This document shows positions 1-52,442 of a DNA stretch of 52,442 nucleotides, piece after piece (positions within the stretch are counted from its first letter, which is position 1; each line of letters starts with the position of its first letter). The notes beneath the pieces were generated by a model. That model was not told the origin of the DNA, did not search any database, and saw nothing but the letters and a program-made list of their open reading frames with translations. The stretch spans positions 1 through 52,442 of the forward strand of contig JAHCRF010000003.1 of assembly GCA_020148055.1 (NCBI GenBank), in the 5' to 3' direction. Position numbers and translations under genes: made by a program. This DNA comes from Patescibacteria group bacterium (lineage in GTDB: Bacteria > Patescibacteriota > Minisyncoccia > Minisyncoccales > JAHCRE01).

Positions 1-280
1 CAGCAATCCCAAAAATCCACATTAAAAAATTCAATACTCCCAAATCAATAAAGGTGTTTAAGGCTCCGACTAAAAGAAATCTGGCTGCCTGTAATATAAA
101 TAGGAACTTTTTTCCAAGGAGCGAGGCAATAAACATCCCCAAGAGAGTCAGGGGAGGAAAAATGATGATAAGTAACCAACTGTAAGGAACCTCAATCTTA
201 ATGATTTTTAATCCAATAAAGAAAAAAATCCCGATAAAAAAGCCAATTATGAAACTAATGAGGGCATCTGATTTTTTCAT
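1..280 (-). CDS. GtrA-like membrane protein, N-terminal part (C-terminus runs off the window start)
   Basis: Manual minus-strand translation from ATG 280-278, open to position 2: MKKSDALISFIIGFFIGIFFFIGLKIIKIEVPYSWLLIIIFPPLTLLGMFIASLLGKKFLFILQAARFLLVGALNTFIDLGVLNFLMWIFGIA. Hydrophobic helices plus an RFxxVGxxNTxIDxGxLN pattern typical of the GtrA family. Confidence 0.55.
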   Translation of the reverse strand, partial: MKKSDALISFIIGFFIGIFFFIGLKIIKIEVPYSWLLIIIFPPLTLLGMFIASLLGKKFLFILQAARFLLVGALNTFIDLGVLNFLMWIFGIA

Positions 281-353
281 AACTTAATTTATGTTAACAA
301 AAGGCAGTTGGTTTGACAAGCTTTTCCAATAAAAAAAGAGGGGTGTTGGAGGT

Positions 354-1691
354 TTAGTTTTTGAAAAGACTATTTCTATTTTGTTTGCGTTTCCAGGCGC
401 AGCGTCCAAGTCTCCAGGGATAAAACGGACATCTTTCTTGAAGACACTCATCAGATCTTTTGCACTCATCTGGAAAATATCCGGTATCAGCGCTTATTAG
501 GACAATTTTTCGTACTAATTCTCTGGAAATATCCATTGGTCTTACTGCAGGTGTTGTTAATGATCCCCACATAATTACTTCAAAGTCCCCCTTATGATAG
601 TAGAGTGGCTCTGTTCCTGAGAGACTTCCATCTTTTTTAAGCTCTCGCCAGTCAGGCGGTATCCATTCCCTCCTAGCTCTAAGGATTTCAACTCGAAGGG
701 CACCAGCTATATCGTGAAGTTTGAACCGACTTCTATTTGGGAAGATTTGAAAGCCCCTGTTTTCGGATTGAAACTGAACAACAATCGGATCTTCCTTTGC
801 GTTTAAGGGTCGCGGCATTTTTTCTTTTGCGATTGTGCTTCTACAGAATTGATTGAACTTGGGATTACTACTTTCTCCAATGACGATTACTCTATTGCCC
901 ACTAGAATTTTTTCCGCTCTCTCAAAGTCTTTCTCGGCTTTCCAGAAAGTTCTCTGGCTCTCTTCAATACTTTGAAGCCCCATTAATAGCCATTCTTCTG
1001 TTTTCTTCGGTCCAAAGAAAGCAAGATTAGCAGCTGTTCGATAGGCTATCCCCATTCTATCTTCAAGAGTTTTTTCTCCTCGTTGAAGCCATCGTTCAAA
1101 TATTGCTTTTGATTTCGATGCGGCCTTGTGTTTGGCAAGAAGATTCTCAACGATTGTACTGAAGAAGCTCCATCCTTTCTGAAGATCTTCCGGATCAAGT
1201 CTCTCTGGTGTTCCGAAATGTGCCTCGACAGTCATTCCAAACCAGTCTAATATTTCCTCATCGCTGTAACAAAGATGCATATGTTTGCTGACATTAGCAA
1301 TATTTGTTGAGTCACCGCCGGTTTTGAAATCTCCTCTGTCAGCCCATTGAGTTAACTCCAGATTCTTATCATCAGACAATCCCAAGAATTTATCAATTAA
1401 ACTGCTTGATGTCTCGCCCAGCCATTCACTGTGAGGATGATGGTCAAAGACAAATACTTTGTTTTTGGGATCTGCTTTCACTCCATTTGGACGAATATCC
1501 ACGAAGACTACATTTTCTTTTGGGAAATGGTCTAGTTCACCGCCCCAAAAGACAGTTTTTGCATTTTCTACCCCTGGAATTTTGTCAGCACCTTGTCTTT
1601 TGAGTTTCAGGATCCCAATATATCCATCGGCATCTGCCCATGTATGAGTCACAATATCCAATCTTTTTCCCTCCCGCAGAGAAAAAACCAT
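354..1691 (-). CDS. Hypothetical protein with an N-terminal DHH-type phosphoesterase domain and a Cys-rich C-terminus
   Basis: 445-aa ORF with ATG start. DHH-family motifs in order: HTWADADG (DxD), VVFVDIRP, FVFDHHPH (DHH). No DHHA1 GGGH motif seen. C-terminal CKRSDECLQERCPFYPWRLGRC. Confidence 0.6.
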   Translation of the reverse strand: MVFSLREGKRLDIVTHTWADADGYIGILKLKRQGADKIPGVENAKTVFWGGELDHFPKENVVFVDIRPNGVKADPKNKVFVFDHHPHSEWLGETSSSLIDKFLGLSDDKNLELTQWADRGDFKTGGDSTNIANVSKHMHLCYSDEEILDWFGMTVEAHFGTPERLDPEDLQKGWSFFSTIVENLLAKHKAASKSKAIFERWLQRGEKTLEDRMGIAYRTAANLAFFGPKKTEEWLLMGLQSIEESQRTFWKAEKDFERAEKILVGNRVIVIGESSNPKFNQFCRSTIAKEKMPRPLNAKEDPIVVQFQSENRGFQIFPNRSRFKLHDIAGALRVEILRARREWIPPDWRELKKDGSLSGTEPLYYHKGDFEVIMWGSLTTPAVRPMDISRELVRKIVLISADTGYFPDECKRSDECLQERCPFYPWRLGRCAWKRKQNRNSLFKN

Positions 1692-1717
1692 TTTTTATGA
1701 CTTCCTCTCTGCGGGAG
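1671..1717 (-). promoter_or_regulatory. 12-bp inverted repeat enclosing the SD and start codon of the 354..1691 gene
   Basis: ctcccgcagaga (1671-1682) is the perfect reverse complement of tctctgcgggag (1706-1717). In the minus-strand mRNA the 23-nt loop holds GGAAG and the ATG (1691-1689). Confidence 0.4.
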
Positions 1718-1779
1718 CGAATTTCCCCTCTATATTAAATTATTTGAATTTTTAAAGAACTACTTTATTTTACATCCTT

Positions 1780-1807
1780 ATTATAGCAAATTTATATTTT
1801 TTGTCAA
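1780..1807 (-). promoter_or_regulatory. Sigma70-type promoter for the 354..1691 gene
   Basis: Minus strand reads TTGACA (1807-1802), 16-nt spacer, TATAAT (1785-1780). The -35 is embedded in TTGGGCTTGACAAA, which recurs at 6934-6947. Confidence 0.55.
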
Positions 1808-1822
1808 GCCCAAGATGAGGGT

Positions 1823-1850
1823 TTGTAGTAAAAAACAAAAATAGTATAAT
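1823..1850 (+). promoter_or_regulatory. Candidate cysS promoter giving a near-leaderless mRNA
   Basis: TTGTAG (1823-1828), 16-nt spacer, TATAAT (1845-1850). The cysS ATG starts 9 nt after the -10 and there is no SD. Confidence 0.4.
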
Positions 1851-1859
1851 AATATAATT

Positions 1860-3257
1860 ATGTTAAAACTTTACAATACTCTATCTCGAAAAAAAGAATT
1901 TTTTCGACCGAGAGAAAAAAAGAAGGTAAGTATGTATGTATGTGGGCCAACTGTTTATGGCCCGGGTCATGTTGGACATGCTAGAACTTATATCGCTTTC
2001 GATGTCATTAGAAGATATCTTGAATATAAAGGTTTCAAGGTAAGGTATGTAATAAATATTACTGACATCCATGATGATGTAATTAAAGCCCTGAAACAAG
2101 AGAAACTATCCCTCTTGGCTTTAACCAAAAAATATATAAAGATGTTCTTGAAGGAGCAGGGGCTTCTCGGAATTAAAAAGGCAAATTATTACCCCCAGGT
2201 GACAAAACATATTAAAGAAATAATAGATTTTATCAAGATATTAATTAAAAAACGTTTTGCCTATCAGCAGAATGGCTCGGTTTATTTTGACGTTTCTAAA
2301 TTCAAAGATTATGGTAAGCTTTCTAGGATAAAAATTGAAAAAGCATTATCAGGCACTCGAATAGAAATCGATAAATATGAAAAAAAAGAAGCTGTTGATT
2401 TTACCTTATGGAAAGAAAGAAAGCCAAGAGAACCTAGTTGGCCTAGCCCCTGGGGTAGAGGGCGTCCCGGATGGCATATTGAATGTTCAGTAATGTCTCA
2501 AAAATATTTGGGAAAACAAATTGATATCCATGGTGGTGCCAAAGATCTTATTTTTCCTCACCATGAAAACGAAATTGCCCAATCGGAAGCAGCAACTGGT
2601 AAAAAGCCTTTTGTAAAATATTGGCTTCACGGAGGACTTTTAACAGTCAACAACCAAAAGATGTCAAAAAGTCTGGGAAATTATATTGAGATTCCTCAAG
2701 CGCTTAAAGAATATTCTCCTCGACTGGTTCGATTTTTTATAATTAGTTCTCATTATCGTTCTCCTCTTGATTTTAATAAGCGAGCAATTAGACAAGTAAA
2801 AAAAGGTCTCCAGCGACTTGATGAATTTATAGATAAATTAAAAAATCTAAAAAATAAAAAAAATAAAAAGATTTATAAAAAATTAATACTGACAACAAAA
2901 AAAGAATTTGGGCGTTATATGGACGATGATTTCAATACTCCAAGAGCTTTAGCTTCAATCTTTAAATTGATTAATCGCGGTAATCTGCTTTTGAGCCAAA
3001 ATAAATTAGCATCTCAAGATGCCAAGGATATTTTAAAGTTTTTAAAAGAAATCGATCAAGTATTTAATTTTATATTCTGGCAAAGACCAGAAAAAGAAAA
3101 ATCCCCAAAAGAGATTTTGAAATTAGCTAAGGAACGAGAAAAATATCGTCAAGAAAAGAAATGGAAGAAAGCCGATGAAATAAGAAGAGAAATCAAGAAA
3201 ATGGGCTGGCAGATTGAAGACACCAAAAAAGGACCGAAAATAAAGAAACTATCTTAG
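1860..3257 (+). CDS. cysS: Cysteine--tRNA ligase
   Basis: 465 aa. Class I HIGH-type motif (GPGHVGHARTY), KMSKS motif, CGPTVYG N-terminus and the WHIECS zinc site typical of CysRS. Confidence 0.95.
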   Translation: MLKLYNTLSRKKEFFRPREKKKVSMYVCGPTVYGPGHVGHARTYIAFDVIRRYLEYKGFKVRYVINITDIHDDVIKALKQEKLSLLALTKKYIKMFLKEQGLLGIKKANYYPQVTKHIKEIIDFIKILIKKRFAYQQNGSVYFDVSKFKDYGKLSRIKIEKALSGTRIEIDKYEKKEAVDFTLWKERKPREPSWPSPWGRGRPGWHIECSVMSQKYLGKQIDIHGGAKDLIFPHHENEIAQSEAATGKKPFVKYWLHGGLLTVNNQKMSKSLGNYIEIPQALKEYSPRLVRFFIISSHYRSPLDFNKRAIRQVKKGLQRLDEFIDKLKNLKNKKNKKIYKKLILTTKKEFGRYMDDDFNTPRALASIFKLINRGNLLLSQNKLASQDAKDILKFLKEIDQVFNFIFWQRPEKEKSPKEILKLAKEREKYRQEKKWKKADEIRREIKKMGWQIEDTKKGPKIKKLS

Positions 3258-4460
3258 CCAATCTAAAATGTCTTTGTTGGCCACTTTCTCGAATATTTCT
3301 TCAACAGAAAAACTTTTTTTTTGCCTTTTTTCTTTTTGCTTTTGACAAACTTGATAAAAATCTAAGACCCGGTCAGTCACTCTACTCCAGGAATATTTTC
3401 TGGCTTCTTTTCGACCCCACTTTCCCATTTCTTTTCTCAAATTTCCATTTTTAATTAAAATTTCTAATTTTTTAGCCAAATCTTTATAATTTTTAGGCCT
3501 GGCTAAAAATTTCTCATTTCTCTTCCCTTTTAAAAGTGCTTTATAACCTCGATTGGCAAAGGCTACTACTGGCAATTCGCAGGCCATTCCCTCAAGCAAA
3601 ACTATTCCAAAGCTTTCTCCGTAAATAGAAGGAGCGCAAAAAATATCAGAGCTCGTAAAATAAGAAACGAGCTCTTTTCCAATTTTTTCCCCCTCAAAAT
3701 AAACTTCTTTTAAATTGCGATTTTTAATGAAAGCTTGACACTCAGTTTTTAGCTCCCCTTCCCCAATAATAATTAATCTCAAATTGGGAAATTTTTTAGT
3801 TAAAATTTGATAAGCCCGAAGTAAATAAATCAAACCTTTTCTTTCTTCGATTCTACCAACAAATAGGATGTTAATTTTCTCATCAGAAAATTTTTTAATT
3901 TTTGGAGTTCGAGGATTAAATCTTTTAAGATCTACGCCGTTGGGAATAACGGTTTTTGGTAGATTGCATTTTTTAAAAACATTGAGAGCTATAGGAGAAA
4001 CGCCTATTATTCCATCAATTTTCCATTGAACAATTTTATCCAGAATATAGAGAAAAATAGGAAACTCTTTCAAAAATTCACTCCTACCAACATCAGAATG
4101 AAAAGTCAAAATATTTAAAGCTTTGGATCTCTCTAAAATCTGAAAAGAAGAGGGAAAACCAAAGTTATGAAAATGTAAAATATCGAATTTTTCTTTTTTA
4201 AATGTGTTTTCAATTGCTAAAGGATTAAAATTTACAGAAAAATCCGATCTACCCCCACCAAAAGGAAGAGAAAAAGAAGTACCCAACAAGATTACCTCTT
4301 TTCCATAATTTTCTTCAGTCTGGCTTCTGGGGACGATAATCTTTAATTGATAACCTCTCTTTTTAAATTCTTTACGCAATCCTAAAACATGAGTCCTTAC
4401 CCCTCCTGGTTTTAAAAAAGAATGTAAAGAAATTAAACCGATTTTTGGAAGTTTTCCCAT
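3249..4460 (-). CDS. Glycosyltransferase, GT4 family
   Basis: The ORF track starts at a TTG (4550) that would overlap dnaB. The first ATG is at 4460 (MGKLPKIGLISLHSF). ESFGIVLLEGMACELPVV (E-x7-E) motif and GT-B fold pattern. Confidence 0.85.
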   Translation of the reverse strand: MGKLPKIGLISLHSFLKPGGVRTHVLGLRKEFKKRGYQLKIIVPRSQTEENYGKEVILLGTSFSLPFGGGRSDFSVNFNPLAIENTFKKEKFDILHFHNFGFPSSFQILERSKALNILTFHSDVGRSEFLKEFPIFLYILDKIVQWKIDGIIGVSPIALNVFKKCNLPKTVIPNGVDLKRFNPRTPKIKKFSDEKINILFVGRIEERKGLIYLLRAYQILTKKFPNLRLIIIGEGELKTECQAFIKNRNLKEVYFEGEKIGKELVSYFTSSDIFCAPSIYGESFGIVLLEGMACELPVVAFANRGYKALLKGKRNEKFLARPKNYKDLAKKLEILIKNGNLRKEMGKWGRKEARKYSWSRVTDRVLDFYQVCQKQKEKRQKKSFSVEEIFEKVANKDILDWLR

Positions 4461-4539
4461 ATTTGCCAAACTAATTTGCCTTTGGTATATTGTAATTGAA
4501 AACCTAAATTGTATCAATAAAACTTCTTTATTCTTTATT

Positions 4540-5898
4540 ATGAATAACAATTCTCAGTTACCAGAAAAATTACCTCCCCAATCAATTGAAGCTGAGAGAT
4601 CGTTGCTTGGCTGTTTGATGCTTGATAAAGATGCAATTTTAAAGGTTGTTGATTTTTTCAAACCCAAAGATTTATATAAAAGAATCCATCAGGAAATCTA
4701 CACGGTTATGATTGATCTTTTTGAAAGGAAAGAGCCAATTGACTTTCTTTCTGTTTCCAATCGCCTCAAAGAAAAAAATTTGTTAGAGGAAATTGGAGGA
4801 GCAAGTTTTCTGACCGAATTAATAAATTCTGTTCCTACAGCTTCCCATGTTTCAAATTATGCCCGAATTGTTCAGAGAAAAAGAATTTTAAGAGATTTGA
4901 TTGATGCCTCACACGAAATCGGTGCCTTGGGCTACAACGAGTCAGAAGACGTTGATATTTTATTAGATAAAGCAGAAAAAAGGATTTTTGGTATTGCCCA
5001 AAAAAGTTTAACTCAAAATTTCGTACCGGTGAAAGCAACCTTAGAGGAAGCCTTTGAAAGAATCGATAATTTATCAAAACGCAAAGGGCTTCCCCGAGGT
5101 TTACCTACCGGTTTTTCCGGTTTAGATAATATTTTAGCTGGCCTTCAGAAATCTGATTTAATAATTTTAGCATCAAGACCAACTTTGGGTAAGAGTAGCT
5201 TAGCCCTGAATATTGCTGCCAATATTGCCATCAATGGAAAACTGCCAGTTGGTATATTTAGCTTAGAGATGTCAAGAGATCAGGTGGTTGATAGATTAAT
5301 TGCTGCCCAGGCCGGTGTTGATTTGTGGAGATTAAGAACAGGAAGACTCTCTGGTGATGGAGAAGATAATGATTTTGTGAGAATTCAACAGGCTCTGGGA
5401 ATCTTAGCTGAGGCACCAATTTTTATTGACGATGCTGCTTCTTCAAATATTTTACAGATGAGGGCAATGGCTCGGAGACTACAGGCAGAACATGGTTTAG
5501 GACTAATCATTGTTGATTATTTACAATTAATGGACCCGAGAAACCCAAAAGACCCGATTGTCCGACAGATAACTGAGATTTCCAAATCTCTTAAAGCCTT
5601 AGCCAGAGAACTTAATATTCCGGTTTTGGCTTTATCTCAATTATCTCGAGCAGTTGAACAAAGATCTCCTCAAATTCCCAGATTAGCCGATTTAAGAGAA
5701 TCAGGGTCTTTAGAACAAGATGCGGACGTTGTCTTGTTTATTTATCGAGAAGATAGATACAAACCCAATAGCACTCGAAAAAATATTGCCGATATAATCA
5801 TTGCTAAACATCGAAATGGTCCGGTTGGAAGAGTTGAATTATATTTCGATGAAAGGATAGTAAGCTTCAAGAATCTGGAAAAAGAGCTCCAAGAATAA
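4540..5898 (+). CDS. dnaB: Replicative DNA helicase DnaB
   Basis: 452 aa. N-terminal PPQSIEAERSLLGC, Walker A SRPTLGKSS, Walker B IIVDYLQL and SQLSR motifs. Confidence 0.95.
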   Translation: MNNNSQLPEKLPPQSIEAERSLLGCLMLDKDAILKVVDFFKPKDLYKRIHQEIYTVMIDLFERKEPIDFLSVSNRLKEKNLLEEIGGASFLTELINSVPTASHVSNYARIVQRKRILRDLIDASHEIGALGYNESEDVDILLDKAEKRIFGIAQKSLTQNFVPVKATLEEAFERIDNLSKRKGLPRGLPTGFSGLDNILAGLQKSDLIILASRPTLGKSSLALNIAANIAINGKLPVGIFSLEMSRDQVVDRLIAAQAGVDLWRLRTGRLSGDGEDNDFVRIQQALGILAEAPIFIDDAASSNILQMRAMARRLQAEHGLGLIIVDYLQLMDPRNPKDPIVRQITEISKSLKALARELNIPVLALSQLSRAVEQRSPQIPRLADLRESGSLEQDADVVLFIYREDRYKPNSTRKNIADIIIAKHRNGPVGRVELYFDERIVSFKNLEKELQE

Positions 5899-5899
5899 A

Positions 5900-6517
5900 A
5901 TGTATCCGAGGTCTATTCAAAAACTTATTGACATATTTTCTAAATTTCCGACTGTTGGGCCAAGAACAGCTACCCGGTTTGTTTTTTATTTAATGAAAAC
6001 CAAAAAAGAAGAAATTGAGGATTTAATTAAATCGATAACTAACCTAAAAGAAAAAGTCAAAATTTGTTCTTTTTGCTTTAATTCTTTTGAAGGTGGAAAT
6101 AATCTTTGCAAAATCTGTTCTGATCCCTCAAGAAATAAAACTTTACTCTGTATTATTGAAAAAGAAACTGATTTCATTTCAATTGAAAAGACAAAAAAAT
6201 ACAAAGGTCTTTATTTTATTTTGGGCGGAACAGTTTCAAAATTAAAAAAACAAGATTTAGAAAAACTCAAAATTAAAGAACTAACTGAAAGAATCAAAAA
6301 ACCAGAAAAATTTGGTATTCCCGATACTAAATTTACAGAAATTATCATTGCTACCAATCCCACCACTGAAGGTGAAGCTACAGCTTTGTATCTGGAAAGA
6401 ATTTTAAGACCCTTAAATAAAAAAATTACCCGGCTTGGCCGGGGATTACCAGTAGGTGCTGAATTAGAATATACTGATAAAGAAACCTTAGGAAGCGCCT
6501 TAGAAGGAAGAAAATAG
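5900..6517 (+). CDS. recR: Recombination protein RecR
   Basis: 205 aa. HhH N-terminus (FPTVGPRTATRF), C4 zinc finger (CSFC...CKIC) and a Toprim domain. Confidence 0.95.
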   Translation: MYPRSIQKLIDIFSKFPTVGPRTATRFVFYLMKTKKEEIEDLIKSITNLKEKVKICSFCFNSFEGGNNLCKICSDPSRNKTLLCIIEKETDFISIEKTKKYKGLYFILGGTVSKLKKQDLEKLKIKELTERIKKPEKFGIPDTKFTEIIIATNPTTEGEATALYLERILRPLNKKITRLGRGLPVGAELEYTDKETLGSALEGRK

Positions 6518-6546
6518 AAGAAAATTAGTAAATCAGGGAATTTCAA

Positions 6547-6572
6547 AACAGCCTTTGGGCTGTTTTATTTTT
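6547..6572. terminator. Intrinsic terminator hairpin shared by convergent recR and the small minus-strand ORF
   Basis: aacagcc (6547-6553) / ggctgtt (6558-6564), loop tttg, followed by ttattttt and preceded by aaaa. Confidence 0.6.
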
Positions 6573-6663
6573 GAGAATTTCTTCCTTTTTCTAATTGATA
6601 AATATTTTATCCGCTAGAAAAAAGAGGGAGAAGGAAGGATTTATTATTGATAAACAGCGGAAG

Positions 6664-6777
6664 TCATTTTCTTTTCTTTCGGCGTCTTTTTTCCCAACGC
6701 TTTAATAGTCTCGCTTCTTCTTTTTTGAGAGGAATTTGCCAGATTTTCCCCTGGTCATTATATTGTGCTACAGCCAT
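6664..6777 (-). CDS. Small (37 aa) highly basic protein, function unknown
   Basis: ATG at 6777 is preceded by a perfect AGGAGG (6790-6785) with a 7-nt spacer. Translation: MAVAQYNDQGKIWQIPLKKEEARLLKRWEKRRRKKRK. The longer 71-aa reading from 6879 has no SD and covers a GC-rich hairpin. Confidence 0.45.
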   Translation of the reverse strand: MAVAQYNDQGKIWQIPLKKEEARLLKRWEKRRRKKRK

Positions 6778-6806
6778 GTATTTTCCTCCTTTTTTGATCT
6801 TTCTTT

Positions 6807-6856
6807 GGACGAGCGAGCTATCTGTCAAGAGGGGCTGATAGACACTTCGCTCGCCC
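6807..6856 (-). promoter_or_regulatory. GC-rich imperfect long hairpin in the leader of the small basic ORF
   Basis: ggacgagcgagctatctgtca (6807-6827) pairs imperfectly with ctgatagacacttcgctcgccc (6835-6856). It lies between the promoter at 6915-6942 and the SD at 6785-6790. Confidence 0.35.
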
Positions 6857-6914
6857 AGAGTTTCCCTTTCCTTCTCCATAATTTTTTAAGGAGCTATTTT
6901 GATCTTGCGTCTCT

Positions 6915-6942
6915 ATTATACACCCAATAAAAAATTTGTCAA
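6915..6942 (-). promoter_or_regulatory. Strong sigma70-type promoter (extended -10)
   Basis: Minus strand reads TTGACA (6942-6937), 16-nt spacer ending in TG, TATAAT (6920-6915), within TTGGGCTTGACAAA. Confidence 0.55.
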
Positions 6943-6988
6943 GCCCAAACGGGTCATGACAAATTGAAAAAATGCTCAATACCTAATA

Positions 6989-7306
6989 CTAACTACCAGA
7001 TACGATTTTTGTTATTTCGACTTCAGTAAACAACTGGCGGTGGCCCTTTTTTACTTTATAACGGGTCTTTGGTTTATATTTAAAAACGATTATTTTTTTG
7101 CCTTTGCCGTGCGATACCACCTTTCCAATAACTTTTGCTCCTTTTACTAAAGGAGTTCCAATTTCTAATTTTTTTTGCTTTTCTAAAAGCAGAACCTCCT
7201 TAAAGGTTATTTCTTTTCCTTCTTTGACATCAATTTTCTCAATTTTTATTTTTTGTCCTGGCGAGACTAAATACTGTTTCCCGCCAGTTCGAATTACTGC
7301 CAACAT
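6989..7306 (-). CDS. rplU: 50S ribosomal protein L21
   Basis: From ATG 7306: MLAVIRTGGKQYLVSPGQKIKIEKI, the classic bL21 N-terminus. The longer ORF start at 7330 would overlap rmuC. Confidence 0.9.
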   Translation of the reverse strand: MLAVIRTGGKQYLVSPGQKIKIEKIDVKEGKEITFKEVLLLEKQKKLEIGTPLVKGAKVIGKVVSHGKGKKIIVFKYKPKTRYKVKKGHRQLFTEVEITKIVSGS

Positions 7307-7307
7307 G

Positions 7308-8252
7308 TTATTCTTCTTTTGGTTCCTCAATTTCCTTTGGTTTTTTTTCAGGTTCTAACAATCTTAAGCCATCGATTCGGCTTACTAGTCTTCCATACCT
7401 CGATTGGACTCTATCTGAAGCCGATTTAGCATGCCCAATATGAGAAGTTAAAGTGTCTAATTCTTTTCCGAACCTCATCGATTCTTGCTGAATACCTTTT
7501 AATCCTTCCAAAATTTTCTTTGAAGCTTCCTCGATTCTCGATCCTTCTAAACCTATCATTATTATTTTCAAAAAGTAATAAAAGGTATTTGGAGAGACCA
7601 CAATGACTTTTTTGCGATGGGCATATTCTGAAAGCTCGGGATTCGAAGTGACTTTAGAAAAAACTGATTCAATAGGAATATACATTATAGCATAATCTAA
7701 GGTACCTTCTTGAGGTAAAATATATTTCCGAGAAATATCGTCGATGTGCCTTTTGATATCCTTCACGAACTCCTTTAAATAAGATTCTTTTTCTTTGCCT
7801 TTAGCTTTGACATATTTTTGAAAATTTTCCATTGGAAATTTTGAATCAATCGGGATCAATCCTTGTTTTGTTTTTATAATAGCATCTACAATTTCTCCTG
7901 CTCGAAATCGGTATGGACACTGAAAATTGCTATTTGGTAAAACCTGTTCTAATAAATCTTTTAGCACTTGTTCCCCTATTCCACCTCTTAATTTAGGGGA
8001 ACGTAAAGAAGTTTGAAAATCTCTCAGAGTACGACCAATTTCCTGAACTTCTCCTAATTCTTTAGCTATTTCTCGATAGCCATTTTCAAACTTTTTTCCC
8101 ATTACTTCAATGTCTCGTTTCACCATACTCAAAGCTAAATCTTCTTTTCTTTCTCGTATTTTTTCTAATTCTCTCTTAATGAAAAAAATAGAAGCTGCTA
8201 CTCCTCCAACTACAATGGAAACTATTATTAAAATAAACAGAATCTCATTCAT
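7308..8252 (-). CDS. rmuC: DNA recombination protein RmuC
   Basis: 314 aa. N-terminal TM helix, a coiled-coil segment, and an RmuC nuclease-like core (DAIIKTKQGLIPIDSKFPMENF; VVSPNTFY). Confidence 0.85.
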   Translation of the reverse strand: MNEILFILIIVSIVVGGVAASIFFIKRELEKIRERKEDLALSMVKRDIEVMGKKFENGYREIAKELGEVQEIGRTLRDFQTSLRSPKLRGGIGEQVLKDLLEQVLPNSNFQCPYRFRAGEIVDAIIKTKQGLIPIDSKFPMENFQKYVKAKGKEKESYLKEFVKDIKRHIDDISRKYILPQEGTLDYAIMYIPIESVFSKVTSNPELSEYAHRKKVIVVSPNTFYYFLKIIMIGLEGSRIEEASKKILEGLKGIQQESMRFGKELDTLTSHIGHAKSASDRVQSRYGRLVSRIDGLRLLEPEKKPKEIEEPKEE

Positions 8253-8312
8253 TAATTAAAATTACCATTATCTAGTTAAAATTTCAACCATAATACGAGA
8301 AGTGTTCTCGGA

Positions 8313-9269
8313 CTATCTTGCAAATAGAATCTGAAATAACAGAAAAACGATATAAATTAAGAATAAAAAAACAGCTTCTTTTCTTGAAATAATTTCATGT
8401 GTCCTTGAAAAAATCGTAAAAAATAAAGCCGTAATCATTGTGAAAGTAATACCTATAAGATAAGGGGAAAGATCAACAACTTCAAAAGGACAAATTAAAG
8501 CCACTAATCCTAAGACTAAAGTAGAGTTGATTACTACTGATCCTATGACATCGCCAATAATCATTTCTTTGTAACCCATAGTGATTGATCTTATTCCAAA
8601 AGTTATTTCTGGCAAGGAAGTGCCTAAAGCCACAAATAGTGTGCCAATAGATACTAAAAGTATATCAAGAACTGATGCTAATCTGGAGGCTGAAAAAACA
8701 ATTCCCTCGGCAGAGAGTAAAAGCAGAAAAACTCCTCCAAAAAATATTCCCAAATTCTTTAAAAATATTTTAAATTCAGTCCTGTCTTCTCTAAAAGAAT
8801 TGGAAAGAATTCTGGTAAATCTTTCTTCCTGGGAAAGGAGTTGACGAAAATAAAAAATAAAAACCGATAGCAAGATTAATCCATCTATTCTTGAAAGTCT
8901 TTTATCTAATATTAAAAGAAGGGGTAAAAGAGTAATAATACTGGCATCAAAAGAACTTCTTTGTAAAACCTTCCCTTGAAACCTTAATCCTTTCGCTAAA
9001 AAAGTGCCGATTCCTATGACCAGGGTCAGGGCTATAATGTTGGAACCAATAATAGTACCAAAGGAAAGACTAGGAACTTTGCCAAGAGCTGAGCTAATTC
9101 CAATAAAAATTTCGGGCAGTGAGGTTGCAAATGCCATTAAAACTGCAGTCACTATAAATTCTCGCCATTTTAAAAATTGGGCAATCTTAGTTAAAGCTTG
9201 AACTACCCAGGTTCCAGAACGAACCAAAATTAAACAAGAGATTATAAAAATAAAAATATATAAAATCAT
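8313..9269 (-). CDS. Ca2+/Na+ antiporter, CaCA (YrbG/NCX) family
   Basis: 318-aa polytopic membrane protein with two alpha-repeat signatures (ATSLPEIFIG and GTSLPEITFG). Confidence 0.8.
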   Translation of the reverse strand: MILYIFIFIISCLILVRSGTWVVQALTKIAQFLKWREFIVTAVLMAFATSLPEIFIGISSALGKVPSLSFGTIIGSNIIALTLVIGIGTFLAKGLRFQGKVLQRSSFDASIITLLPLLLILDKRLSRIDGLILLSVFIFYFRQLLSQEERFTRILSNSFREDRTEFKIFLKNLGIFFGGVFLLLLSAEGIVFSASRLASVLDILLVSIGTLFVALGTSLPEITFGIRSITMGYKEMIIGDVIGSVVINSTLVLGLVALICPFEVVDLSPYLIGITFTMITALFFTIFSRTHEIISRKEAVFLFLIYIVFLLFQILFAR

Positions 9270-11899
9270 ACTTCTTTTCTAACTATAAAATGCCATTTGG
9301 TAGCCTCAATTAAAATTATTTCGCTTACTCCTAAAGCCAAAATAATTAGCCAATCACTAATTCTCAAGGGTACTGTCTTTAAAAGAGTTTGAAATACAGG
9401 TAAATAAAGAGCTAAAATGAGCATCAAAAGGCCAATGCCAACAGCACCTACCAGAGGTTTATTTGAGAAGGGATTAATATGCCAAATATTTCTTCTTAAA
9501 CTCTTACAGGAAAAAACATAAAAAAGTGAATCTATTGTCAAACAAGCAAAAATCATTGTCCTAACATAACTAATGTCATGATTTTTTTGCCAGAGCCAGA
9601 AAAATAAGCCCAAAAGTATCAAATCAGTAATAAATCCAATAATAAAAATTATTACCTTCATCTCCTGAGTTAATAAAGGAACATCACGACTCTGGGGTTT
9701 TCTTTTCATTAAATCTTTTTCTTTTGGCTCAAAAGCCAAGGCAATATCGGGTAAACCATCTTCGATTAAATTCACCCACAAAATCTGGACAGCTGTAACA
9801 GGCAAAGGCACTCCAGCCACTATACTGACTCCAACCAAAATTACTTCAGTAAAACTATCAGATAATAAATAAGTTATAACTTTTCTAATATTATCAATAA
9901 TCGCTCTCCCTTCCTCAACTGCTGCCACAATGATATTAAAAGAATCGGGCAGTAAAATTAAATCTGAAACTTCTTTAGCAACATCAGTACCTGAACCCAA
10001 AGCTACTCCGATATCTGCTTTTTTAAGAGCTGGAGCATCGTTGATTCCGTCGCCGGTCATAGCTACCACTTCGCCTTTCTTTTGCCAGGCAGAAATAATT
10101 CTCATTTTGTGTTTTGGTTCAACCCGGGCGTAAATTTGGATTTTATCCAAAATTTTATCAAAGTCCTTGTCGGATATATTATCTAAATCTTTCCCCTCTA
10201 AAATGTTTTCCTCTTTAATTTTAAATCCTAATTCCTCAGCCACTGCTTTAGCTGTTAATTTATGATCGCCAGTAACAATAATAGGTTTCATTCCTGCTTG
10301 TCTGCAAACTTTCATTGCTTCTTTTACTTCTTTTCGAATTGGATCTTTTAGGGTAATAAAGCCGACAAAAATAAGATTATTTACTTCCTCTTCTAAACTT
10401 TTGACTTTTGACTTTTGACTTTTGACTTTTTTGTAAGCTGAAGCTACAACTCTTAATCCCTTTCTAGTTAATTCCTCTAATTTTTTTTCTAATCTTGCTT
10501 TTTCTTCTTTTAGGGCACAGATATCCAAAATTCTCTCTGGGGCACCACAAGCATAGAGAAAATTTTGACCCTTTTCGTCGTACAAAGCAACAGCAAATTT
10601 ATTTATTGGATTAAAAGGAATTTCAGCAATTTTTTTTCTTTCGAACTCTTTTTTTCTATCAACCCCCACACCAAAAATTTGGTGGTGGGGGTCAATCCCT
10701 GCTTCCATTCCCGCTTCCAATAGTGCTTTATCAGTTGGTCTTCCTCTCAAAATCCATTTTTCTTTTGGAGCTTGTGGATTTTCGATAAAGGCTTCAGATG
10801 TTAAAGTGGCAGCTTTTAGAGCTAAAAATTTATCTCCTATTACCTTACTTACTTTCATTTTTCCCTCAGTTAAAGTAGCAGTCTTATCTGTCGCAATCAC
10901 TGAAGTGCTACCTAAAGTTTCAGCAGCTACTAATTTTCTAACTAATCCTTTTCTTTTTAAAATTCTCTGCATTCCTAGGGCTAAAATCACGGTCATTGCT
11001 ACTGGCAACCCCTCAGGGATAGCAGCTACTGCTACTGCTACCGATGTTTCAAACATCTCCACAAATCTCTCTACTGTAATCCTGCCCTCTACTCTATATC
11101 CAGTGATTATCCCTTCAATAAAAATTCCAAAACAAATTATGGCAATAATTATTCCAACAATTTTTGAAAAACGGGCTAACTTTTTCTGATAAGGTGTTTT
11201 TTCTTCTCTTGTTTCCTTTAGCATTAGGGCTACTTTTCCCATCTCAGTTTTCAATCCGGTTTCAGTAACCATTGCTTTTGCCTTTCCATCTTCTACAATA
11301 GTGCCCATATAGACTAGATTGTCTCGATCGGCCATTGAGGTCTCTTTTGGTAAAACATCTGAATGTTTTTTAGCTGGCAGCCACTCACCAGTTAAAGCCA
11401 TTTCATTTGTTTTTAAATTCAAACTTTCAATAATTCTCCCATCAGCTGGAACTTTGTCTCCTGCGGCCAATGTAAAAATATCTCCGGGGACAAGATCTTG
11501 AGAACCTATAATTTTAGGATTTCCTTCTCTGATTACTTTAGCTTCTATTTCAACCACTTTTTTAAGTTTTCGCAAAGCTTGAGAAGCTTTATTTTCTTGA
11601 AAAAAACCAACGATCGTATTCAAAATCACTGCTCCAAAAATAACAATACTATCTGTGTATTTCCTAAAAAATAAAGTTACAATACTAGCAATCACTAAAA
11701 TATAAATCAAGGGGCTTCTAAATTGCTCAAAAAATATTTCTAATTTTGATAAAGGTTTTTCTTTGGGAAGTAAATTTTTGCCAAATTTTTCCTGTTTTTT
11801 CTTAATTTCTTTTTTCGATAAACCTTGTTCAGAATCTGAATTTAATTTTTTTACAACTTCCTGCCAAGATAAATTGTGCCAACTAATAGTTTGGTTCAT
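9266..11899 (-). CDS. Cation-transporting P-type ATPase (P2, Ca2+/Mg2+-type)
   Basis: 877 aa. Cation_ATPase_N-like start, TGE motif (LTGEW), phosphorylation motif read as DKTATLT (10888-10874), TGDHK, and the MTGDGINDAPALKKADIGVA hinge. The stop overlaps the start of the CaCA gene. Confidence 0.9.
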   Translation of the reverse strand: MNQTISWHNLSWQEVVKKLNSDSEQGLSKKEIKKKQEKFGKNLLPKEKPLSKLEIFFEQFRSPLIYILVIASIVTLFFRKYTDSIVIFGAVILNTIVGFFQENKASQALRKLKKVVEIEAKVIREGNPKIIGSQDLVPGDIFTLAAGDKVPADGRIIESLNLKTNEMALTGEWLPAKKHSDVLPKETSMADRDNLVYMGTIVEDGKAKAMVTETGLKTEMGKVALMLKETREEKTPYQKKLARFSKIVGIIIAIICFGIFIEGIITGYRVEGRITVERFVEMFETSVAVAVAAIPEGLPVAMTVILALGMQRILKRKGLVRKLVAAETLGSTSVIATDKTATLTEGKMKVSKVIGDKFLALKAATLTSEAFIENPQAPKEKWILRGRPTDKALLEAGMEAGIDPHHQIFGVGVDRKKEFERKKIAEIPFNPINKFAVALYDEKGQNFLYACGAPERILDICALKEEKARLEKKLEELTRKGLRVVASAYKKVKSQKSKVKSLEEEVNNLIFVGFITLKDPIRKEVKEAMKVCRQAGMKPIIVTGDHKLTAKAVAEELGFKIKEENILEGKDLDNISDKDFDKILDKIQIYARVEPKHKMRIISAWQKKGEVVAMTGDGINDAPALKKADIGVALGSGTDVAKEVSDLILLPDSFNIIVAAVEEGRAIIDNIRKVITYLLSDSFTEVILVGVSIVAGVPLPVTAVQILWVNLIEDGLPDIALAFEPKEKDLMKRKPQSRDVPLLTQEMKVIIFIIGFITDLILLGLFFWLWQKNHDISYVRTMIFACLTIDSLFYVFSCKSLRRNIWHINPFSNKPLVGAVGIGLLMLILALYLPVFQTLLKTVPLRISDWLIILALGVSEIILIEATKWHFIVRKEV
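10397..10430. repeat. Heptamer tandem repeat (acttttg x4 plus a partial copy) inside the ATPase CDS
   Basis: acttttg at 10397, 10404, 10411 and 10418, then actttttt. It encodes KKVKSQKSKVKS in a cytoplasmic-domain linker. Confidence 0.8.
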
Positions 11900-12591
11900 T
11901 TTTCCAAATAAACAATTTCTCCTTTAAAGGAATCTTTAGTTATTTTTAAGAGACAAATTGAGGCTTTAGAAAAAAGAGGGACAGTTGGAGAACCTGGGTT
12001 AATCAATAAAATTTTTTTTCCTTCAAAATTTAATTCTTTCAAAAGAGCTACATGAGTATGCCCAAATATCAAAATATCGAGATTTTGCTTTTTAACCAAT
12101 TCTTTAGCCACCTTTTCTTGTATCCAGTTAAAATGAGAACCTAACCAAAAGGGAAACGGACTATGAACTATTCCGATTTTCCAACCATAAATTTTAAGCA
12201 ATAATCCCTCCGGTAATTTTTCTTTGACCTCAATGGAATCTGTATTTCCCTCGACAGCAAAAATCGGAACTTGTGTGGGAACAGCGGGCACTTTTTCCAA
12301 TTCTCTTAGAGTTTCCAAATGTTCAATATCGCCGGCGTGAATTATTAAATCAACTCCTTTAAAAATTTCTTTAATTTCTTCTGGCAAAATCTTTGCCCTA
12401 CTTGGAACATGGGTGTCTGATATTATCCCGATTAAAAATTCTCCCTTTTCTGTTTCAAACTGCTGAATTTCAAAGTTTTCTGGAATCTTTGGCATAATAG
12501 TATTTTTATAAATTAAAAAGCTTCCAAATGCTAATACTATGAGAGCAATTAAAATTCCGAAAGTTATCTTCTGGAAAAAGTTCCAAGCCAT
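11896..12591 (-). CDS. Membrane-anchored metallophosphoesterase (YfcE/MJ0936-like)
   Basis: 231 aa. N-terminal TM helix, then the SDTHVP, HAGDI, GNTD and GHTH calcineurin-like motifs. The stop overlaps the ATPase start. Confidence 0.8.
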   Translation of the reverse strand: MAWNFFQKITFGILIALIVLAFGSFLIYKNTIMPKIPENFEIQQFETEKGEFLIGIISDTHVPSRAKILPEEIKEIFKGVDLIIHAGDIEHLETLRELEKVPAVPTQVPIFAVEGNTDSIEVKEKLPEGLLLKIYGWKIGIVHSPFPFWLGSHFNWIQEKVAKELVKKQNLDILIFGHTHVALLKELNFEGKKILLINPGSPTVPLFSKASICLLKITKDSFKGEIVYLEK

Positions 12592-12677
12592 TGTTTTATT
12601 TTAACAAAAATTTTTTATAGTGTATAATAAGAAAATAATCAATTAAAATCAGGTATTGATGAATTATTAACCGCCAA

Positions 12678-13274
12678 ATGGCTGTTAAAAATTTTTCAGT
12701 GCTGAAGAACTCTATGCTTATTGAATTAGCAGAAAAACTAAGAGAAGCAGTGGTAGGAATAATCAGGACTACAGGCAAAATAACTGAAGAGGTAATTGGT
12801 GTAGTAAAAACTACCTTAAGGAGCGCTTTAGAAGGTGTGGAAGATGTGGGAGGAAAGAGTTTTGAAATTGGAACTAGTGCTATCAAGGGGGGAATTAAGG
12901 GTATCTCTGAAGTAGGGGTCACTTTGGTCGAGGCTGCTCATGATCTGGTAAAAGGTGTGGTTGAAGGAGTAGTAGGTGCGGGTGGAGATGTAGTAGGAAC
13001 GGCAAAAGGGGCAATTGAGGGCTCTATTAAAGGAGCGGCTGAATTGGGTGAAAATGTAGCCGAAGTAGCATTGAAAGCTGTCCAGGGAGTAATTGATGGA
13101 ACAAAAACAGTGGGAGGAGATGTGGCTGGTGTGACAAAAGAAGCTGTCCTGGAGGCAATAAAGGCAGCAGAAGAAATCAGTAGTGAAACAGGTGTAGCTG
13201 TTAAAGATGCTTTAAAAGGAGCAATTGAAGGAGCAAAGGAGATAATTGAAGCACCCTTTAAAAAGGAAGAATAA
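12678..13274 (+). CDS. Gly/Ala/Val-rich protein with 11-residue periodic repeats, function unknown
   Basis: 198 aa with ATG start, locally GC-richer than its flanks, followed by a strong terminator. Repeats such as AIKGGIKGISE / LVKGVVEGVVG / AIEGSIKGAAE / AVQGVIDGTKT / ALKGAIEGAKE. Confidence 0.6.
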   Translation: MAVKNFSVLKNSMLIELAEKLREAVVGIIRTTGKITEEVIGVVKTTLRSALEGVEDVGGKSFEIGTSAIKGGIKGISEVGVTLVEAAHDLVKGVVEGVVGAGGDVVGTAKGAIEGSIKGAAELGENVAEVALKAVQGVIDGTKTVGGDVAGVTKEAVLEAIKAAEEISSETGVAVKDALKGAIEGAKEIIEAPFKKEE

Positions 13275-13296
13275 CTCTGGTAGGGTTTGGAAATAA

Positions 13297-13325
13297 AGCA
13301 CGGGGTCTAACCCCGTGCTTTTTTG
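13297..13325 (+). terminator. Intrinsic terminator
   Basis: agcacgggg (13297-13305) / ccccgtgct (13311-13319), loop tctaa, then tttttt. Confidence 0.75.
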
Positions 13326-13398
13326 TGGCCCCAACCGGATTTGAACCGGTGTTACCACTGTGAGAGAGTGGCGTCCTTAGCCACTAGACGATGGGGCC
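13326..13398 (-). tRNA. tRNA-Glu (anticodon CUC)
   Basis: Minus strand GGCCCCATCGTCTAGTGGCTAAGGACGCCACTCTCTCACAGTGGTAACACCGGTTCAAATCCGGTTGGGGCCA folds as a 73-nt cloverleaf: 7-bp acceptor, anticodon loop CUCUCAC, T-loop TTCAAAT. No encoded CCA. Confidence 0.9.
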
Positions 13399-13460
13399 AT
13401 AGTCGTCTCAGTCTCAAAGGACTCTTTATCTAATCTATCATAAAATTTAAGTTTCGTCTA

Positions 13461-14540
13461 TTAAAGTGCTTTGATTTCTTCGACTATTTTTTCCATTTTC
13501 ATTTCGGTTGAGCCATCGACTAAAATTAAATCCTCTTCTTTGAGTTCACCTTGAATAGCAATTCCGGCCTCTTCTATTTTATCGAATTGAAAAATTTTTT
13601 CTTTTGGCATTCCTTTCACAATTGCTCCTTTAGCAATAAATTTTGCTCTTGAACCAACAGTAAAAAGTAAATCGGCGTTTTTTGTTACCTTTTCTCCAAT
13701 TGACTCATGAGCCTCAATAGTGTATTTTCCAATTCCCAAGATATCTCCCAAGACTGCAATTTTTCTCCCATCAATTGCAATTTTTCCTAAAATTTCCAGG
13801 GCTTCGACCATCGAAAAAACTGAAGCCGATTCAGAATCATCCAAAATCAGAGAATTTTTTACTCCCTTGACTAACCTCATTTTTCCAGGAAGGGATTTAT
13901 AAAATTTTAAGGTTTGGGAAATCTCAACTAAATTAAGATTTAAACTAATTCCTACTGAAATAGCACTCAAGGCACTATAAATCTGCTCTTTCCCAAAAAG
14001 ATAGTCCAGCCAAACAGGGACAATATTCCTCTGGTAATTTAATTTAAAATTTGTTCCGGTATTTAATTTAATGTCGGTAGCCTGAAAATCAGCCTCCTCC
14101 TGAAAACCAAAAGTTAAAGTTTTTAAATTAGTTAAATCTTTTATTTCTCTAATAGTCTCATCATCGAAATTTAAAATTAAATTGCTCCTTTCAGGTAAAA
14201 TTTTTGCTAATTTTAAAATTCCTTTGACATCTTCTTTTTCTCCAGCAAAAAAATCCCGGTCAGGAGGAATTTCACCGATATGAGTTGCTACTAAAATTGG
14301 TGATTTTGACTTTTCAACAAAAAATTTAAAAGTTTTAGTTTTCTTTATTTCTGATTCCAAAATCAAAATCTCATTTCTCAAAATACTTTTCAAGTCAATT
14401 TTTTCAATCTTTGCTACTTTAAAATATTTTTCCAGAACTCGAAAAATAGCTTCGGTCGCACAAAAGCGTCCTCTACCTACAACAATAATAATTCGAGGCC
14501 TTTTTAAAAAGAAGATGAGTTTTGTTAAAAGATTCAGCAT
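13461..14540 (-). CDS. Mur ligase family protein, MurF-like, with a degenerate P-loop
   Basis: 359 aa in the dcw-cluster position. MurF-like C-terminal half (LILDDSESAS, IAVLGDILGIG, HESIG, LVDGS). The usual GxxGKT/S site reads VVGRGRFCAT, and the N-terminal domain is short or absent. Confidence 0.65.
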   Translation of the reverse strand: MLNLLTKLIFFLKRPRIIIVVGRGRFCATEAIFRVLEKYFKVAKIEKIDLKSILRNEILILESEIKKTKTFKFFVEKSKSPILVATHIGEIPPDRDFFAGEKEDVKGILKLAKILPERSNLILNFDDETIREIKDLTNLKTLTFGFQEEADFQATDIKLNTGTNFKLNYQRNIVPVWLDYLFGKEQIYSALSAISVGISLNLNLVEISQTLKFYKSLPGKMRLVKGVKNSLILDDSESASVFSMVEALEILGKIAIDGRKIAVLGDILGIGKYTIEAHESIGEKVTKNADLLFTVGSRAKFIAKGAIVKGMPKEKIFQFDKIEEAGIAIQGELKEEDLILVDGSTEMKMEKIVEEIKAL

Positions 14541-14566
14541 GTCCTTAATTCATAATTCACAATTCA

Positions 14567-16312
14567 TCATTCATAATCGGGTGGTATTTGCCAGTAATCA
14601 ATAATATATTTTGCTAGTTCTCTAAAAATGGGGACAGCCGAATATTCAGCTGTTTTAGTATTGGGATTGTCGAGTTTTATCAAAATCAAAAATTGAGGAT
14701 AAGCTGGGGCAAATCCGACAAAAGTCTGAATTGTTTTTTCAGAGTAATCTCTTTTTTCAATCCCTAAGGCAGAAAACGGAATCTGGGCAGTTCCAGTTTT
14801 GCCGGCTATAAAATATCCTGGAATTTTAGCTGCTGTAGCAAAACCATTCTCGACTACACTGACCAACATTGCGGTTAATTGAGAGGAAGTCCTTCGTGAA
14901 ATAATAAAGTTTTCTGAAATTTCTGGATTAATCTCAATTTCTTTGCCACCCTCGATGATTTTTTCCACTAAATAAGGCTTAACCAATTTCCCACCATTGG
15001 CAATTGCACAAAAAGCCCTGACCAATTGAATAGGAGTTATGGCAATTCCTTGACCAAAAGAGGCAGTAGCGAAATTTATTTCATATCCTTTTTTAAATTC
15101 TAAATTTTCAGAAAAAACTTCCTCCTGTAAATCAATACCGGTCTTTTCAAAAAAGTTAAACTTTTCGAGATATTCTAAAAAAATTTTCGATCCAATCTGC
15201 TGCTGAACAAAGACTGCCCCGGTATTGATTGATTTTTCCAAGACCTCAGTCATTGTTTGTTCTCCATGCACTTTTTCACCATAATTATAGATAGGCCAAC
15301 CTCTGATTTCTACTATTCCTCTATCAATATAAGTGGTTTGGGGAGTAATTTTCTCTTGATCAAGAGCAGCAGCCATAGTAATAGGTTTAAAAACTGAACC
15401 CGGTTCAAACATTTTCTGAATTGCTGAATTTTGAAAAATTTCCATCTCAGCTTCCTCCTCAGCTTCTTCAAAATAGCAATTAGGATTGAAATTAGGAAAA
15501 TCGGCTAAGGCCAAAATTTTTCCTGAATGAGGGTCTGCTACAATAATTTGACCTTCCTCAATTTCAAATTGTTCTTTAGCCTGAACCAATAATTTTTCAG
15601 CTAAAAATTGAATATTGTAATCAATACTCAATAAAATATCAGCTCCTTTTTGAACTGGCGATAAATTTTCTGAATTCAAAAAAATCAAGGCTCCACCCAA
15701 ACCTCTTTTTCCTTCTAAAAATCCTTCCTCAGTTGTCAAAATCTCATCATAGAAACCTTCTATGCCATATTGACCCTTTCCTTCACCTCCTAAAAATCCA
15801 ATTACCTGAGAAAGGAAGCGCTCTTGAGGATAATATCTCAAAATCTCCTCTTTTAAGTAGATGCCAGCTAAATTTAATTTTTTAAAATTTTCAATTTCCT
15901 CTTCGGTTAATTTATGTTTAAGAACGGTAAAAAGACTCTCAGTATTTTTAATTTTTTCCAAAATTTCATCCTTATCTAAATTAAAAAGAGCTCCCAATTT
16001 CTCAGCAACCTCTTCTTTATTTTTGATTTCTCTTGGAGAACCGTAACAAAACTGCCAAGTTTTATTAATCGCTAAAGGAAATAAATCTCTTCTATCTTTT
16101 AAAAAAACTTTTCCCCTTTTTCCTTGAACCTGAACTAAAAGCTGTTGCTGCCCCTGAGCTAAGGCTTTATAAAGCTGCCGATTAAGAATTTGAAGATAAA
16201 TTAAGCGACCAATAATCGCCGCTCCGAATAAAAAGAGAAAGATTAAGATTAAATTTACCCGCCAAAATTTTGGTCCACAAAACTTAGGTGAGCTAATCCT
16301 GCAATTTTTCAT
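14567..16312 (-). CDS. ftsI: Peptidoglycan D,D-transpeptidase FtsI / class B PBP
   Basis: 581 aa. N-terminal TM helix, SVFK (SxxK), SIN (SxN) and KTGTA (KTG) motifs, in dcw context. Confidence 0.9.
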   Translation of the reverse strand: MKNCRISSPKFCGPKFWRVNLILIFLFLFGAAIIGRLIYLQILNRQLYKALAQGQQQLLVQVQGKRGKVFLKDRRDLFPLAINKTWQFCYGSPREIKNKEEVAEKLGALFNLDKDEILEKIKNTESLFTVLKHKLTEEEIENFKKLNLAGIYLKEEILRYYPQERFLSQVIGFLGGEGKGQYGIEGFYDEILTTEEGFLEGKRGLGGALIFLNSENLSPVQKGADILLSIDYNIQFLAEKLLVQAKEQFEIEEGQIIVADPHSGKILALADFPNFNPNCYFEEAEEEAEMEIFQNSAIQKMFEPGSVFKPITMAAALDQEKITPQTTYIDRGIVEIRGWPIYNYGEKVHGEQTMTEVLEKSINTGAVFVQQQIGSKIFLEYLEKFNFFEKTGIDLQEEVFSENLEFKKGYEINFATASFGQGIAITPIQLVRAFCAIANGGKLVKPYLVEKIIEGGKEIEINPEISENFIISRRTSSQLTAMLVSVVENGFATAAKIPGYFIAGKTGTAQIPFSALGIEKRDYSEKTIQTFVGFAPAYPQFLILIKLDNPNTKTAEYSAVPIFRELAKYIIDYWQIPPDYE

Positions 16313-16659
16313 TATTCTTTTACGATTTGGCTTTCTAAAATCTTGATATAATGAATTTTATCTACTTTCTCAAAATTAAATTCCTTAATTAGAGTTTCAA
16401 TATTTGCTAGAGAATTTAGCTCGGCCAATTGGATTTCTAAATTTTCGTTTTCAACCGAGAACTCATTTATTTTTTTCTGAGAATTTTGAATTTTATAAGT
16501 TTCAGAGGTTAAAGCATTGAACTGGAAAATATAAAAAGCTAAGAGCGTTATTATTAAAATAAGAAATAAAACCCAAAAAACTTTTAAATTAAATCTTAGT
16601 TTTAAAGGAAGAGCGCGAATAAGTGATATGGGAAAATTTAAAATAGAACTATTATTCAT
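16312..16659 (-). CDS. ftsL: Cell division protein FtsL-like
   Basis: 115 aa with a single TM helix followed by a coiled coil. It lies between rsmH and ftsI and overlaps both neighbours. Confidence 0.55.
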   Translation of the reverse strand: MNNSSILNFPISLIRALPLKLRFNLKVFWVLFLILIITLLAFYIFQFNALTSETYKIQNSQKKINEFSVENENLEIQLAELNSLANIETLIKEFNFEKVDKIHYIKILESQIVKE

Positions 16660-17588
16660 GTTTTTTTGGCGGCTCTTAATTTTGCTGATCTTGAGCGAGG
16701 GTTAATTAATATTTCCTCTTTACTTGGTTTGATTAGTTTTTTAGTTAAAATTTTTAAAAGGCCTTTTCTTGAATTATCTCTTAAAAAATTTTTAGAAATT
16801 CTGTCTTCTAAAGAATGGAAAGAAATTATGACTAATCTTCCCTGGGGCTCTAAAATCTCCAAAGTCTGAGGCAAAGCTTTTTTAAAATTATTTAGTTCAT
16901 CATTGACAACAATTCTTAATGCCTGAAAAGTCTTTGTAGCAAAATGCCTGCGGGGAATTTTTTTCCTGTCCCGCACCGAACTTGTTCTGGTGCGGGGATA
17001 TCGATACCAAGCAGGAACTGCTTTTTTTATGATTTCTACTAATTGAAAGGTGGTTTCAATCTTTCTTATTTTTCTATTCTTAATAATTTCTTTAGCAATT
17101 TTTTTCGCAAATCTTTCTTCACCATATTCTCTTAAGATTTTTTCCAGTTTTTTTTCTGGATAATCATTTACAATTTCTTCCGCTGTCAAGATTTTTGATT
17201 TCACATTATATCTCATATCTAAAGGTTCATTTCTCAAAAAGCTAAATCCTCGACCACTTTCCTCTAAATGCCAGCTGGAGATTCCAAGATCAAACAAGAT
17301 TCCTTGAACTTTTTTAAAATTACATTTTTTAACGATCTTTTTTAAATTTGCAAAATTATCGCAAATAAGAATTGATCTTTTTTCGTATTTAGTATTTAGT
17401 ATTTTGTATTTAGGTATCTTTATTATTTCAAGGTTCCAATCAATACCAAGTACTTTTCCATGAGGTGCTATCTTTTCTAAAATTGCTAAGCTATGGCCAC
17501 CTTCCCCAGTTGTACAATCAATAAAATTTTGATTAGCTTTGGGCGCTAAATATTTTAGAACTTCTTTTTGTAAGACTGGGATATGCAT
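16656..17588 (-). CDS. rsmH: 16S rRNA (cytosine1402-N4)-methyltransferase RsmH (MraW)
   Basis: 310 aa. MHIPVLQKEVL start, DCTTGEGGHS SAM motif, FDLGISS, and SFHSLEDR. Confidence 0.95.
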   Translation of the reverse strand: MHIPVLQKEVLKYLAPKANQNFIDCTTGEGGHSLAILEKIAPHGKVLGIDWNLEIIKIPKYKILNTKYEKRSILICDNFANLKKIVKKCNFKKVQGILFDLGISSWHLEESGRGFSFLRNEPLDMRYNVKSKILTAEEIVNDYPEKKLEKILREYGEERFAKKIAKEIIKNRKIRKIETTFQLVEIIKKAVPAWYRYPRTRTSSVRDRKKIPRRHFATKTFQALRIVVNDELNNFKKALPQTLEILEPQGRLVIISFHSLEDRISKNFLRDNSRKGLLKILTKKLIKPSKEEILINPRSRSAKLRAAKKT

Positions 17589-17591
17589 ATC

Positions 17592-17682
17592 ACTTGGACC
17601 CCTTTTTCAGAAAAAGGTGTCCAACCGCCAAAAATATAAGGTGTCAAATTGCCCGGGACCTTATAACCCGTGGCAATTTGAC
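17592..17682 (-). ncRNA. Conserved structured intergenic element, copy A (between mraZ and rsmH)
   Basis: Its reverse complement is near-identical to 41122-41212. Transcript-sense reading: GTCAAATTGCCACGGGTTATAAGGTCCCGGGCAATTTGACACCTTATATTTTTGGCGGTTGGACACCTTTTTCTGAAAAAGGGGTCCAAGT. It forms two long hairpins and ends 3 nt before the rsmH ATG. Confidence 0.5.
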
Positions 17683-17693
17683 TGATTTATATT

Positions 17694-18125
17694 TTATACG
17701 CCTAACTCCTTTAGTCTTTCTGCCATATCCCCTATTTCTTTCTCTGTTTTTTCTCTATATTTTTGCCATTTCTTTTCATCCCAAATTTCTATTCTATTGG
17801 AAAGCCCAAGTAAAACTATATTCTTTTTTAAAAGGGCATATTTTTTTAAGTATTCAGGAATTAAAATTCGGCCTGATTTATCTAAATCAACATCGCAGGC
17901 TCCTGCTAACATAATTCTGGCAAAACCTCGAGCATCTAATCGGCTGGCTGGCAGCTTACTTAGTTTCTCAGACATTATTCCCCACTCTTTTAAAGGATAA
18001 ATAATTAGACAATTATCTAAACCCCTGGTAATTATTACCTTCTTTCCTAATTCTTTTCTGAATTTTGAAGGAAGAGCCAGTCTTTTTTTAGTATCTAATG
18101 TATAGCGATATTCACCAATGAACAT
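17694..18125 (-). CDS. mraZ: Transcriptional regulator MraZ
   Basis: 143 aa. MFIGEYRYTLDTKKRLALPSKFR start, two SpoVT/AbrB-like repeats, first gene of the dcw cluster. Confidence 0.95.
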   Translation of the reverse strand: MFIGEYRYTLDTKKRLALPSKFRKELGKKVIITRGLDNCLIIYPLKEWGIMSEKLSKLPASRLDARGFARIMLAGACDVDLDKSGRILIPEYLKKYALLKKNIVLLGLSNRIEIWDEKKWQKYREKTEKEIGDMAERLKELGV

Positions 18126-18145
18126 AATTTTCTAGTAAAATGAGT

Positions 18146-18214
18146 TTTCCACAAATCTAGTCAGTTATCCCACAGTTTTCCACAATTCCCCACTCTAATT
18201 CCTTTATACCCCAC
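18146..18214 (-). promoter_or_regulatory. Array of GTGGG/GTGGA direct repeats (candidate MraZ operator)
   Basis: Minus strand: GTGGGGTATA (ends at 18214), then GTGGGGAATT / GTGGAAAACT / GTGGGATAAC (18193-18164), then GTGGAAAACT (from 18152). Repeat spacing is 21, 10, 10, 21 bp. Confidence 0.6.
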
Positions 18215-18232
18215 TTCGTAACATTGAGTCAA
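18203..18232 (-). promoter_or_regulatory. Candidate mraZ (dcw) promoter
   Basis: Minus strand TTGACT (18232-18227), 18-nt spacer, TATAAA (18208-18203). It overlaps the repeat array. Confidence 0.45.
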
Positions 18233-18300
18233 ATAAAAATTGAATAGCTTTAAAATAAGATAAAACCAATTATCTTTTCCACAGAATATTCACAGTCAAT

Positions 18301-18326
18301 AAAAAAATCGCCTAAAATATAGGCGG
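18301..18326 (-). terminator. Intrinsic terminator after the 18351..19736 gene
   Basis: cgccta / taggcg 6-bp stem (18309-18325) with a 5-nt loop. A T-run follows on the minus strand (A-run 18301-18307 on the plus strand). Confidence 0.55.
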
Positions 18327-18350
18327 TTTTTGAATACTTTCTTTTTTCCC

Positions 18351-19736
18351 TTACCAGCAATCTAAATTAATTGGAGGATTATCTAATTCTTGATTTCCTT
18401 TATGGCTAATCGCAAAAAATCTTCCACCCTCTAAACATATCCAAACGCAATATTTTTGAGGATTTTCAATATTAGAAATCCATTGATAAGGATAGGCGCA
18501 AGGATTTTCACCCGGAGTAAATGCCATAGGACCAGGACCAAACTGAGAATACCCGTATTTCTCATAATCACTCTCTATAAGAGTTTGGAGTTGTAGTAAC
18601 TCAGTTTTTCCTCTAGTATCCCAGTCTTCTAGTTCAGGCTCTTGAAAAGGGGTTGAGGGAGAAATCTTAAAAAATTCTTCTAAAAAAGGACTAAAAATTT
18701 CCTCTATTGTCTTAAATTCTTCTGGCGCTTCAATAATTAAGGGTTGATTAAAATCAGAAAAATCCATATCTATTTTTATAATTATTTTCCCTTCAGTTCC
18801 TGGATTAATTTCGGCAAGATCGATTTCTTTTTCTCCCTTAATTTTATAAAGCAAATTGTCTTTTTTGCCAATCCAAAGCTCAGCTGTAATTTCCCCAACT
18901 TTTTCAAAAAATTCATCAAATGCTTCTAAAATTTCAGTTAGGATTTCTTCTTTACCCGGTACAGAAGGAGTCATCGGAAATCCTAGATTGGAAGGAGGAA
19001 AAGCTTCCCACAAAATTTCAAAAATTCCAGGAATTAATTTTTTAATCTCTTCTTTGTTCAGAGCAACTAAATAATGATAGGTTTTTACATTCCTAATTTC
19101 TTTATCTGCGAATTCTCTTGTTACAATATACAATTTTTTATCTTTGAATAAGGTTTGGAATTTTTGAATCATTTCTTCTTGTTCTTCTTTTGCTTTCTGC
19201 GTCTCTTCTGCCATATCAAATTTAATCCATTGACCTTTGATCTCACCCAGGTCAATTCCAAGCATCTCAAAAAAAGGTTCTAAAAAAGCAAGAGCAGGAA
19301 TGGTAGTTAATTTAAAATAAGAGTCTTCTCCTATGGTTTTACTTTCTCCTGCTAAAGAAAATTGCATTCCTTCAAAAGCTAGAGTGATATAAAAATCTCC
19401 AGCTGATTTGGGGTTTTTAGGATCAGTATTATCTGAATCACTGGCAAAATCCATCGAGATTTTAAAGCCTTCCTTTGTGTCTTCTTTTGCTTCAATAGAC
19501 ATTTCTGCTCTAGAATGAACAGCTTTTAATTCCCCCATTTCAATAACCATTTTTTCAATCACTTCTTCAGGCGATGGTCTAAAGGGGTTCCAAAAAGGAT
19601 CCCAAGCTTTAGTATAGAGACAAACCCCTACTCCAATTGCTATCAAAATTATTACTCCGGCAATAATTTTGATAACCTTGCTTTTCTTTGGAGGGGGCCC
19701 TACGGAAATTTGTATTTTTTCTTCAATTAGTTCCAT
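18351..19736 (-). CDS. Membrane-anchored hypothetical protein with a Cys-containing C-terminal domain
   Basis: 461 aa with ATG start, one N-terminal TM helix, an acidic extracytoplasmic body, and a C-terminal region with 4 Cys (CAYPYQW...CVWICLEGG...LDCW). No recognised family. Confidence 0.65.
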   Translation of the reverse strand: MELIEEKIQISVGPPPKKSKVIKIIAGVIILIAIGVGVCLYTKAWDPFWNPFRPSPEEVIEKMVIEMGELKAVHSRAEMSIEAKEDTKEGFKISMDFASDSDNTDPKNPKSAGDFYITLAFEGMQFSLAGESKTIGEDSYFKLTTIPALAFLEPFFEMLGIDLGEIKGQWIKFDMAEETQKAKEEQEEMIQKFQTLFKDKKLYIVTREFADKEIRNVKTYHYLVALNKEEIKKLIPGIFEILWEAFPPSNLGFPMTPSVPGKEEILTEILEAFDEFFEKVGEITAELWIGKKDNLLYKIKGEKEIDLAEINPGTEGKIIIKIDMDFSDFNQPLIIEAPEEFKTIEEIFSPFLEEFFKISPSTPFQEPELEDWDTRGKTELLQLQTLIESDYEKYGYSQFGPGPMAFTPGENPCAYPYQWISNIENPQKYCVWICLEGGRFFAISHKGNQELDNPPINLDCW

Positions 19737-19784
19737 CTTATTTCATTATAAACAAAAAATTAAAAAGAAAAAAATGTAGAAAAA

Positions 19785-22361
19785 TTAAGGATTAATTATC
19801 AATTTAAATTCTCTCGGCCCAACTTCCACCCTATCTCCTCTTTTTAATTCACCTGATAATAGAGCAGAGGCTAAGCGATTTTCAACCTTATCTTGAATAA
19901 CTCTTCTCATTTCTCTGGCTCCAAAAACCGGGCTATATCCTAATTCAACGATTTTTTCTTTAAGGGGTAGGTTTATTATAAATTCAACATCTTTTTGAGC
20001 TAAATTTTTCTTTAATTTTTGAAGCAATAATTCACAAATATCTAAAAGATTTTCTTTTGTTAAGGGATAAAAGACAACTACTGCATCAAATCGATTAATA
20101 AGCTCTGGTCTAAAAATTCCTTTTTTAAAAAGAAAATCTAGAAGTTTTTCTTTCACTTCAAGCCATTCGGTTTTCTTTTTTAAAGCCTCCAAAATCACCT
20201 GATAACCGGCGTTGGAAGTAGCAATGATTATTGAATTTTTAAAATTAATCTTTCTTCCTAAGCCATCGGTCAAATGACCTTCGTCCAAAACCTGTAAAAA
20301 TAAATTTAAGATATTGGGGTGGGCTTTCTCAATCTCGTCCAATAAAATCAAAGAAAAAGGTCTTTCCCTAACCTTAGTAGTCAAAAGTCCCTCTTCTTCG
20401 ATTGAGCCAATTAATCTGGGAATATCTCTAATTGCCTGAAACTCTGACATATCAATTCTAATCATTTTTTCCTCTGATTTAAAATAAATCTCAGCCAGCG
20501 CTTTGGAAGTTTCGGTCTTCCCTACTCCGGTTGGTCCTAAAAACAAAAAGCAGCCCATTGGACCTTTCCTGACTGTAATATCAGCTCTGGCTCTTCTCAA
20601 AGCAGTAGAAATTTCCTTAACGGCCTCTTCTTGATTAATAATTCTTTTATGAATTAGTTTTTCTAAATTAAGCAAAATTCTTCTTTCTTCAGTTTCAATT
20701 TCCCCTATTGGAATTTGGGTTTTGTCAGAGATAATTCTGGCCACGTGGTCTGGCAAAACCATTTTGTGCTTAGTAAAATTAGCGACATAGACCATTATTT
20801 CATCTAAAAGGTCGATTGCTTTTTTGGGAAAAGGAATTTCTGGAAGGTATCTGGCAGAATATTTAACAATATCTCTGATAGCTGGATATGTAACAAAGAG
20901 TTTGTATTTTTTCTCGAGGAATGGAAGGAAATTTTCCAAGACCCTAATTGTTTCTCGCTCAGAAATCTCGGAAATCTCCACTTTCTCAAAATAACTTAAA
21001 GTTGCCGTATTTGGTTCAATGAATCGATGAAATCCGGGAAAATTAGTAATGGCAATAAGTTGGAAGGCAGGCCTTGGTAGATAGTGATTAATTATTCCTG
21101 AAATATCAACTACTCCTGGGCGGTGGATTGGACTAAGATAGTTATGGAAATCGTCAATCACTAAAATAACATTGCCCGCTATTATCACCTCTTTAAAAAC
21201 TGTATCAAAGATTATTTCTATCTCTTCAAAAGACTCAGCCTGGGAAAGAATAGAGACGATATCAAGAGAGACTATTCTTTTGGAATTGACTTGAGGTAGA
21301 CTTAAATTGAAAAAAGCCCTTCTGGATAATTCCTCCACGAGCTTCATTCTCCCTCCCCCTGGTTCTCCAATTAAAAGAACATTATTTATTTCTTCCCGAC
21401 TTAATATTCTTTCCATCGCCTCAAGTTCTTTTTTAAAGCCAACAATTTCTCTAAAGCTTTTACGCCTGATCACTCTTGTCCAATCAGTTGAAAATCGGTC
21501 CAGGGTCAGGGTGTAACCGGCTGCCCAATCTCTGGCAATCGAACCTTTTTTAGCCAAATTTTTGGAATCCCAGAATCTTCGCTCAGTCTCAATTTCCTCT
21601 TCCAAGTTTTCTAACCACCAGGTTAAATTCTCAATATCTTCGGCTTTAAGATTAAAATCAATCAAAATTTTTTTAAAAATCGAATTGCGTTTAGCCAAAG
21701 CAGAAATCACATCACCTATCTCAATTCTTAGATGTCCTTTTTTTTGGGCTATTTTTAAAGATTCGAAGATTAAATCCTGAAAATCTCTTCCAAATCTTGG
21801 GGACTCAGCCGAACTCCTTACAGGATGCTTTAATTCCTCTTTCAGTAATTTTTTAATTTCTTTGAAATTCAAGGTAGCCCGGGAAAAAATAAAATTCAGT
21901 TTAGAATTATCCTTTAGAAGGAAAAAAAACAAAATCGTTGAATTAATTTCTGGATGCTTTCTCGATTCAACGAATCTTAATGATTGGTAAACTGCCTTTG
22001 CTACTTCAAAACTTAAAAATTCAGCTAAATTAAATTTTTCTGGATTTAGTGCAGCTGTTTTTAAAAGTTTTACCTGTCCGTCTAAGCCCAAAAAACGAAG
22101 ATGTGGCTTTTTTAATTTTGAATTTAAAAATGCCTCTTTGAGAAAGCTTAATAAAAATAAAACCAAAAAAATTATTAAAAGGCTTAAAATTCTTTTGGTA
22201 AAAAAGTCTTCTATCCAAAAACCATATAAAAATATTAAAAAAGTAATGAAAAATAAAATAAAAAATAAAATTTTAAGAAATCTAGCATATCTAAAAGCAG
22301 GATTCCTTTCCCACTTAACTGCCCGGAAGATGGCCGCTGTTTTTAAATTAAAATTAAACAT
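19785..22361 (-). CDS. Clp/Hsp100-type AAA+ ATPase with an N-terminal membrane domain and a degenerate first Walker A
   Basis: The ORF-track start at 22388 is TTG; the first ATG is at 22361. N-terminal TM helices. D1 reads GEPGGGRMKLVEEL instead of GxPGVGKT. D2 is canonical (GPTGVGKTETSKALA, LLDEIEKAH, sensor region GAREMRR). Confidence 0.85.
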   Translation of the reverse strand: MFNFNLKTAAIFRAVKWERNPAFRYARFLKILFFILFFITFLIFLYGFWIEDFFTKRILSLLIIFLVLFLLSFLKEAFLNSKLKKPHLRFLGLDGQVKLLKTAALNPEKFNLAEFLSFEVAKAVYQSLRFVESRKHPEINSTILFFFLLKDNSKLNFIFSRATLNFKEIKKLLKEELKHPVRSSAESPRFGRDFQDLIFESLKIAQKKGHLRIEIGDVISALAKRNSIFKKILIDFNLKAEDIENLTWWLENLEEEIETERRFWDSKNLAKKGSIARDWAAGYTLTLDRFSTDWTRVIRRKSFREIVGFKKELEAMERILSREEINNVLLIGEPGGGRMKLVEELSRRAFFNLSLPQVNSKRIVSLDIVSILSQAESFEEIEIIFDTVFKEVIIAGNVILVIDDFHNYLSPIHRPGVVDISGIINHYLPRPAFQLIAITNFPGFHRFIEPNTATLSYFEKVEISEISERETIRVLENFLPFLEKKYKLFVTYPAIRDIVKYSARYLPEIPFPKKAIDLLDEIMVYVANFTKHKMVLPDHVARIISDKTQIPIGEIETEERRILLNLEKLIHKRIINQEEAVKEISTALRRARADITVRKGPMGCFLFLGPTGVGKTETSKALAEIYFKSEEKMIRIDMSEFQAIRDIPRLIGSIEEEGLLTTKVRERPFSLILLDEIEKAHPNILNLFLQVLDEGHLTDGLGRKINFKNSIIIATSNAGYQVILEALKKKTEWLEVKEKLLDFLFKKGIFRPELINRFDAVVVFYPLTKENLLDICELLLQKLKKNLAQKDVEFIINLPLKEKIVELGYSPVFGAREMRRVIQDKVENRLASALLSGELKRGDRVEVGPREFKLIINP

Positions 22362-22365
22362 GAAG

Positions 22366-22764
22366 TTAAAGTAAGATTTTAAACCCAAACCATAGTCCTG
22401 CTATTAACAAAACTGGAAGAACAATCCATCCCACAAATATAATTACTCCAAAAAGAACGACAAAAATTTCTGTTAAAATCCCAATGAATATTAAGATACT
22501 TTTCATTATTGCTCCTAAAATTCGAGAGATTAAATTGGAAAAAAAGGACTCTATGTACCTTGGGATATCAAATCCCCGACCATAGTCCCATTTATATTGT
22601 CGCCAATGAGAAAAAAAAGTTTTCAAAAGTAAAGGAATTGAAAAATAATTTAGATTAAACAAAAGAAAATTTCTCCAGCCCAGCAGGATTTCTTTTGGCA
22701 CATCAAAAAAATGCCAAACTAAATATTGAATTAAAATATTTTTAGTTAAAAAAATTTCAGCCAT
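22366..22764 (-). CDS. Small hypothetical membrane protein
   Basis: About 132 aa from ATG 22764 (the track start at 22770 is TTG). C-terminal hydrophobic helices. Confidence 0.55.
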   Translation of the reverse strand: MAEIFLTKNILIQYLVWHFFDVPKEILLGWRNFLLFNLNYFSIPLLLKTFFSHWRQYKWDYGRGFDIPRYIESFFSNLISRILGAIMKSILIFIGILTEIFVVLFGVIIFVGWIVLPVLLIAGLWFGFKILL

Positions 22765-22791
22765 TTTCAATTTTATTATAACAATAAAATT

Positions 22792-22824
22792 TAAAAATAA
22801 AAAGACCGCCTTCTCAGCGGTTCT
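22792..22824 (-). terminator. Intrinsic terminator ending the riboswitch-led operon
   Basis: Minus strand AGAACCGC-TGAGAAG-GCGGTCT followed by TTTTATTTTT. Confidence 0.65.
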
Positions 22825-22848
22825 TTGAATTAATTTTAGAAATTACAG

Positions 22849-23385
22849 TCAATGAGGCAAAAAACCAAATTTCTTTCTCCTAACCAAAGTTAGAACTGAT
22901 TCGTAGGCTCCAAAAAAAATGAAATTGTAAAATAAATCACCTAACAAACTGTTGCGGAAAAATGGCAGAGCCAAAATATAGCATTGAATCAATCCTGATA
23001 GAGTTTTTGGGTACCAGTTAGTAAATTGCCAGACCGCAAAATTTGTAATCAGAAAAAATAAAACTGAACCTGATAGACTACCGGCTAAAATGGTTTCTAG
23101 ACTTTTGTATTTTTTAATCATCAATCCTATTAAGCCAATTAAACAAAAACTTCCATAAACCGTTAACATTAATTTCCAACTATAAAAACCCAAAAAAATG
23201 TCACTCAAAAACATTGCCAAGATAGGAGCAAAAAAAGCATATTTTTTTCCTAAATAAACTCCAGAAAATAAAGCAATTGCAGCAATTGGCGTAAAATTCC
23301 AGGGATGAGGTAACAATCTGAAAGTTAAACCTAAACTTACCAAAATTACAAAGATAACAATTTTATTAATTTTATTTTTTTCCAT
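22849..23385 (-). CDS. Small polytopic membrane protein, putative vitamin (B12?) transporter of the ECF-S-like / DUF6580-like type
   Basis: 178 aa with about 5-6 TM helices and an LLPHPWNFTPIAAIALFSG motif. It is the last gene of the operon behind the candidate cobalamin riboswitch. Family assignment is from memory only. Confidence 0.5.
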   Translation of the reverse strand: MEKNKINKIVIFVILVSLGLTFRLLPHPWNFTPIAAIALFSGVYLGKKYAFFAPILAMFLSDIFLGFYSWKLMLTVYGSFCLIGLIGLMIKKYKSLETILAGSLSGSVLFFLITNFAVWQFTNWYPKTLSGLIQCYILALPFFRNSLLGDLFYNFIFFGAYESVLTLVRRKKFGFLPH

Positions 23386-23388
23386 AAT

Positions 23389-23483
23389 TTTACCCAGTTA
23401 GTACAACTTTGACATCCATAACTCAACTTTGTTGAGTTATGGGAGATTTCGCGAAGCGGGTCAAAGTTGTCCTACTGGGTTTA
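23389..23483 (-). repeat. Inverted-repeat element family 1, copy 1 (long form)
   Basis: ttta-cccagttagtacaactttgac ... gtcaaagttgtcctactggg-ttta. Internal hairpin ccataactcaac/gttgagttatgg. It fills the whole intergenic gap and its outer TTTA overlaps the TAA stop of the upstream gene. Confidence 0.7.
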
Positions 23484-23915
23484 AAATTGACTTTCAATAT
23501 ATTTCCATTCAACTGTATCACCATCCTCTAAGAAGAAACTTCCTGCCTCTAACTGAGCATACTCATTATTTACCCAGTACTGCCACCATTTATTAGATTT
23601 TGGGTCACTACCCATATTATCAATGGATTCAACAAAAACTCCTAAATCAGGATATTCTTTAAAAGAAAATTCTAAATTATTTTCCTCAGTCACTTTCTTT
23701 AATAAATCAAAAACTGTTTCTTCTCCACTTAATCTAATGTTCTCAAAATTTTTGATATTTCCTTCACTAAAATCAAGTAAAAGAGAAATTTTTATCTCTT
23801 GTTCAACTTCAATTTCCCTTGGTGAAACTCCGATTTTTGCAAAATATTGACCCACAAAAAATCCGATAATTAAAACAGCAATAATTGAAATAAAGATTTT
23901 AAGTGAAATTTTCAT
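23481..23915 (-). CDS. DUF4430 (transcobalamin-like) domain protein with an N-terminal anchor
   Basis: 144 aa. N-terminal TM/signal helix. C-terminal WWQYWVNNEYAQLEAGSFFLEDGDTVEWKY matches the DUF4430 pattern (W-Y-x-VNG...GD-x-I-x-W-x-Y). Confidence 0.7.
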   Translation of the reverse strand: MKISLKIFISIIAVLIIGFFVGQYFAKIGVSPREIEVEQEIKISLLLDFSEGNIKNFENIRLSGEETVFDLLKKVTEENNLEFSFKEYPDLGVFVESIDNMGSDPKSNKWWQYWVNNEYAQLEAGSFFLEDGDTVEWKYIESQF

Positions 23916-23924
23916 AATTTCTGA

Positions 23925-24488
23925 CTAATCACTGGAGACGGGAAGATTTGCCGGCGGAGGAATAACTTTCTTTCTTTTCTTAAGATATTTTAGCAAGAAA
24001 AATCCAATTAAACAAATCACTAAAATTCCAACTATCAACCAAGGCAAATGCCGAGAAAAAACTGCTAAAAGAGAAGCTAAAAAGATCGACTCCCCCTCCC
24101 TGACATTTAGTCTTAAAGGAATTTTCAGCCCGGGACCAACACTGAAGCTCCGGCGATCCAAAGAAGCGACTAAAACCGAGAGGTTTGTCGCTTTTTTACC
24201 TTCTTCTTTTGCTAAAACTTTAATTTTCACCTCTTTATTTTCTCCTGCCTCTAATCTGAAACTATTTGGCTCAATTTTTATCCATTCATTTAATTCATCA
24301 GAAAAAACTTGGAAAATTCCCGCTTCCTGGGAGATGTTGTAAACTAAAATTTTTGTTTTTTGGGGCTGACCGACTTTTAATTCTAAATCTAAAAAAGACG
24401 GTTTAGCTCCAATCCCAATAGCTAAAGCAGAATCAAAAAAGAAAAGAGAAAAGACAAAAAGGAAGATTATTAAGATTTTTAATCTCAT
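23925..24488 (-). CDS. Secreted beta-sandwich-like protein with a C-terminal TM anchor
   Basis: 187 aa. Signal peptide, alternating beta-strand pattern (KILVYNISQEAGIFQV, EVKIKVLAK), C-terminal TM helix and basic stop-transfer (KKRKK). Confidence 0.55.
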   Translation of the reverse strand: MRLKILIIFLFVFSLFFFDSALAIGIGAKPSFLDLELKVGQPQKTKILVYNISQEAGIFQVFSDELNEWIKIEPNSFRLEAGENKEVKIKVLAKEEGKKATNLSVLVASLDRRSFSVGPGLKIPLRLNVREGESIFLASLLAVFSRHLPWLIVGILVICLIGFFLLKYLKKRKKVIPPPANLPVSSD

Positions 24489-26236
24489 TGTTGACTTGAA
24501 ATTGCCCAGAAAGTTAAATCACCTTCCTTAATTCCTAAACCTGTCCAACTACTGGGAACAGTTAACCCGATTAACACATTTTTCTCTGACCCAGTATTAA
24601 TGACAGTACTAAATTCTGGCCAACCTAAACCATCTAAGATAATATTTTCTTTAAAAATCTGATCGCCACTGACAATTCCTTCAAGATAGATCCTAACATT
24701 ACCGGTATTTTGAATTAAAAGTTGATCACTGGCCTGAGCTCCAGGAGTTAGACGACCAAAATCAATCTGATTTTTGTCGATGACAAAAGCAATTTCTGGA
24801 GCTGGTGGAACTGGTTGGATTATCTCTACTCTTAACCCAACATTTTGACTAATTTCTTCCCCAACTAATAAATCCACCTGATTACTTCGGATATGACCTG
24901 ATTTTTCAGCATAAACTCGATAAACTCCTGGATTGTTAATGACTAAATCGGCTTCGCCATCATTATCAGTGGTAAAAATCTGCGAATTCGCATAAATTAA
25001 AGCTTCGGCTAAAGGCTTCCACTCAGAATCTTCAAAATATTCAACTTTAGCTTCTAAATTATTTCCTGGATCAACTTTTTGACTGGCTAAAGTTAATTTG
25101 GTAGGCAACCAACCCCATTCCCCAAAATACCACAAGACCTCATCCCCTGGTTCCAAACTATATTCAGCCGCCCCAATCACTGGCATCTTATAGTTAATAA
25201 AATAAAGCCAGCCAATTAAATCATGGGCTTCCTCTTCATTAATCTTTTTTAAATAAAGTCCGAAACTAGTTTCCTCAATCAAATAAGTATAACCACAGAG
25301 AACTGAGCCATTTTCAACAATATCTAAGGCAGTAGTTGCTTTTACTTTAGCGTCGCAAATATTATTATTTTTCCCTTCAATTCTTAAATAATGTAATCTG
25401 TTTATTGGATAATAATTCTGGGTTAGAGCAATCACCGCATAGGCAGTTAAAATTGGATAACCTTTGTCCTCAGAGGCAATCCATTTAAAAGAACTATCTT
25501 CTCTTTGCAAAGATTTTAAATGATCAACTGGATTTCCGTCATTTTTGGACCAATCGTAAGGATTTTGACCTAATTTATAAATTGCTGAAATTACCCAAGA
25601 ATCTGAACCAGAATCAGATTCACCACCTGGAAGATAGGGAAAGCCACCATCTTCATTTTGATTTGATTTTAAATAATCAATAGCTCCAATAATTATTGGG
25701 TCATCTGAAGAAACTCCAGCTTCCAACAGAGCCATAATGGCTGCTGCCGTATCATTAGTGTCACTGGCCCCACCAACTGCATAACTCCAGCCGCCATCTT
25801 CATTTTGATTATTCAAAATAAAATTTTTAGAATCTTGAATAATTTGATCAGAAATACTCTCTCCAGCTGAAATCAAAGCCAAAATTCCCCAGAAATCATC
25901 ATTTAATAAATCAGGAGATCCAATCTGATTATCTTGATAAAAACTTTTTAATTGGGCAAAAAAATCAATATTACCAAAAGTTCTTGGGTCTTTACCTGCA
26001 GCAGTTAAGGCTAAAATGGTTTTTTCATAATCAGTAGCTAAATTGCCAGTAACTTCTTCCAGATGATTTAAATCTAAATCTGTTTCACCAGCCGCTACCA
26101 AAGCCATGGTTATCCAGGAATCAGGAGTCTGGGCTTTAAGGTAATTTATGGTAGAAGTATTTATTTCAGCTAAACCTGGTAAAACTAACCAAAAAACTAA
26201 GGTTCCTATCAAAAAAATTAAGATTGTTCTTTTCAT
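24485..26236 (-). CDS. Secreted protein with prenyltransferase/squalene-oxidase-type repeats plus a DUF4430 domain and C-terminal Ig-like domains
   Basis: 583 aa. Signal peptide; NQNEDGGWSY and NQNEDGGFPY alpha/alpha-toroid repeats; DUF4430-like GWLYFINYKMPVIGAAEYSLEPGDEVLWYF; beta-rich C-terminus. Confidence 0.75.
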   Translation of the reverse strand: MKRTILIFLIGTLVFWLVLPGLAEINTSTINYLKAQTPDSWITMALVAAGETDLDLNHLEEVTGNLATDYEKTILALTAAGKDPRTFGNIDFFAQLKSFYQDNQIGSPDLLNDDFWGILALISAGESISDQIIQDSKNFILNNQNEDGGWSYAVGGASDTNDTAAAIMALLEAGVSSDDPIIIGAIDYLKSNQNEDGGFPYLPGGESDSGSDSWVISAIYKLGQNPYDWSKNDGNPVDHLKSLQREDSSFKWIASEDKGYPILTAYAVIALTQNYYPINRLHYLRIEGKNNNICDAKVKATTALDIVENGSVLCGYTYLIEETSFGLYLKKINEEEAHDLIGWLYFINYKMPVIGAAEYSLEPGDEVLWYFGEWGWLPTKLTLASQKVDPGNNLEAKVEYFEDSEWKPLAEALIYANSQIFTTDNDGEADLVINNPGVYRVYAEKSGHIRSNQVDLLVGEEISQNVGLRVEIIQPVPPAPEIAFVIDKNQIDFGRLTPGAQASDQLLIQNTGNVRIYLEGIVSGDQIFKENIILDGLGWPEFSTVINTGSEKNVLIGLTVPSSWTGLGIKEGDLTFWAISSQQ

Positions 26237-26246
26237 ATATTTTAAA

Positions 26247-26267
26247 ACCCACTCTCCTCGAGTGGGT
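26247..26267 (-). terminator. Expression-platform hairpin (weak terminator) of the leader RNA
   Basis: Minus strand ACCCACTC-GAGGA-GAGTGGGT then TTTAAAAT, immediately before ATG 26236. The upstream segment TCTCTTCGAG (26315-26306) can alternatively pair with CTCGAGGAGA, which overlaps this hairpin. Confidence 0.45.
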
Positions 26268-26332
26268 CAAGTTATTTAAAAATTAAAATAACCTTTTCCC
26301 TTGGGCTCGAAGAGAAAGAGTAGAACGGATTT

Positions 26333-26459
26333 GAGGTAGAGTCAGCTTTCTGGCTTGTCCCATTTTGGGCATCACAGCTGCGGCCCAGCGCCTGATTTCC
26401 TGCCTACCGGCAGGCAGGTACAGGACTTTCCTGACCGTCCTAAAAATTTAGGCTACCTC
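26333..26459 (-). promoter_or_regulatory. Structured leader RNA, candidate cobalamin riboswitch (variant)
   Basis: GC-rich island with its own promoter. Closing helix GAGGTAG (26459-26453) / CTACCTC (26339-26333). Internal hairpins CCTAAA/TTTAGG and CCTGCCT/AGGCAGG. CCGCAGCTGTGA resembles the conserved CCGC-N-ACUGU core, and AAGCCAGAAAGCTGAC resembles the B12 box (AAGCC-GAAGACCUGCC in E. coli btuB). The downstream genes are DUF4430-type. Confidence 0.5.
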
Positions 26460-26476
26460 TTTTGTTAATTTATTTT

Positions 26477-26504
26477 ATTTTAGCTTTCCAAAATTCCTTG
26501 TCAA
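26477..26504 (-). promoter_or_regulatory. Sigma70-type promoter of the leader RNA/operon
   Basis: Minus strand TTGACA (26504-26499), 16-nt spacer, TAAAAT (26482-26477). It starts right after the stop of the giant upstream gene. Confidence 0.55.
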
Positions 26505-26519
26505 TACCTTATTAGGAAT

Positions 26520-29500
26520 TTACCAAGGAACAATTTCTTTCCAAATGGGGACTGGAAATCCCATCTGAATGATGTTTGAATCTGTTGATCCGCCGAGATT
26601 AGTGGCAACTGCTTTGTAATATCTCTCAGAAAATGTTGGATTATTATCATCGCATTCCAAGGGTTGAGGAACAGAAATATTTTCACAAATGATAGTTGGA
26701 GATTCGAAAGCCACTGAGGAATCTCGCAAAACTGTGTAAGTAACTGGACCACCAGCATTAGTATAAGCAGCCTCAGTCCAGGTTAAACGAATCGTGTTGC
26801 CAACCCAGAGACCGGACAATGTAAAATTACCTGGCACGGCAATAGGAACTGAGACTTCAATGATATTGGAGGCAATTCCGTCAGGGGCATTAACATTATA
26901 GGCAAATACCTGATATTCATAAGTTTGACCATCGACAACAGTATAATCAACATAATAGATGATTGCTTCAGGATTATCTTCTCCGGGAATTTCAGCAATC
27001 TCAATCCATTCACTGGATCGACGAAAAAGTTTATAATATTCCTCATTTCCAGCATCTGTCCAATACAAGGAAACAGCAACAATATCACCAGTTGATAGAT
27101 AGAAATTTAAAGATATTTCAGAAGGATTAGGCGGTAAAGCACTACAGGCCGAAGAAGTAACTTGGGTACTAGGATCTGAAAAAACAGTATTTCCTTCTCC
27201 TGAACCTACTGCCTCAACTTTATAAACAAAAGTATTTTCTTCATCAACGATATCAAGATATCGAATGGTAGTAGCTGGTAAGCCAGCATAAATTTTAGAA
27301 AATTCTGTCTCCCCCAAAGTAATATTTTTTCTCCAGATATTAAAAGAAATAGTATAACCGGTTGGGTCTTCTCCCCATTCAATCAGAATTCTTGAGCTAT
27401 ATCCATAACAGGCAGCAGCGACGGTTATAACTGGTTTTGAAGGTGCTTCATAACAGAAGGGGGCTTCTTCAATAATAGCATCAGAAGGAATACTTTCTCC
27501 TTTCCCTACCGCTACTAAATAATATTCATAATTAATTCCACTTTCAACGTCACCATCAGCAAAAGAAGTTGTGGGAGGAGAAATATTAATAATGTTGGTG
27601 AAAGTTGCCTCACCTTCTCTCCTTTTATAAACACTCCAATATTCAGTTAAATCCTCTGGATCAAGATCCCAGCTAAGTAATAACTGAGGATTGGTTCCCT
27701 CACATTGAGGAGTAATAATTAAATTTGGTTTGGCTGGCAAACAAGAAAGAGTGGTTATAGAAAGTTCATTAGAAGGTGAACTTTCTTTATCTACCCCAAA
27801 AGCTTTGACATAGTATTTATATAATTTTTCTTGTTCAGGTGCACCAACATAGGTCGGAGCATCTAAAGGAATAACCCATCTAGGATCAGAAGTTTCGACA
27901 GCCGTGCTGGCACCTAAAGTTCCGTTGTTACCATAATTGCTACTATCTGAAGTGATCTGATTAGTTCCTTCGTCAAAATGCCAGGCGCCCCTAAGATCTG
28001 CTTCATTATCATATATTCCTTGATAATGCTTTTGGATTTCCTCAGCTTTTAAAGCTTGACCATAAATTCTGACCTCATCAATTTTGCCTTTGAAATAATA
28101 ACCCGAATAACGACCAATTCTTATTGGAGAAGTACTTGATTGTATGGTACCAGATCTTGAAGAAGAAGTTCCAGGGATACCATTTTTATACCAGAGATGT
28201 TTTGTACCATCATAGACATAGGCAATATGAGTCCAAGTATTATTTGTCACTGTAGGACCTGAACGATACACATAGTTTCCTCCGATTCTAAAGTAGGCTC
28301 TAAGATAGCCAACGTTATTAGAATAATAAATATATAATTTGTTGTAGTAATATCCATTAATATAGTCAACAATTCCTATATAACCAGAGCCAGAAGAAGG
28401 AAAACTGGGATAAATCCAAGCTTCAATACTAGTTGCATTGGCTGGTTTTAAACTATTTGGCAAACTGCCTGAGGCAGGAATACGGACATAGTCATCTACT
28501 CTATCGAACTCTAAAGCATAACTTCCTTTATCAGTGAAAGGAGAGATTCTAGTTGAATAAGTTGAAGTAGAATTATCAGGATTAGTTCGATAGACATTAT
28601 AAGAATAGGCGTTTTGACTATCTGTCCAGGTTAAAGTATTACAGGGTGTATTTTCACAACATGCAGTAGTTAAATCTGTTAAAGAAGGAGTGGTTGGTGT
28701 TAAACCACAACTATAAGTTTCGATTGATTTTGGAGCAGAAAAAGAACTTCCACCAGCTGGTCCAATTGTCTTAACCCAGTAAGTATAAGAAGCCAAGGAA
28801 GAGAGTCCCAGGTTATCCTTCCAGGTTCTGGAAGAAAATTCTGGCATATCAGAAGTAATAGTCATTATAGGAGGCTCGATGGTACTATTCCGATAAATTT
28901 CATAACTTGTAGTATTAAAAGTTGTGGCATCTGACCAAGAAATATTATTGATTGGAATAAAATTTTCACAATCAGTAATCAATAAGATAATTGAGGGAGT
29001 TGAGGGTGGGCAATAGTCAGTGGTAATAGATGCTTCTTCTGAAGGAGGACTGCTTCCGGCTTGACCATAAGCTACTACATAATAGGAATAGGTTGTATTC
29101 ACGCTTACTGCTGAATCAGAGTAAGAAGTGGCCGTTGTATTTGTAAGGAATGCCCCATTTTTATAGATCGAATAATAATCAGTATTTTCAGAAGCCTCCC
29201 AACTAAGGGTCACTTGAGGATAAGAGTCAGAGCACCAAAAAGAGGCGGTCAGATTTTGAGGTTGAGTTGGACCAAAACACTCTAAAGTAGTTACATTTAA
29301 ATGATCTGATTCAGTTGTTAGGCCATTTGGCCCAATTGCTTTTACCCAATAGGTATAAGATGTTAAGGGTAAAACATCATCGTCTGTAAGGATTCTCAAA
29401 GAAGGATCAGTGGTTTGAGCAACAGTTCCAATAAGGCCTTTATCTTCCCGATAAATTTCATAACTTTCTGTATGGATTGCGAAAGACCAGGAAATATCAA

Positions 29501-32500
29501 CTATTGGTTGGGAACCCAAACAAAGGGGGGTTAAAACTAAACCAAGTTTGGTCGGTTCACAAGTTGGCATTAGAGCTGGATCAGTGGCATTTGAAAAAGT
29601 ACTTCCTCCAGAACTAACTGCTTCTACCTGCCAAGTATATCTATTTTCAGACTGGGGCCCATGATGGGTCCAGCTTGCTTGGTAGATGGTTCCATTATTT
29701 CCATGATTAGAACTGTCAGAAACTTTAGTTCCGGATCCTTCATCAAAATGCCAAAGTCCTCTTAATACGTACGGGTCTGTTTCATCAGGATAGTTTCCTT
29801 GGTAATGTTCTGAAATTTCAGAGAGGTTTAAAGCCCGACCATAAATTCTGACCTCATCAATTTTCCCCTTAAACTGATTATCCGAATATGGGCCATCCCC
29901 AATTTTTATTGAATAATTGCCTGAGCGCATAGAACCTGTTCTTGAGCAAGGAGTTCCCTCGCTACCATTAAGATACCATCTTTGATATGAGCCGTCGTAA
30001 ACATAAACAACGTGATTCCACTGATTGTAATTTACTCTTGGTCCGTAACAGTAGTATGATCCAGAACCAGAGCTCCAATATGGATATGCTATCAACTGGC
30101 CATTGTTATTATAATTATTTATATATATTCTACTATAAGAATATCCGTTAATTCTTCCGACAATCGCACCATATCGACAATAATAATATGAAGGGCAAGG
30201 AAGAGGATAAATCCAAGCTTCTATACTAATTTGATTAGTTGATTTTAGGCTATCTGAAATCGGAACATTGACATAATCATTGTACCCATCGAAACTTAGA
30301 GCATTGCCAAATCCTCTATCAGTAAAAGGAGAAGTTACATTGGAAAGAATAGTTGTTTCAGCTATTGTATCATCCGGATTTAATCTGTTTTGATAAAGAT
30401 CATAGGAAGTAGCATTGGAACTATCGGTCCAGGTTAAATCTGCCCAGGGATAGGAACCTTGGCAATAGACTGTTGGGTCACTCAAAGTAAAAGCTCCTGG
30501 TAGGGCACAATTATAAGTAGTAATTGACTTGTAGCCCTGAGTTGATCTTATGGTGTCCAAGTATCCTACAGCCTCAACCTTATAATTATAAGTAGTCTCT
30601 GACGAAACACTGGTATCTTTCCAATTTTTTATACCAATATTATAAATTATTTTAATAGGAGTAACTTCACTATAATCTCTTCTGAAAATTTCATAACGAG
30701 TAGTGTTGGCTCCATCTGTGCTCCAGGAAAGATTGACAACCGGCTGACTAACTTCACAGCCTCTTGTTAAAGTAAGAACGGGAATAGTTGGAAGACAAGA
30801 GGGAGTGGTGATTGAAGGAATATTAGAATCAGCTGGTGGAACTCCCTTCGGGCCATTTGAGACAACTTTATAATAATAGGTGGTAGAGGTAGAAACTCCA
30901 GTATCTTTCCAAGTTCTTGAAGAAAACTCAGGGGAGTCTTTTTCAAAGGTAATTAAAAGTGAAAGCTCAGCTGCCGAAGGTCCCCGATGAATTTCATAAC
31001 TGAAAGTATTAGTCGTCTCTGTCCAGGAAAGGTTAACAACTGGCTGGCCTTCTTCACAAGTGGTTGATAAAGTTAAGGTTGAGAACGAAGGAGGTATACA
31101 ACCTACAGCTTTAATCGTCTGGCTATTTTCAGAAATGGTACTAGTTCCTCCTTTTCCGTAGGCAATGACATAGTAAGTATATTCATATCCAGTTTCTATT
31201 GCACTATCAACATAGGAGATCTCGAGTAAATTAACAATCGCTACTTCATTCCGATAAAGAGTATAATAAACAACGTTATCTGAAGGAGTCCAGGAAATAC
31301 TTATTCGAGTATCTTCGCCAACACAAAAGGCTTCAGGTTCATCTAAAACTGGAGGTGGTGAAGGAGGCACAATGGTGGCACAATCAATATCCTTAGTAAC
31401 CGAATTAGAAACTAAAGGAGGCAATGCAGGAACAATCGCCTCAACATAATAGGTATGGGTACAAACTTGCCCGGGGCAGATGTCTAGATCGAGGTAATCA
31501 ATATATGTGGTATTTGTTATTCCTATATTTTGGGCTAAGAATTCCCCTCCTCGATAAATATTATAGTGAGTTGCTTCTAAAGTAGCAGTCCAGGAAAGGC
31601 GCATGCTAAATTCCTCACAATTTGACTCAACTTTTAAAAATGGAGAACAACGTGGAATATCTATTTGCAAGACATTAGAATCTTTTCCAGCAGTCTCCCA
31701 GATTGCCTTGACATAATAAGAGATTTTCCCTCCCTGATGATAGGTATTAGCCAAGCTTTCAACCAAATTGTCATCATAACTTGTAATATTAAGAGTCTTC
31801 AAAAGTGAAAATTCAGTTTCAGCCTGGGCTTTCCGATAAATTTGATAATTTTGGATACCAAGTAATTCATTCCAAGATAAACTAACATAAGGTCCACCAG
31901 GCTCACTTGTTTTACAACTTGCTGAGACATTAAGGGTTGGTGGACAGGCTGGAGCCTCTTGAGGGATGATCTCAGAATTCTTAGTCATTCCATCCTGCCA
32001 AATAGCCCGAATAAAATAATTATAAGTGCTTGTACCAACAATGTCTGGGCCATCCTCGTAAATAGTATCGGTAGTCGAATGAATTTTTGAACCATCTCGG
32101 TAAACTTCATAGGTTGATATATCTCCTGAGACTGAACTCCAATTTAAAGTGACATAGGGACCATCGGCTTTACAAGAAGTTGTCGGAGGAGAAAGAACTG
32201 GTGGACAATAGGGAGCTAGGGCAAGAACTTCATTAGAGAAAAAAGTATCCTCTCCTCTTTCTGCTCTGATTTGATAAAGATAATTTTTATCACTATCAAT
32301 TGTGTTATCGGTATAGAAAGTATCTTTTGTAACAGCTATTTCAGTATAATTCACTTCCCCTTCAATTTTGCGCAAGACATAATAATCCGGGTCACCGAGA
32401 ATGGTCGATGTCCAAGCAAGACCGACGAAGGCTTCTGAACCAATACAATCTGGTGAAGGATCATCAAGAGTAATTGATTCTTCTAGGGCTATTAAAAAAA

Positions 32501-32570
32501 TTGGCCAAGACAAAATTATGGCCGAAATTGAAAAAACTATTAAAATAAATTTTTTATTATTTTTCTCCAT
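26520..32570 (-). CDS. Giant (2016 aa) secreted surface protein with many Fn3/Ig-like repeats and two LamG (concanavalin-A-like lectin) domains
   Basis: N-terminal signal/anchor. At least 15 roughly 90-aa repeats of the type SW...Y.IYR...T.Y.D..V....Y.Y.V.A. Two paralogous LamG modules (about 29790-30340 and 28030-28615) end in KGKIDEVRIYGRALNLSEISEHYQG and KGKIDEVRIYGQALKAEEIQKHYQG. Confidence 0.9.
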   Translation of the reverse strand: MEKNNKKFILIVFSISAIILSWPIFLIALEESITLDDPSPDCIGSEAFVGLAWTSTILGDPDYYVLRKIEGEVNYTEIAVTKDTFYTDNTIDSDKNYLYQIRAERGEDTFFSNEVLALAPYCPPVLSPPTTSCKADGPYVTLNWSSVSGDISTYEVYRDGSKIHSTTDTIYEDGPDIVGTSTYNYFIRAIWQDGMTKNSEIIPQEAPACPPTLNVSASCKTSEPGGPYVSLSWNELLGIQNYQIYRKAQAETEFSLLKTLNITSYDDNLVESLANTYHQGGKISYYVKAIWETAGKDSNVLQIDIPRCSPFLKVESNCEEFSMRLSWTATLEATHYNIYRGGEFLAQNIGITNTTYIDYLDLDICPGQVCTHTYYVEAIVPALPPLVSNSVTKDIDCATIVPPSPPPVLDEPEAFCVGEDTRISISWTPSDNVVYYTLYRNEVAIVNLLEISYVDSAIETGYEYTYYVIAYGKGGTSTISENSQTIKAVGCIPPSFSTLTLSTTCEEGQPVVNLSWTETTNTFSYEIHRGPSAAELSLLITFEKDSPEFSSRTWKDTGVSTSTTYYYKVVSNGPKGVPPADSNIPSITTPSCLPTIPVLTLTRGCEVSQPVVNLSWSTDGANTTRYEIFRRDYSEVTPIKIIYNIGIKNWKDTSVSSETTYNYKVEAVGYLDTIRSTQGYKSITTYNCALPGAFTLSDPTVYCQGSYPWADLTWTDSSNATSYDLYQNRLNPDDTIAETTILSNVTSPFTDRGFGNALSFDGYNDYVNVPISDSLKSTNQISIEAWIYPLPCPSYYYCRYGAIVGRINGYSYSRIYINNYNNNGQLIAYPYWSSGSGSYYCYGPRVNYNQWNHVVYVYDGSYQRWYLNGSEGTPCSRTGSMRSGNYSIKIGDGPYSDNQFKGKIDEVRIYGRALNLSEISEHYQGNYPDETDPYVLRGLWHFDEGSGTKVSDSSNHGNNGTIYQASWTHHGPQSENRYTWQVEAVSSGGSTFSNATDPALMPTCEPTKLGLVLTPLCLGSQPIVDISWSFAIHTESYEIYREDKGLIGTVAQTTDPSLRILTDDDVLPLTSYTYWVKAIGPNGLTTESDHLNVTTLECFGPTQPQNLTASFWCSDSYPQVTLSWEASENTDYYSIYKNGAFLTNTTATSYSDSAVSVNTTYSYYVVAYGQAGSSPPSEEASITTDYCPPSTPSIILLITDCENFIPINNISWSDATTFNTTSYEIYRNSTIEPPIMTITSDMPEFSSRTWKDNLGLSSLASYTYWVKTIGPAGGSSFSAPKSIETYSCGLTPTTPSLTDLTTACCENTPCNTLTWTDSQNAYSYNVYRTNPDNSTSTYSTRISPFTDKGSYALEFDRVDDYVRIPASGSLPNSLKPANATSIEAWIYPSFPSSGSGYIGIVDYINGYYYNKLYIYYSNNVGYLRAYFRIGGNYVYRSGPTVTNNTWTHIAYVYDGTKHLWYKNGIPGTSSSRSGTIQSSTSPIRIGRYSGYYFKGKIDEVRIYGQALKAEEIQKHYQGIYDNEADLRGAWHFDEGTNQITSDSSNYGNNGTLGASTAVETSDPRWVIPLDAPTYVGAPEQEKLYKYYVKAFGVDKESSPSNELSITTLSCLPAKPNLIITPQCEGTNPQLLLSWDLDPEDLTEYWSVYKRREGEATFTNIINISPPTTSFADGDVESGINYEYYLVAVGKGESIPSDAIIEEAPFCYEAPSKPVITVAAACYGYSSRILIEWGEDPTGYTISFNIWRKNITLGETEFSKIYAGLPATTIRYLDIVDEENTFVYKVEAVGSGEGNTVFSDPSTQVTSSACSALPPNPSEISLNFYLSTGDIVAVSLYWTDAGNEEYYKLFRRSSEWIEIAEIPGEDNPEAIIYYVDYTVVDGQTYEYQVFAYNVNAPDGIASNIIEVSVPIAVPGNFTLSGLWVGNTIRLTWTEAAYTNAGGPVTYTVLRDSSVAFESPTIICENISVPQPLECDDNNPTFSERYYKAVATNLGGSTDSNIIQMGFPVPIWKEIVPW

Positions 32571-32572
32571 CT

Positions 32573-33031
32573 TTAAAAGCTCTTTGGTAAAACCCTAATT
32601 TTGATTGCCTCAAACTCCTCTGCTTGACTAATGTCCTGGTTAGAGACAACCTCAATATAATCACCTGTTTTAAGATCTTTGAAAGTTATTGAGGCTTCTT
32701 GGGGTGTTCTTCTATTTGGTTCAGTCTCGACAAAAGTTAAATGACTAAATTTTGTAAATGGGGTAACTATTACTTTTCTTATCTCAGTTTTTTGAATGGG
32801 CTGGCCAGTTTCATCTATTTGTATTATGGTTGCTTCTAAAACAAGAGAGTCTTTTAAAAATTCTATTTTTTCAATTGAGCCTGCCAGATTGTACAGAACT
32901 TTTGGCTGAGTAATTTCTGGAACCTCTGGAGAAATTTCTGCTTTCGGAGGAGCCTTTGGCTTAAGAACAAGAGTCAAAGCGATCAAGATAATAAAAATTA
33001 AAACCAGGCTAATAACAATAATTTTTTTCAT
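32573..33031 (-). CDS. Membrane-anchored hypothetical protein
   Basis: 152 aa with ATG start and an N-terminal TM helix. Its stop is 2 nt before the giant gene start, so the two are probably co-transcribed. Confidence 0.6.
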   Translation of the reverse strand: MKKIIVISLVLIFIILIALTLVLKPKAPPKAEISPEVPEITQPKVLYNLAGSIEKIEFLKDSLVLEATIIQIDETGQPIQKTEIRKVIVTPFTKFSHLTFVETEPNRRTPQEASITFKDLKTGDYIEVVSNQDISQAEEFEAIKIRVLPKSF

Positions 33032-33205
33032 ATTTTTATCTATTTAACGCCAATCTACCCTCCTTTAAATCTTTTAATTTTGGGGAGTAAATTAACATTA
33101 AAATGAAAGTTAAAACGATTTCTATACCTTTATAATAGTTTTAACTCTAACAAGAAGCTTGTCAAGGAAAATATAATACGGGCGCTAGAGAATTTGAACC
33201 CCTGT

Positions 33206-33226
33206 AAAAGGAGCTTAGCTCCTTTT
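33206..33226 (-). terminator. Palindromic hairpin downstream of the tRNA cluster (possible bidirectional terminator)
   Basis: aaaaggagc-tta-gctcctttt is a perfect 9-bp stem, but only 4 U follow. Confidence 0.4.
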
Positions 33227-33308
33227 ACGAAGAAAATTCTCGGGCGAAAAGTGGGCACTGTGAGATTCGAACTCACGACCTTTTTCACCCGCCTAAATTT
33301 GAGCGATA

Positions 33309-33382
33309 TGGGCGTGTGTGGACTTGAACCACAGACCTCTGCAATGTGAGTGCAACGCTCTAACCAACTGAGCTACACGCCC
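33309..33382 (-). tRNA. tRNA-Val (anticodon CAC)
   Basis: Minus strand GGGCGTGTAGCTCAGTTGGTTAGAGCGTTGCACTCACATTGCAGAGGTCTGTGGTTCAAGTCCACACACGCCCA is a canonical 74-nt cloverleaf with anticodon loop CUCACAU. No encoded CCA. Confidence 0.9.
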
Positions 33383-33415
33383 AAATTTTTGGCGGGCAAG
33401 TGTGAAACGAATGCG

Positions 33416-33458
33416 AGGGGCCCGCCTCTGGCGGGAGGGTGGTGGGAGGGTTGTAGTC
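33416..33458 (-). repeat. C-rich repeat family 3, copy X (inside the tRNA-like sequence)
   Basis: Minus strand GACTACAACCCTCCCACCACCCTCCCGCCAGAGGCGGGCCCCT. It shares GACTACAACCC-N-CCCACC with 40627 and 41984, and shares with 41984 the TCCC-hairpin-CCCCT architecture. Confidence 0.6.
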
Positions 33459-33525
33459 TAACCTCTGAGCTAAGTGCCCAATTTTACTTAACCCATTAAA
33501 ATATTATAATAAATAAAAGGGGAAG

Positions 33526-35514
33526 ATGCAAATATTTGAGCTACATTTTAATCCAAAGGCTGAAGAAGATCTAATTTTTGATAGTTTTTGTTATACGCCC
33601 GCAAATGTCTATGAAAAGAGGTTGGGAGGTTTGTATTTAGTTGGAGAGCTAAAAAATGCCCTACCCCAAAACTTTCGCCTTTTAGATAACTTAGCCAAAA
33701 TTATTAAAGGAAAATTTTATGGTTTCCCAGTTCAATCAATTGAGGAAAGTCTTAAAGAAAGTCTTAAGCGGGCTAATGAATTTTTGGAACAAGAAGTTAA
33801 AAAAGACAATACTAGTTGGTTGGGAAATTTGAATTTTGCTGTAATTTCTTTAAAAAACTTTAATTTAAACTTTACTAAATTTGGAGATCTAAAAATTTTA
33901 TTATTAAGGGAAGGTCAAATAGTTAACATTGGTAGGAGATTGGAGCTTCAAGAAATTGAACCTTACCCCTTAAAAGTATTTCTAAATGTTGTCTCTGGAA
34001 AATTATCAAGGGAAGATATTATTTTTATCTCCACAAAAGAGGTCTTTGATCTTTTTTCAAGAGAGAATTTAGTAGATGAGATAGCCCAAATTCCAGTTGA
34101 AGAAAAATTTTCTGAAAAAAAATTAAAAAAAATTCTAAAAAATAAAGAGAAAATCTTATCAGAAATCTCAGGAGTCTGTCTCTTAATTGTACTGAAACCT
34201 GAATTTTTACTAAAGCGGGCTTTAAGTTTTGAAAAAGAAGTTCCAGTTCTCCAAATCGGAAAAATTTTCAAACCCCTTGTTACTAAAATAACCACGTGGA
34301 AGTCTACCTTCCGCAATATATGGAAGTCTGCCATCTCCAGTAAGATAAGTAAAGAGAAATTAAAAATTTCTCCCAAAGTTTCTCCCCAGAAAATTTTAAA
34401 AAAACTCAGCATTTCCCCAAAAATTAAATTCTCTAAAGATTTTAAAAAGAAACTAATTTTAATTTTTGCTCTAATTTTTTTCCTTTTGTTGGGATTTTTT
34501 ATTTTTAAAAGGAGGAAAGAAGTTTCTTTAAGGGAAACTCAAAATATCTTTTCAGAAATTCAAGCAAAAATTAATTTGGCTGGAGATTTCTTAATCTTAA
34601 AAGATGAAGAAAAAGCCAATTCGATACTAAAGGAGGCTTGGGAAGAAATTTTACCTTTAATTGAAATTAAGCACCCTTTAAAAAATGAGATTCTGGCTTT
34701 AAAAGAATCAATTGAAGAAAATCTCCAAAATCTAAACAAATTAGAAAAAATTACTACACCTAAAATTTTATTTGAATTTTCAGAAAAGGAATTTTTGCCC
34801 CAAAAAATAGTAGGGCTTGACAAGGTCTTATATTTTTTTAATCCTTATTCTAAGGACCTCTACAAGTTTGAGGAGGGAGAAAAAATTAAAATAGAAACTA
34901 ATCAAAAATTTAATAAGGCTGTTCCTTTTGATAAAGATTCAATTTTATTCTTTTTGGAACCTGATAAGTTAATTTTTTTGAAAGAAGATCGATTTGGAGA
35001 AATTTTTTCTTTAAAATCTCCTTACCCGGATTTTAGCTGTAATGACTTATCGGTTTTTAGAAGAAATATTTATTTTTTAGATGAGAAGACAGGAGAAGTT
35101 ATAAGATATTCATCACCTTTGGAAACCTATAAAGATTTCCCAAAATTCTGGTTGAATCCTGAAACCAAAAAAGTCACCGATGCAAAATCAATAGCTATAG
35201 ACGGAAGTATCTGGATTTTAAATCGTGAAAACAATATTGATAGATTCTATCTTGGAGAATATCAGGAAACTTTGATTTTGGACTTCTTTCCTTACTCAAA
35301 AAACATCGAGAAAATTTTAATTAACCAAAACTTACCTTACCTCTTCCTTATGGAACCTGAACAATCGCGAATAATTATTTTAAATAAATCAGGTCAGATA
35401 ATTTCCCAATTTCAAAGTGAAAAATTTGACAATTTAAAAGATTTTGCCGTCTCTGAAGATGGTATAATTTATCTATTAAATGGCCTAAAAATTTATCAAA
35501 TTAAACTCCAATGA
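33526..35514 (+). CDS. Hypothetical membrane protein (N-terminal globular domain, central TM helix, C-terminal beta-rich domain)
   Basis: 662 aa with ATG start and AAAAGGGGAAG upstream. TM helix LILIFALIFFLLLGFFIF at about residue 310. No confident family assignment. The stop overlaps the next gene (ATGA). Confidence 0.7.
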   Translation: MQIFELHFNPKAEEDLIFDSFCYTPANVYEKRLGGLYLVGELKNALPQNFRLLDNLAKIIKGKFYGFPVQSIEESLKESLKRANEFLEQEVKKDNTSWLGNLNFAVISLKNFNLNFTKFGDLKILLLREGQIVNIGRRLELQEIEPYPLKVFLNVVSGKLSREDIIFISTKEVFDLFSRENLVDEIAQIPVEEKFSEKKLKKILKNKEKILSEISGVCLLIVLKPEFLLKRALSFEKEVPVLQIGKIFKPLVTKITTWKSTFRNIWKSAISSKISKEKLKISPKVSPQKILKKLSISPKIKFSKDFKKKLILIFALIFFLLLGFFIFKRRKEVSLRETQNIFSEIQAKINLAGDFLILKDEEKANSILKEAWEEILPLIEIKHPLKNEILALKESIEENLQNLNKLEKITTPKILFEFSEKEFLPQKIVGLDKVLYFFNPYSKDLYKFEEGEKIKIETNQKFNKAVPFDKDSILFFLEPDKLIFLKEDRFGEIFSLKSPYPDFSCNDLSVFRRNIYFLDEKTGEVIRYSSPLETYKDFPKFWLNPETKKVTDAKSIAIDGSIWILNRENNIDRFYLGEYQETLILDFFPYSKNIEKILINQNLPYLFLMEPEQSRIIILNKSGQIISQFQSEKFDNLKDFAVSEDGIIYLLNGLKIYQIKLQ

Positions 35515-37292
35515 AACAGCTCAGTCATAAAGAATTTAAAAAAATGATTCTTAAATCTTGGCAAAGGATTGAAAGAGACAAAGAGGAGATTAATAAAATC
35601 AATGTCTTCCCTGTTCCTGATATGGATACCGGAAATAATTTAGCTAGAACCTTAGAGGGTATAAAAAAAGCAATTGAAAATAGAGAATTTAAAGATTTAG
35701 ATGAGTTGTCAGAAACTGTTCTTGATAGTGCTCTGGTTTCTGCTCAGGGGAATGCCGGGGTAATTTATACTGGTTTTTTAGCAGGTTTCCTGCCTCTTCT
35801 TAATAAAAATCCAATCGATTCTAAAAAATTAGCTCAAGCTTTTGAAAAAGGAGCAAAAAAAGCCAGAGCGGCTATTCAAAATCCAAAGGAGGGTACTATT
35901 TTAGATGTCATAGATGCCGCAACTGAAAGTATTAAAAAAGAATCAGAAACTGAAAAAAATCTAAGCTTGTTATTCAAAAAAGCAGTTGAGAAAGCGAAAG
36001 ACGCTCTCTTGGCAACTCGTGATAAGATAGAAGTTCTAAAAAAGGCAAATGTAGTTGATGCAGGTGGTTTAGGTTTCCTAATGATTTTAGAAAGCTATCT
36101 TGGAGTTTTAAAAGGTGAAAAAAAAGAAAAAACAAAACAAAAACCTTCAGAAAAAATTAGAAGATTTATCCAGACAATTTCTTATCGTTATGAAGTTGTT
36201 TTTTTAATTAAAAATCTAAAAATTAAAATTAATGATTTAAAAGAAAAACTTGGCAAACTGGGAAATTCCCTTGAAGTTTTGCAAATTAAGGATAAAATAA
36301 AAGTCCATATTCATACTGATGAACCAGATAAAGTTAAAGAAATTGCCAGAGATTCCGGTGAAATTTTAGACCTCGGGGTTGAAGATATGGCAAAAGAAAT
36401 TGCAGGTGAAGAATCTCAAAAAAAGGTCTCTATAGGTCTTGTTACTGAAGATATCTCTGATCTTCAAGAAAAAATCTTGGAAAAATATCAGATTGAGATA
36501 GTCCATACTATTCTTGACTGGCCGGAAGTAACTAATTTACCCGGTGAAAACATTTATCAAAAAATGCGGGAAGCTGAAAAAAGAGGAATTAAAGAGCTGG
36601 GGAAAACTTCACAAGCTCCCCCAATAGCCTATCTCAAAGCTTATCAGAAACAGCTTCAGAGATTTGAAAAAGTTCTTTGTATTACTATTACCTCAAAAAT
36701 CTCGGGAAGCTATAATTCGGCCTGTCAGGCAAGATTAATATTGGATGACCCTTCTAAAGTTTATGTCTTAGATTCTCTAAATGGTTCAGCTGGCCAGGCT
36801 CTTTTGATTTTGCGGGCAATTGAGTTAATCCAGGAACAAAGAGAAATTGATGAAATTATTGAAGAACTCAAAAATTTAATTCCAAAAATCCGCTTATATT
36901 TATTTTTTGAAGATCCAAAATGGATAGAGGCAAGCGGAAGAATAAGCCATTCTCAGGCAAACTGGATAAGAAGGATGAAAAAAATGGGAATAAGACCCTT
37001 ACTGGAAATAAAAAATGGTGTAATCGCTAAAGGAGGAGTTTCAATTTTTGCCAAAGATATTTCAGAAGCTCTCTTTAAAAAAATTGAGAAAGAGAGTAAA
37101 AAAATTAGAAAAGAAGGTAAAAAAATCAGAGCAATAATTACTCATGCTGATAATCCTGAAGGAGCTGAAAAATTAAAAAAGATGTTAAAAGAAAGAACAG
37201 GAGCTGAAGTTCCCTTTGTCAATTTAGTTTGTACCTTGGTTGGCTCGAGACTGGGTCCGGGAGGCCTACTTGCTAGCTGGCACGAAATTTAA
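35511..37292 (+). CDS. DAK2 (FakA-like kinase domain) - DegV (FakB-like fatty-acid-binding domain) fusion protein
   Basis: 593 aa. The N-terminal roughly 200 aa carry the Dak2/DhaL pattern (VFPVPDMDTGNNL, GNAGVIYT, ANVVDAGGLGF). The C-terminal roughly 290 aa are DegV-like (TSQAPP, ITITSKISGSYNSA, VLDSLNGSAGQ, GSRLGPGGL). Confidence 0.8.
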   Translation: MKQLSHKEFKKMILKSWQRIERDKEEINKINVFPVPDMDTGNNLARTLEGIKKAIENREFKDLDELSETVLDSALVSAQGNAGVIYTGFLAGFLPLLNKNPIDSKKLAQAFEKGAKKARAAIQNPKEGTILDVIDAATESIKKESETEKNLSLLFKKAVEKAKDALLATRDKIEVLKKANVVDAGGLGFLMILESYLGVLKGEKKEKTKQKPSEKIRRFIQTISYRYEVVFLIKNLKIKINDLKEKLGKLGNSLEVLQIKDKIKVHIHTDEPDKVKEIARDSGEILDLGVEDMAKEIAGEESQKKVSIGLVTEDISDLQEKILEKYQIEIVHTILDWPEVTNLPGENIYQKMREAEKRGIKELGKTSQAPPIAYLKAYQKQLQRFEKVLCITITSKISGSYNSACQARLILDDPSKVYVLDSLNGSAGQALLILRAIELIQEQREIDEIIEELKNLIPKIRLYLFFEDPKWIEASGRISHSQANWIRRMKKMGIRPLLEIKNGVIAKGGVSIFAKDISEALFKKIEKESKKIRKEGKKIRAIITHADNPEGAEKLKKMLKERTGAEVPFVNLVCTLVGSRLGPGGLLASWHEI

Positions 37293-37328
37293 ACCCAGTA
37301 GGACAATGACATTGTACTACTGGGTAAA
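37290..37328 (+). repeat. Inverted-repeat element family 1, copy 2 (minimal 33-nt hairpin form)
   Basis: taaa-cccagtaggacaatg-a-cattgtactactggg-taaa. The first TAA is the stop codon of the DAK2-DegV gene. On the plus strand it has the same transcript-sense orientation as copies 1 and 3. Confidence 0.7.
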
Positions 37329-37350
37329 AATCACTTATAATATAAAATAT

Positions 37351-38475
37351 ATGAAGAATTTCATTAAAGGAGTTGGAATGACAAAGTTTGATTATACCCA
37401 GAAACCCTGGTGGCAATTTGCCTATACAGCTGCAATGGAAGCTTTAGAAGATGCCAATATGAAAATTTCTGATATCGATGCAATTTTGTTTGCTGCCATT
37501 TCCAGCGCTGCCGGTGGCGAGCACCAAACCCATAAAATCTCCCTTTTGTCTGATTTATTCAAAACCAATGTTCCAATAATTGAAACTACCGGTGTTTGTT
37601 CAGGTTCCTCAATTGCTCTCTGGACAGCCTGCCGTCTTAATTTTAAAAATATTTTGGTTCTTTCTGGAGAGAAAGTGGTTGATAATACTACTGATATAGT
37701 TACTGACAGAATTCTATCAGCTGCTGAAAGAGTAATTGAACAAAGTGAAGGAATGCTTTTTCCGGTCCAAAAGGTTTTCATCTGGCAGCAATATAGTAAA
37801 AAATATGGGGCTACAATGGATGATTTAGCTCTAATTTCTTATAAAAATCATCAAAATGGTGCTTTGAATCCCACGGCCTATTTCTATAATCGGCCGATTT
37901 CTTTAGAACAAATCAAAAAATCCCCAGTAGTTGCCTCACCTTTCAGGTTATTCGATTGCTGTATATCAGTTAATGCTGGAACGGCAGCGATTGTTTCAAA
38001 AGAAAGAAGTGACATTGAAATTGCAGGCTCTGGTTTTACTACTGACTATATTTTGACTTTTGGCAGAAAGAATATTACCCATTATGAAGCCACTCAAAGA
38101 GCAGCTAAACTTGCCTATCAACAAGCTAACATAACACCTGAAGATATTGATCTAGCTGAAGTTCATGATGCCTTTACCTCAGATGAGTTGATTGCCTATG
38201 AAGATTTAGGCTTTGCCCCGGTTGGGAAAGGAGCAGAATTAATAAGATCAGGTAAAGTAAATTTAGATGGCCAGCTACCGGTTAATCCTTCAGGGGGATT
38301 GAAGGCAAAAGGTCATCCCATTTCCCCAACCGGATTAGCCCAAATTGGAGAGATTACCAATCAACTTCGCGGTCGCTGTGCAACGCGTCAGATAAAAAAT
38401 GCCAAAATTGGCTTGTGTCATAACATTGGAGGAAATGCTGGTAATGTTGTCGTCCACATTTTAAGAAAATTATAA
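37351..38475 (+). CDS. Thiolase-fold condensing enzyme (archaeal/SCP-x-type acetyl-CoA acetyltransferase-like)
   Basis: 374 aa from ATG 37351; the track start at 37240 overlaps the previous gene and the repeat. Active-site Cys in TGVCSGSS, then EVHDAFT, NPSGGLKAKGHPISPTG and CHNIGGN motifs. Confidence 0.85.
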   Translation: MKNFIKGVGMTKFDYTQKPWWQFAYTAAMEALEDANMKISDIDAILFAAISSAAGGEHQTHKISLLSDLFKTNVPIIETTGVCSGSSIALWTACRLNFKNILVLSGEKVVDNTTDIVTDRILSAAERVIEQSEGMLFPVQKVFIWQQYSKKYGATMDDLALISYKNHQNGALNPTAYFYNRPISLEQIKKSPVVASPFRLFDCCISVNAGTAAIVSKERSDIEIAGSGFTTDYILTFGRKNITHYEATQRAAKLAYQQANITPEDIDLAEVHDAFTSDELIAYEDLGFAPVGKGAELIRSGKVNLDGQLPVNPSGGLKAKGHPISPTGLAQIGEITNQLRGRCATRQIKNAKIGLCHNIGGNAGNVVVHILRKL

Positions 38476-38517
38476 AAAAATACTTCAATTTGCAAATGCA
38501 AACTGAAGGCCACAACT

Positions 38518-40014
38518 ATGAAAATTTTATTAATTTGGCCAAAATTTCCCAATACTTTCTGGAGTTTCAAATATGCCCTTCCTTTTATTGGAAAGCGGGC
38601 AGCCTTTCCTCCTCTGGGCTTACTAACAGTAGCTGCTTTATTACCCAAAAAATGGGAGAAAAAAATAATTGATCTAAATATTGAAAAGTTAAACGAAAAA
38701 GACATTTTATGGGCAGATTTTGTATTTATTTCAGCTATGGTTGTCCAAAAACAATCGGTAAAAGAAATCGTTAAAAGAGCTAAAAATTTTGGTAAAAAAA
38801 TTGTTGCTGGCGGTCCTCTTTTCACCACAGGTTTCGAAAATTATTTAAAAGATATAGATCACTTTGTTTTGGGAGAGGCTGAAATTACTTTGCCTCTATT
38901 TTTGGAAGATCTTGAAAAAGAAGGCTTGAAAAAAATATATAAATCTGAAAAATTTGTAGATATAGGAAAATCTCCTATTCCTCTCTGGGGATTAATTGAT
39001 ATGAAAAAATATGCCTCAATGAGTATTCAGTATTCCCGAGGGTGTCCTTTTAATTGTGAGTTCTGTGATATTATTCTTTTAAATGGTAGAGTCCAGAGGG
39101 CAAAAGATAAAGATCAAATCTTAAGAGAACTAACTGCCTTATATAATCGTGGTTGGCGGGAAGGCGTCTTTTTTGTTGATGATAATTTTATCGGAAATAA
39201 AAAGAAATTAAAAGAAAAAATTTTACCAGCACTGATTGAATGGATGACCGACAAAGGATATCCATTTTTCTTGAATACTCAGGTATCGATAAATCTTGCC
39301 GACGATGAAGAGTTAATGAAGTTAATGGCGAAAGCTGGATTTAATACTGTATTTGTTGGTATTGAGAGCCCAAACGAAGAAAGTCTGGCTGAATGTGGTA
39401 AATTTCAAAATATAAACCGTGATTTATTAAGCTCCGTTAAAATTATTCAAAATCAGGGTCTGCAAGTTCAAGGAGGATTCATTATTGGATTTGATCACGA
39501 TACCACCTCAATTTTTGACCGAATGATTAATTTTATCCAGAAAAGTGGAATAATTACAGCCATGGTTGGTTTGCTACAGGCGGCACCAAAAACAAGATTA
39601 TGGAAAAGATTGAGGAAGGAAAAACGTTTAATGGGGGAGCCGACTGGCAGTAATACCGATTGCACAATAAATTTTATTCCTAAAATGAACCCTCGGGTTC
39701 TAATTTCAGGTTACCAAAGGGTGATGAATACTATTTATAGACCTGAAAATTACTATCAAAGATTGATAACATTTTTAAAACGATATAAACCAAAAAGAAA
39801 AGAACCTTTTCAGTTAAATTGGCAAAAATTTTTAGCCTTTTTGAAATCAATCTGGATTTTAGGAATTGCTGAAAAAGAAAGGCTCCATTATTGGAAGCTT
39901 ATCTTCTGGAGTGTTTTTAAAAAACCCAAGCTTTTTCCAATAGCGATTACGTTAGCAATTTATGGATTTCATTTTCGAAAAATCTCAGAAGAGAACTTAT
40001 CGATTAAAAGTTAA
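38518..40014 (+). CDS. B12-binding-domain radical SAM protein (class B, DUF4070-type C-terminus)
   Basis: 498 aa. N-terminal cobalamin-binding Rossmann-like domain (MKILLIWPKFP...FPPLGLLTVAA...ISAMV), a CPFNCEFCD radical SAM cluster motif, and a long C-terminal extension. Confidence 0.9.
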   Translation: MKILLIWPKFPNTFWSFKYALPFIGKRAAFPPLGLLTVAALLPKKWEKKIIDLNIEKLNEKDILWADFVFISAMVVQKQSVKEIVKRAKNFGKKIVAGGPLFTTGFENYLKDIDHFVLGEAEITLPLFLEDLEKEGLKKIYKSEKFVDIGKSPIPLWGLIDMKKYASMSIQYSRGCPFNCEFCDIILLNGRVQRAKDKDQILRELTALYNRGWREGVFFVDDNFIGNKKKLKEKILPALIEWMTDKGYPFFLNTQVSINLADDEELMKLMAKAGFNTVFVGIESPNEESLAECGKFQNINRDLLSSVKIIQNQGLQVQGGFIIGFDHDTTSIFDRMINFIQKSGIITAMVGLLQAAPKTRLWKRLRKEKRLMGEPTGSNTDCTINFIPKMNPRVLISGYQRVMNTIYRPENYYQRLITFLKRYKPKRKEPFQLNWQKFLAFLKSIWILGIAEKERLHYWKLIFWSVFKKPKLFPIAITLAIYGFHFRKISEENLSIKS

Positions 40015-40019
40015 GAGAT

Positions 40020-41108
40020 ATGTTTTATCAGTGTCCAAAATGTAAAAAAACTTGGCAATATCCGATTGAAAAATGCCCGGATTGTTTTTTGAAGTTAGAG
40101 CGAGTATTTTCTGAAAAAATAAAAGTGGTTGCTGTCTCTCGAGTAAATATTCCTACCCCTTTACATCCGAAAATTCCCTATTTTGTTTTACTTTTGGAGG
40201 ATGACAAAGGAAGAAAATGGGTTCAAAAATCAGTAAAAGAATATAAAGCGGGCTCTGAATTTAAAATCGAATCAACCCAAGATAAAAATGCCGTAGCTAT
40301 CTGGCGAGTAAAATATGATGTTTTAGAAGCAATCGAAAAAGTAGTCAGCTTAATTGAAAAGATAAATCCCGCTGTAAAAACCTTAATTTTACCAACCCTG
40401 ATTGCTCCCCGTCATCCCTATTTTGCCCAAAATACCAGCCCTGAGGTTTTAAACCAACTAATTAAATTTCTAATCCAAAGGGGAGTAAAAAAAGAAAATA
40501 TCAAAGTTGCTGCCCAGAGCTTTAACGATTTTCCAATTACAGCTTCGGCTAAAAAATCAAAGTTTTTATCTGTTTGTGAAAAAAATAAAGTTCAAATTTT
40601 AGATCTTTCTCAAAAAGGTTTCAAAAGACTACAACCCACCCACCGCCCTTCAATCCCCCCCACCCACCCTAAAACAGAAAATTTTATTTTTGATGTTTCA
40701 GAAGAAGTTTTCAAAAACGATTTAATAATCAATTTGCCAATTTTAAAACTTGATAAAAAAATAGGAATAAGAGGAGCCTTAGAGAACCTAACCAGGTTTC
40801 TGAACAAAGAATCCTATTTGGGCTTGAAATATCTATACGGAGAGCAAAAGTTAATCCTTTCCCTCAAAGAGGTCTTACCCGAAATTCTAACTATAGCTGA
40901 TGCCATATCAATCCAAACACCAAACACTTTTACTGCCTTTTCCGGTCTGATTTTAGCCAGTTTCAATCCCTTGAATTTAGACCGAGTAATGGCTGAAGTG
41001 GCTTTGATTGATTTGCCAGAATATTTGAAATCTGTTAATCTAAATAAAATCAAGATTGTCGGCAGAGAGATTGCTGAGGTCCAATATGATTTAAAAAGTA
41101 TGATTTAA
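40020..41108 (+). CDS. DUF35 (zinc ribbon + OB fold) - DUF362 fusion protein
   Basis: 362 aa. CPKC...CPDC ribbon followed by an OB-like segment (KVVAVSRVNIPTP...YFVLLLEDDKGRKW), as in thiolase-associated DUF35 proteins. The C-terminal roughly 250 aa are DUF362-like (KTLILPTLIAPRHPYFAQNTSPEVLNQLIKFL). Confidence 0.65.
   Translation: MFYQCPKCKKTWQYPIEKCPDCFLKLERVFSEKIKVVAVSRVNIPTPLHPKIPYFVLLLEDDKGRKWVQKSVKEYKAGSEFKIESTQDKNAVAIWRVKYDVLEAIEKVVSLIEKINPAVKTLILPTLIAPRHPYFAQNTSPEVLNQLIKFLIQRGVKKENIKVAAQSFNDFPITASAKKSKFLSVCEKNKVQILDLSQKGFKRLQPTHRPSIPPTHPKTENFIFDVSEEVFKNDLIINLPILKLDKKIGIRGALENLTRFLNKESYLGLKYLYGEQKLILSLKEVLPEILTIADAISIQTPNTFTAFSGLILASFNPLNLDRVMAEVALIDLPEYLKSVNLNKIKIVGREIAEVQYDLKSMI
40627..40670 (+). 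repeat. C-rich repeat family 3, copy Y (in-frame inside the DUF362 part)
   Basis: gactacaacccacccaccgcccttcaatcccccccacccaccct encodes RLQPTHRPSIPPTHP. It is a sharp GC/C island in an AT-rich gene. Confidence 0.6.
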
Positions 41109-41121
41109 AAAATTAAAAATA

Positions 41122-41212
41122 GTCGCGAAGCCACGGGTTATAAGGTCCCGGGCGAGCGACACCTTTAAGTTTTTAGCGGTTGGACACCTTTTTCTGAAAA
41201 AGGGGTCCAAGT
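41122..41212 (+). ncRNA. Conserved structured intergenic element, copy B (upstream of fabG)
   Basis: GTCGCGAAGCCACGGGTTATAAGGTCCCGGGCGAGCGACACCTTTAAGTTTTTAGCGGTTGGACACCTTTTTCTGAAAAAGGGGTCCAAGT. Same architecture as copy A with compensatory changes in the basal stem. It ends 6 nt before the fabG ATG. Confidence 0.5.
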
Positions 41213-41218
41213 AGAATT

Positions 41219-41962
41219 ATGTATAACTTCAAAAACAAAGTAGTCCTAATTACCGGCGCTGCCCAAGGAATAGGAAAGGCGATTTCTCTAAAATTTGCCT
41301 CATTTGGAGCAAAATTGGCTCTAAATGACATTTTTACTCAGGAAGAAAATCTAAAAAAAGTGATTTCAGAAATCGGAGAAAAAAGTGAAGCACGCTATTT
41401 TTTAGCCGATGTTTCCAAATTAGAGGAGGTGAAAAAAATGATTCAAGATATTAAAAAAGAATTTGGCAGATTAGATGTTTTGGTCAATAATGCTGGAATC
41501 ATCCGGGATAGAACCTTAGCTAAAATGACAAAAGAAGAATGGCAGAAAGTTATTGATGTTGATTTAACCGGGATTTTCAACTGCTCCAAAACGGCCCTAC
41601 CTCTTCTTGTTCCAAATCAGGGGAAAATTATTAATATCTCCTCGGTTGTTGGTCAAAGAGGAAATTTTGGTCAGACAAATTATGCTGCAGCAAAAGCTGG
41701 AGTAATTGGCTTCACTAAAGCCCTGAGCAAAGAGGTGGGAAGATTTGGAGTGAGGGTCAACGCCATCGCGCCCGGTTTCATTGAAACAAAAATGGCTGAA
41801 GGAGTTCCTGATAAAATGAAAACTATAATCAAACAACTAACTTCTCTCGGTAGATTTGGAAAACCAGAAGAGGTTGCTAATGCTGTAATATTTTTAGCCT
41901 CAGATGAAGCCAGCTTTATTACCGGCGCAATTCTGAATCTTGATGGTGGATTGGCAATCTAA
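41219..41962 (+). CDS. fabG: 3-oxoacyl-(ACP/CoA) reductase, SDR family
   Basis: 247 aa. TGAAQGIG cofactor motif, NNAGI, catalytic S...YAAAK, and a typical FabG C-terminus (ITGAILNLDGGLAI). Confidence 0.9.
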   Translation: MYNFKNKVVLITGAAQGIGKAISLKFASFGAKLALNDIFTQEENLKKVISEIGEKSEARYFLADVSKLEEVKKMIQDIKKEFGRLDVLVNNAGIIRDRTLAKMTKEEWQKVIDVDLTGIFNCSKTALPLLVPNQGKIINISSVVGQRGNFGQTNYAAAKAGVIGFTKALSKEVGRFGVRVNAIAPGFIETKMAEGVPDKMKTIIKQLTSLGRFGKPEEVANAVIFLASDEASFITGAILNLDGGLAI

Positions 41963-41974
41963 TCTTTTTTAAAA

Positions 41975-42481
41975 ATGAATAAAGACTACAACCCACCCAC
42001 CACATCCTCCCCGAGCAAACTCGGGGCCCCTGAAATAAAAAAGATTATTCCTTATGATGATCCTTTTTTATTTGTGGATGGAGTAGAAGAAATTGGTGAA
42101 AATTTTATCATAGGTCACAAACAAACAAAGCCTGAAGATTATTTCTTTAAGGGCCATTTTGTTGATTTCCCAATAATGCCAGGGGTTTTAGTTGTTGAAG
42201 CAATTGCCCAGCTTTCGAGTATTTTATTACGTCGAAAAATTGGCAAAGACCACCAAAAAAAACATATCTTAGCCTACCAGGTTAAAAATGCCTCTTTTTA
42301 CAAACCAATTTTTCCAGGAGATAAAATCATTTTAAAGGCAAAAGTTTTAAATATTATTGATGAAAAAATCTCCAAAATTTTAGGCTCAGCTCTTGTTGGT
42401 AATGAGCCAAAATGTGAAGTAAGATTTATTTGCGCTATCATTGATAAAAAGGAATTTGAAGAAAAATACAGAAGTAAGTGA
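41975..42481 (+). CDS. fabZ: 3-hydroxyacyl-(ACP/CoA) dehydratase FabZ
   Basis: 168 aa. PYDDPFLFVD and HFVDFPIMPGVLVVEAIAQ hot-dog motifs. It has an unusual N-terminal extension of about 20 aa that contains repeat copy Z. Confidence 0.85.
   Translation: MNKDYNPPTTSSPSKLGAPEIKKIIPYDDPFLFVDGVEEIGENFIIGHKQTKPEDYFFKGHFVDFPIMPGVLVVEAIAQLSSILLRRKIGKDHQKKHILAYQVKNASFYKPIFPGDKIILKAKVLNIIDEKISKILGSALVGNEPKCEVRFICAIIDKKEFEEKYRSK
41984..42031 (+). repeat. C-rich repeat family 3, copy Z (at the fabZ 5' end)
   Basis: gactacaacccacccaccacatcctccccgagcaaactcggggcccct with internal hairpin ccccgag/ctcgggg. It is read in a different frame (DYNPPTTSSPSKLGAP) from copy Y. Confidence 0.6.
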
Positions 42482-42483
42482 AA

Positions 42484-43425
42484 ATGTTTGAGAAAAATAA
42501 ATTAACAAAACTTTTGGGAATTCAGTATCCAGTTATTCAAGGAGGAATGGCTGGCATCTCTGAAGCCAATTTGGTTTCAGCGGTTTCTAATGCCGGGGGC
42601 TTAGGAACAATTGGCGCAGGACTTATGCCAGATACTTGGTTAAGAGAAGAAATTAAAAAAACAAAGCAGCGAACTGAAAACCCTTTTGCTATTAATCTTT
42701 TTATCCAAAATCCCAAACTAGAAAATTTAGTAAAAATAATAATTGAAGAAAAAGTTCCTATTGTTTTTACTGGTGGAGGCAATCCCCTGCCCCTATTTCC
42801 TTATTTCAAGAAAGCAGGAATAAAAATTATTCCCGTAGTTCCTTCTCCGAGATTGGCAAAGAAAATGGAAGAAAATGATGCAGACGCGGTAGTTGTTGAG
42901 GGATCGGAGTCGGGAGGTCATATTGGAGAGTGTACCACTTTTGTTTTAATTCCACAGACTAAGAAAATTTTAACAAAAATCCCCCTAATTGCAGCCGGGG
43001 GAATTTATGATGGAAAAACAGCAGCTGCCGCTTTTTTGTTAGGAGCCGATGGCATCCAAATGGGAACCAGATTTTTAGCCAGCAAAGAATGTCAGATTCA
43101 CACAGACTACAAAAAAAAGATTTTAGAGGCAACGACTGACGAAATAAAAGTTGTTCTCCGCTTTACCGGTCATCCCTTAAGAGTAATCGAGAACCAGCTC
43201 TCTGAAGAGTGGCAGAAATTGGAAGAAAAAGGGGCCTTTCCAGAAGAAATAAAAGCTCAAAAAATAGTTAGTGGGAGAATAACCTCAGGTGATATTGAAA
43301 AAACACCCCTTTTAGCTGGATTTTCAGCTGGTGGAATTGCAGACATTAAAAGCTGCAAAGAAATAATTGAAGAAATTATAAAAGAAATGAAAGAAACAAT
43401 TAGAGAGTTGAGCGAAAATTTATGA
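42484..43425 (+). CDS. fabK: Enoyl-(ACP/CoA) reductase FabK-type (FMN, NPD/nitronate monooxygenase fold)
   Basis: ATG at 42484 (the track start at 42478 is GTG). LGIQYPVIQGGMAGIS, VVEGSESGGHIG and AAGGIYDG motifs. Confidence 0.8.
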   Translation: MFEKNKLTKLLGIQYPVIQGGMAGISEANLVSAVSNAGGLGTIGAGLMPDTWLREEIKKTKQRTENPFAINLFIQNPKLENLVKIIIEEKVPIVFTGGGNPLPLFPYFKKAGIKIIPVVPSPRLAKKMEENDADAVVVEGSESGGHIGECTTFVLIPQTKKILTKIPLIAAGGIYDGKTAAAAFLLGADGIQMGTRFLASKECQIHTDYKKKILEATTDEIKVVLRFTGHPLRVIENQLSEEWQKLEEKGAFPEEIKAQKIVSGRITSGDIEKTPLLAGFSAGGIADIKSCKEIIEEIIKEMKETIRELSENL

Positions 43426-44099
43426 ATCTTTTTGTATCTTATTTTTGTAAAATTTTTCTCCAACCAATAGTTGGAAAATTATTTATTAAAGAAGTTAAGG
43501 ACAGACAAAATATACCAAAAAGAAATTTTATTCTAGCTGCAAATCATCAGAGCCATCTAGATCAAATAGCAACAGGTTTCTTGTGTGTACCAAGAAGATA
43601 TCATTATCTCGGTCAAACTGACAGTTATACAGGATTTACCAAACTATTTTTATATATTTTGTATTTTATCGCCGGGGTTATCCATGTAAATAGAAAAAAG
43701 GAGGAATCCAGGAAAAGAGCAGCAGAGCAAGCTATTGAAGCCCTAAAAAAAGGGGCTTCTCTTGTAATTTATCCTGAGGGAACAAGAACAAGGACAGGAG
43801 AGATTCAATCGGGAAGATTGGGAGTGGCAAAAATTTTTTTAAAAACTGGAGTCCCAATTTTACCAGTTGGAATTGAGGGAACTTTCGAATTAATGCCCCC
43901 TGGTAAAAGTTTTCCGGAAATAAAAAGAATAGTTAAAATCAATATTGGAAAGCCTCTCTTTTTTAAAAAAGAATTTTTTGAAGCAAAAAAAATAAAAGAG
44001 AACTCAATTGAATATCAGAAAATTTTAAAAAAAATTACCAATAAGATAATGGATGAAATTTCTTTTTTAGCTAACAAAAATAAGCTAAATTTAACTTGA
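43422..44099 (+). CDS. plsC: 1-acyl-sn-glycerol-3-phosphate acyltransferase
   Basis: 225 aa. HX4D block (ANHQSHLD) and YPEGTRTRTG block. ATGA overlap with fabK. Confidence 0.85.
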   Translation: MNLFVSYFCKIFLQPIVGKLFIKEVKDRQNIPKRNFILAANHQSHLDQIATGFLCVPRRYHYLGQTDSYTGFTKLFLYILYFIAGVIHVNRKKEESRKRAAEQAIEALKKGASLVIYPEGTRTRTGEIQSGRLGVAKIFLKTGVPILPVGIEGTFELMPPGKSFPEIKRIVKINIGKPLFFKKEFFEAKKIKENSIEYQKILKKITNKIMDEISFLANKNKLNLT

Positions 44100-44684
44100 T
44101 CTTATGATAAAAAATATTCTCTGTATGGCAGTAAAGTTAGAAAAAATGGCAAAAATTATTAAAAGATAAATTAACCAAGAGAGGTTAAAAATACCCAAAA
44201 CCATTGAAAGAAAAATTAAAATCATTCTCTCTGGTCTTCCAAAAAGACCTTTTTTAAATTCTTTTTCTACTACTCTTTTTTCAAGAGCTGCTGCCTTTGA
44301 GTAAGTAGTCATTAAGGATCCAAAAAGGCAAAGAAAAATCCAGAAATTGGCTGAAAAAAGAAAATCAGGAAGAGGTAAAAACAAAAAGCCCAAAATCACC
44401 ATTCCTTCCACATATCGATCGCAAATTGTATCTAAATAGGCTCCCAATTTTGTTATTTTTTGGGAAGCTCTAGCCACTGCTCCGTCAATAAAATCGGAAA
44501 AAGAAGCTAGAAGAAGAAAGAAAATTGCCAAAATCAAATTATTTGTGGCTAAAAAGAGAAAACAAAAAAAACTAAATAAAAGAGAAATTAGAGTAAAGAA
44601 ATTTGGATGAATTTTAGATTTAGAAAAAAACAGCCCTACCTTTTCAGAAATTAATTTAAATTTTTCTCGTCTTTCCTCTAACAT
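44091..44684 (-). CDS. CDP-alcohol phosphatidyltransferase
   Basis: 197 aa. DFIDGAVAR-x8-G-x3-D-x3-D signature (DFIDGAVARASQKITKLGAYLDTICDR) and multiple TM helices. Confidence 0.85.
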   Translation of the reverse strand: MLEERREKFKLISEKVGLFFSKSKIHPNFFTLISLLFSFFCFLFLATNNLILAIFFLLLASFSDFIDGAVARASQKITKLGAYLDTICDRYVEGMVILGFLFLPLPDFLFSANFWIFLCLFGSLMTTYSKAAALEKRVVEKEFKKGLFGRPERMILIFLSMVLGIFNLSWLIYLLIIFAIFSNFTAIQRIFFIIRSS

Positions 44685-44699
44685 TTAGCTTTTGTAAAA

Positions 44700-44787
44700 T
44701 TTACCCGGTAGTACAACTCGTTTTTAACATTGATTTAGTTAATCTCGCTCCGGTTATGGCAATAGCGCTGTTGTCCTACCGGGTTTA
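44700..44787 (-). repeat. Inverted-repeat element family 1, copy 3 (long form)
   Basis: ttta-cccggtagtacaac ... gttgtcctaccggg-ttta. The distal TTTA overlaps the TAA stop of the PHP gene, and the interior differs from copy 1. Confidence 0.7.
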
Positions 44788-45459
44788 TCTTTTCAGATTC
44801 TTAAATTTAGCGATATTCCTTTTTAGATGGTCTCCTAATTTTTCCCAAAAGGAAATTCCCTCAAAACCAACCTTAACATTTCTTTTTCTTATTTCTTCTA
44901 AAACTTCGCTGGCAGATAAATTTTCTTTTGGAATTTCCAGATAGGCTTTACCAATAAAATCTACTGAATGAGCATCAGAACCGGCAGTAAAGGGAAGATT
45001 AAATTTTTCAGCGAATTCCAGAGCTTCTATATTGCAGAAATTAAAAAACAAGGAAGCATTAAAGACCTCAATAGCTACTCCTTTTTCTTGAAAGAAATCT
45101 TTATATTTCTCAATTTCTTTAAAACCCAAAAAATAATCAAAAGGGTGAGCAATTGCTGCTAGCCCCCCTTGATCAATTATTCTTTTTATTGTTTCTCTAA
45201 CTGACAGCCCATCAGGGATTTCTTTTTGAATACCCAAACCCAAAACCTCACCTTCTTTAGCTCTGCTTTCAATTCCTGGAATAACCAAAATGGGTTTTCC
45301 TTTAGCAAAACGGAGGGCTTCAATTGCCCCCTTTATTTCTCCATGATCGCAAATGCAGATGCAATCAATTTTTTTTGAGATAGCCGCATTAACAACTTCT
45401 TCTGGAAAAGGAAGACCGTCATAGGAAAAATTAGTATGCATGTGCAAATCAGCTTTCAT
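44785..45459 (-). CDS. PHP-domain metal-dependent phosphoesterase
   Basis: 224 aa. MKADLHMHTNFSYDG start, later CDHG, AHP and GSDAH metal-ligand motifs. Confidence 0.8.
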   Translation of the reverse strand: MKADLHMHTNFSYDGLPFPEEVVNAAISKKIDCICICDHGEIKGAIEALRFAKGKPILVIPGIESRAKEGEVLGLGIQKEIPDGLSVRETIKRIIDQGGLAAIAHPFDYFLGFKEIEKYKDFFQEKGVAIEVFNASLFFNFCNIEALEFAEKFNLPFTAGSDAHSVDFIGKAYLEIPKENLSASEVLEEIRKRNVKVGFEGISFWEKLGDHLKRNIAKFKNLKR

Positions 45460-45463
45460 AATA

Positions 45464-46123
45464 TTAAGGAAGTTTTTCTTTCCACTCTTCTAAGATTTTT
45501 TTGGCAACCTCTCTACCGCCTAAACCAAAAGCAATTCCACAAGCTAAAACGATTAATCCCAAAATGGCAATGAAAAGGCTTAAAATCAAATTAGGTACTA
45601 TTTGGAGTTGGTATAAAATGGCCAAAGTTGCTAAAACCCAAATTGCCCGGCGAGCTCCCACCCCGAGGAATCTTGAATAAGTGAGCTCAGTTTTTCTATC
45701 TGTTTTTTTGGCAGTGGCAAGAAAAATCCGATAAGTGAAATCAACTAAAAAGACAGTAACAATGAAAATTAGTGAAGCAATAAGGATATTTGGAAAATAA
45801 TTCACAATTCTTTCTAAAAATTGGCTAAATTGGGAAAGCCCGACAATCTCAAAAACCATCATCAAAAAAATAATCAAAACCAAGTATTTGGTAATCTCAC
45901 CAAAAAATTTAGCCATATCAAGTTTCATTTCCGCTCGGGCAAAAGCTTCCTTCCAACCCAATCTTTTCATTATCTGGTTAAGACGGATTTTATTTAAGAA
46001 ATCCCTCACTATTTTACTGACAATCTTAGAAATAATGATACCTACTATCAAAACTAAAAATGCTCCTAAAACCTGGACTAAAACTACCCGATTAATTTCT
46101 GGAAAAATAGAAAAATCAAACAT
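45464..46123 (-). CDS. Membrane protein with conserved TM-helix repeats (MscS-associated type)
   Basis: ATG at 46123 (the track start at 46180 is GTG and overlaps the upstream gene). Several TM helices separated by short amphipathic linkers. Confidence 0.55.
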   Translation of the reverse strand: MFDFSIFPEINRVVLVQVLGAFLVLIVGIIISKIVSKIVRDFLNKIRLNQIMKRLGWKEAFARAEMKLDMAKFFGEITKYLVLIIFLMMVFEIVGLSQFSQFLERIVNYFPNILIASLIFIVTVFLVDFTYRIFLATAKKTDRKTELTYSRFLGVGARRAIWVLATLAILYQLQIVPNLILSLFIAILGLIVLACGIAFGLGGREVAKKILEEWKEKLP

Positions 46124-46163
46124 ATTATTTAAGTATACCTTTTTTAAAAAAAAAGCAAAATTT

Positions 46164-46718
46164 TTAGATCTTACTATCACTAATTTTCAACCAAAAACCA
46201 ATTCTATTTACAATGATATGTAAAAGAAAACTAAGAAAAAGAATGTAAAAGAAAGCTAAAATTTGAATTTTAAAAAAGGGGCTAACTAATACAAAGGAGC
46301 CGATGACAAAACTTATTTGGTCAAAAGGAATCCAAGATTTTCCCGGGTCAATTTTCTGTCTTCTCTTTAAAAAACTAGAAATCAAATCTCCCAATAAAGC
46401 TCCAAAAGAAAGTAAGAAACCAAGGAAAAAGACATTAATTTCCTGATAATTAAAGAAGCTTAATTTTTTAAAAAAGGGAAATTGCCAAAGGAATCTTTGA
46501 AGGAAAGTTACTAAAATACCAATTAAAACTCCTAGAATTATCCCCCGCCAAGTTTTATGATGACCAAGAATCGGAAATCCTTGATATTTCTTTCCAAAAT
46601 CAACCGGTTTTGCTAAGGATTTCAAAACGCCAGCTTTTTTAGCAAAAGTTGGAGTCATATTAGCAAAATAGGCAGGAAGAAAAAAGTAAAGGCACCGGAG
46701 AATAAAAATCCAATCCAT
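46164..46718 (-). CDS. CarS-like (CDP-archaeol synthase family / DUF46) CTP:lipid cytidylyltransferase
   Basis: ATG at 46718 (the track start at 46733 is TTG). LPAYFANMTP, PVDFGK, ILGHHKTWRG, FGALLGDLISSFLKRR and PFDQ motifs parallel archaeal CarS as I recall it. Confidence 0.65.
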   Translation of the reverse strand: MDWIFILRCLYFFLPAYFANMTPTFAKKAGVLKSLAKPVDFGKKYQGFPILGHHKTWRGIILGVLIGILVTFLQRFLWQFPFFKKLSFFNYQEINVFFLGFLLSFGALLGDLISSFLKRRQKIDPGKSWIPFDQISFVIGSFVLVSPFFKIQILAFFYILFLSFLLHIIVNRIGFWLKISDSKI

Positions 46719-46757
46719 AAGAAATTTGTCCAATAGAAAGGAACCTCACTATTGGAT

Positions 46758-47219
46758 TTATTTTAATTCAACTTTTGCTCCGGCTGTTTCCAATCTTTTC
46801 TTCATCTCTTCAGCCTCCTCTTTCTTAACATTTTCTTTAATTAGCTGGGGACCAGAAGCTGTACCATCAACTAAATCCTTTGACTCTTTCAAACCCCTTC
46901 CAGTAATATCACGAACTGCCTTAATTACTTCTATCTTTTTATCTCCTATCTCTTTCAAGAAAACACTAAAAATAGTCTTTTCTTCAGTAGGCGCCGCTGC
47001 CGGGGCAACTGGGACAGGAGCTGCAGCTACTGGCTGAACAGCCGAAACACCAAATCTCTTCTCTAAAATCTTCACCAATTCAGCCAAATCTAAAACTGAC
47101 ATTTTCTCAATCTCTTCAACCAATTTTTTGAATTTTTCTGGAACCTTTACCCTGTTATCTGCTTTAGTAGATTTTTTGGGGTCGATTTTTTTCGGTTCTT
47201 CTTCTTTTTTTTCAACCAT
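46758..47219 (-). CDS. rplL: 50S ribosomal protein L7/L12 with a Lys/Glu-rich N-terminal extension
   Basis: ATG at 47219 (the track start at 47237 is TTG). [20 protein letters not shown]-domain, Ala/Pro hinge, and C-domain [24 protein letters not shown]...AGAKVELK. Confidence 0.9.
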
Positions 47220-47269
47220 GTTTTTAATTTCGAGCAAAGCGAGAAATCAAGGTTCTGCTTTGCAGATTC

Positions 47270-47788
47270 TTATTTTTTAATCGCACTTAAAATAAAAATT
47301 AGGCCTTTTAAATTTCCCTCCAAAATATTAACAAAATTTGAAATTAGAGCTGACACATCCCTGACTAATCTCGCCAAAAGCTCATCCCGAGTAGGAAGTT
47401 GAGCTAAAGTAATTATCTCGCCTGACTCTCTAAATCTTTCTTCAAAATAACCTCCCAATATTTTCAAGTTCGGATTCTCTAAAGAAAACTGATAAGTAAT
47501 CTTAGCTGGTGAAATTGTCTCTTTAAACCCAAAAATAACTGCCATTTGCCCTTTTAATTTTGCTACTTCTCGAAAAAGAGCAGCGTTGTAATCTTTAAGA
47601 ACGAGATTAAGTAAAGTTTTTTTAGCCACTTTTAATTGGCAATTAGCCAACTTCAATTTTTTCCTCAACTCAAAAAGATCTGTTACTTTTAAACCTGTAA
47701 AATTAACAAAAATTGTTATTTTCTGCTTTTCAATCTTTTCCTTTAAATCTTCAATAATTTTTTCTTTTTGAGTTTTAGTTAAAGCCAT
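47270..47788 (-). CDS. rplJ: 50S ribosomal protein L10
   Basis: From ATG 47788: MALTKTQKEKIIEDLKEK. bL10 pattern, immediately upstream of rplL. The upstream in-frame codons lie inside a tandem repeat. Confidence 0.9.
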   Translation of the reverse strand: MALTKTQKEKIIEDLKEKIEKQKITIFVNFTGLKVTDLFELRKKLKLANCQLKVAKKTLLNLVLKDYNAALFREVAKLKGQMAVIFGFKETISPAKITYQFSLENPNLKILGGYFEERFRESGEIITLAQLPTRDELLARLVRDVSALISNFVNILEGNLKGLIFILSAIKK

Positions 47789-47793
47789 AATAT

Positions 47794-47835
47794 CAATAGA
47801 CAATAGACAATAAACAATAGACAATAAATAATAAA
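47794..47835. repeat. Heptamer tandem repeat (CAATAGA/CAATAAA, 6 units) directly upstream of the rplJ start
   Basis: caataga caataga caataaa caataga caataaa taataaa. No SD lies between the repeat and the ATG. Confidence 0.8.
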
Positions 47836-47845
47836 TAAATAATAT

Positions 47846-47935
47846 CTGCTTCCGCAGACATTATTTCTACGAGAATTGTTCTCGTAGAATGTCACCTCGA
47901 TAGGTCTTAAATGCCTATTGTCTGCGGCAAACTCT
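47846..47935 (-). promoter_or_regulatory. Structured rplJ 5' leader (candidate L10 leader autoregulatory RNA)
   Basis: Outer helix ccgcagaca (47852-47860) / tgtctgcgg (47919-47927). Inner perfect 10-bp hairpin tctacgagaa/ttctcgtaga and hairpin ataggcatttaagacctat. GC-richer than its flanks and located upstream of rplJ-rplL. Confidence 0.45.
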
Positions 47936-47955
47936 ATTTCCTATATTACTCTTTT

Positions 47956-48501
47956 TTATTCCTCTGTCAAGGTTTCGATCAAAGCCTGGGCAAATTTCTC
48001 AGCAGCTGCTGGACCATTTCCAGTAATCAATTTTTCATCAACCACTACCAATTCATCTTGATATATTGCTCCCCCTTCTTCTAAAATCCGAACTGGTCCT
48101 CTATCCATTGGGCTTGACCAGACAGTTGCCTTTTTGCTATCAAGAACTCCGGCTTTGGCTAAAATCACCGGCGAAATACAAATTGCTCCCAAAACTTTAT
48201 TTTGTTCCACTGTTTCTTTGGCAACTTTATAAGAACTTTCATTATCTAAATATTGCAAACATCCCGGACCTCCAGTAAAAATTATTGCCTCAAAATCAGC
48301 CGGATTTAAATCTTGAATTAAGAGGTCGACTTGAATATCTCCGCCGTCAGCCCCAACAGCTGTTCCCGATTTAGTACTGACAGTAGTTATTTTTGCTCCG
48401 GCCTTTTCTAAAATCTCTTTTGGAATAAAATATTCGGCATCCCTGAAATCTCTAAAAGCAACAATCATCGCAATTTTTTTGTTTGCCAAAATTTCTGGCA
48501 T
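47956..48501 (-). CDS. DJ-1/PfpI family protein
   Basis: 181 aa with the nucleophile-elbow motif GAICISPVILAKAG and a class I glutamine-amidotransferase-like fold pattern. Confidence 0.85.
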   Translation of the reverse strand: MPEILANKKIAMIVAFRDFRDAEYFIPKEILEKAGAKITTVSTKSGTAVGADGGDIQVDLLIQDLNPADFEAIIFTGGPGCLQYLDNESSYKVAKETVEQNKVLGAICISPVILAKAGVLDSKKATVWSSPMDRGPVRILEEGGAIYQDELVVVDEKLITGNGPAAAEKFAQALIETLTEE

Positions 48502-48562
48502 ATTTTATTAATATAATTTTTTTTTCAACAAAAATCAATATTGAGTGATAAGTGTTCTCGCT

Positions 48563-49594
48563 CTATTTAAGGTATTCTGCTTTGGCGAGATTATGTTCTT
48601 CTAAGGTTTTATTAAAAATAGTCTCCCCTGTTGGTGTCGAAAGATAATACCAATATTCACTATTTTTAGGATACAATGAAGCCAAAATACTTTCAAGACC
48701 TGGACTGCAAATTGGACCTAAAGGAAGACCTTTATATTTATAAGTATTATAGGGCGAATCAATGTGAGTTTCCTCTTTTGAAATTTTTGTTGTTTTTTTT
48801 CCGGTAAGATAGCTAATTGTTGCATCAACTTGTAAGGGAATATTATTTTTTAATCTTTTCCATAAAATGCCTGAAACTAATTTTTTATCTTCAATAGTTT
48901 TAACTTCCTTTTCCAGCAAAGAAGCCATAGTTACTATTTCAAAAATTGTTTTGCTCTGGCGATTAATTTCTTCTTTCAAATCTAGAGTAAATTTCTTATC
49001 AAAATTTTCTAACATTTTTCTAACGATTTCTTCAATTTCTTGTTCTCTAATATAATAAGTATCTGGGAAAAGATAACCTTCCAATCCTAAATTTTTTGGC
49101 TTGTCTTTTAGAAAATCAAATTCTTGAGAAAAATCTTTTGGTTGAGGTAAATCAGTCACTTTCGAATAATCAATTAACGGGAAACCTACAATTTCAAAAA
49201 GTTCTTCGGCCTGAAACAATCCTCTATTCTCCAAATACCAACCAATATCTCTGAGATTCCAACCTTCAATAATGGTAATTTTTTCTTTCATTACATCTCC
49301 TGAAACAATTTTTTTTGCAATTTCAGAAATTGTCATCGAGGATGAAAATAAATACTGGCCGGATTTAAGTCTCTTATAATTCCCGGTCAAAAGTAAATAA
49401 AGATTAAAATAAGAGTCATCTTTAATTAGACCTTTGTTTGCCAAATTCCTTGAAATCTCAAAAAAACTCTGACCTCTTTCCACTAAAAATATTTTCTCTT
49501 GACCGAATGGGTTCTCTGGCAAATAAATACCCATCCAAATAAGGAGAATTGCAATTAAAATAATAGAAATGATTAAAAAAATGCGAAATTTCAT
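48563..49594 (-). CDS. mltG: Endolytic murein transglycosylase MltG (YceG-like)
   Basis: 343 aa. N-terminal TM helix, LysM-like segment, ASLLEKE catalytic-Glu region and YNTYKYKGLPLGPICSPG motif. Confidence 0.9.
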   Translation of the reverse strand: MKFRIFLIISIILIAILLIWMGIYLPENPFGQEKIFLVERGQSFFEISRNLANKGLIKDDSYFNLYLLLTGNYKRLKSGQYLFSSSMTISEIAKKIVSGDVMKEKITIIEGWNLRDIGWYLENRGLFQAEELFEIVGFPLIDYSKVTDLPQPKDFSQEFDFLKDKPKNLGLEGYLFPDTYYIREQEIEEIVRKMLENFDKKFTLDLKEEINRQSKTIFEIVTMASLLEKEVKTIEDKKLVSGILWKRLKNNIPLQVDATISYLTGKKTTKISKEETHIDSPYNTYKYKGLPLGPICSPGLESILASLYPKNSEYWYYLSTPTGETIFNKTLEEHNLAKAEYLK

Positions 49595-50211
49595 TTTTCT
49601 TTAGTAACCAACGGTACAAAGGCAAAGCCTGGATATTCTATTTCATCAAATTTTTCATCATCCTTTTTTATAAACAGCCAAATTGAAGTACCTATTGGTG
49701 TCACGATTCTTCCTCCAATATTTAACTGCTCTTTCCAGGCTTGAGGAATTTCTCTAGCTGAGGCTGAGGCTAATATTTTATCAAATGGAGCTTCTTTTTT
49801 ATAACCTTTTGAACCATCAGCACAAATAAATTTAACAACTCCTTTTTCAATAAAATTGTATTTTGAAACATTTTGCTCACCAAACTCTTTTAGCTCTGGA
49901 ATTATTTCAATAGCATTTACTTTTCCTTTCGGACCTACGATTTCAGCTAGCAAAGCCGTTGTCCAGCCGGAACCCGAACCGACGTCTAAAATTTTATCTC
50001 CAGGCTGAGGTGCCGATTGTTCAATCATAAAAGCAACCACCAAAGGTTGCGAGATTGTCTGACCAAAACCTATTGGTAAAGCTGTATTTGATTCAGCTAA
50101 ATTTTTAATGTCCTCTGGTAAAAAATCAACTCTTTTAATTTTCTTAAAAGCTTCTATTATTCTCGGCACTTTTAACCAACCTTCTTTAATTAATGAATCA
50201 ATTAGCGACAT
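49591..50211 (-). CDS. pcm: Protein-L-isoaspartate O-methyltransferase
   Basis: 206 aa. QTISQP, ILDVGSGSGWTTALLA SAM motif and FDKILASA motif. Confidence 0.9.
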   Translation of the reverse strand: MSLIDSLIKEGWLKVPRIIEAFKKIKRVDFLPEDIKNLAESNTALPIGFGQTISQPLVVAFMIEQSAPQPGDKILDVGSGSGWTTALLAEIVGPKGKVNAIEIIPELKEFGEQNVSKYNFIEKGVVKFICADGSKGYKKEAPFDKILASASAREIPQAWKEQLNIGGRIVTPIGTSIWLFIKKDDEKFDEIEYPGFAFVPLVTKEK

Positions 50212-50234
50212 ATTTGATATTTGATCTATATTTT

Positions 50235-51446
50235 TTATTCGTAACGAAGGGCATCGACCGGTTTAAGCTTTGCGGCACTTCTAGCTGGGAGAAATCCGGA
50301 GAGGCATCCAATCAAAAAAGAAAATGTTAAGCCAAAAATAATGAGACCGGGTGAGATAGAAGCTGAGATATAGAAAACTGGATGAATCTGGCCAACAAGT
50401 TCAATTAATTTAGCTAACCCCAATCCAAATATCATTCCTCCTATCCCTCCTACCAGACCAATAACACCTGATTCAATTAAAAAGACTGATGTTATAGTAG
50501 AACTTTTCGCTCCAACTGCTTTTAAAATTCCTATCTCTCGAGTTCGTTCATGGACAGAAGTATACATTGTGTTCATTATACCTATTCCTCCTACAATCAT
50601 TGCAATACTGGCAAAGGCAAAAACCGCAAGTTGAATTACGCCCATAATGTTACTAACCATTCCAGTCATTGCTTCATTGGTTAAAACAGAAAAAGAACTC
50701 TCTTCTTCCCCTCTTTGTCTTCTTCTTGTTTCCAAAAGATTCTCCTTTATGTCCTCTGCCACTTCTTCAGGAGAAAATCCGGATGCAATTTTGGCAACAG
50801 CCTGGGGTGCACCTTCTTTTTTACCTGTAATTTCACGAAAAATATCCAAATCGATACCAATCATAGAATCATCTTGTCGACTTCCTAAAGATTTTAATAT
50901 TCCAACAATTTCAAACTGCTTTCCTTTTATGGTGGTTCTTGTACCTGTTTTCAAACCAGGGAAAATTTCTTTTGGCACTAAATTACCAACTAGAATCTCT
51001 CTTTTTCCAGCTTCTGGCCAACGGCCTTCAGCCATATCCATACCCAAATCATCTTTATAGACTTCTAAAGCATTCTTCAAATCAATTCCAAACAAGAGAA
51101 CAGTCTTACTCTCGCCTTGGGATTTCATAACTTCTGCTTTATAAACATTAGGAATAACTACTTCTACTCCCCTAGTCTTTCTTATCGCATTTAAGTCATC
51201 TTCTGTCAGTTCTGCGCCTCCAAGAAATGTGGTCATTATATCAGATAAGTTGCCGGGTATAATCATAACAATATCTTTACCTATCGCTCTTAATTGTTTA
51301 AGAACAGTTGCTTTTAATCCTTCACTTAAGGAAAGCAGAGACATTATTAAAAAAACACCGATAACGATACCTAGAATTGTCAACCAGCTTCTTAGGGGTC
51401 GAGTTCTAAGATTCTTAATTGCTATTTTAAAATATTCTGTTAGCAT
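50235..51446 (-). CDS. ABC transporter permease, MacB/FtsX-like
   Basis: 403 aa. N-terminal TM helix, large periplasmic domain, and a C-terminal FtsX 3-TM bundle (REIGILKAVGA). Confidence 0.85.
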   Translation of the reverse strand: MLTEYFKIAIKNLRTRPLRSWLTILGIVIGVFLIMSLLSLSEGLKATVLKQLRAIGKDIVMIIPGNLSDIMTTFLGGAELTEDDLNAIRKTRGVEVVIPNVYKAEVMKSQGESKTVLLFGIDLKNALEVYKDDLGMDMAEGRWPEAGKREILVGNLVPKEIFPGLKTGTRTTIKGKQFEIVGILKSLGSRQDDSMIGIDLDIFREITGKKEGAPQAVAKIASGFSPEEVAEDIKENLLETRRRQRGEEESSFSVLTNEAMTGMVSNIMGVIQLAVFAFASIAMIVGGIGIMNTMYTSVHERTREIGILKAVGAKSSTITSVFLIESGVIGLVGGIGGMIFGLGLAKLIELVGQIHPVFYISASISPGLIIFGLTFSFLIGCLSGFLPARSAAKLKPVDALRYE

Positions 51447-51510
51447 ATTAATTCAAGACTATATGTTTATATATTAGCGAATCAAGGTTCTTGAGCGAAG
51501 CGAAAGGTTC

Positions 51511-52233
51511 TTATTTTTTACTCTCCCAGAGAACTTTCTCTCCCAGCAAATGATCAGATGCTATTTGACCATCTTTAAGATTAATTATCTTCTCACTGTA
51601 ATCTGCGATATTAGGATCATGAGTTACAACGATAATAGTTTTTCCCTCTTCTTTATGAAGGTTGATTAGGACTTCCATTATTTTCTGACCAGTTACCGAA
51701 TCTAAGTTACCAGTTGGTTCATCAGCAATGACAACTTCGGGATTATTGGCTAAAGATCTAGCAATAGCTATCCTCTGTTGTTCGCCACCTGAAAGCTCGC
51801 TAGGCCGATGAGAAATTCTTTCTTTTAAACCAACTGAAGAAAGAAGAAATTTAGCTCTTTCTCTTCTTTTGCTTTCAGGAATACCTTGAAAAACCATCGG
51901 TATCGCTACATTTTCAAGGGCGTTAAGATTCGGCAATAAATTGAATTGTTGAAAGATAAAGCCGACTTTTTTACCTCTAATTTGAGCCCGTTCATCTTCT
52001 GAAAACCGAGAAGTGTTTTGCCCCTCTAAAAAAACTTCCCCTTTAGTGGGAGTATCCAAAAGTCCAATAATATTTAAAAGAGTTGATTTACCTGAACCGC
52101 TGGGACCTAAAATTGACACAAAACTACCTGGAGCAATCTCCAGGCTTATTTCCCTTAACACAGTGAGTTCTACTTTTCCTAACTGATAAATCTTCCAAAC
52201 ATTTTCTAATTTGATTAAAGAAGTCTCGGTCAT
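51511..52233 (-). CDS. ABC transporter ATP-binding protein (MacB/LolD-type)
   Basis: 240 aa. Walker A GPSGSGKST, Q-loop, signature LSGGEQQR, Walker B VVIADEPT and an H-loop. Confidence 0.92.
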   Translation of the reverse strand: MTETSLIKLENVWKIYQLGKVELTVLREISLEIAPGSFVSILGPSGSGKSTLLNIIGLLDTPTKGEVFLEGQNTSRFSEDERAQIRGKKVGFIFQQFNLLPNLNALENVAIPMVFQGIPESKRRERAKFLLSSVGLKERISHRPSELSGGEQQRIAIARSLANNPEVVIADEPTGNLDSVTGQKIMEVLINLHKEEGKTIIVVTHDPNIADYSEKIINLKDGQIASDHLLGEKVLWESKK

Positions 52234-52235
52234 AG

Positions 52236-52442
52236 CTATTTTATCACCACCTCTTCTCCCTCTTTTAAACCAGAGATAACTTCCACCATATCATCACTCC
52301 CTATTAAGCCAATCTCTATTTCTCGTTCCTGGAGAGTCTTCCCTATCAAGACTTGAACTATTGCTTTACCATCTTTTTTTTCTACTGCCTCCTCAGGAAT
52401 AACTAATACATTTTCTCTTGAGGCAGTTTTAATAATGATATC
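52236..52442 (-). CDS. Efflux periplasmic adaptor (HlyD/MacA-like), C-terminal fragment (N-terminus off the window end)
   Basis: Manual translation of the minus strand ends ...IGLIGSDDMVEVISGLKEGEEVVIK followed by TAG at 52238-52236, a typical membrane-fusion-protein C-terminus. It is 2 nt upstream of the ABC ATPase start. Confidence 0.7.
   Translation of the reverse strand, partial: DIIIKTASRENVLVIPEEAVEKKDGKAIVQVLIGKTLQEREIEIGLIGSDDMVEVISGLKEGEEVVIK

Follow-up and report, generated by a model that had tools for sequence, protein, structure and literature searches.

A syntenic tRNA-Val(CAC) gene in a Patescibacteria genome, probably overwritten serially by inserted DNA that includes a tRNA-bearing cassette

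The window analysed here is a stretch of 52,442 nucleotides from a Patescibacteria group bacterium. Its minus strand carries an intact tRNA-Val(CAC) gene embedded among the pieces of a second tRNA gene, as compiled in Table 1. The neighboring genes code for a 662-aa protein that has no Pfam match, for proteins resembling FakA/DegV and a thiolase, and for a 2016-aa Laminin_G_3 protein. Positions 32900-33588 recur with one difference in an independent Logan contig (depth 22), and the arrangement is therefore not an assembly artefact.

Table 1. Features of the nested tRNA locus, in minus-strand order
Feature	Start	End	Strand	Content or basis
Sigma-70-like promoter TTTGCA-18 nt-TATAAT	33503	33532	-	Consensus scan, 10/12 matches; upstream of outer 5' half
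Outer tRNA-Val(CAC), piece A	33457	33479	-	Acceptor 5' strand GGGCACT, D-stem 5' strand, D-loop, first two D-stem 3' bases GA
Insertion 1, 42-nt C-rich segment with CCCGCC-AGA-GGCGGG hairpin	33415	33456	-	Splits D-stem between GA and GC; related copies elsewhere
Outer tRNA-Val(CAC), piece B	33401	33414	-	GC (D-stem remainder), A26, anticodon-stem 5' strand TTCGT, loop TT-CAC-A
Insertion 2, 117-nt cassette	33284	33400	-	CTTG, arm CCCGCC-AA-AAATTT, tRNA-Val(CAC), spacer TATCGCTC, arm AAATTT-A-GGCGGG, TGAA
Inner tRNA-Val(CAC), intact	33309	33382	-	ARAGORN; Rfam RF00005
Outer tRNA-Val(CAC), piece C	33252	33283	-	AAA remnant of anticodon-stem 3' strand, AGGTC variable loop, T-arm GTGAG-TTCGAAT-CTCAC, AGTGCCC, discriminator A
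AGGGGTTCAAATTCTCTAGCGCCCG, resembling a T-arm plus acceptor 3' strand	33179	33203	-	Read from sequence

An earlier note on this DNA had described an intact tRNA-Val between two tRNA halves, and this description stands. The inner gene is called by ARAGORN and scores 70 bits against Rfam RF00005 (33382-33309, E 2.5e-13, full-length model; gathering score 29). It folds into a canonical cloverleaf with a 7-nt anticodon loop and, as far as its sequence tells, is presumably a working gene. The inner and outer tRNAs differ in sequence, e.g., GGGCGTG against GGGCACT at the start of the acceptor stem. A consensus scan located the promoter-like site of Table 1 and none in the stretch that separates the outer 5' half from the inner tRNA. 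Transcription of the entire nested unit, inner tRNA-Val included, probably starts from this site. Since the cassette has no recognisable promoter of its own, the inner tRNA is most likely transcribed from this ancestral promoter. A long precursor would then contain the inner tRNA, and RNase P and a 3' processing nuclease would release it. The helix formed by the cassette arms would lengthen its acceptor stem.

The outer gene begins with the 5' piece GGGCACTTAGCTCAGAGGTTAGA at 33479 and closes with the 3' piece AAAGGTCGTGAGTTCGAATCTCACAGTGCCCA, which ends at 33252 and has a perfect T-arm and an acceptor strand complementary to the 5' piece at 7/7 positions. The earlier note had numbered the 5' piece canonically from 1 to 38, with a CCC anticodon loop, and had taken the gene for a tRNA-Gly(CCC). 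This identity does not hold, because the supposed arm is the start of a separate 42-nt repeat (33456-33415). Instead, the true anticodon arm GCATTCGTTTCACA lies at 33414-33401 and contains TTCGT-TTCACA at 33410-33401. Piece B, TTCGTTTCACA, matches at every base the anticodon arm that the tRNA-Val(CAC) of locus L004 has. Piece A aligns with the syntenic tRNA-Val(CAC) of loci L004, L011, L020, and L031, and its acceptor stem is identical to theirs. Without the 42-nt repeat and the cassette, the outer sequence can be aligned with the tRNA-Val(CAC) genes of L004 and L020, whose acceptor stem it shares. Piece C lacks 2 nt (CG) of the anticodon stem relative to the junction rule described below; with these lost bases added to the composite, ARAGORN calls Val(CAC). 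Of 32 related loci, 23 have a tRNA-Val(CAC) gene in synteny beside the gene for the 662-aa protein, and the conserved place of the ancestral gene is upstream of that ORF. By homology, then, the outer sequence is the ancestral syntenic tRNA-Val(CAC), now a pseudogene lacking 2 nt. An exact search of the genome collection with the 5' half returned no match. The fragment AGGGGTTCAAATTCTCTAGCGCCCG, which is similar to the outer 3' ends of L034 and L151, may be the leftover of a still older tRNA copy.

Insertion 1 contains the CCCGCC-AGA-GGCGGG hairpin that had been pointed out earlier, located at 33436-33422. The 42-nt repeat has two further copies in the window (40627-40675 and 41981-42032) and one in L001 (3105-3149). 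Other contigs of run X1 match only about 33416-33459, and their flanks are unrelated. On these alignments, positions 33456-33415 are a separate dispersed repeat inserted in the outer D-stem. The strand opposite this insertion carries a G-quadruplex-type motif. The flanks of cassettes that carry a tRNA are enriched 4.6-fold in GC-rich hairpins.

Insertion 2 is the cassette that carries the inner tRNA. The helix CCCGCCAAAAATTT / AAATTTAGGCGGG flanking the inner tRNA, which the earlier note had proposed, is confirmed from the sequence. The cassette arms extend to CTT/AAG, and the whole 117-nt cassette, which contains no ORF, follows the pattern CTTG-CCCGCC-N-AAATTT...AAATTT-N-GGCGGG-TGAA. In the earlier note, CACCC was paired with GGGTG; this GGGTG belongs to the conserved cassette arm GGCGGGTGAA. 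The arm pattern is found at more than 119 loci in the genome collection, almost all of them in Patescibacteria. This is more than chance, since by our own estimate about 0.3 matches are expected. The cassette thus belongs to a widespread Patescibacterial family of about 100 nt with conserved arms and highly variable interiors. The interiors are singletons in 70 of 118 cases, including copies within one genome. Searching 90 non-tRNA interiors with a tRNA profile in nhmmer gave no similarity, and they are not recognisable decayed tRNAs. A scan of viral contigs for the arm pattern gave no match and hence no evidence of a phage origin.

A tRNA is enclosed by 28 of the 118 arm pairs, and the isotypes include Val, Met, Glu, Pro, Arg, Leu, Ala, and Ile. 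Every readable oriented flank of a tRNA-bearing cassette consists of co-oriented tRNA remnants of the same isotype. The anticodon of the outer tRNA equals that of the inner one wherever the outer tRNA could be rebuilt, which makes the outer copy redundant. Among the arm pairs found, no tRNA-bearing cassette lies at a neutral intergenic site. Random insertion followed by selection alone does not predict this absence, and some form of targeting would be needed.

The cassettes alter their targets by a precise rule. At more than 10 loci, in both D-loop and anticodon-loop sites, TG is replaced by CTTG[X]TGAA, or CA by TTCA[X]CAAG. In the window, the insertion point is T38-G39 of the outer tRNA. Reversing the rule gives a callable tRNA with the anticodon of the inner one at L050, L083, L099, L109, L142, L151, and L152. 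Decay is common among the outer copies, 19 of 29 of which, including that of the window, cannot be rebuilt into a callable tRNA; the one at L024 has lost its entire 3' half to the start of an ORF. Insertions are also nested. The outer tRNA-Met of L083 lies inside a second arm pair, and nesting is three deep at L109 and L075. Relative to the tRNA, cassettes are found in either orientation. The junction forms a continuous helix in one orientation (U-A, U.G, G.U, then six G-C pairs) and a 2x2 internal loop in the other. Some non-tRNA cassette copies have direct repeats of 3-5 bp (CTGTG, TATG, CTTG, TTA), and others have none. Reasoning on the junction sequences, we tried known chemistries, and none yields L-CTTG[X]TGAA-R from L-TG-R. 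Those that fail are a 2-bp target duplication, a serine-recombinase dinucleotide crossover, a tyrosine-recombinase overlap heteroduplex, IS200/IS605-type insertion 3' of a tetranucleotide, and IS91-type CTTG targeting.

Since a change made by this rule is irreversible by one RNA excision, and since the outer copies are decayed, the locus is best explained by DNA-level insertion and gene replacement and not by an intron or a split tRNA. The latter had been one reading of the earlier note. It supposes that the unit is transcribed, that the inner tRNA is released, and that the outer halves are ligated or held together as a further working tRNA, a Gly(CCC) or a Val(CAC), with the arm helix as a processing signal. 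In the predicted fold the arms do form a continuous helix joining the outer halves, and the outer acceptor strands still pair 7/7. Several outer copies at other loci are nearly intact, and all insertion sites are in tRNA loops, like those of archaeal introns. Deleting 33441-33291 in silico even makes ARAGORN call a Gly(CCC). That join, however, leaves mismatches in both the D-stem and the anticodon stem (A.G in the latter), has a variable loop of 9 nt, and takes bases of the conserved cassette arm and of the dispersed repeat as parts of a tRNA. After one excision, CT and AA would still stand on opposite sides of TG, so that no 7-nt loop could be restored; at more than 10 junctions, 2-4 extra nucleotides would be left. 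The outer copy of the window would need two separate excisions and would still be 2 nt short. Many other outer copies are truncated or full of hairpins, and the anticodon, shared wherever it could be rebuilt, makes the outer copy redundant. Nor do the programs recover a split tRNA from the native sequence. ARAGORN with the intron option (-i, 0-300 nt) finds no tRNA from the outer halves as encoded at the default and 90% thresholds, and only spurious calls at 80%. An Rfam covariance search of 33100-33560 at E<=10 gives the inner tRNA and chance-level matches only, with no truncated tRNA halves. The idea that the halves are rejoined or held together is thus unsupported, and we regard it as very unlikely.

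Archaeal intron-containing, split, and tri-split tRNAs (Nanoarchaeum, Caldivirga) resemble the locus in outline. In those genes, too, halves are separated by an intervening sequence with pairing ends, several loop positions are hit, and the intervening sequence can hold a functional RNA. In the archaeal bulge-helix-bulge motif, 4 bp separate two bulges of 3 nt where exon and intron meet. As their sequences read, the cassette junctions, including those of the window locus, have no such geometry, and with both cassette orientations present the RNA structure at the junction is not conserved. The loci also differ in being bacterial, in the decay of the outer halves, in that excision cannot restore a canonical tRNA, and in enclosing a tRNA that is the same isoacceptor as the outer one. 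Group I introns interrupt bacterial tRNAs in the anticodon loop (e.g., bioRxiv 10.1101/2020.01.27.920355), and the window gene is likewise interrupted in or beside that loop. The 117-nt and 42-nt inserts are, however, far too short for the catalytic core (P3-P9), and cassettes are inserted in D-loop sites too. No Intron_gpI match was found in 33100-33560 at Rfam E<=10.

It could also be asked whether a dedicated cassette exists at all. The locus might be debris of conventional integrase elements at a tRNA gene, or the product of local duplication or rearrangement, and the inverted repeats might be unrelated GC-rich hairpins or terminators. Integration at tRNA genes is classical, and fragments of such genes occur widely in prokaryotes (PMC9897764). 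The present genomes often have GC-rich hairpins, and L025 has an att-like direct repeat of the 3' end of its inner tRNA 180 nt downstream. Against this, the fragments are complementary halves around an insertion and not duplicated 3' ends, and no integrase is nearby. The differences between the inner and outer tRNAs argue that the inner gene is not a local duplication. More than 20 tRNA loci, spread over many classes of the phylum, have the same 13-17-nt arms and junction rule, and homologous cassettes are present at different sites. The cassette of L024 is 84% identical overall to that of the window (16/18 and 23/25 in its flanks) and stands at a different position in a different tRNA-Val. 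The non-coding flanks of the two cassettes are about 91% identical, whereas a neighboring protein is only 48% identical. We therefore think it improbable that debris or rearrangement accounts for the locus.

Known mobile DNA offers two further comparisons. Phages and genomic islands that integrate at tRNA genes resemble the cassette in targeting a tRNA gene, in restoring the disrupted tRNA function with incoming DNA, and in leaving fragments. They carry a 3' segment of the tRNA, whereas the cassette supplies a whole tRNA. Furthermore, the cassette breaks the gene in the D-loop or anticodon loop, has 117 nt and no integrase, and leaves the old gene as two complementary halves around the new one. 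Integrase-mediated insertion would give a kilobase-sized island with the 3' segment of the tRNA directly repeated at its borders, but no integrase is among the neighboring genes, and the fragments in the window are complementary halves and not repeats. MITEs and small palindromic repeats such as Correia elements, REPINs, and Rickettsia palindromic elements are closer. Like these, the cassette is small (about 100 nt) and without coding capacity, ends in conserved inverted repeats of 13-17 nt, and has no transposase gene inside or beside it. Both kinds are dispersed over many genomes at mostly intergenic sites and can land in genes. MITEs, however, amplify as near-identical copies from an autonomous element, while cassette interiors are hypervariable even among the copies of a single genome, the genes nearby show no enrichment of transposases, and no cognate autonomous element or enzyme is known. 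In addition, a subset of cassettes carries a complete, presumably working tRNA. Where a MITE makes a target-site duplication of fixed length, the cassette junction replaces a 2-nt target, TG at the tRNA sites, without duplication.

On the favored explanation, the window locus is an ancestral tRNA-Val(CAC) gene overwritten serially by inserted DNA. Two other readings of the earlier note, a tRNA gene disrupted by a small mobile insertion and a decayed tRNA pseudogene, were essentially right: two small repeats interrupt the gene, and the outer gene is dead. The cassette would have been inserted at the DNA level, bringing a complete, co-oriented tRNA-Val(CAC). After this first insertion, the outer halves would have decayed further, the D-stem by gaining the dispersed, GC-rich 42-nt repeat and the anticodon stem by losing 2 nt. 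The elements would favor TG/CA dinucleotides where a tRNA gene encodes a loop. The small genomes of the phylum presumably keep a single copy of each tRNA gene. A hit in such a gene would be lethal unless the element supplied the same tRNA in the transcribed orientation, so that only matched replacements would survive. Once it had replaced the tRNA, the element would become indispensable, and repetition of the cycle could produce the Russian-doll loci. We hold this whole explanation, from DNA-level insertion of a cassette through matched tRNA replacement and the outer pseudogene to membership in a widespread family, to be probable. The sequences themselves show how the locus is built, the kinship of its outer copy with Val(CAC), the recurrence and nesting of the cassettes, their junction rule, and outer-copy decay; movement of the cassette as a unit, transcription from the ancestral promoter, and survival of matched insertions as the reason for the shared isotype are inferred.

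An origin of tRNA-bearing cassettes in two steps was also considered. An AAATTT-centred GC palindrome (CTTG-CCCGCC-N-AAATTT-N-GGCGGG-TGAA) would enter a tRNA loop, its fragile centre would break and capture about 60-115 nt of filler DNA or cDNA, and only captures that restore the tRNA would survive. Joined arms do make a perfect palindrome with one shared AAATTT, and the two AAATTT copies could have arisen by target duplication of 6 bp. Examples of empty versions are L121 (CCCGCCAAAATTT-TTAGG-AAATTTTGGCGGG) and 10663-10691 of the window. Hypervariable interiors of similar length suit captured filler, and the ends of the tRNA cargo coincide almost exactly with those of the tRNA body, without CCA. 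However, a cell whose only copy of a tRNA gene was dead at the intermediate stage would not survive. The window and L024 cassettes share arms, the spacer TATYGCYC, and a related tRNA at different targets, which argues for movement of the whole cassette. The two-step route is therefore unlikely, and we favor a cassette that would move as a unit.

Clustering of about 1,200 neighboring ORFs gave housekeeping families only, and no transposase, integrase, recombinase, or other candidate enzyme is associated with the cassettes. No presence/absence polymorphism or excision product was seen in the assembled contigs of the source sample, and no metatranscriptome with the window locus or L099 was found. 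The missing enzyme and polymorphism, the junction that fits no known chemistry, and the hypervariable interiors count against the favored explanation. One candidate mover may be a recombinase acting on a 13-8-13 site, AAATTTNGGCGGG-TGAACTTG-CCCGCCNAAATTT, of the circularised cassette. Alternatively, an RNA- or single-strand-mediated route may be used, in which the cargo tRNA guides target choice. Guidance by the cargo would explain why no tRNA-bearing cassette is found outside a matching tRNA gene. The favored explanation predicts circle junctions (...AAATTTAGGCGGGTGAA joined to CTTGCCCGCCNAAATTT... for the circle or excision product), presence/absence alleles, and the inner tRNA only among the mature tRNAs.

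Tentatively, and with somewhat less than even confidence, we propose that the cassettes are selfish elements of a class not recognised before and confined to the candidate phyla radiation, which overwrite a resident tRNA gene with their own copy of the same isoacceptor and so make themselves essential. Such an element may be a promoter-less module bounded by inverted repeats, targeting loop-coding TG/CA, maintained by gene-replacement addiction, and moved by an undescribed enzyme or mechanism. The literature that we found contains no description of nested tRNAs or of the cassette repeat in Patescibacteria, and the overwriting of tRNA genes by a cassette appears to be undescribed there.

If the explanation is true, the tRNA genes of this large, poorly understood bacterial radiation are not static housekeeping loci. 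Annotators of these genomes would then have to avoid taking tRNA halves that look split, or additional pseudo-tRNAs, for introns or new isoacceptors. Tiny cassettes from other lineages would repeatedly overwrite them, leaving nested fossil copies, and the working tRNA at a syntenic locus could be foreign, acquired by horizontal transfer. The cassette would then be a minimal mobile element that persists by replacing an essential gene and leaves a precise and unusual junction signature.

By comparison with related sequences, the outer tRNA that surrounds the inner tRNA-Val(CAC) is a broken tRNA-Val(CAC), and not a tRNA-Gly(CCC). The window belongs to a member of the Patescibacteria (candidate phyla radiation). 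L001 (L numbers denote loci or contigs of related genomes) is the nearest genome in the collection, with 80% identity in the adjacent 662-aa protein, and tRNA-Val(CAC) adjoins the gene for this protein in 23 of 32 related loci. The acceptor stem of the outer halves, GGGCACT/AGTGCCC, is exactly that of the syntenic tRNA in L004, L011, L020, and L031. The second outer piece opens with GC, which completes the D-stem GA|GC, and the TTCGTTTCACA within it matches the L004 anticodon arm exactly. Without the C-rich segment and the cassette, the outer sequence aligns over its full length with the L004 and L020 tRNAs with one 2-nt gap. Restoring 2 nt (CG) to this joined sequence gives a clean Val(CAC) call by ARAGORN.

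Features of the nested tRNA locus in the window
Feature	Position	Strand	Basis
Sigma-70-like promoter TTTGCA-18-TATAAT	33532-33503	minus	
Outer tRNA, first piece GGGCACTTAGCTCAGAGGTTAGA	33479-33457	minus	sequence
C-rich 42-nt segment with hairpin CCCGCC-AGA-GGCGGG at its end	33456-33415	minus	sequence
Outer tRNA, second piece GCATTCGTTTCACA	33414-33401	minus	sequence
Cassette, first end CTTG-CCCGCC-AA-AAATTT	33400-33383	minus	sequence
Inner tRNA-Val(CAC), intact	33382-33309	minus	ARAGORN, Rfam
Cassette, second end TATCGCTC-AAATTT-A-GGCGGG-TGAA	33308-33284	minus	sequence
Outer tRNA, third piece AAAGGTCGTGAGTTCGAATCTCACAGTGCCCA	33283-33252	minus	sequence

The earlier note had placed the tRNA-Val between the halves of a Gly(CCC)-type tRNA. 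Its coordinates and strings at the locus are right on the minus-strand sequence, which also confirms the 7/7 complementarity of the outer acceptor strands and the helix flanking the inner tRNA. The Gly(CCC) assignment itself is replaced, since synteny, acceptor stem, anticodon arm, and alignment all give Val(CAC), and the CAACC-CUCCCAC taken for an anticodon arm comes from a segment that is a dispersed repeat. ARAGORN does call Gly(CCC) when 33441-33291 is deleted in silico. This join carries a D-stem mismatch, an A.G anticodon-stem mismatch, and a 9-nt variable loop, and it takes GGGTG, which belongs to the conserved cassette arm, for part of the tRNA. On the native sequence, the inner tRNA is the sole tRNA called at the locus by ARAGORN and Rfam (70 bits). 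In a marine-sediment metagenome, an independent Logan contig matches 32900-33588 with one difference, which rules out an accident of assembly.

Further tRNA-like sequence is found nearby and in the nearest relative. Downstream of the outer tRNA, AGGGGTTCAAATTCTCTAGCGCCCG (33179-33203, minus strand), preceded by the hairpin GTAAAAGGAGCTAAGCTCCTTTTAC, has the look of a T-arm plus acceptor 3' strand and may be the leftover of an even older tRNA copy. In L001, the syntenic tRNA-Val(CAC) (3590-3660, minus strand) is a third sequence type (GGACGGT...), and after it comes the arm-like hairpin CCCGCC-TTCGCCAAAGCTTCG-GCGGG-CAAG, which lacks AAATTT. This sequence type and hairpin suggest that the tRNA at the syntenic Val locus turns over fast.

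The 117-nt cassette has a homolog with 84% overall identity in L024, a distant relative whose neighboring protein is 48% identical. The noncoding flanks of the two cassettes match at 16/18 and 23/25 positions, and the L024 site is the D-loop of a different tRNA-Val, which has lost its 3' half to an ORF start. The 18-mer CAAATTTAGGCGGGTGAA has nine matches in the genome collection, and the six from Patescibacteria, including one on L024's own contig, are all within or next to tRNA genes. The inverted-repeat arms follow the pattern CCCGCC-N(1-2)-AAATTT-N(65-95)-AAATTT-N-GGCGGG, which occurs at more than 119 loci in the collection against an estimated chance expectation of about 0.3 matches. Among the matches listed, nearly all loci are from Patescibacteria, in many classes; the viral contigs scanned for the pattern gave no match. 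The search held arm sequence and interior length fixed, and the family counts rest on 118 arm pairs among the matches listed. An ARAGORN tRNA (Val, Met, Glu, Pro, Arg, Leu, Ala, or Ile) is enclosed by 28 of these pairs, and unrelated AT-rich sequence, with no similarity to tRNA, by the other 90. Interiors are very diverse even within one genome (70 singletons among the 118). The listed elements are mostly intergenic, and their neighbors show no transposase or integrase enrichment.

Variant arrangements also occur. Two or three non-tRNA arm pairs lie in tandem in L073 (2543-2760), L146 (1161-1420), and L115 (5342-6268), and in L073 a direct repeat, CTTG, parts the units (CTTG[X]CTTG[X]CTTG). 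The window has a solo arm, CCCGCCAAAATTT, at 16258-16300; about 10 nt further downstream lies a degenerate partner, AAAACTTAGGTGAG, and the pair may be a decayed empty family member. L025 (3560-3900, minus strand) carries a nested tRNA-Val(CAC) whose arms are divergent (TTCA-CCCCG... / ...CGGGG), and therefore the family is broader than the searched pattern. In this locus, the last 20 nt of the inner tRNA (TTCAAATCCTGTACCACCCA) are directly repeated about 180 nt downstream, with GC-rich hairpins in between.

Each tRNA-bearing cassette was oriented by its inner tRNA before its flanks were read. Every readable flank of those listed contains co-oriented tRNA remnants of the same isotype. Local-alignment scores favor co-orientation in 24 of the 28; the score gap in the remaining four is only 1-5 units, and the flank reading is still co-oriented in three of them (L047, L102, and L128). 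Comparison of outer sequences with intact tRNAs gives a junction rule, in which a loop TG becomes CTTG-[arm...arm]-TGAA or, on the opposite strand, CA becomes TTCA-[...]-CAAG. The rule is obeyed in the D-loop (L024, L047, L070) and in the anticodon loop of tRNAs for Pro (L044, L057, L086), Val (L034, L050, L109, L117, L128, L151, L152), Met (L142), Glu (L130), and Ala (L099). The window cassette occupies T38-G39, with an extra loss of CG. Reversal of the rule yields an ARAGORN-callable tRNA with the inner anticodon in L050, L083, L099, L109, L142, L151, and L152, and joining the outer copy of L102, a D-loop insertion, likewise gives a tRNA call with the inner anticodon. ARAGORN cannot call the remaining 19 of 29 outer copies, that of the window among them, because of decay, truncation, or re-invasion. 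Nesting is recursive: a tRNA-Met cassette lies within a tRNA-Met that is itself within a second arm pair (L083, 2351-2565), and tRNA-Val (L109, 4640-4900) and tRNA-Leu (L075, 2250-2600) are found three levels deep with partial deletions. Such deletions in nested loci account for the mismatched outer halves of L037 and L050.

The cassette locus resembles a split or intron-containing tRNA of archaea, a reading offered in the earlier note, but lacks the defining features. ARAGORN with intron options found no intron-containing or split tRNA on the native sequence. The extra CT and AA flank the retained TG copies on opposite sides, so that no single RNA excision restores the 7-nt loop. With respect to the tRNA, cassettes are found in either orientation, and thus the RNA structure of the junction is not conserved. 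The junctions contain no bulge-helix-bulge motif, and a group I intron core would not fit in inserts this short. The outer copy is also redundant, repeating the inner anticodon, and visibly decayed. Because of these findings, we favor insertion at the DNA level with gene replacement.

The only promoter-like site at the locus precedes the outer 5' half, and this ancestral promoter therefore most likely drives the inner tRNA, which would be cut from a long precursor. In the predicted fold, the inner cloverleaf and the arm helix are retained, as is the pairing of the outer acceptor strands. A strike on a tRNA gene, assumed to be single-copy in a small genome, would be tolerated only if the element brings the same tRNA in the transcribed orientation, and an element supplying the replacement would become indispensable. 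Strict co-orientation and isotype match fit this survivorship model. Cargo- or homology-dependent targeting may also be involved, because none of the tRNA-bearing cassettes among the listed arm pairs lies at a neutral site. In a less probable variant origin, an AAATTT-centered palindrome would insert first and DNA would be captured later at its center. The window and L024 cassettes have common spacer and arms at different sites, which favors movement as a unit. None of the known transposition or recombination chemistries considered matched the junction.

Other repeats accompany the cassettes. One dispersed repeat, about 45-50 nt long, consists of GACTACAACCC[A/T]CCCACC...CCTCCC, then a GC hairpin, then GGGCCCCT; it is present in the window at 33458-33413 (minus), 40627-40675 (plus), and 41981-42032 (plus) and in L001 at 3105-3149. 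The first copy sits in the dead outer tRNA, the second is in frame within ORF 40020-41108 and encodes RLQPTHRPSIPPTHPKT, and the third is just past the stop of a dehydrogenase-like ORF (41219-41962). In other contigs from the marine-sediment metagenome, the match is confined to about 33416-33459 and the flanks are unrelated. The repeat has a G-quadruplex-type motif on its G-rich strand (GGGAGGGTGGTGGGAGGG, 33434-33451, plus). The density of GC-rich hairpins in the flanks of tRNA-bearing cassettes is 4.6 times that in the loci as a whole. A ~107-nt repeat has two copies in inverted orientation (17592-17698 and 41106-41212), each just upstream of a gene start, with two 48-nt arms (94% and 79% complementary) and the hairpin GGACACCTTTTTCTGAAAAAGGGGTCC. 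At the gathering threshold, Rfam gives no match to this repeat. GC-rich palindromes stand in the AT-rich genome at 10663-10691, 16970-16996, and 26399-26418. CCCCCACACC-AAAAATTT-GGTGGTGGGGG has the AAATTT-centered design of the cassettes with different arms, and the window palindromes CCCGCACCGAACTTGTTCTGGTGCGGG and CCTGCCTACCGGCAGGCAGG are similar and identical, respectively, to hairpins inside the dead tRNA-Arg of L047 and of L070. Sequence comparison suggests that hairpin repeat families are common to distant Patescibacteria.

In size and ends, the cassette is like the small bacterial repeats bounded by inverted repeats, but it differs in its variable interior, tRNA cargo, and lack of target duplication. 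The logic of restoring what is broken is common to integrase-bearing islands at tRNA genes, whereas the cassette has no integrase and brings a whole tRNA, placed inside the old one. In the full-text literature, no description of nested tRNAs or of the arm repeat in Patescibacteria was found, which is not proof of absence. We rate the cassette as a small non-autonomous repeat, and there is a substantial chance that it represents a new kind of gene-replacing selfish element.

Follow-up and report, generated by a model that had tools for sequence, protein, structure and literature searches.

Organization of the locus

The question raised by this locus is whether a bacterium may build acyl chains on CoA thioesters with a thiolase, doing without acyl carrier protein (ACP). 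The window, a 52-kb stretch of DNA from a Patescibacteria/CPR bacterium with a tiny genome, carries nine co-directional genes on the + strand (33526-44099), in the order 662-aa unknown, FakA-FakB fusion, thiolase, B12 radical-SAM enzyme, DUF35-like/DUF362 fusion, FabG, FabZ, FabK and PlsC. These and the convergent genes that follow, the latter assigned by domain and family searches, are:

33526..35514, +, conserved 662-aa protein with a central TM segment, first gene of the array (ORF)
35511..37292, +, FakA-DegV (FakB) fusion, fatty-acid kinase (Dak2, FakA-like_M and DegV domains)
37351..38475, +, archaeal/SCP-x-type thiolase, ACAT-like (Thiolase_C_1 at 1e-43)
38518..40014, +, cobalamin-dependent (class B) radical-SAM enzyme (B12-binding, Radical_SAM and DUF4070 domains)
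40020-41108, +, Zn-ribbon/DUF362 fusion protein (domain searches)
40020..40340, +, DUF35-like domain of the fusion, C4 zinc ribbon and OB fold, residues ~1-105 (Foldseek of an AF2 model)
40341..41108, +, DUF362 domain of the fusion, LarA-like fold (PF04015 at 4.3e-13)
41106..41212, no strand, GC-rich double-hairpin dispersed repeat filling the DUF362-FabG gap (fold z = -3.7)
41219..41962, +, FabG-type 3-oxoacyl reductase, SDR (NF004198, 297.3 bits against a 296-bit cut-off)
41975..42481, +, FabZ-type 3-hydroxyacyl dehydratase, hotdog fold (FabA domain at 9.6e-22)
42478..43425 (ATG start 42484), +, FabK-type FMN enoyl reductase (NMO domain at 3e-68)
43422..44099, +, PlsC-family 1-acylglycerol-3-phosphate acyltransferase (Acyltransferase domain at 3.5e-24)
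44091-44684, -, archaetidylinositol-phosphate-synthase-like CDP-alcohol transferase
44785-45459, -, PHP phosphatase
45464-46180, -, MscS-like protein
46164-46733, -, CarS-like CDP-diglyceride/archaeol synthase

ORF calling recovered all seven genes of the + strand series that the first-pass annotation had described, with the junctions it gave, and Pfam and NCBIfam profile searches bore out its gene identities. The gaps from the thiolase to FabZ are 42, 5, 110 and 12 nt; FabZ and FabK lie 2 nt apart with the ATG start of FabK and overlap by 4 nt with a GTG start; FabK and PlsC overlap by 4 nt. Both limits of the array had been placed too far inward. Position 43425 is the end of FabK, and PlsC ends at 44099, while the thiolase, taken as the first gene, starts 58 nt downstream of the FakA-DegV(FakB) fusion, which with the 662-aa ORF precedes it on the same strand. 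The 662-aa protein has no Pfam match, and the end of its ORF shares 4 nt with the beginning of FakAB. A promoter-like site lies ahead of this ORF (33483-33510), and its orthologs are found upstream of FakAB in the related loci L018, L040 and L041. The fusion matches the NCBIfam models YloV, FakA and FakB1, each below cut-off, and in at least 15 loci the cluster is headed by FakAB.

The structured RNA that had been proposed for the 110-nt gap between DUF362 and FabG has a stable fold, but it is a dispersed repeat and not a regulator specific to the operon. A second copy, in inverted orientation, occupies 17592-17698 and is complementary to the first over two 48-nt arms (94% and 79%). The gap sequence has no Rfam match; in relatives, BioY occupies this position.

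Conservation in Paceibacteria

More than 30 loci in different Paceibacteria species show the order thiolase, DUF35-DUF362, FabG, FabZ, FabK and PlsC, with proteins that are 35-92% identical, and the arrangement is therefore far beyond chance; the genes are kept together in relatives, not scattered. In a pairwise comparison with a relative that is 85% identical, each of the eight genes examined shows purifying selection (dN/dS 0.06-0.22), and this extends to the sublineage without acetyl-CoA carboxylase (ACC) genes in its cluster. FabG is the most conserved gene of the cluster (96% identity to L041, dN/dS 0.06). The window contains the core of a lipid-synthesis supercluster conserved in Paceibacteria (Parcubacteria/Nealsonbacteria-type CPR bacteria). 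The convergent head-group genes (44091..46733, -) belong to the same lipid island and accompany the cluster in L003, L006, L008, L012, L020, L023 and L038-L041.

In 12 of the 14 relatives with sequence visible beyond PlsC, this gene is followed by AccC-BCCP-BirA-carboxyltransferase, and many related clusters carry BioY; both are absent from the cluster in the sublineage of the window. The absence of ACC noted in the first pass thus holds for the window and is not a general trait. Since most related clusters encode ACC, the ancestral system probably used a carboxylated (malonyl-type) extender, and a purely non-decarboxylative scheme is therefore not to be assumed. We know of no thiolase of this family that uses malonyl-CoA, and the retention of ACC in most related clusters is more in keeping with a decarboxylative KAS than with a thiolase. 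ACC, BirA, BioY, PlsY and a FabZ-FabX-like fusion occur in the same cluster in relatives. The FabX-like domain, with a 4-Cys cluster, is best matched by H. pylori FabX (7E1Q, 8.5e-55); FabX acts at the C10 stage, implying that chains are elongated through C10.

Components of the cluster

The thiolase is the sole condensing-enzyme candidate in the cluster. It contains the motifs VCSG, HDAF, NPSGGLKAKGHP and GLCHNIGG, and the nucleophile Cys, GHP (GHx) and HDxF motifs, whose roles have been described (PMC12960953), are kept in 14 orthologs. Its best NCBIfam models are PRK06064 and the M. thermolithotrophicus ACAT, both below cut-off. PDB matches rank 7yvy first and then 6esq, followed by SCP2-thiolases and BbsB, in agreement with its earlier assignment to the archaeal/SCP-x, DUF35-partnered type. 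The structure 6esq, the thiolase of the Methanothermococcus HMG-CoA synthase (HMGCS)/DUF35 complex, is its best characterised relative. A FadA-type model scores merely 49.6 bits, so that the thiolase does not group with the beta-oxidation enzymes.

The N-terminus of the DUF362 fusion appears to have a DUF35 fold, an assignment at the level of fold only. The top 18 Foldseek PDB matches of its AF2 model are all DUF35 proteins; the AF2 models behind the assignment are of modest confidence (pLDDT 58 and 65). The DUF35 module named in the first pass is thus upheld by structure, but Pfam and PDB sequence searches did not detect DUF35 in this N-terminus. Four Cys (C5, C8, C19 and C22) are invariant. 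JGI annotates orthologs as 'OB-fold protein', in line with a DUF35-like domain, and the Minisyncoccus ortholog has an eggNOG match to COG1545. The DUF362 domain matches malate and lactate racemases in Foldseek (E 2e-4); DUF362 and DUF2088 belong to one Pfam clan (PMC11770544). In 27/27 loci FabG comes after DUF35/DUF362, either directly or beyond an intervening BioY.

FabG exceeds the threshold of NF004198, the NCBIfam equivalog model for FabG, and scores 255.8 bits, below cut-off, with the acetoacetyl-CoA reductase model TIGR01829. In E. coli FabG the patch around R129 that docks ACP is basic, whereas each of the 25 Paceibacteria FabGs has a neutral patch there. FabZ has the catalytic motif GHF...PGVL..EA..Q and scores 99-104 bits with FabZ models, slightly below cut-off. 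FabK scores 357 bits with TIGR03151, below the 453-bit cut-off, and its best PDB match is the FabK structure 7l00 (1.9e-89). PlsC scores 76 bits with TIGR00530, below cut-off. FabG, FabZ and FabK are families typical of ACP-dependent synthesis, and FabG passes the cut-off for an ACP-reductase equivalog.

The radical-SAM protein has the cluster motif CPFNCEFC and a three-domain architecture like that of HpnP; it matches no NCBIfam family at its cut-off. Its orthologs (65-85% identity) are without exception placed between the thiolase and DUF35/DUF362 genes. The class B domains given to it earlier are present, but this gene occurs in only about half of the clusters and is accessory. An optional role in tailoring is probable, with C-methylation of the lipid chain the most likely reaction.

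Absence of ACP-dependent enzymes

Pfam searches of essentially all ORFs of at least 100 aa found no ACP, FabD, FabH/F/B or ACC in the 52 kb, and tblastn and phmmer searches of all six frames found no ACP-like ORF in the window, supporting the earlier statement that genes for ACP, FabD and KAS are missing from it. None of these three was found in ~0.5 Mb of related loci either. ACP and KAS genes could sit in the genome outside the 52-kb window.

Among 675 CPR genomes, no enzymes making or needing ACP were reported, and in Nealsonbacteria the gene sets for fatty acids and phospholipids are nearly complete but lack AcpS, FabD and PlsX; Probst et al. 2020 suggested an ACP-independent route for this group (PMC7242380). 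The idea of such a route is thus not wholly undescribed, contrary to the first pass. The same cluster is present in the complete genome of the cultured Minisyncoccus archaeiphilus (MNSC_05910 thiolase, 05920 DUF362, 05930 FabG, 05940 FabA-like, 05950 FabK, 05970 AccC), which is reported to lack a complete fatty-acid pathway; its describers called the role of the cluster unclear (PMC12281837). The KO numbers for acpP, fabD, fabF and fabH are not among the Minisyncoccus annotation rows listed.

Alternative functions

The thiolase and DUF35-like protein may serve only as the archaeal-type entry to the mevalonate pathway, turning acetyl-CoA into acetoacetyl-CoA for HMGCS, with FabG, FabZ, FabK, FakAB and PlsC processing or remodelling scavenged fatty acids in a general 'lipid island' that is not a single pathway. 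The same thiolase ortholog adjoins HMGCS in five species (L030, L032, L033, L034 and L036), so its conserved role may be mevalonate synthesis only, and in five or six others a mevalonate/isoprenoid block (UbiA-GGR-polyprenyl synthase-Nudix-HMGCS-HMGR-MK) separates FabG from FabZ (L023, L027, L028, L035 and L037). Because of these arrangements, the thiolase/DUF35 pair is, at least partly, an archaeal-type mevalonate entry module. The relationship to 6esq points the same way, and FakA-FakB, which converts free fatty acid to acyl-phosphate, indicates fatty acid uptake. However, Pfam scans found no HMGCS in the window, and in non-exhaustive, pattern-based genome scans (HMGCS and DUF362) the highly conserved HMGCS motif occurred in 13 GTDB species only, 4 of them among a set of 22 cluster-bearing genomes; on these counts, mevalonate synthesis does not account for the thiolase in most genomes with the cluster. 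DUF35/DUF362 is tied to FabG in every locus and not to HMGCS, and it stayed with FabG where the thiolase moved beside HMGCS (L013/L034, L015/L036 and L002/L030). The ACC, BirA, BioY and FabX-like proteins of relatives would also serve no purpose if finished chains were simply remodelled, and a function confined to mevalonate entry and remodelling appears unlikely.

Ordinary ACP-dependent type II synthesis, with an unrelated thiolase and with ACP, AcpS, FabD and KAS encoded elsewhere or too divergent to be found, seems somewhat less probable still. It would account for the canonical FASII families of FabG, FabZ and FabK, for the FabG equivalog score and for the ACC of relatives, which gives malonyl-CoA as in FASII, and our view of the genome is limited to 52 kb. 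H. pylori FabX, the structure nearest to the fused domain of relatives, also works on acyl-ACP (PMC8626469). Set against this are the surveys of CPR and Nealsonbacteria genomes, the cluster-bearing and complete Minisyncoccus genome with its listed annotations, the absence of an ACP-like ORF from the window and related loci, and the loss of the R129 patch. A short-chain cycle that yields butyryl- or hexanoyl-CoA from acetyl-CoA, serving for storage or as a fermentative electron sink of the reverse beta-oxidation type instead of supplying acyl chains to the membrane, would fit the ACAT-like thiolase, the good acetoacetyl-CoA reductase scores of FabG and a window without ACC, and CPR bacteria are fermenters. 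This function is very improbable, as the cycle genes show a tight and conserved linkage to PlsC, PlsY, FakAB, CDP-diglyceride synthase-like and head-group genes, the FabX-like fusions of relatives act at ~C10, and the cluster has no gene for phosphotransbutyrylase/butyrate kinase or a CoA-transferase.

Proposed elongation cycle

The most probable reading of the genes, which in our view has a little under an even chance of being correct, is an ACP-free elongation cycle on CoA in which thiolase/DUF35, FabG, FabZ and FabK provide acyl chains for PlsC. The acyl elongation by thiolase and DUF35 proposed in the first pass keeps the support of gene order, fold and the absence of ACP; its purely non-decarboxylative form is made less secure by the ACC of relatives. 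The archaeal-type thiolase, with the DUF35-like domain of the fusion as its scaffold, would carry out Claisen condensation on CoA thioesters, and the unfavourable reaction could be pulled forward by channelling 3-ketoacyl-CoA to FabG. FabZ and FabK would close the cycle, and PlsC would esterify its products. The proposed cycle would be analogous to the Sulfolobus ketothiolase/DUF35/SDR/dehydratase complex with an enoyl-CoA reductase; an archaeal complex of this make-up synthesizes fatty acids independently of ACP (bioRxiv 10.1101/2024.07.05.601840).

FakA-FakB may supply acyl-phosphate from free fatty acids to PlsY, which is cluster-encoded in relatives, and the convergent CarS-like, PIP-synthase-like and PHP genes may build the head group. 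The ancestral cycle probably used a malonyl-type extender; in the sublineage of the window the carboxylase module has been lost or moved, and condensation or elongation would have to proceed without a cluster-encoded carboxylase. In relatives the same thiolase probably also supplies acetoacetyl-CoA to HMG-CoA synthase, which would make the thiolase/DUF35 module a shared branch point between isoprenoid and acyl-lipid synthesis.

Organization of the cluster

The array of co-directional genes begins upstream of the seven-gene operon described in the first-pass annotation, with a 662-aa ORF and a FakA-DegV fusion preceding the thiolase. All seven genes of that operon were recovered on the + strand with the spacing originally reported (ORF check, Pfam and NCBIfam), in a window with a GC content of about 34%. 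The genes of the array and of the convergent group that faces it are:

33526-35514, + strand: conserved ORF of 662 aa, start of the array; 4-nt overlap with the FakA-DegV gene
35511-37292, + strand: FakA-DegV fusion (fatty-acid kinase A-B), 593 aa, with Dak2, FakA-like_M and DegV/FakB domains; 58 nt before the thiolase
37351-38475, + strand: thiolase (Pfam Thiolase_C_1, 1e-43)
38518-40014, + strand: class B radical-SAM enzyme (B12-binding, Radical_SAM and DUF4070 domains; CPFNCEFC)
40020-41108, + strand: DUF35/DUF362 protein, 362 aa; its only Pfam domain is DUF362, residues 125-325
41219-41962, + strand: FabG (NCBIfam FabG equivalog, 297.3 bits against a cut-off of 296)
41975-42481, + strand: FabZ (Pfam/NCBIfam)
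42478-43425, + strand: FabK (Pfam/NCBIfam)
43422-44099, + strand: PlsC (Pfam/NCBIfam)
44091-46733, - strand: archaetidylinositol-phosphate-synthase (AIPS)-like protein, PHP phosphatase, MscS-like protein and CarS-like cytidylyltransferase; convergent with PlsC

The head-group genes on the - strand at 44091-46733 are archaeal-flavoured. The CDP-alcohol transferase scores best against the archaetidylinositol-phosphate synthase model (137.5 bits vs 88 for the bacterial PIP synthase, both under cut-off), and the cytidylyltransferase is a member of the CarS (CDP-archaeol synthase) family. The PHP phosphatase gene lies between these two and could encode a PIP phosphatase. A 2016-aa ORF at 26520-32570 (- strand) contains Laminin_G_3 and GH85_C/fn3-like segments and internal direct repeats of about 1.8 kb (families D4, D12 and D14); its product is probably a large surface protein.

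Conservation in related genomes

The cluster is a real, conserved system. Scanning GTDB species representatives with the DUF35/DUF362 protein identified 22 loci, and contig look-ups and HMG-CoA synthase (HMGCS) scans added about 20 more. The 22-locus scan was pattern-based (exact peptides) rather than exhaustive, and missed the DUF362-gene loci L026, L027, L035 and L037 (L numbers denote related loci or contigs that carry the cluster or parts of it). The relatives are all MAGs, labeled Parcubacteria, Paceibacteria, Nealsonbacteria or Patescibacteria. The consensus order from the tblastn map, where brackets mark genes found in some loci only, is FakAB - thiolase - [DUF359, opposite strand] - [DUF4430, DUF6580, radical SAM] - DUF35/DUF362 - [BioY] - FabG - [inserts] - FabZ - FabK - PlsC(1-2) - AccC - BCCP - BirA - carboxyltransferase - [PlsY]. 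FabG is next after DUF35/DUF362, with or without BioY, in 27/27 loci, and the thiolase lies 0-3 genes upstream of DUF35/DUF362 in 23 loci and has moved beside HMGCS in three genomes. The DUF35/DUF362 family has 492 members (90% clustering), the best 120 of which are all full-length with the same architecture. All eight genes compared with L041, an 85%-identical relative, have dN/dS values of 0.06-0.22, FabG being the most constrained.

The contig DATKUR010000013.1 (L026/L043), labeled 'Candidatus Humimicrobiaceae', has a full Paceibacteria-type cluster with 52-76% identity to the window. This label probably reflects mis-binning, or else horizontal transfer. Most relatives, those with HMGCS-thiolase loci among them, have a DUF359 gene (a family that comprises the archaeal GTP-dependent dephospho-CoA kinase) directly after the thiolase and in the opposite orientation; the window's cluster has none:

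L023 8933-9430, - strand (example): DUF359 gene; also in L001, L003, L006-L012, L014, L019, L020, L027, L030, L036 and L038

The 110-nt gap between the DUF362 and FabG genes had been described as a structured RNA element. It does fold stably (-37.5 kcal/mol, z = -3.7). The gap holds one of two inverted copies of a GC-rich double hairpin of about 107 nt (41106-41212 and 17592-17698, arms 94% and 79% complementary), one at the site that BioY occupies in relatives and the other in the mraW-mraZ gap. The second copy, the lack of any Rfam match to the gap even at E<=1, and a gap that is not conserved (0-80 nt or BioY in relatives) rule out a riboswitch or leader RNA. The element looks like a REP/MITE-like dispersed repeat, not a regulator dedicated to this operon.

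Thiolase and its DUF35-like partner

The thiolase reaches Pfam Thiolase_C_1 (148.9 bits vs 28) but no curated ACAT/SCP-x family score. Its closest NCBIfam models are PRK06064 (294.6 bits vs 420) and the Methanothermococcus ACAT model AcCoTHIOL_METTL (253 vs 600), both under cut-off, and FabH models give only 21-25 bits. The top PDB match is 7YVY, followed by 6esq (1.5e-48). The definition of the nucleophilic Cys, the GHx His and the HDxF motif follows PMC12960953. The nucleophile Cys (VC[SAG]G), GHP and HDAF are kept in 14/14 orthologs; the Ser of 'CxS' varies among them. The enzyme is of the archaeal ACAT type, with the Cys, GHx and HDxF motifs retained.

The DUF35/DUF362 protein had been annotated as a zinc-ribbon/OB DUF35 module fused to DUF362. 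The DUF35 label stands at the level of the fold and fails at the level of sequence models. Pfam DUF35 (PF01796/PF12172) has no match on the full protein, nor on any of four N-terminal domains with the threshold relaxed to E<=10, and phmmer and profile searches of the PDB with the N-terminal domain gave no significant DUF35, the profile search returning only 6htj at E=1.8. Four cysteines, C5, C8, C19 and C22, are invariant across 40 homologs. The full-length AF2 model is poor (pLDDT 57.6); in Foldseek it matches LarA and malate and lactate racemases over the DUF362 part (E 2e-4) and DUF35 chains over the first ~84 residues. The domain-only model has a pLDDT of about 75 over residues 1-84, and its top 18 Foldseek PDB matches are all DUF35 (probability 1.00, rmsd ~4 A), followed by a sharp fall. 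These include the entries 6ok1, 7pyt, 9vbt, 7pxp, 5m3k, 6htj, 6esq and 3irb; among the proteins behind them are ChsH2, BbsA, MucC, PhlB and Trf. The invariant cysteines and the predicted fold correspond to the C4 rubredoxin-like zinc ribbon and following OB fold of DUF35 proteins. Some homologs are named 'uncharacterized OB-fold protein' by JGI, and the ortholog in the cultured relative Minisyncoccus archaeiphilus has an eggNOG match to an archaeal Hbd-COG1545 fusion (1.7e-8). On the modeled structure, we accept the N-terminus as a DUF35-like fold. DUF362 and the LarA N-domain are placed in one Pfam clan (PMC11770544).

Comparison with bacterial FASII

The window has FabG, FabZ and an enoyl reductase as in bacterial FASII, with FabZ (103.5 bits vs 113) and FabK (357 vs 453) slightly under cut-off and their catalytic motifs present. 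The first-pass annotation had found no ACP, FabD, ketoacyl synthase (KAS; FabH/FabF/FabB) or acyl-CoA carboxylase (ACC) gene in the 52 kb, and this is borne out by scanning the other ORFs with Pfam and all six frames for ACP; no Ketoacyl-synt family protein is encoded in the window. A cryptic ACP was sought by six-frame phmmer --max and tblastn in the window and related loci, using E. coli and B. subtilis ACP as queries, and nothing fell below E=0.38. ACP, AcpS and FabD are absent from the window and related loci, and no ACP or KAS gene occurs in about 0.5 Mb of cluster neighborhoods. The basic patch near R129 of E. coli FabG, the docking site for ACP, is neutral in 25/25 Paceibacteria FabGs; this sequence detail lends weak support to an ACP-free cycle.

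The FabK-containing fab operons of Streptococcus and Clostridia are alike in having FabG, FabZ and FabK in operon order with PlsC close, and relatives' clusters also contain ACC. Unlike those operons, the window and related loci lack acpP, fabD, fabH and fabF, and a thiolase and a DUF35-like gene head the operon instead. Since ACP, FabD and KAS are missing, the system does not belong to FASII. The fatty-acid and phospholipid gene sets of Nealsonbacteria are nearly complete but lack AcpS, FabD and PlsX, and the authors left an ACP-independent route possible (Probst et al. 2020, PMC7242380). The complete genome of M. archaeiphilus has no complete fatty-acid pathway, and the genes MNSC_05910 (thiolase), 05920 (DUF362), 05930 (FabG), 05940 (FabA-like), 05950 (FabK) and 05970 (AccC) have a role that its authors call 'unclear' (PMC12281837).

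A possible ACP-free elongation cycle

It is possible, and in our view falls only a little short of probable, that the cluster encodes an ACP-free acyl elongation cycle. The thiolase/DUF35 module would condense acyl-CoAs, and DUF35 would pass the resulting ketoacyl-CoA on, to FabG for the acyl branch or to HMGCS for the isoprenoid branch. The cycle would be completed by FabZ and FabK, and PlsC would take the acyl thioester. FakA-FakB could give acyl-phosphate to PlsY without PlsX, which would answer the question of Probst et al. (2020) on the source of acyl-phosphate in the absence of PlsX.

In its working, the proposed cycle is most like the archaeal DUF35 fatty-acid synthase. In Sulfolobus acidocaldarius, the ketothiolase Saci_1121 and DUF35 protein Saci_1120 bind an SDR ketoacyl-CoA reductase (Saci_1104) and a MaoC dehydratase (Saci_1085), and with the MDR enoyl-CoA reductase Saci_1115 they make fatty acids without ACP (Schmerling et al., bioRxiv 10.1101/2024.07.05.601840). 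Each system combines an SCP-x/archaeal-type thiolase and a protein of DUF35 fold with an SDR homologous to FabG, then a dehydratase and an enoyl reductase. ACP is missing from both, and CoA is the presumed carrier of all intermediates. The counterparts of the ketothiolase/DUF35 pair and the SDR are known here from their genes, which are adjacent. The MaoC dehydratase and MDR enoyl-CoA reductase are replaced by FabZ, of the FabA/Z hotdog type, and the FMN-dependent FabK, and for this reason the system is not the archaeal complex. It also differs in that its DUF35 domain is fused to DUF362 and lies under the Pfam DUF35 threshold, in the biotin carboxylase module that relatives add, and in its bacterial host.

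The carboxylase is the main difficulty for an ACP-free cycle. Biotin carboxylase, BCCP, biotin ligase and a PccB/AccD5-type carboxyltransferase follow PlsC in 12/14 loci with sequence past PlsC, and BioY often lies between DUF362 and FabG in relatives. L040, which is otherwise collinear with the window, has both the ACC module and BioY, and the window and L041 have neither. In L040, AccC, BCCP, BirA and the carboxyltransferase lie at 16090-20259, between PlsC and the PIP-synthase-like gene; the corresponding junction in the window (44099/44091) is without them. The missing ACC is thus a feature of the window's sublineage and not of the system: given the 12/14 relatives and L040, it reflects loss or relocation in a sublineage, which looks like a clean one of the whole biotin module in the window and L041. 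In the ACC-less sublineage the other genes of the cluster are still under purifying selection, so they function with no carboxylase encoded beside them. Use of a malonyl-type extender normally requires a decarboxylating KAS, and no SCP-x-type thiolase is known to use such an extender. Possibly this thiolase does use a malonyl-type extender, an unrecognized KAS exists, or ACC serves another purpose.

Link to mevalonate synthesis

In one relative, found by looking up radical-SAM orthologs, FabG in the cluster is followed by UbiA, a geranylgeranyl reductase (GGR)-family gene, a polyprenyl synthase, a Nudix gene, HMGCS, HMG-CoA reductase (HMGR) and mevalonate kinase (MK). The mevalonate block lies between FabG and FabZ in L027, L028 and L037. 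UbiA, GGR-family, polyprenyl synthase, Nudix, HMGCS, HMGR and one or more MK genes occur in the FabG-FabZ interval in some relatives, namely L023 (13385-20388), L027, L028, L035, L037 and L006 (13373-16478). Together with the CarS-like and AIPS-like genes, the mevalonate block resembles much of the archaeal-type isoprenoid lipid gene set, here in a CPR bacterium.

HMGCS directly adjoins the thiolase in L030, L032, L033, L034 and L036, where the thiolase is 66-71% identical to that of the window. These HMGCS-adjoining thiolases are as close to the window's as the FakAB-linked copies are, and thus there is a single thiolase ortholog that serves HMGCS where HMGCS exists. Three of the HMGCS-thiolase genomes have DUF35/DUF362-FabG elsewhere (L002, L013 and L015), without the thiolase. 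Two motifs that do not vary among ten diverse Paceibacteria HMGCS served as patterns for a scan of GTDB species. Only 13 species matched, and 4 of them are among the 22 genomes with the cluster; the large-contig genomes, including L021 with its 957-kb scaffold, gave no match to these patterns. HMGCS is not universal on this motif evidence, and this suggests that mevalonate synthesis may not be the sole reason for retaining the thiolase.

The archaeal thiolase/HMGCS/DUF35 complex of Methanothermococcus thermolithotrophicus (6ESQ/6ET9) is similar in several respects. Its thiolase is the second-best PDB match, relatives have the thiolase directly beside HMGCS, and its DUF35 chain 6esq_E is among the fold matches (26% identity over 83 columns). 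Unlike that complex, the window has no HMGCS, its DUF35-like gene goes with FabG instead of HMGCS, and there is an extra DUF362 domain. It is the first module that is shared with the archaeal mevalonate complex.

Radical-SAM enzyme and FabZ-FabX fusion

The radical-SAM enzyme is of class B, with the CxxxCxxC motif (CPFNCEFC), a B12-binding domain (PF02310, 45.9 bits, cut-off 32.1), PF04055 (68.2) and PF13282 (146.7). Orthologs are 65-85% identical and always lie between the thiolase and DUF35/DUF362. Lipid C-methylases of the HpnP and HpnP-like kind have this same architecture of B12-binding, Radical_SAM and DUF4070 domains (PMC10697835). The window enzyme shares with these the identical three domains, a lipid gene context and, in relatives, adjoining B12-uptake-like genes; it differs in reaching no NCBIfam model and in the lack of a hopanoid pathway. 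The enzyme matches no functionally defined subfamily (HpnP/HpnR/HpnJ, PhpK, BchE or the ladderane family TIGR04072): all NCBIfam scores are far under cut-off (HpnR 52 bits, HpnJ 62, TIGR04072 79; best 97.4 vs 600) and the best PDB match is only 2.9e-9. Our best guess from sequence, made with low confidence, is cobalamin-dependent C-methylation or other C-C chemistry, acting on the chain while it grows or once it is finished.

DUF4430 and DUF6580 genes lie directly upstream of the radical-SAM gene in L005, L019, L020, L023, L038 and L039, and their products look like proteins for cobalamin capture and ECF-S-type uptake. The same gene types occur in the window on the - strand at 22849-26236, a probable cobalamin-scavenging locus:

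22849-23385, - strand: DUF6580 protein, ECF S-component-like
23481-23915, - strand: DUF4430 protein
24485-26236, - strand: 583-aa protein with a prenyltransferase-like alpha/alpha toroid and DUF4430, in a transcobalamin-like layout

FabX, an NMO-family [4Fe-4S] flavoenzyme of anaerobic-type unsaturated fatty-acid synthesis, introduces its cis double bond when the growing chain is at C10. In L007, L009, L010, L012, L014, L017 and L021 (e.g. L010:13140-14639), FabZ is fused to a second NMO domain and a separate FabK adjoins it. The best PDB match of the fused domain is H. pylori FabX (7E1Q-7E1S; 8.5e-55 vs 1.9e-37 for FabK), with which it shares the four-Cys cluster (CxxCx4Cx4C). Unlike H. pylori FabX, the domain is fused to FabZ and its ACP partner is apparently missing; the window has no such fusion and has the radical-SAM gene instead. 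As a FabX-like enzyme acts at C10, chains would be elongated through C10 in the organisms that have the fusion. The radical-SAM gene and the fusion are mutually exclusive across 15 loci, with a plain FabZ in 9/9 radical-SAM loci and the fusion in six loci that lack radical SAM and have FabZ visible. Four loci with neither have GGR or mevalonate genes. Membrane fluidity may be tuned by the radical-SAM enzyme in place of FabX-type unsaturation. This exclusivity may merely mark clades, and we regard it as a lead only.

Implications for lipid synthesis in CPR bacteria

The usual view of CPR/Patescibacteria is that they cannot make membrane lipids, and the source of their lipids is an open question. 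The role of these genes was called unclear both by Probst et al. 2020 (PMC7242380) and in the 2025 description of M. archaeiphilus (PMC12281837). The general idea of an ACP-independent route in this lineage goes back to Probst et al. 2020, and the description of Minisyncoccus already lists the cluster. We found no paper that connects these genes with the pairing of thiolase and DUF35, with the fusion to DUF362, with the alternation of radical SAM and FabX or with a shared mevalonate branch.

A broader proposal, which we put forward more tentatively than the cycle itself and consider rather doubtful, is that Paceibacteria have a hybrid ACP-free fatty-acid synthase. It would couple an archaeal thiolase/DUF35(-LarA-like DUF362) module acting on CoA to bacterial FabG, FabZ and FabK. 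The module would be shared with HMGCS as a lipid branch point, and tailoring would be interchangeable, by either a B12 radical-SAM methylase or a desaturating FabZ-FabX fusion. Among the Paceibacteria are cultured parasites of methanogenic archaea, hosts that have no fatty acids to offer. Since one carrier of the cluster is in culture, the question of an ACP-free route is directly testable.

If the cluster does encode an ACP-free synthase centered on the thiolase/DUF35 module, ACP-independent fatty-acid synthesis, which has so far been shown in archaea only, would have its first bacterial case, and it would account for bacterial-type acyl lipids in CPR bacteria living on archaea. It would also bear on 'lipid divide' scenarios, because archaeal-type genes (thiolase, DUF35, CarS-like, AIPS-like and mevalonate) and bacterial-type genes (FabG/Z/K, PlsC/Y and FakAB) lie together in one operon-like island.

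Follow-up and report, generated by a model that had tools for sequence, protein, structure and literature searches.

A Probable New Family of Small, Modular, Hairpin-Forming Interspersed Repeats in Patescibacteria

Introduction

A structured element that occurs twice in a 52,442-nucleotide stretch of a Patescibacteria genome (hereafter the window) probably belongs to a hitherto undescribed family of small, modular repeats that form hairpins and are interspersed in the genomes of Patescibacteria (CPR). Its members are about 105 nt in length, with long forms of about 165 nt, and they would be non-autonomous and probably mobile. The copies are dispersed, lie in random orientation, preserve their hairpins by compensatory changes, have a mosaic architecture, and occur at sites for which both filled and empty alleles exist. 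An initial annotation of the window had interpreted the two copies as a cis-regulatory RNA controlling two genes or, as a fallback, as a recently spread non-autonomous element that lacks terminal inverted repeats. The first interpretation is not borne out, since the element is found at many unrelated positions in both orientations and is absent from the same junctions in close and syntenic relatives. The element is not a switch dedicated to fabG or rsmH. The fallback interpretation, in contrast, fits both the dispersal of the copies and the existence of filled and empty alleles.

Results

Two copies of the element in the window

The initial annotation aligned positions 41122–41212 along their full length with the reverse complement of positions 17592–17682, and we reproduced this alignment. 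The identical blocks that it contains, CCACGGGTTATAAGGTCCCGGGC and GGTTGGACACCTTTTTCTGAAAAAGGGGTCCAAG, were located at exactly two places each in the 52-kb window and in none of 100 shuffles. Both copies (Table 1) are indeed sense to the downstream gene, ending 3 nt (rsmH) or 6 nt (SDR/FabG-like gene) before the ATG. The extent of 91 nt given for the element needs correction at one end: the alignment is real, but the unit is longer on its 5′ side by an A-rich 11–13 nt. Because this A-rich stretch (41109–41121; 17683–17693) is similar in both copies, is missing from an empty mraZ|rsmH allele (see below), and is predicted to pair with the linker, we consider the unit to be about 105 nt in length and to fill the whole gap from stop codon to start codon. 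The linker of copy B contains ACACCTT, which repeats the 5′ arm of hairpin 2, then a pentamer of variable sequence, a T-run, and GGNGG.

Table 1. Coordinates of the two element copies and of their flanking genes in the window.
Feature	Coordinates	Strand	Remarks
Copy B, whole unit	41109..41212	+	Starts directly after the DUF362 stop codon (TAA); ends 6 nt short of the SDR/FabG-like ATG
Copy B, A-rich 5′ leader AAAATTAAAAATA	41109..41121	+	Tentative pairing with U-rich linker (helix P0); similar to copy A
Copy B, hairpin 1	41122..41160	+	Stem GTCGC/GCGAC, G/A-rich internal loop, apex; −20.4 kcal/mol; covariation
Copy B, linker ACCTTTAAGTTTTTAGCGG	41161..41179	+	Based on alignment of 13 copies
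Copy B, hairpin 2 TTGGACACCTTTTT-CTG-AAAAAGGGGTCCAA	41180..41210	+	−14 kcal/mol; conserved A.G mismatch
DUF362 protein gene	40020..41108	+	Upstream of copy B
Short-chain dehydrogenase (FabG-like) gene	41219..41962	+	Downstream of copy B; Pfam adh_short_C2, E 9e-72
Copy A, whole unit	17592..17693	-	From mraZ TAA to 3 nt before rsmH ATG
Copy A, hairpin 1	17643..17682	-	Continuous 11-bp basal stem GTCAAATTGCC/GGCAATTTGAC
Copy A, hairpin 2	17594..17624	-	Identical to copy B hairpin 2
mraZ	17694..18125	-	Upstream of copy A; Pfam MraZ, E 3e-39
rsmH (MraW methyltransferase)	16656..17588	-	Downstream of copy A; Pfam Methyltransf_5, E 2.6e-99

The AAGGGG tract in hairpin 2 had also been singled out as the only purine-rich tract that resembles a Shine-Dalgarno (SD) motif. 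The tract is present, but this argument carries little weight: SD-like motifs are missing within 25 nt of the start in most of the window's 44 larger ORFs, and empty fabG alleles have only A/T before the ATG. Leaders in the window are A/T-rich, and many genes overlap or are separated by 1–10 nt.

Both hairpins fold, and their pairing is maintained

As the initial annotation proposed, hairpins 1 and 2 fold in both window copies (−37.7 kcal/mol, z −3.5, and −41.8 kcal/mol, z −5.5, relative to shuffled controls). Hairpin 1 has a common apex consisting of GCC-A-CGGG, the loop UUAUAAGGU, and CCCG-GGC, which rests on basal stems that differ in the manner claimed. That of copy A is A/T-rich and 11 bp in length, whereas copy B has GTCGC-GAA-GCC/GGC-GA-GCGAC, forming a 5-bp G/C stem and a G/A-rich internal loop with 5′ GAA opposite 3′ GA.

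The claim of compensatory changes in hairpin 1 holds on a larger sample, as 9 of 15 pairs are altered on both sides among the seven copies with the common apex. In the alignment of these copies, which was registered by hand and hence is biased towards structure, 93% of hairpin-1 cells are paired, compared to 77% in shuffles (0 of 500 reach 93%) and 18–54% when the 3′ partner is slid out of register. Moreover, the hairpin-2 variants UUUCUU/AAGAAA and UUUCUC/GAGAAA found in Logan contigs carry changes in both arms. Given that hairpin-1 pairing exceeds that of shuffles and slid registers, and that the hairpin-2 variants are two-sided, pairing is under selection or is needed for propagation. The two strands fold almost equally well (hairpin 2, −14 versus −13.6 kcal/mol; hairpin 1, −20.4 versus −17.7 kcal/mol).

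Helix P0, formed by the A-rich leader and the U-rich linker, is predicted to enclose hairpin 1 in both window copies (copy B fold −24.3 kcal/mol, z −3.4). In most copies P0 pairing did not exceed that of composition-matched shuffles, and we include this helix in the fold only tentatively. A pseudoknot between the hairpin-1 loop UAUAAGGU and ACCUUAUA, with 8 bp in three copies, was considered and dropped, as ACCUU is equally conserved in copies that lack the loop and the geometry is impossible with a full stem.

An invariant core within a mosaic architecture

A scan for exact matches to the hairpin-2 pattern in one genome per species hit contigs from three Patescibacteria MAGs, namely a "Patescibacteria group" bin, a Saccharibacteria bin, and an Uhrbacteria bin, each with one matching contig, as well as a chance hairpin in Desulfovibrio. 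The same pattern matched 11 contigs from metagenomes. After near-identical strains were collapsed, these searches yielded 11 distinct further copies, all with the same architecture, for a total of 13 when the window pair is included.

In the alignment of the 13 copies, all carry a core composed of T5-6 GG(C/A)GGTT, followed by GGACACCTTTTT-loop-AAAAAGGGGTCC and an A, with the loop sequence being free. The A.G mismatch of hairpin 2 is retained everywhere but in L004a, which has a GGGGCCC arm, and (G)ACACCTT is located directly 3′ of hairpin 1 in most copies. This hairpin-2 core is near-invariant across Saccharibacteria, Uhrbacteria, and other Patescibacteria. Hairpin 1 is far more variable: the apex common to seven copies is mounted on at least five different basal stems, hairpin 1 of L007 is extended, and unrelated hairpins take its place in L004a, L004b, L005, L011, and L015. 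The long forms (L002 and L016, about 165 nt) begin with an additional 5′ hairpin, H0 CTCGAGAACCTTTTACTAAAAGGATCTCGAA (L002:4340-4400; L016:3781-3835), which the core covariance model scores as a diverged linker plus hairpin-2 module (31 bits, E 1.6e-5). The two window copies represent different hairpin-1 subtypes and are 85% alike, and their likeness to copies in other organisms reaches up to 89%. Since they are no closer to each other than to foreign copies, a simple recent duplication within the window genome is argued against.

Two contigs have further peculiarities. On the Saccharibacteria contig L004, hairpins with the stem TCATTTCTT/AAGAAATGA form a local family around rplJ–rplL (2405-2445, 2655-2690, 3283-3410); two of them act as hairpin 1 for copies of the element, and one is solitary, directly before the rplJ start. 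In L007 (1845-1873), the extended hairpin 1 reaches into the end of recA, its 5′ arm taking in the final codons and the stop codon, and a 13-bp pairing between the recA coding sequence and the element linker is predicted (−17 kcal/mol, z −4.8).

Terminal inverted repeats are lacking, as the initial annotation had stated: the ends of the short form do not match, and the long forms have only a TTGGA-type resemblance of 5–8 nt. Likewise, no conserved target tetra- or pentanucleotide and no flanking motif was found, the flanks at both ends differing among the 13 copies.

Copies lie in random orientation beside unrelated genes

Many copies in random orientations and positions was the pattern that, according to the initial annotation, would mark a simple repeat and refute its regulatory reading, and this is the pattern observed. 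Five of the 13 copies are sense to both neighbours: copy A (mraZ>rsmH), copy B (DUF362>fabG), L011 (>rplJ), L004a (upstream of rplJ), and L004b (rplJ>rplL). Six are antisense to the surrounding transcription, either with respect to both neighbouring genes (L002, MFS>PolX; L008, rplI>pyrG; L010, ftsL>ftsI; L015) or inside insertions of 16S rRNA genes (L005/L006; L016). The remaining two lie between convergent genes (L007, recA> <rpsR; L012, <dnaB). Neighbours outside the window are unrelated and comprise MFS/PolX, recA/rpsR, rplI/pyrG, ftsL/ftsI, dnaB, rplJ, rplL, and a glycosyltransferase. Copies were seen only in spacers and intron loops, and many of them, including several antisense ones, begin 0–7 nt past a stop codon when read in the transcribed sense.

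Two copies reside in group I introns of 16S rRNA genes

The rRNA insertions of L005 and L016 match Intron_gpI below threshold yet significantly (45 bits, E 2.6e-10, and 32 bits, E 2.2e-6, respectively). The intron sites differ, one following ...CTCTGT(G) near E. coli position 515 and the other following ...GCATGGTT near position 1057, and the two insertions (L005:1731-2363; L016:3552-3935) have only the element in common. In each intron, the element starts 4 nt past the 5′ exon junction, between the splice site and a candidate internal guide sequence (GCAGAG in L005). This position corresponds to the P1 loop, where inserts are tolerated. The L016 16S gene has a further insertion near position 1390, with a match to group II intron domains D1-D4 downstream (L016:2761-2857). 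Group I intron-like insertions are known to be abundant in CPR rRNA genes (PMC11270868), and the abstract and outline of that report make no mention of the present element.

Filled and empty sites

The mraZ–rsmH junction carries the element in the window and lacks it in relatives. L010 has the same dcw cluster with a mraZ–rsmH gap of 6 nt, and its copy is placed instead, in antisense orientation, at the junction of ftsL with ftsI, two genes whose window counterparts overlap (TAATG). L017 and L022, whose RsmH proteins are 67–71% identical, are syntenic over about 20 kb and have a gap of 1–2 nt; the core covariance model found no copy in 88 kb of such relatives. Among contigs from the sediment metagenomes that contain the window organism, one skips from 17593 to 17694 with only "CC" between, giving TAA-GG-GTGAT-ATG, and two more skip variants exist.

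Gene order over window positions 7308–26236 is conserved in L017 and L022, which are two Patescibacteria MAGs, and includes DUF4430, DUF6580, ClpB-like, mraZ, rsmH, ftsL, ftsI, Mur ligase, metallophosphatase, P-type ATPase, Na/Ca exchanger, and RmuC genes. RsmH relatives include "Patescibacteria group" and "Ca. Nealsonbacteria" organisms. Three other relatives with 70% identical RsmH (L019:9676-10000, L020, L021) have a mraZ–rsmH gap of 325 nt in which another direct repeat, about 115 nt in length and unrelated to the element, is located (AACCGATTGCCAAATACGAATTTACCGAAACTGG...GGGCAATCGGCTACGAATCAATAT), and for this reason the junction seems to be a hotspot for repeat insertion.

At the fabG site, sediment metagenome contigs that are 89–96% identical to the window skip from 41111/41112 to 41217/41218 and carry an A/T spacer of 20–22 nt in place of the element. 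An upstream haplotype at this site, defined by 8 shared differences in 47 nt, carries the element in run X3, where the 91 nt of the inserted sequence show 0 differences, but is empty in run X5. The existence of one haplotype in both states indicates recent gain, loss, or exchange. No clear target-site duplication is visible in three comparisons of filled and empty sites, for which AT-rich spacers limit the resolution.

The element is also over-represented in the source metagenome, a marine-sediment site sampled by runs X1 and X2. In run X1, assembler depth is about 290–350 over the element and 22–42 in its flanks, an excess of about 7-fold that is not assignable to one genome, and contigs consisting only of the element run into many different flanks. 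In roughly 18 additional runs, which derive from sediments, groundwater, anchialine caves, and a vent, only 6–10% of the sampled words are present, and this signal is probably the element itself. Copy number within genomes appears low, with two copies in the 52-kb window and a single matching contig for each MAG.

About 50 nt of the FabG-like gene (window:41448-41516) draw very high depth from unrelated contigs in every metagenome at 80% likeness, which presumably reflects a conserved SDR motif, not a repeat. On the minus strand, window:26520-32570 is an ORF of 2016 aa with internal repeats about 1.8 kb apart (for example, 28048-28116 versus 29827-29895, 83% identical) that probably encodes a large repetitive surface protein.

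Searches for known families and rejected candidates

The initial annotation had recommended a search of Rfam, and no family was found at gathering score (Rfam 15), the sole match to the window or the copies being one expected by chance (E 2.6). The same outcome was obtained with both gathering and permissive thresholds for the window, the region of both copies, and all loci. A match of His_leader to the long form (28.5 bits, gathering score 49) was attributed to chance. No element copy was found in viral contigs or in phage and plasmid collections; no RNA run is among the runs listed as containing the element; and the 30 window ORFs that were scanned include no transposase, integrase, or homing endonuclease. 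Neither the window nor the viral, phage, and plasmid sets contained a related autonomous element. A full-text literature search for MITE or REP elements in Patescibacteria returned nothing comparable.

Several other interpretations were considered and rejected. The element is not coding, as reading frames differ between copies, and a protein database search for spurious ORFs across it found none. A promoter in the linker was discarded because −35/−10 hexamers are inconsistent by inspection and scan sites are no more numerous than in shuffles. An intrinsic, possibly bidirectional, terminator was discarded because the T-run starts about 8 nt after hairpin 1, no T-run follows hairpin 2, and a terminator scan is silent. 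Mimicry of the 16S 3′ end was examined by comparing GCGGUUGGAUCACCU with the 16S 3′ end of L006, and only GGA-CACCU is common to both, as expected for any anti-SD-like strand. Similarly, an attC-like reading related to integrons (GTTRRRY / RYYYAAC) fails because its boxes stand in the reverse order to those of attC and the resemblance is no greater than chance allows. The idea of a parS-like site was abandoned because the GC skew near 33 kb, used as an origin test, merely follows the gene strand.

Discussion

Several features argue that the element is an interspersed repeat. Its distribution is sporadic, its core is near-invariant across distant CPR classes, its orientation is random, it is present or absent as a whole unit between near-identical haplotypes, it is covered in excess depth, and its modules are combined in mosaic fashion. 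There are also findings that speak against a mobile repeat. The difference between empty and filled sites is not a clean cut-and-paste, in that the surrounding AT-rich spacer differs too, and the apparent copy number is low. The lack of terminal inverted repeats, of a clear target duplication, of a conserved target motif, and of a transposase among the scanned window ORFs points the same way. Furthermore, a functional RNA or a protein-binding site would also exhibit strong covariation in hairpin 1 and a core conserved across CPR classes beyond the expectation for neutral DNA.

Interspersed repeats of bacteria include REP/BIME and BOX elements, Rickettsia palindromic elements (RPEs), and MITEs. 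The REP/BIME sequences of Enterobacteria and Pseudomonas are likewise short extragenic imperfect palindromes that occur in either orientation, often just past stop codons. They too have mosaic units without inverted ends or target duplications, preserve hairpins by compensatory change, and have side effects on mRNA stability and translation. The CPR element shares with them the character of an extragenic imperfect palindrome with conserved pairing. However, REPs are about 35 nt in length, have a GTAG head, number in the hundreds, and are accompanied by a RAYT gene, whereas the CPR element is about 105 nt in length, has two or three different hairpins and a low apparent copy number, and no RAYT was seen among the scanned window ORFs. 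RPEs are comparable in being structured repeats of 100–150 nt in small, reduced genomes, with a sporadic distribution that extends to RNA genes, presence or absence between close relatives, and no known transposase. Nevertheless, RPEs often insert in frame into protein genes, and their sequences are unrelated.

MITEs such as Correia/NEMIS, RUP, and ERIC are small, non-autonomous, and dispersed, exhibit insertion polymorphism, and can bring hairpins or terminators near genes. Dispersed copies with presence/absence polymorphism are found here as well, but MITEs are defined by terminal inverted repeats and target-site duplication, neither of which was found in the CPR element. Analogies may also be drawn to the ends of IS200/IS605 elements and to ORF-less PATEs, which also lack inverted ends and duplications and whose subterminal hairpins are recognized. 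By the same analogy, the two similar, like-oriented hairpins H0 and hairpin 2 at the ends of the long forms would resemble IS200/IS605 ends, and a hairpin covering a purine tract just 5′ of an ATG is reminiscent of the IS200 left end, where a terminator hairpin is followed by an SD-occluding stem-loop. However, the CPR element has no conserved 4–5 nt target at one end, hairpins 1 and 2 of its short form are dissimilar, and no Y1 transposase was found among the scanned window ORFs.

These comparisons suggest how the family might propagate. The invariant part consists of the T-run, GG(C/A)GGTT, and hairpin 2 with its 14-bp arms, preceded by a hairpin 1 whose sequence varies freely as long as it pairs, and sometimes by H0, the degenerate core copy, as a first module. 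New intergenic spacers and intron loops would acquire units in either orientation, and units would spread between lineages. A trans-acting enzyme may recognize hairpin 2 and the linker, possibly as single-stranded DNA in the manner of IS200/IS605 and RAYT proteins, and may insert the unit without inverted ends or target duplication. A single-strand mechanism that recognizes hairpins is our best guess because inverted ends and duplications are lacking, because the element relies on hairpins, and because the long forms carry two like-oriented core hairpins at their ends. At the two window sites, a structured block of 105 nt would have replaced a native spacer of a few to about 25 nt, thus placing a stable hairpin beside the start codons of genes that otherwise would initiate from unstructured A/U-rich leaders. 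The −14 kcal/mol hairpin located 3–6 nt before the AUG is most likely a side effect of insertion, and any influence on rsmH or fabG a by-product.

A more daring proposal, to which we assign only a slim chance, is that the invariant core (the T-run, GGNGGTT, and hairpin 2 with its A.G mismatch) is recognized by a CPR-specific machine that has yet to be described. Such a machine might carry out hairpin-directed transposition or recombination that needs no inverted ends, or it might be a conserved factor that binds RNA and whose targets extend to group I introns of rRNA. If so, the element would be a mobile, structure-defined cassette that is tolerated or exploited in operon spacers and in intron P1 loops.

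Alternatively, the element could be a portable RNA module that is useful to the host in any transcript that carries it, for example by stabilizing 3′ ends or blocking exonucleases, by offering a site for RNase processing, or by insulating operons, with the core bound by a conserved CPR protein. Roles of this kind have been proposed for REP and BOX elements. Such a module may still have been inserted, and we regard this alternative as unlikely rather than implausible. It would account for hairpins that are kept by compensatory change, including the UUUCUU/AAGAAA variants of hairpin 2, and a core that hardly differs between Saccharibacteria, Uhrbacteria, and other Patescibacteria would agree with a site bound by protein. 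Starts 0–7 nt past a stop codon in several antisense copies, the nearly equal folding of both strands, and the tolerance of the element within rRNA introns are also in its favour. However, the element is sporadic and missing from close and syntenic relatives, including 88 kb of related genomes, and thus no gene depends on it. Nor does it form a canonical intrinsic terminator, given a T-run about 8 nt past the stem and a silent scan.

It is highly improbable that the element functions at the DNA level, with the palindrome TTGGAC(A/C)CCTTTTT-N3-AAAAAGG(G/T)GTCCAA acting as an operator, or as a site of the partition or recombination type, to which a dimeric protein binds. A palindrome of this sort would be insensitive to orientation by nature, and its 14-bp inverted arms, free spacer sequence, orientation-independent placement, and few copies that are highly conserved across lineages would be in accord with such a site. 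Yet the palindrome is invariably accompanied by an asymmetric linker and a second hairpin, and sites either contain the entire 105-nt block or lack all of it. The palindrome is also found inside rRNA introns, and it is absent from most relatives. Its A.G asymmetry is kept in all aligned copies but one and in the ends of variant contigs, and the two-sided arm variants fit a hairpin equally well.

We give still less credence to a cis-regulatory leader (a riboswitch, thermometer, or protein-binding 5′ UTR) that would gate initiation of rsmH and fabG by sequestering AAGGGG in hairpin 2. Both window copies are sense and end 3–6 nt before an ATG, the upstream ACACCTT could pair alternatively with the hairpin-2 3′ arm, and L011 and L004b are also sense and directly 5′ of rplJ and rplL. 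The window copies moreover resemble SD-sequestering leaders (fourU/ROSE elements and riboswitch platforms) in that a U-rich strand pairs with a purine tract by the start codon. Those leaders, however, are always sense, tied to gene families, and conserved in orthologues. A gene-specific leader fails here because consistent sense orientation, gene linkage, and conservation in orthologues are all lacking: 6 of the 13 copies are antisense (two of them in rRNA introns) and two more are between convergent genes, the downstream genes are unrelated, and the element is absent at both junctions in relatives. The lack of an Rfam match and the scarcity of SD motifs in the window genome also weigh against it, as does the finding that in L004, L005, L011, and L015 the place of hairpin 1, which would have to be the sensor, is taken by unrelated hairpins. 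Least probable of all is an independent small-RNA gene at variable loci, for although the element is compact, stable, about 100 nt in length, and conserved in structure, neither of its sides has a conserved promoter, its 3′ end in the forward sense does not resemble a terminator, its coding flanks lie within 0–13 nt, and it is absent from relatives and sits inside introns.

If the element is a repeat, as we consider probable, one false riboswitch candidate is removed. Patescibacteria have tiny, tightly packed genomes in which few mobile elements have been recognized. The family is apparently the first small interspersed structured repeat to be described in this group; elements of its kind are known, and the family itself appears to be new. 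It marks recent gene flow among distant CPR lineages, and it indicates that operon junctions and the loops of rRNA introns accept inserts of 100 nt. The element will also mislead those who hunt for motifs, and it will break assemblies. Its mobilizing enzyme, if found, could represent a new system of mobilization that operates without inverted repeats.
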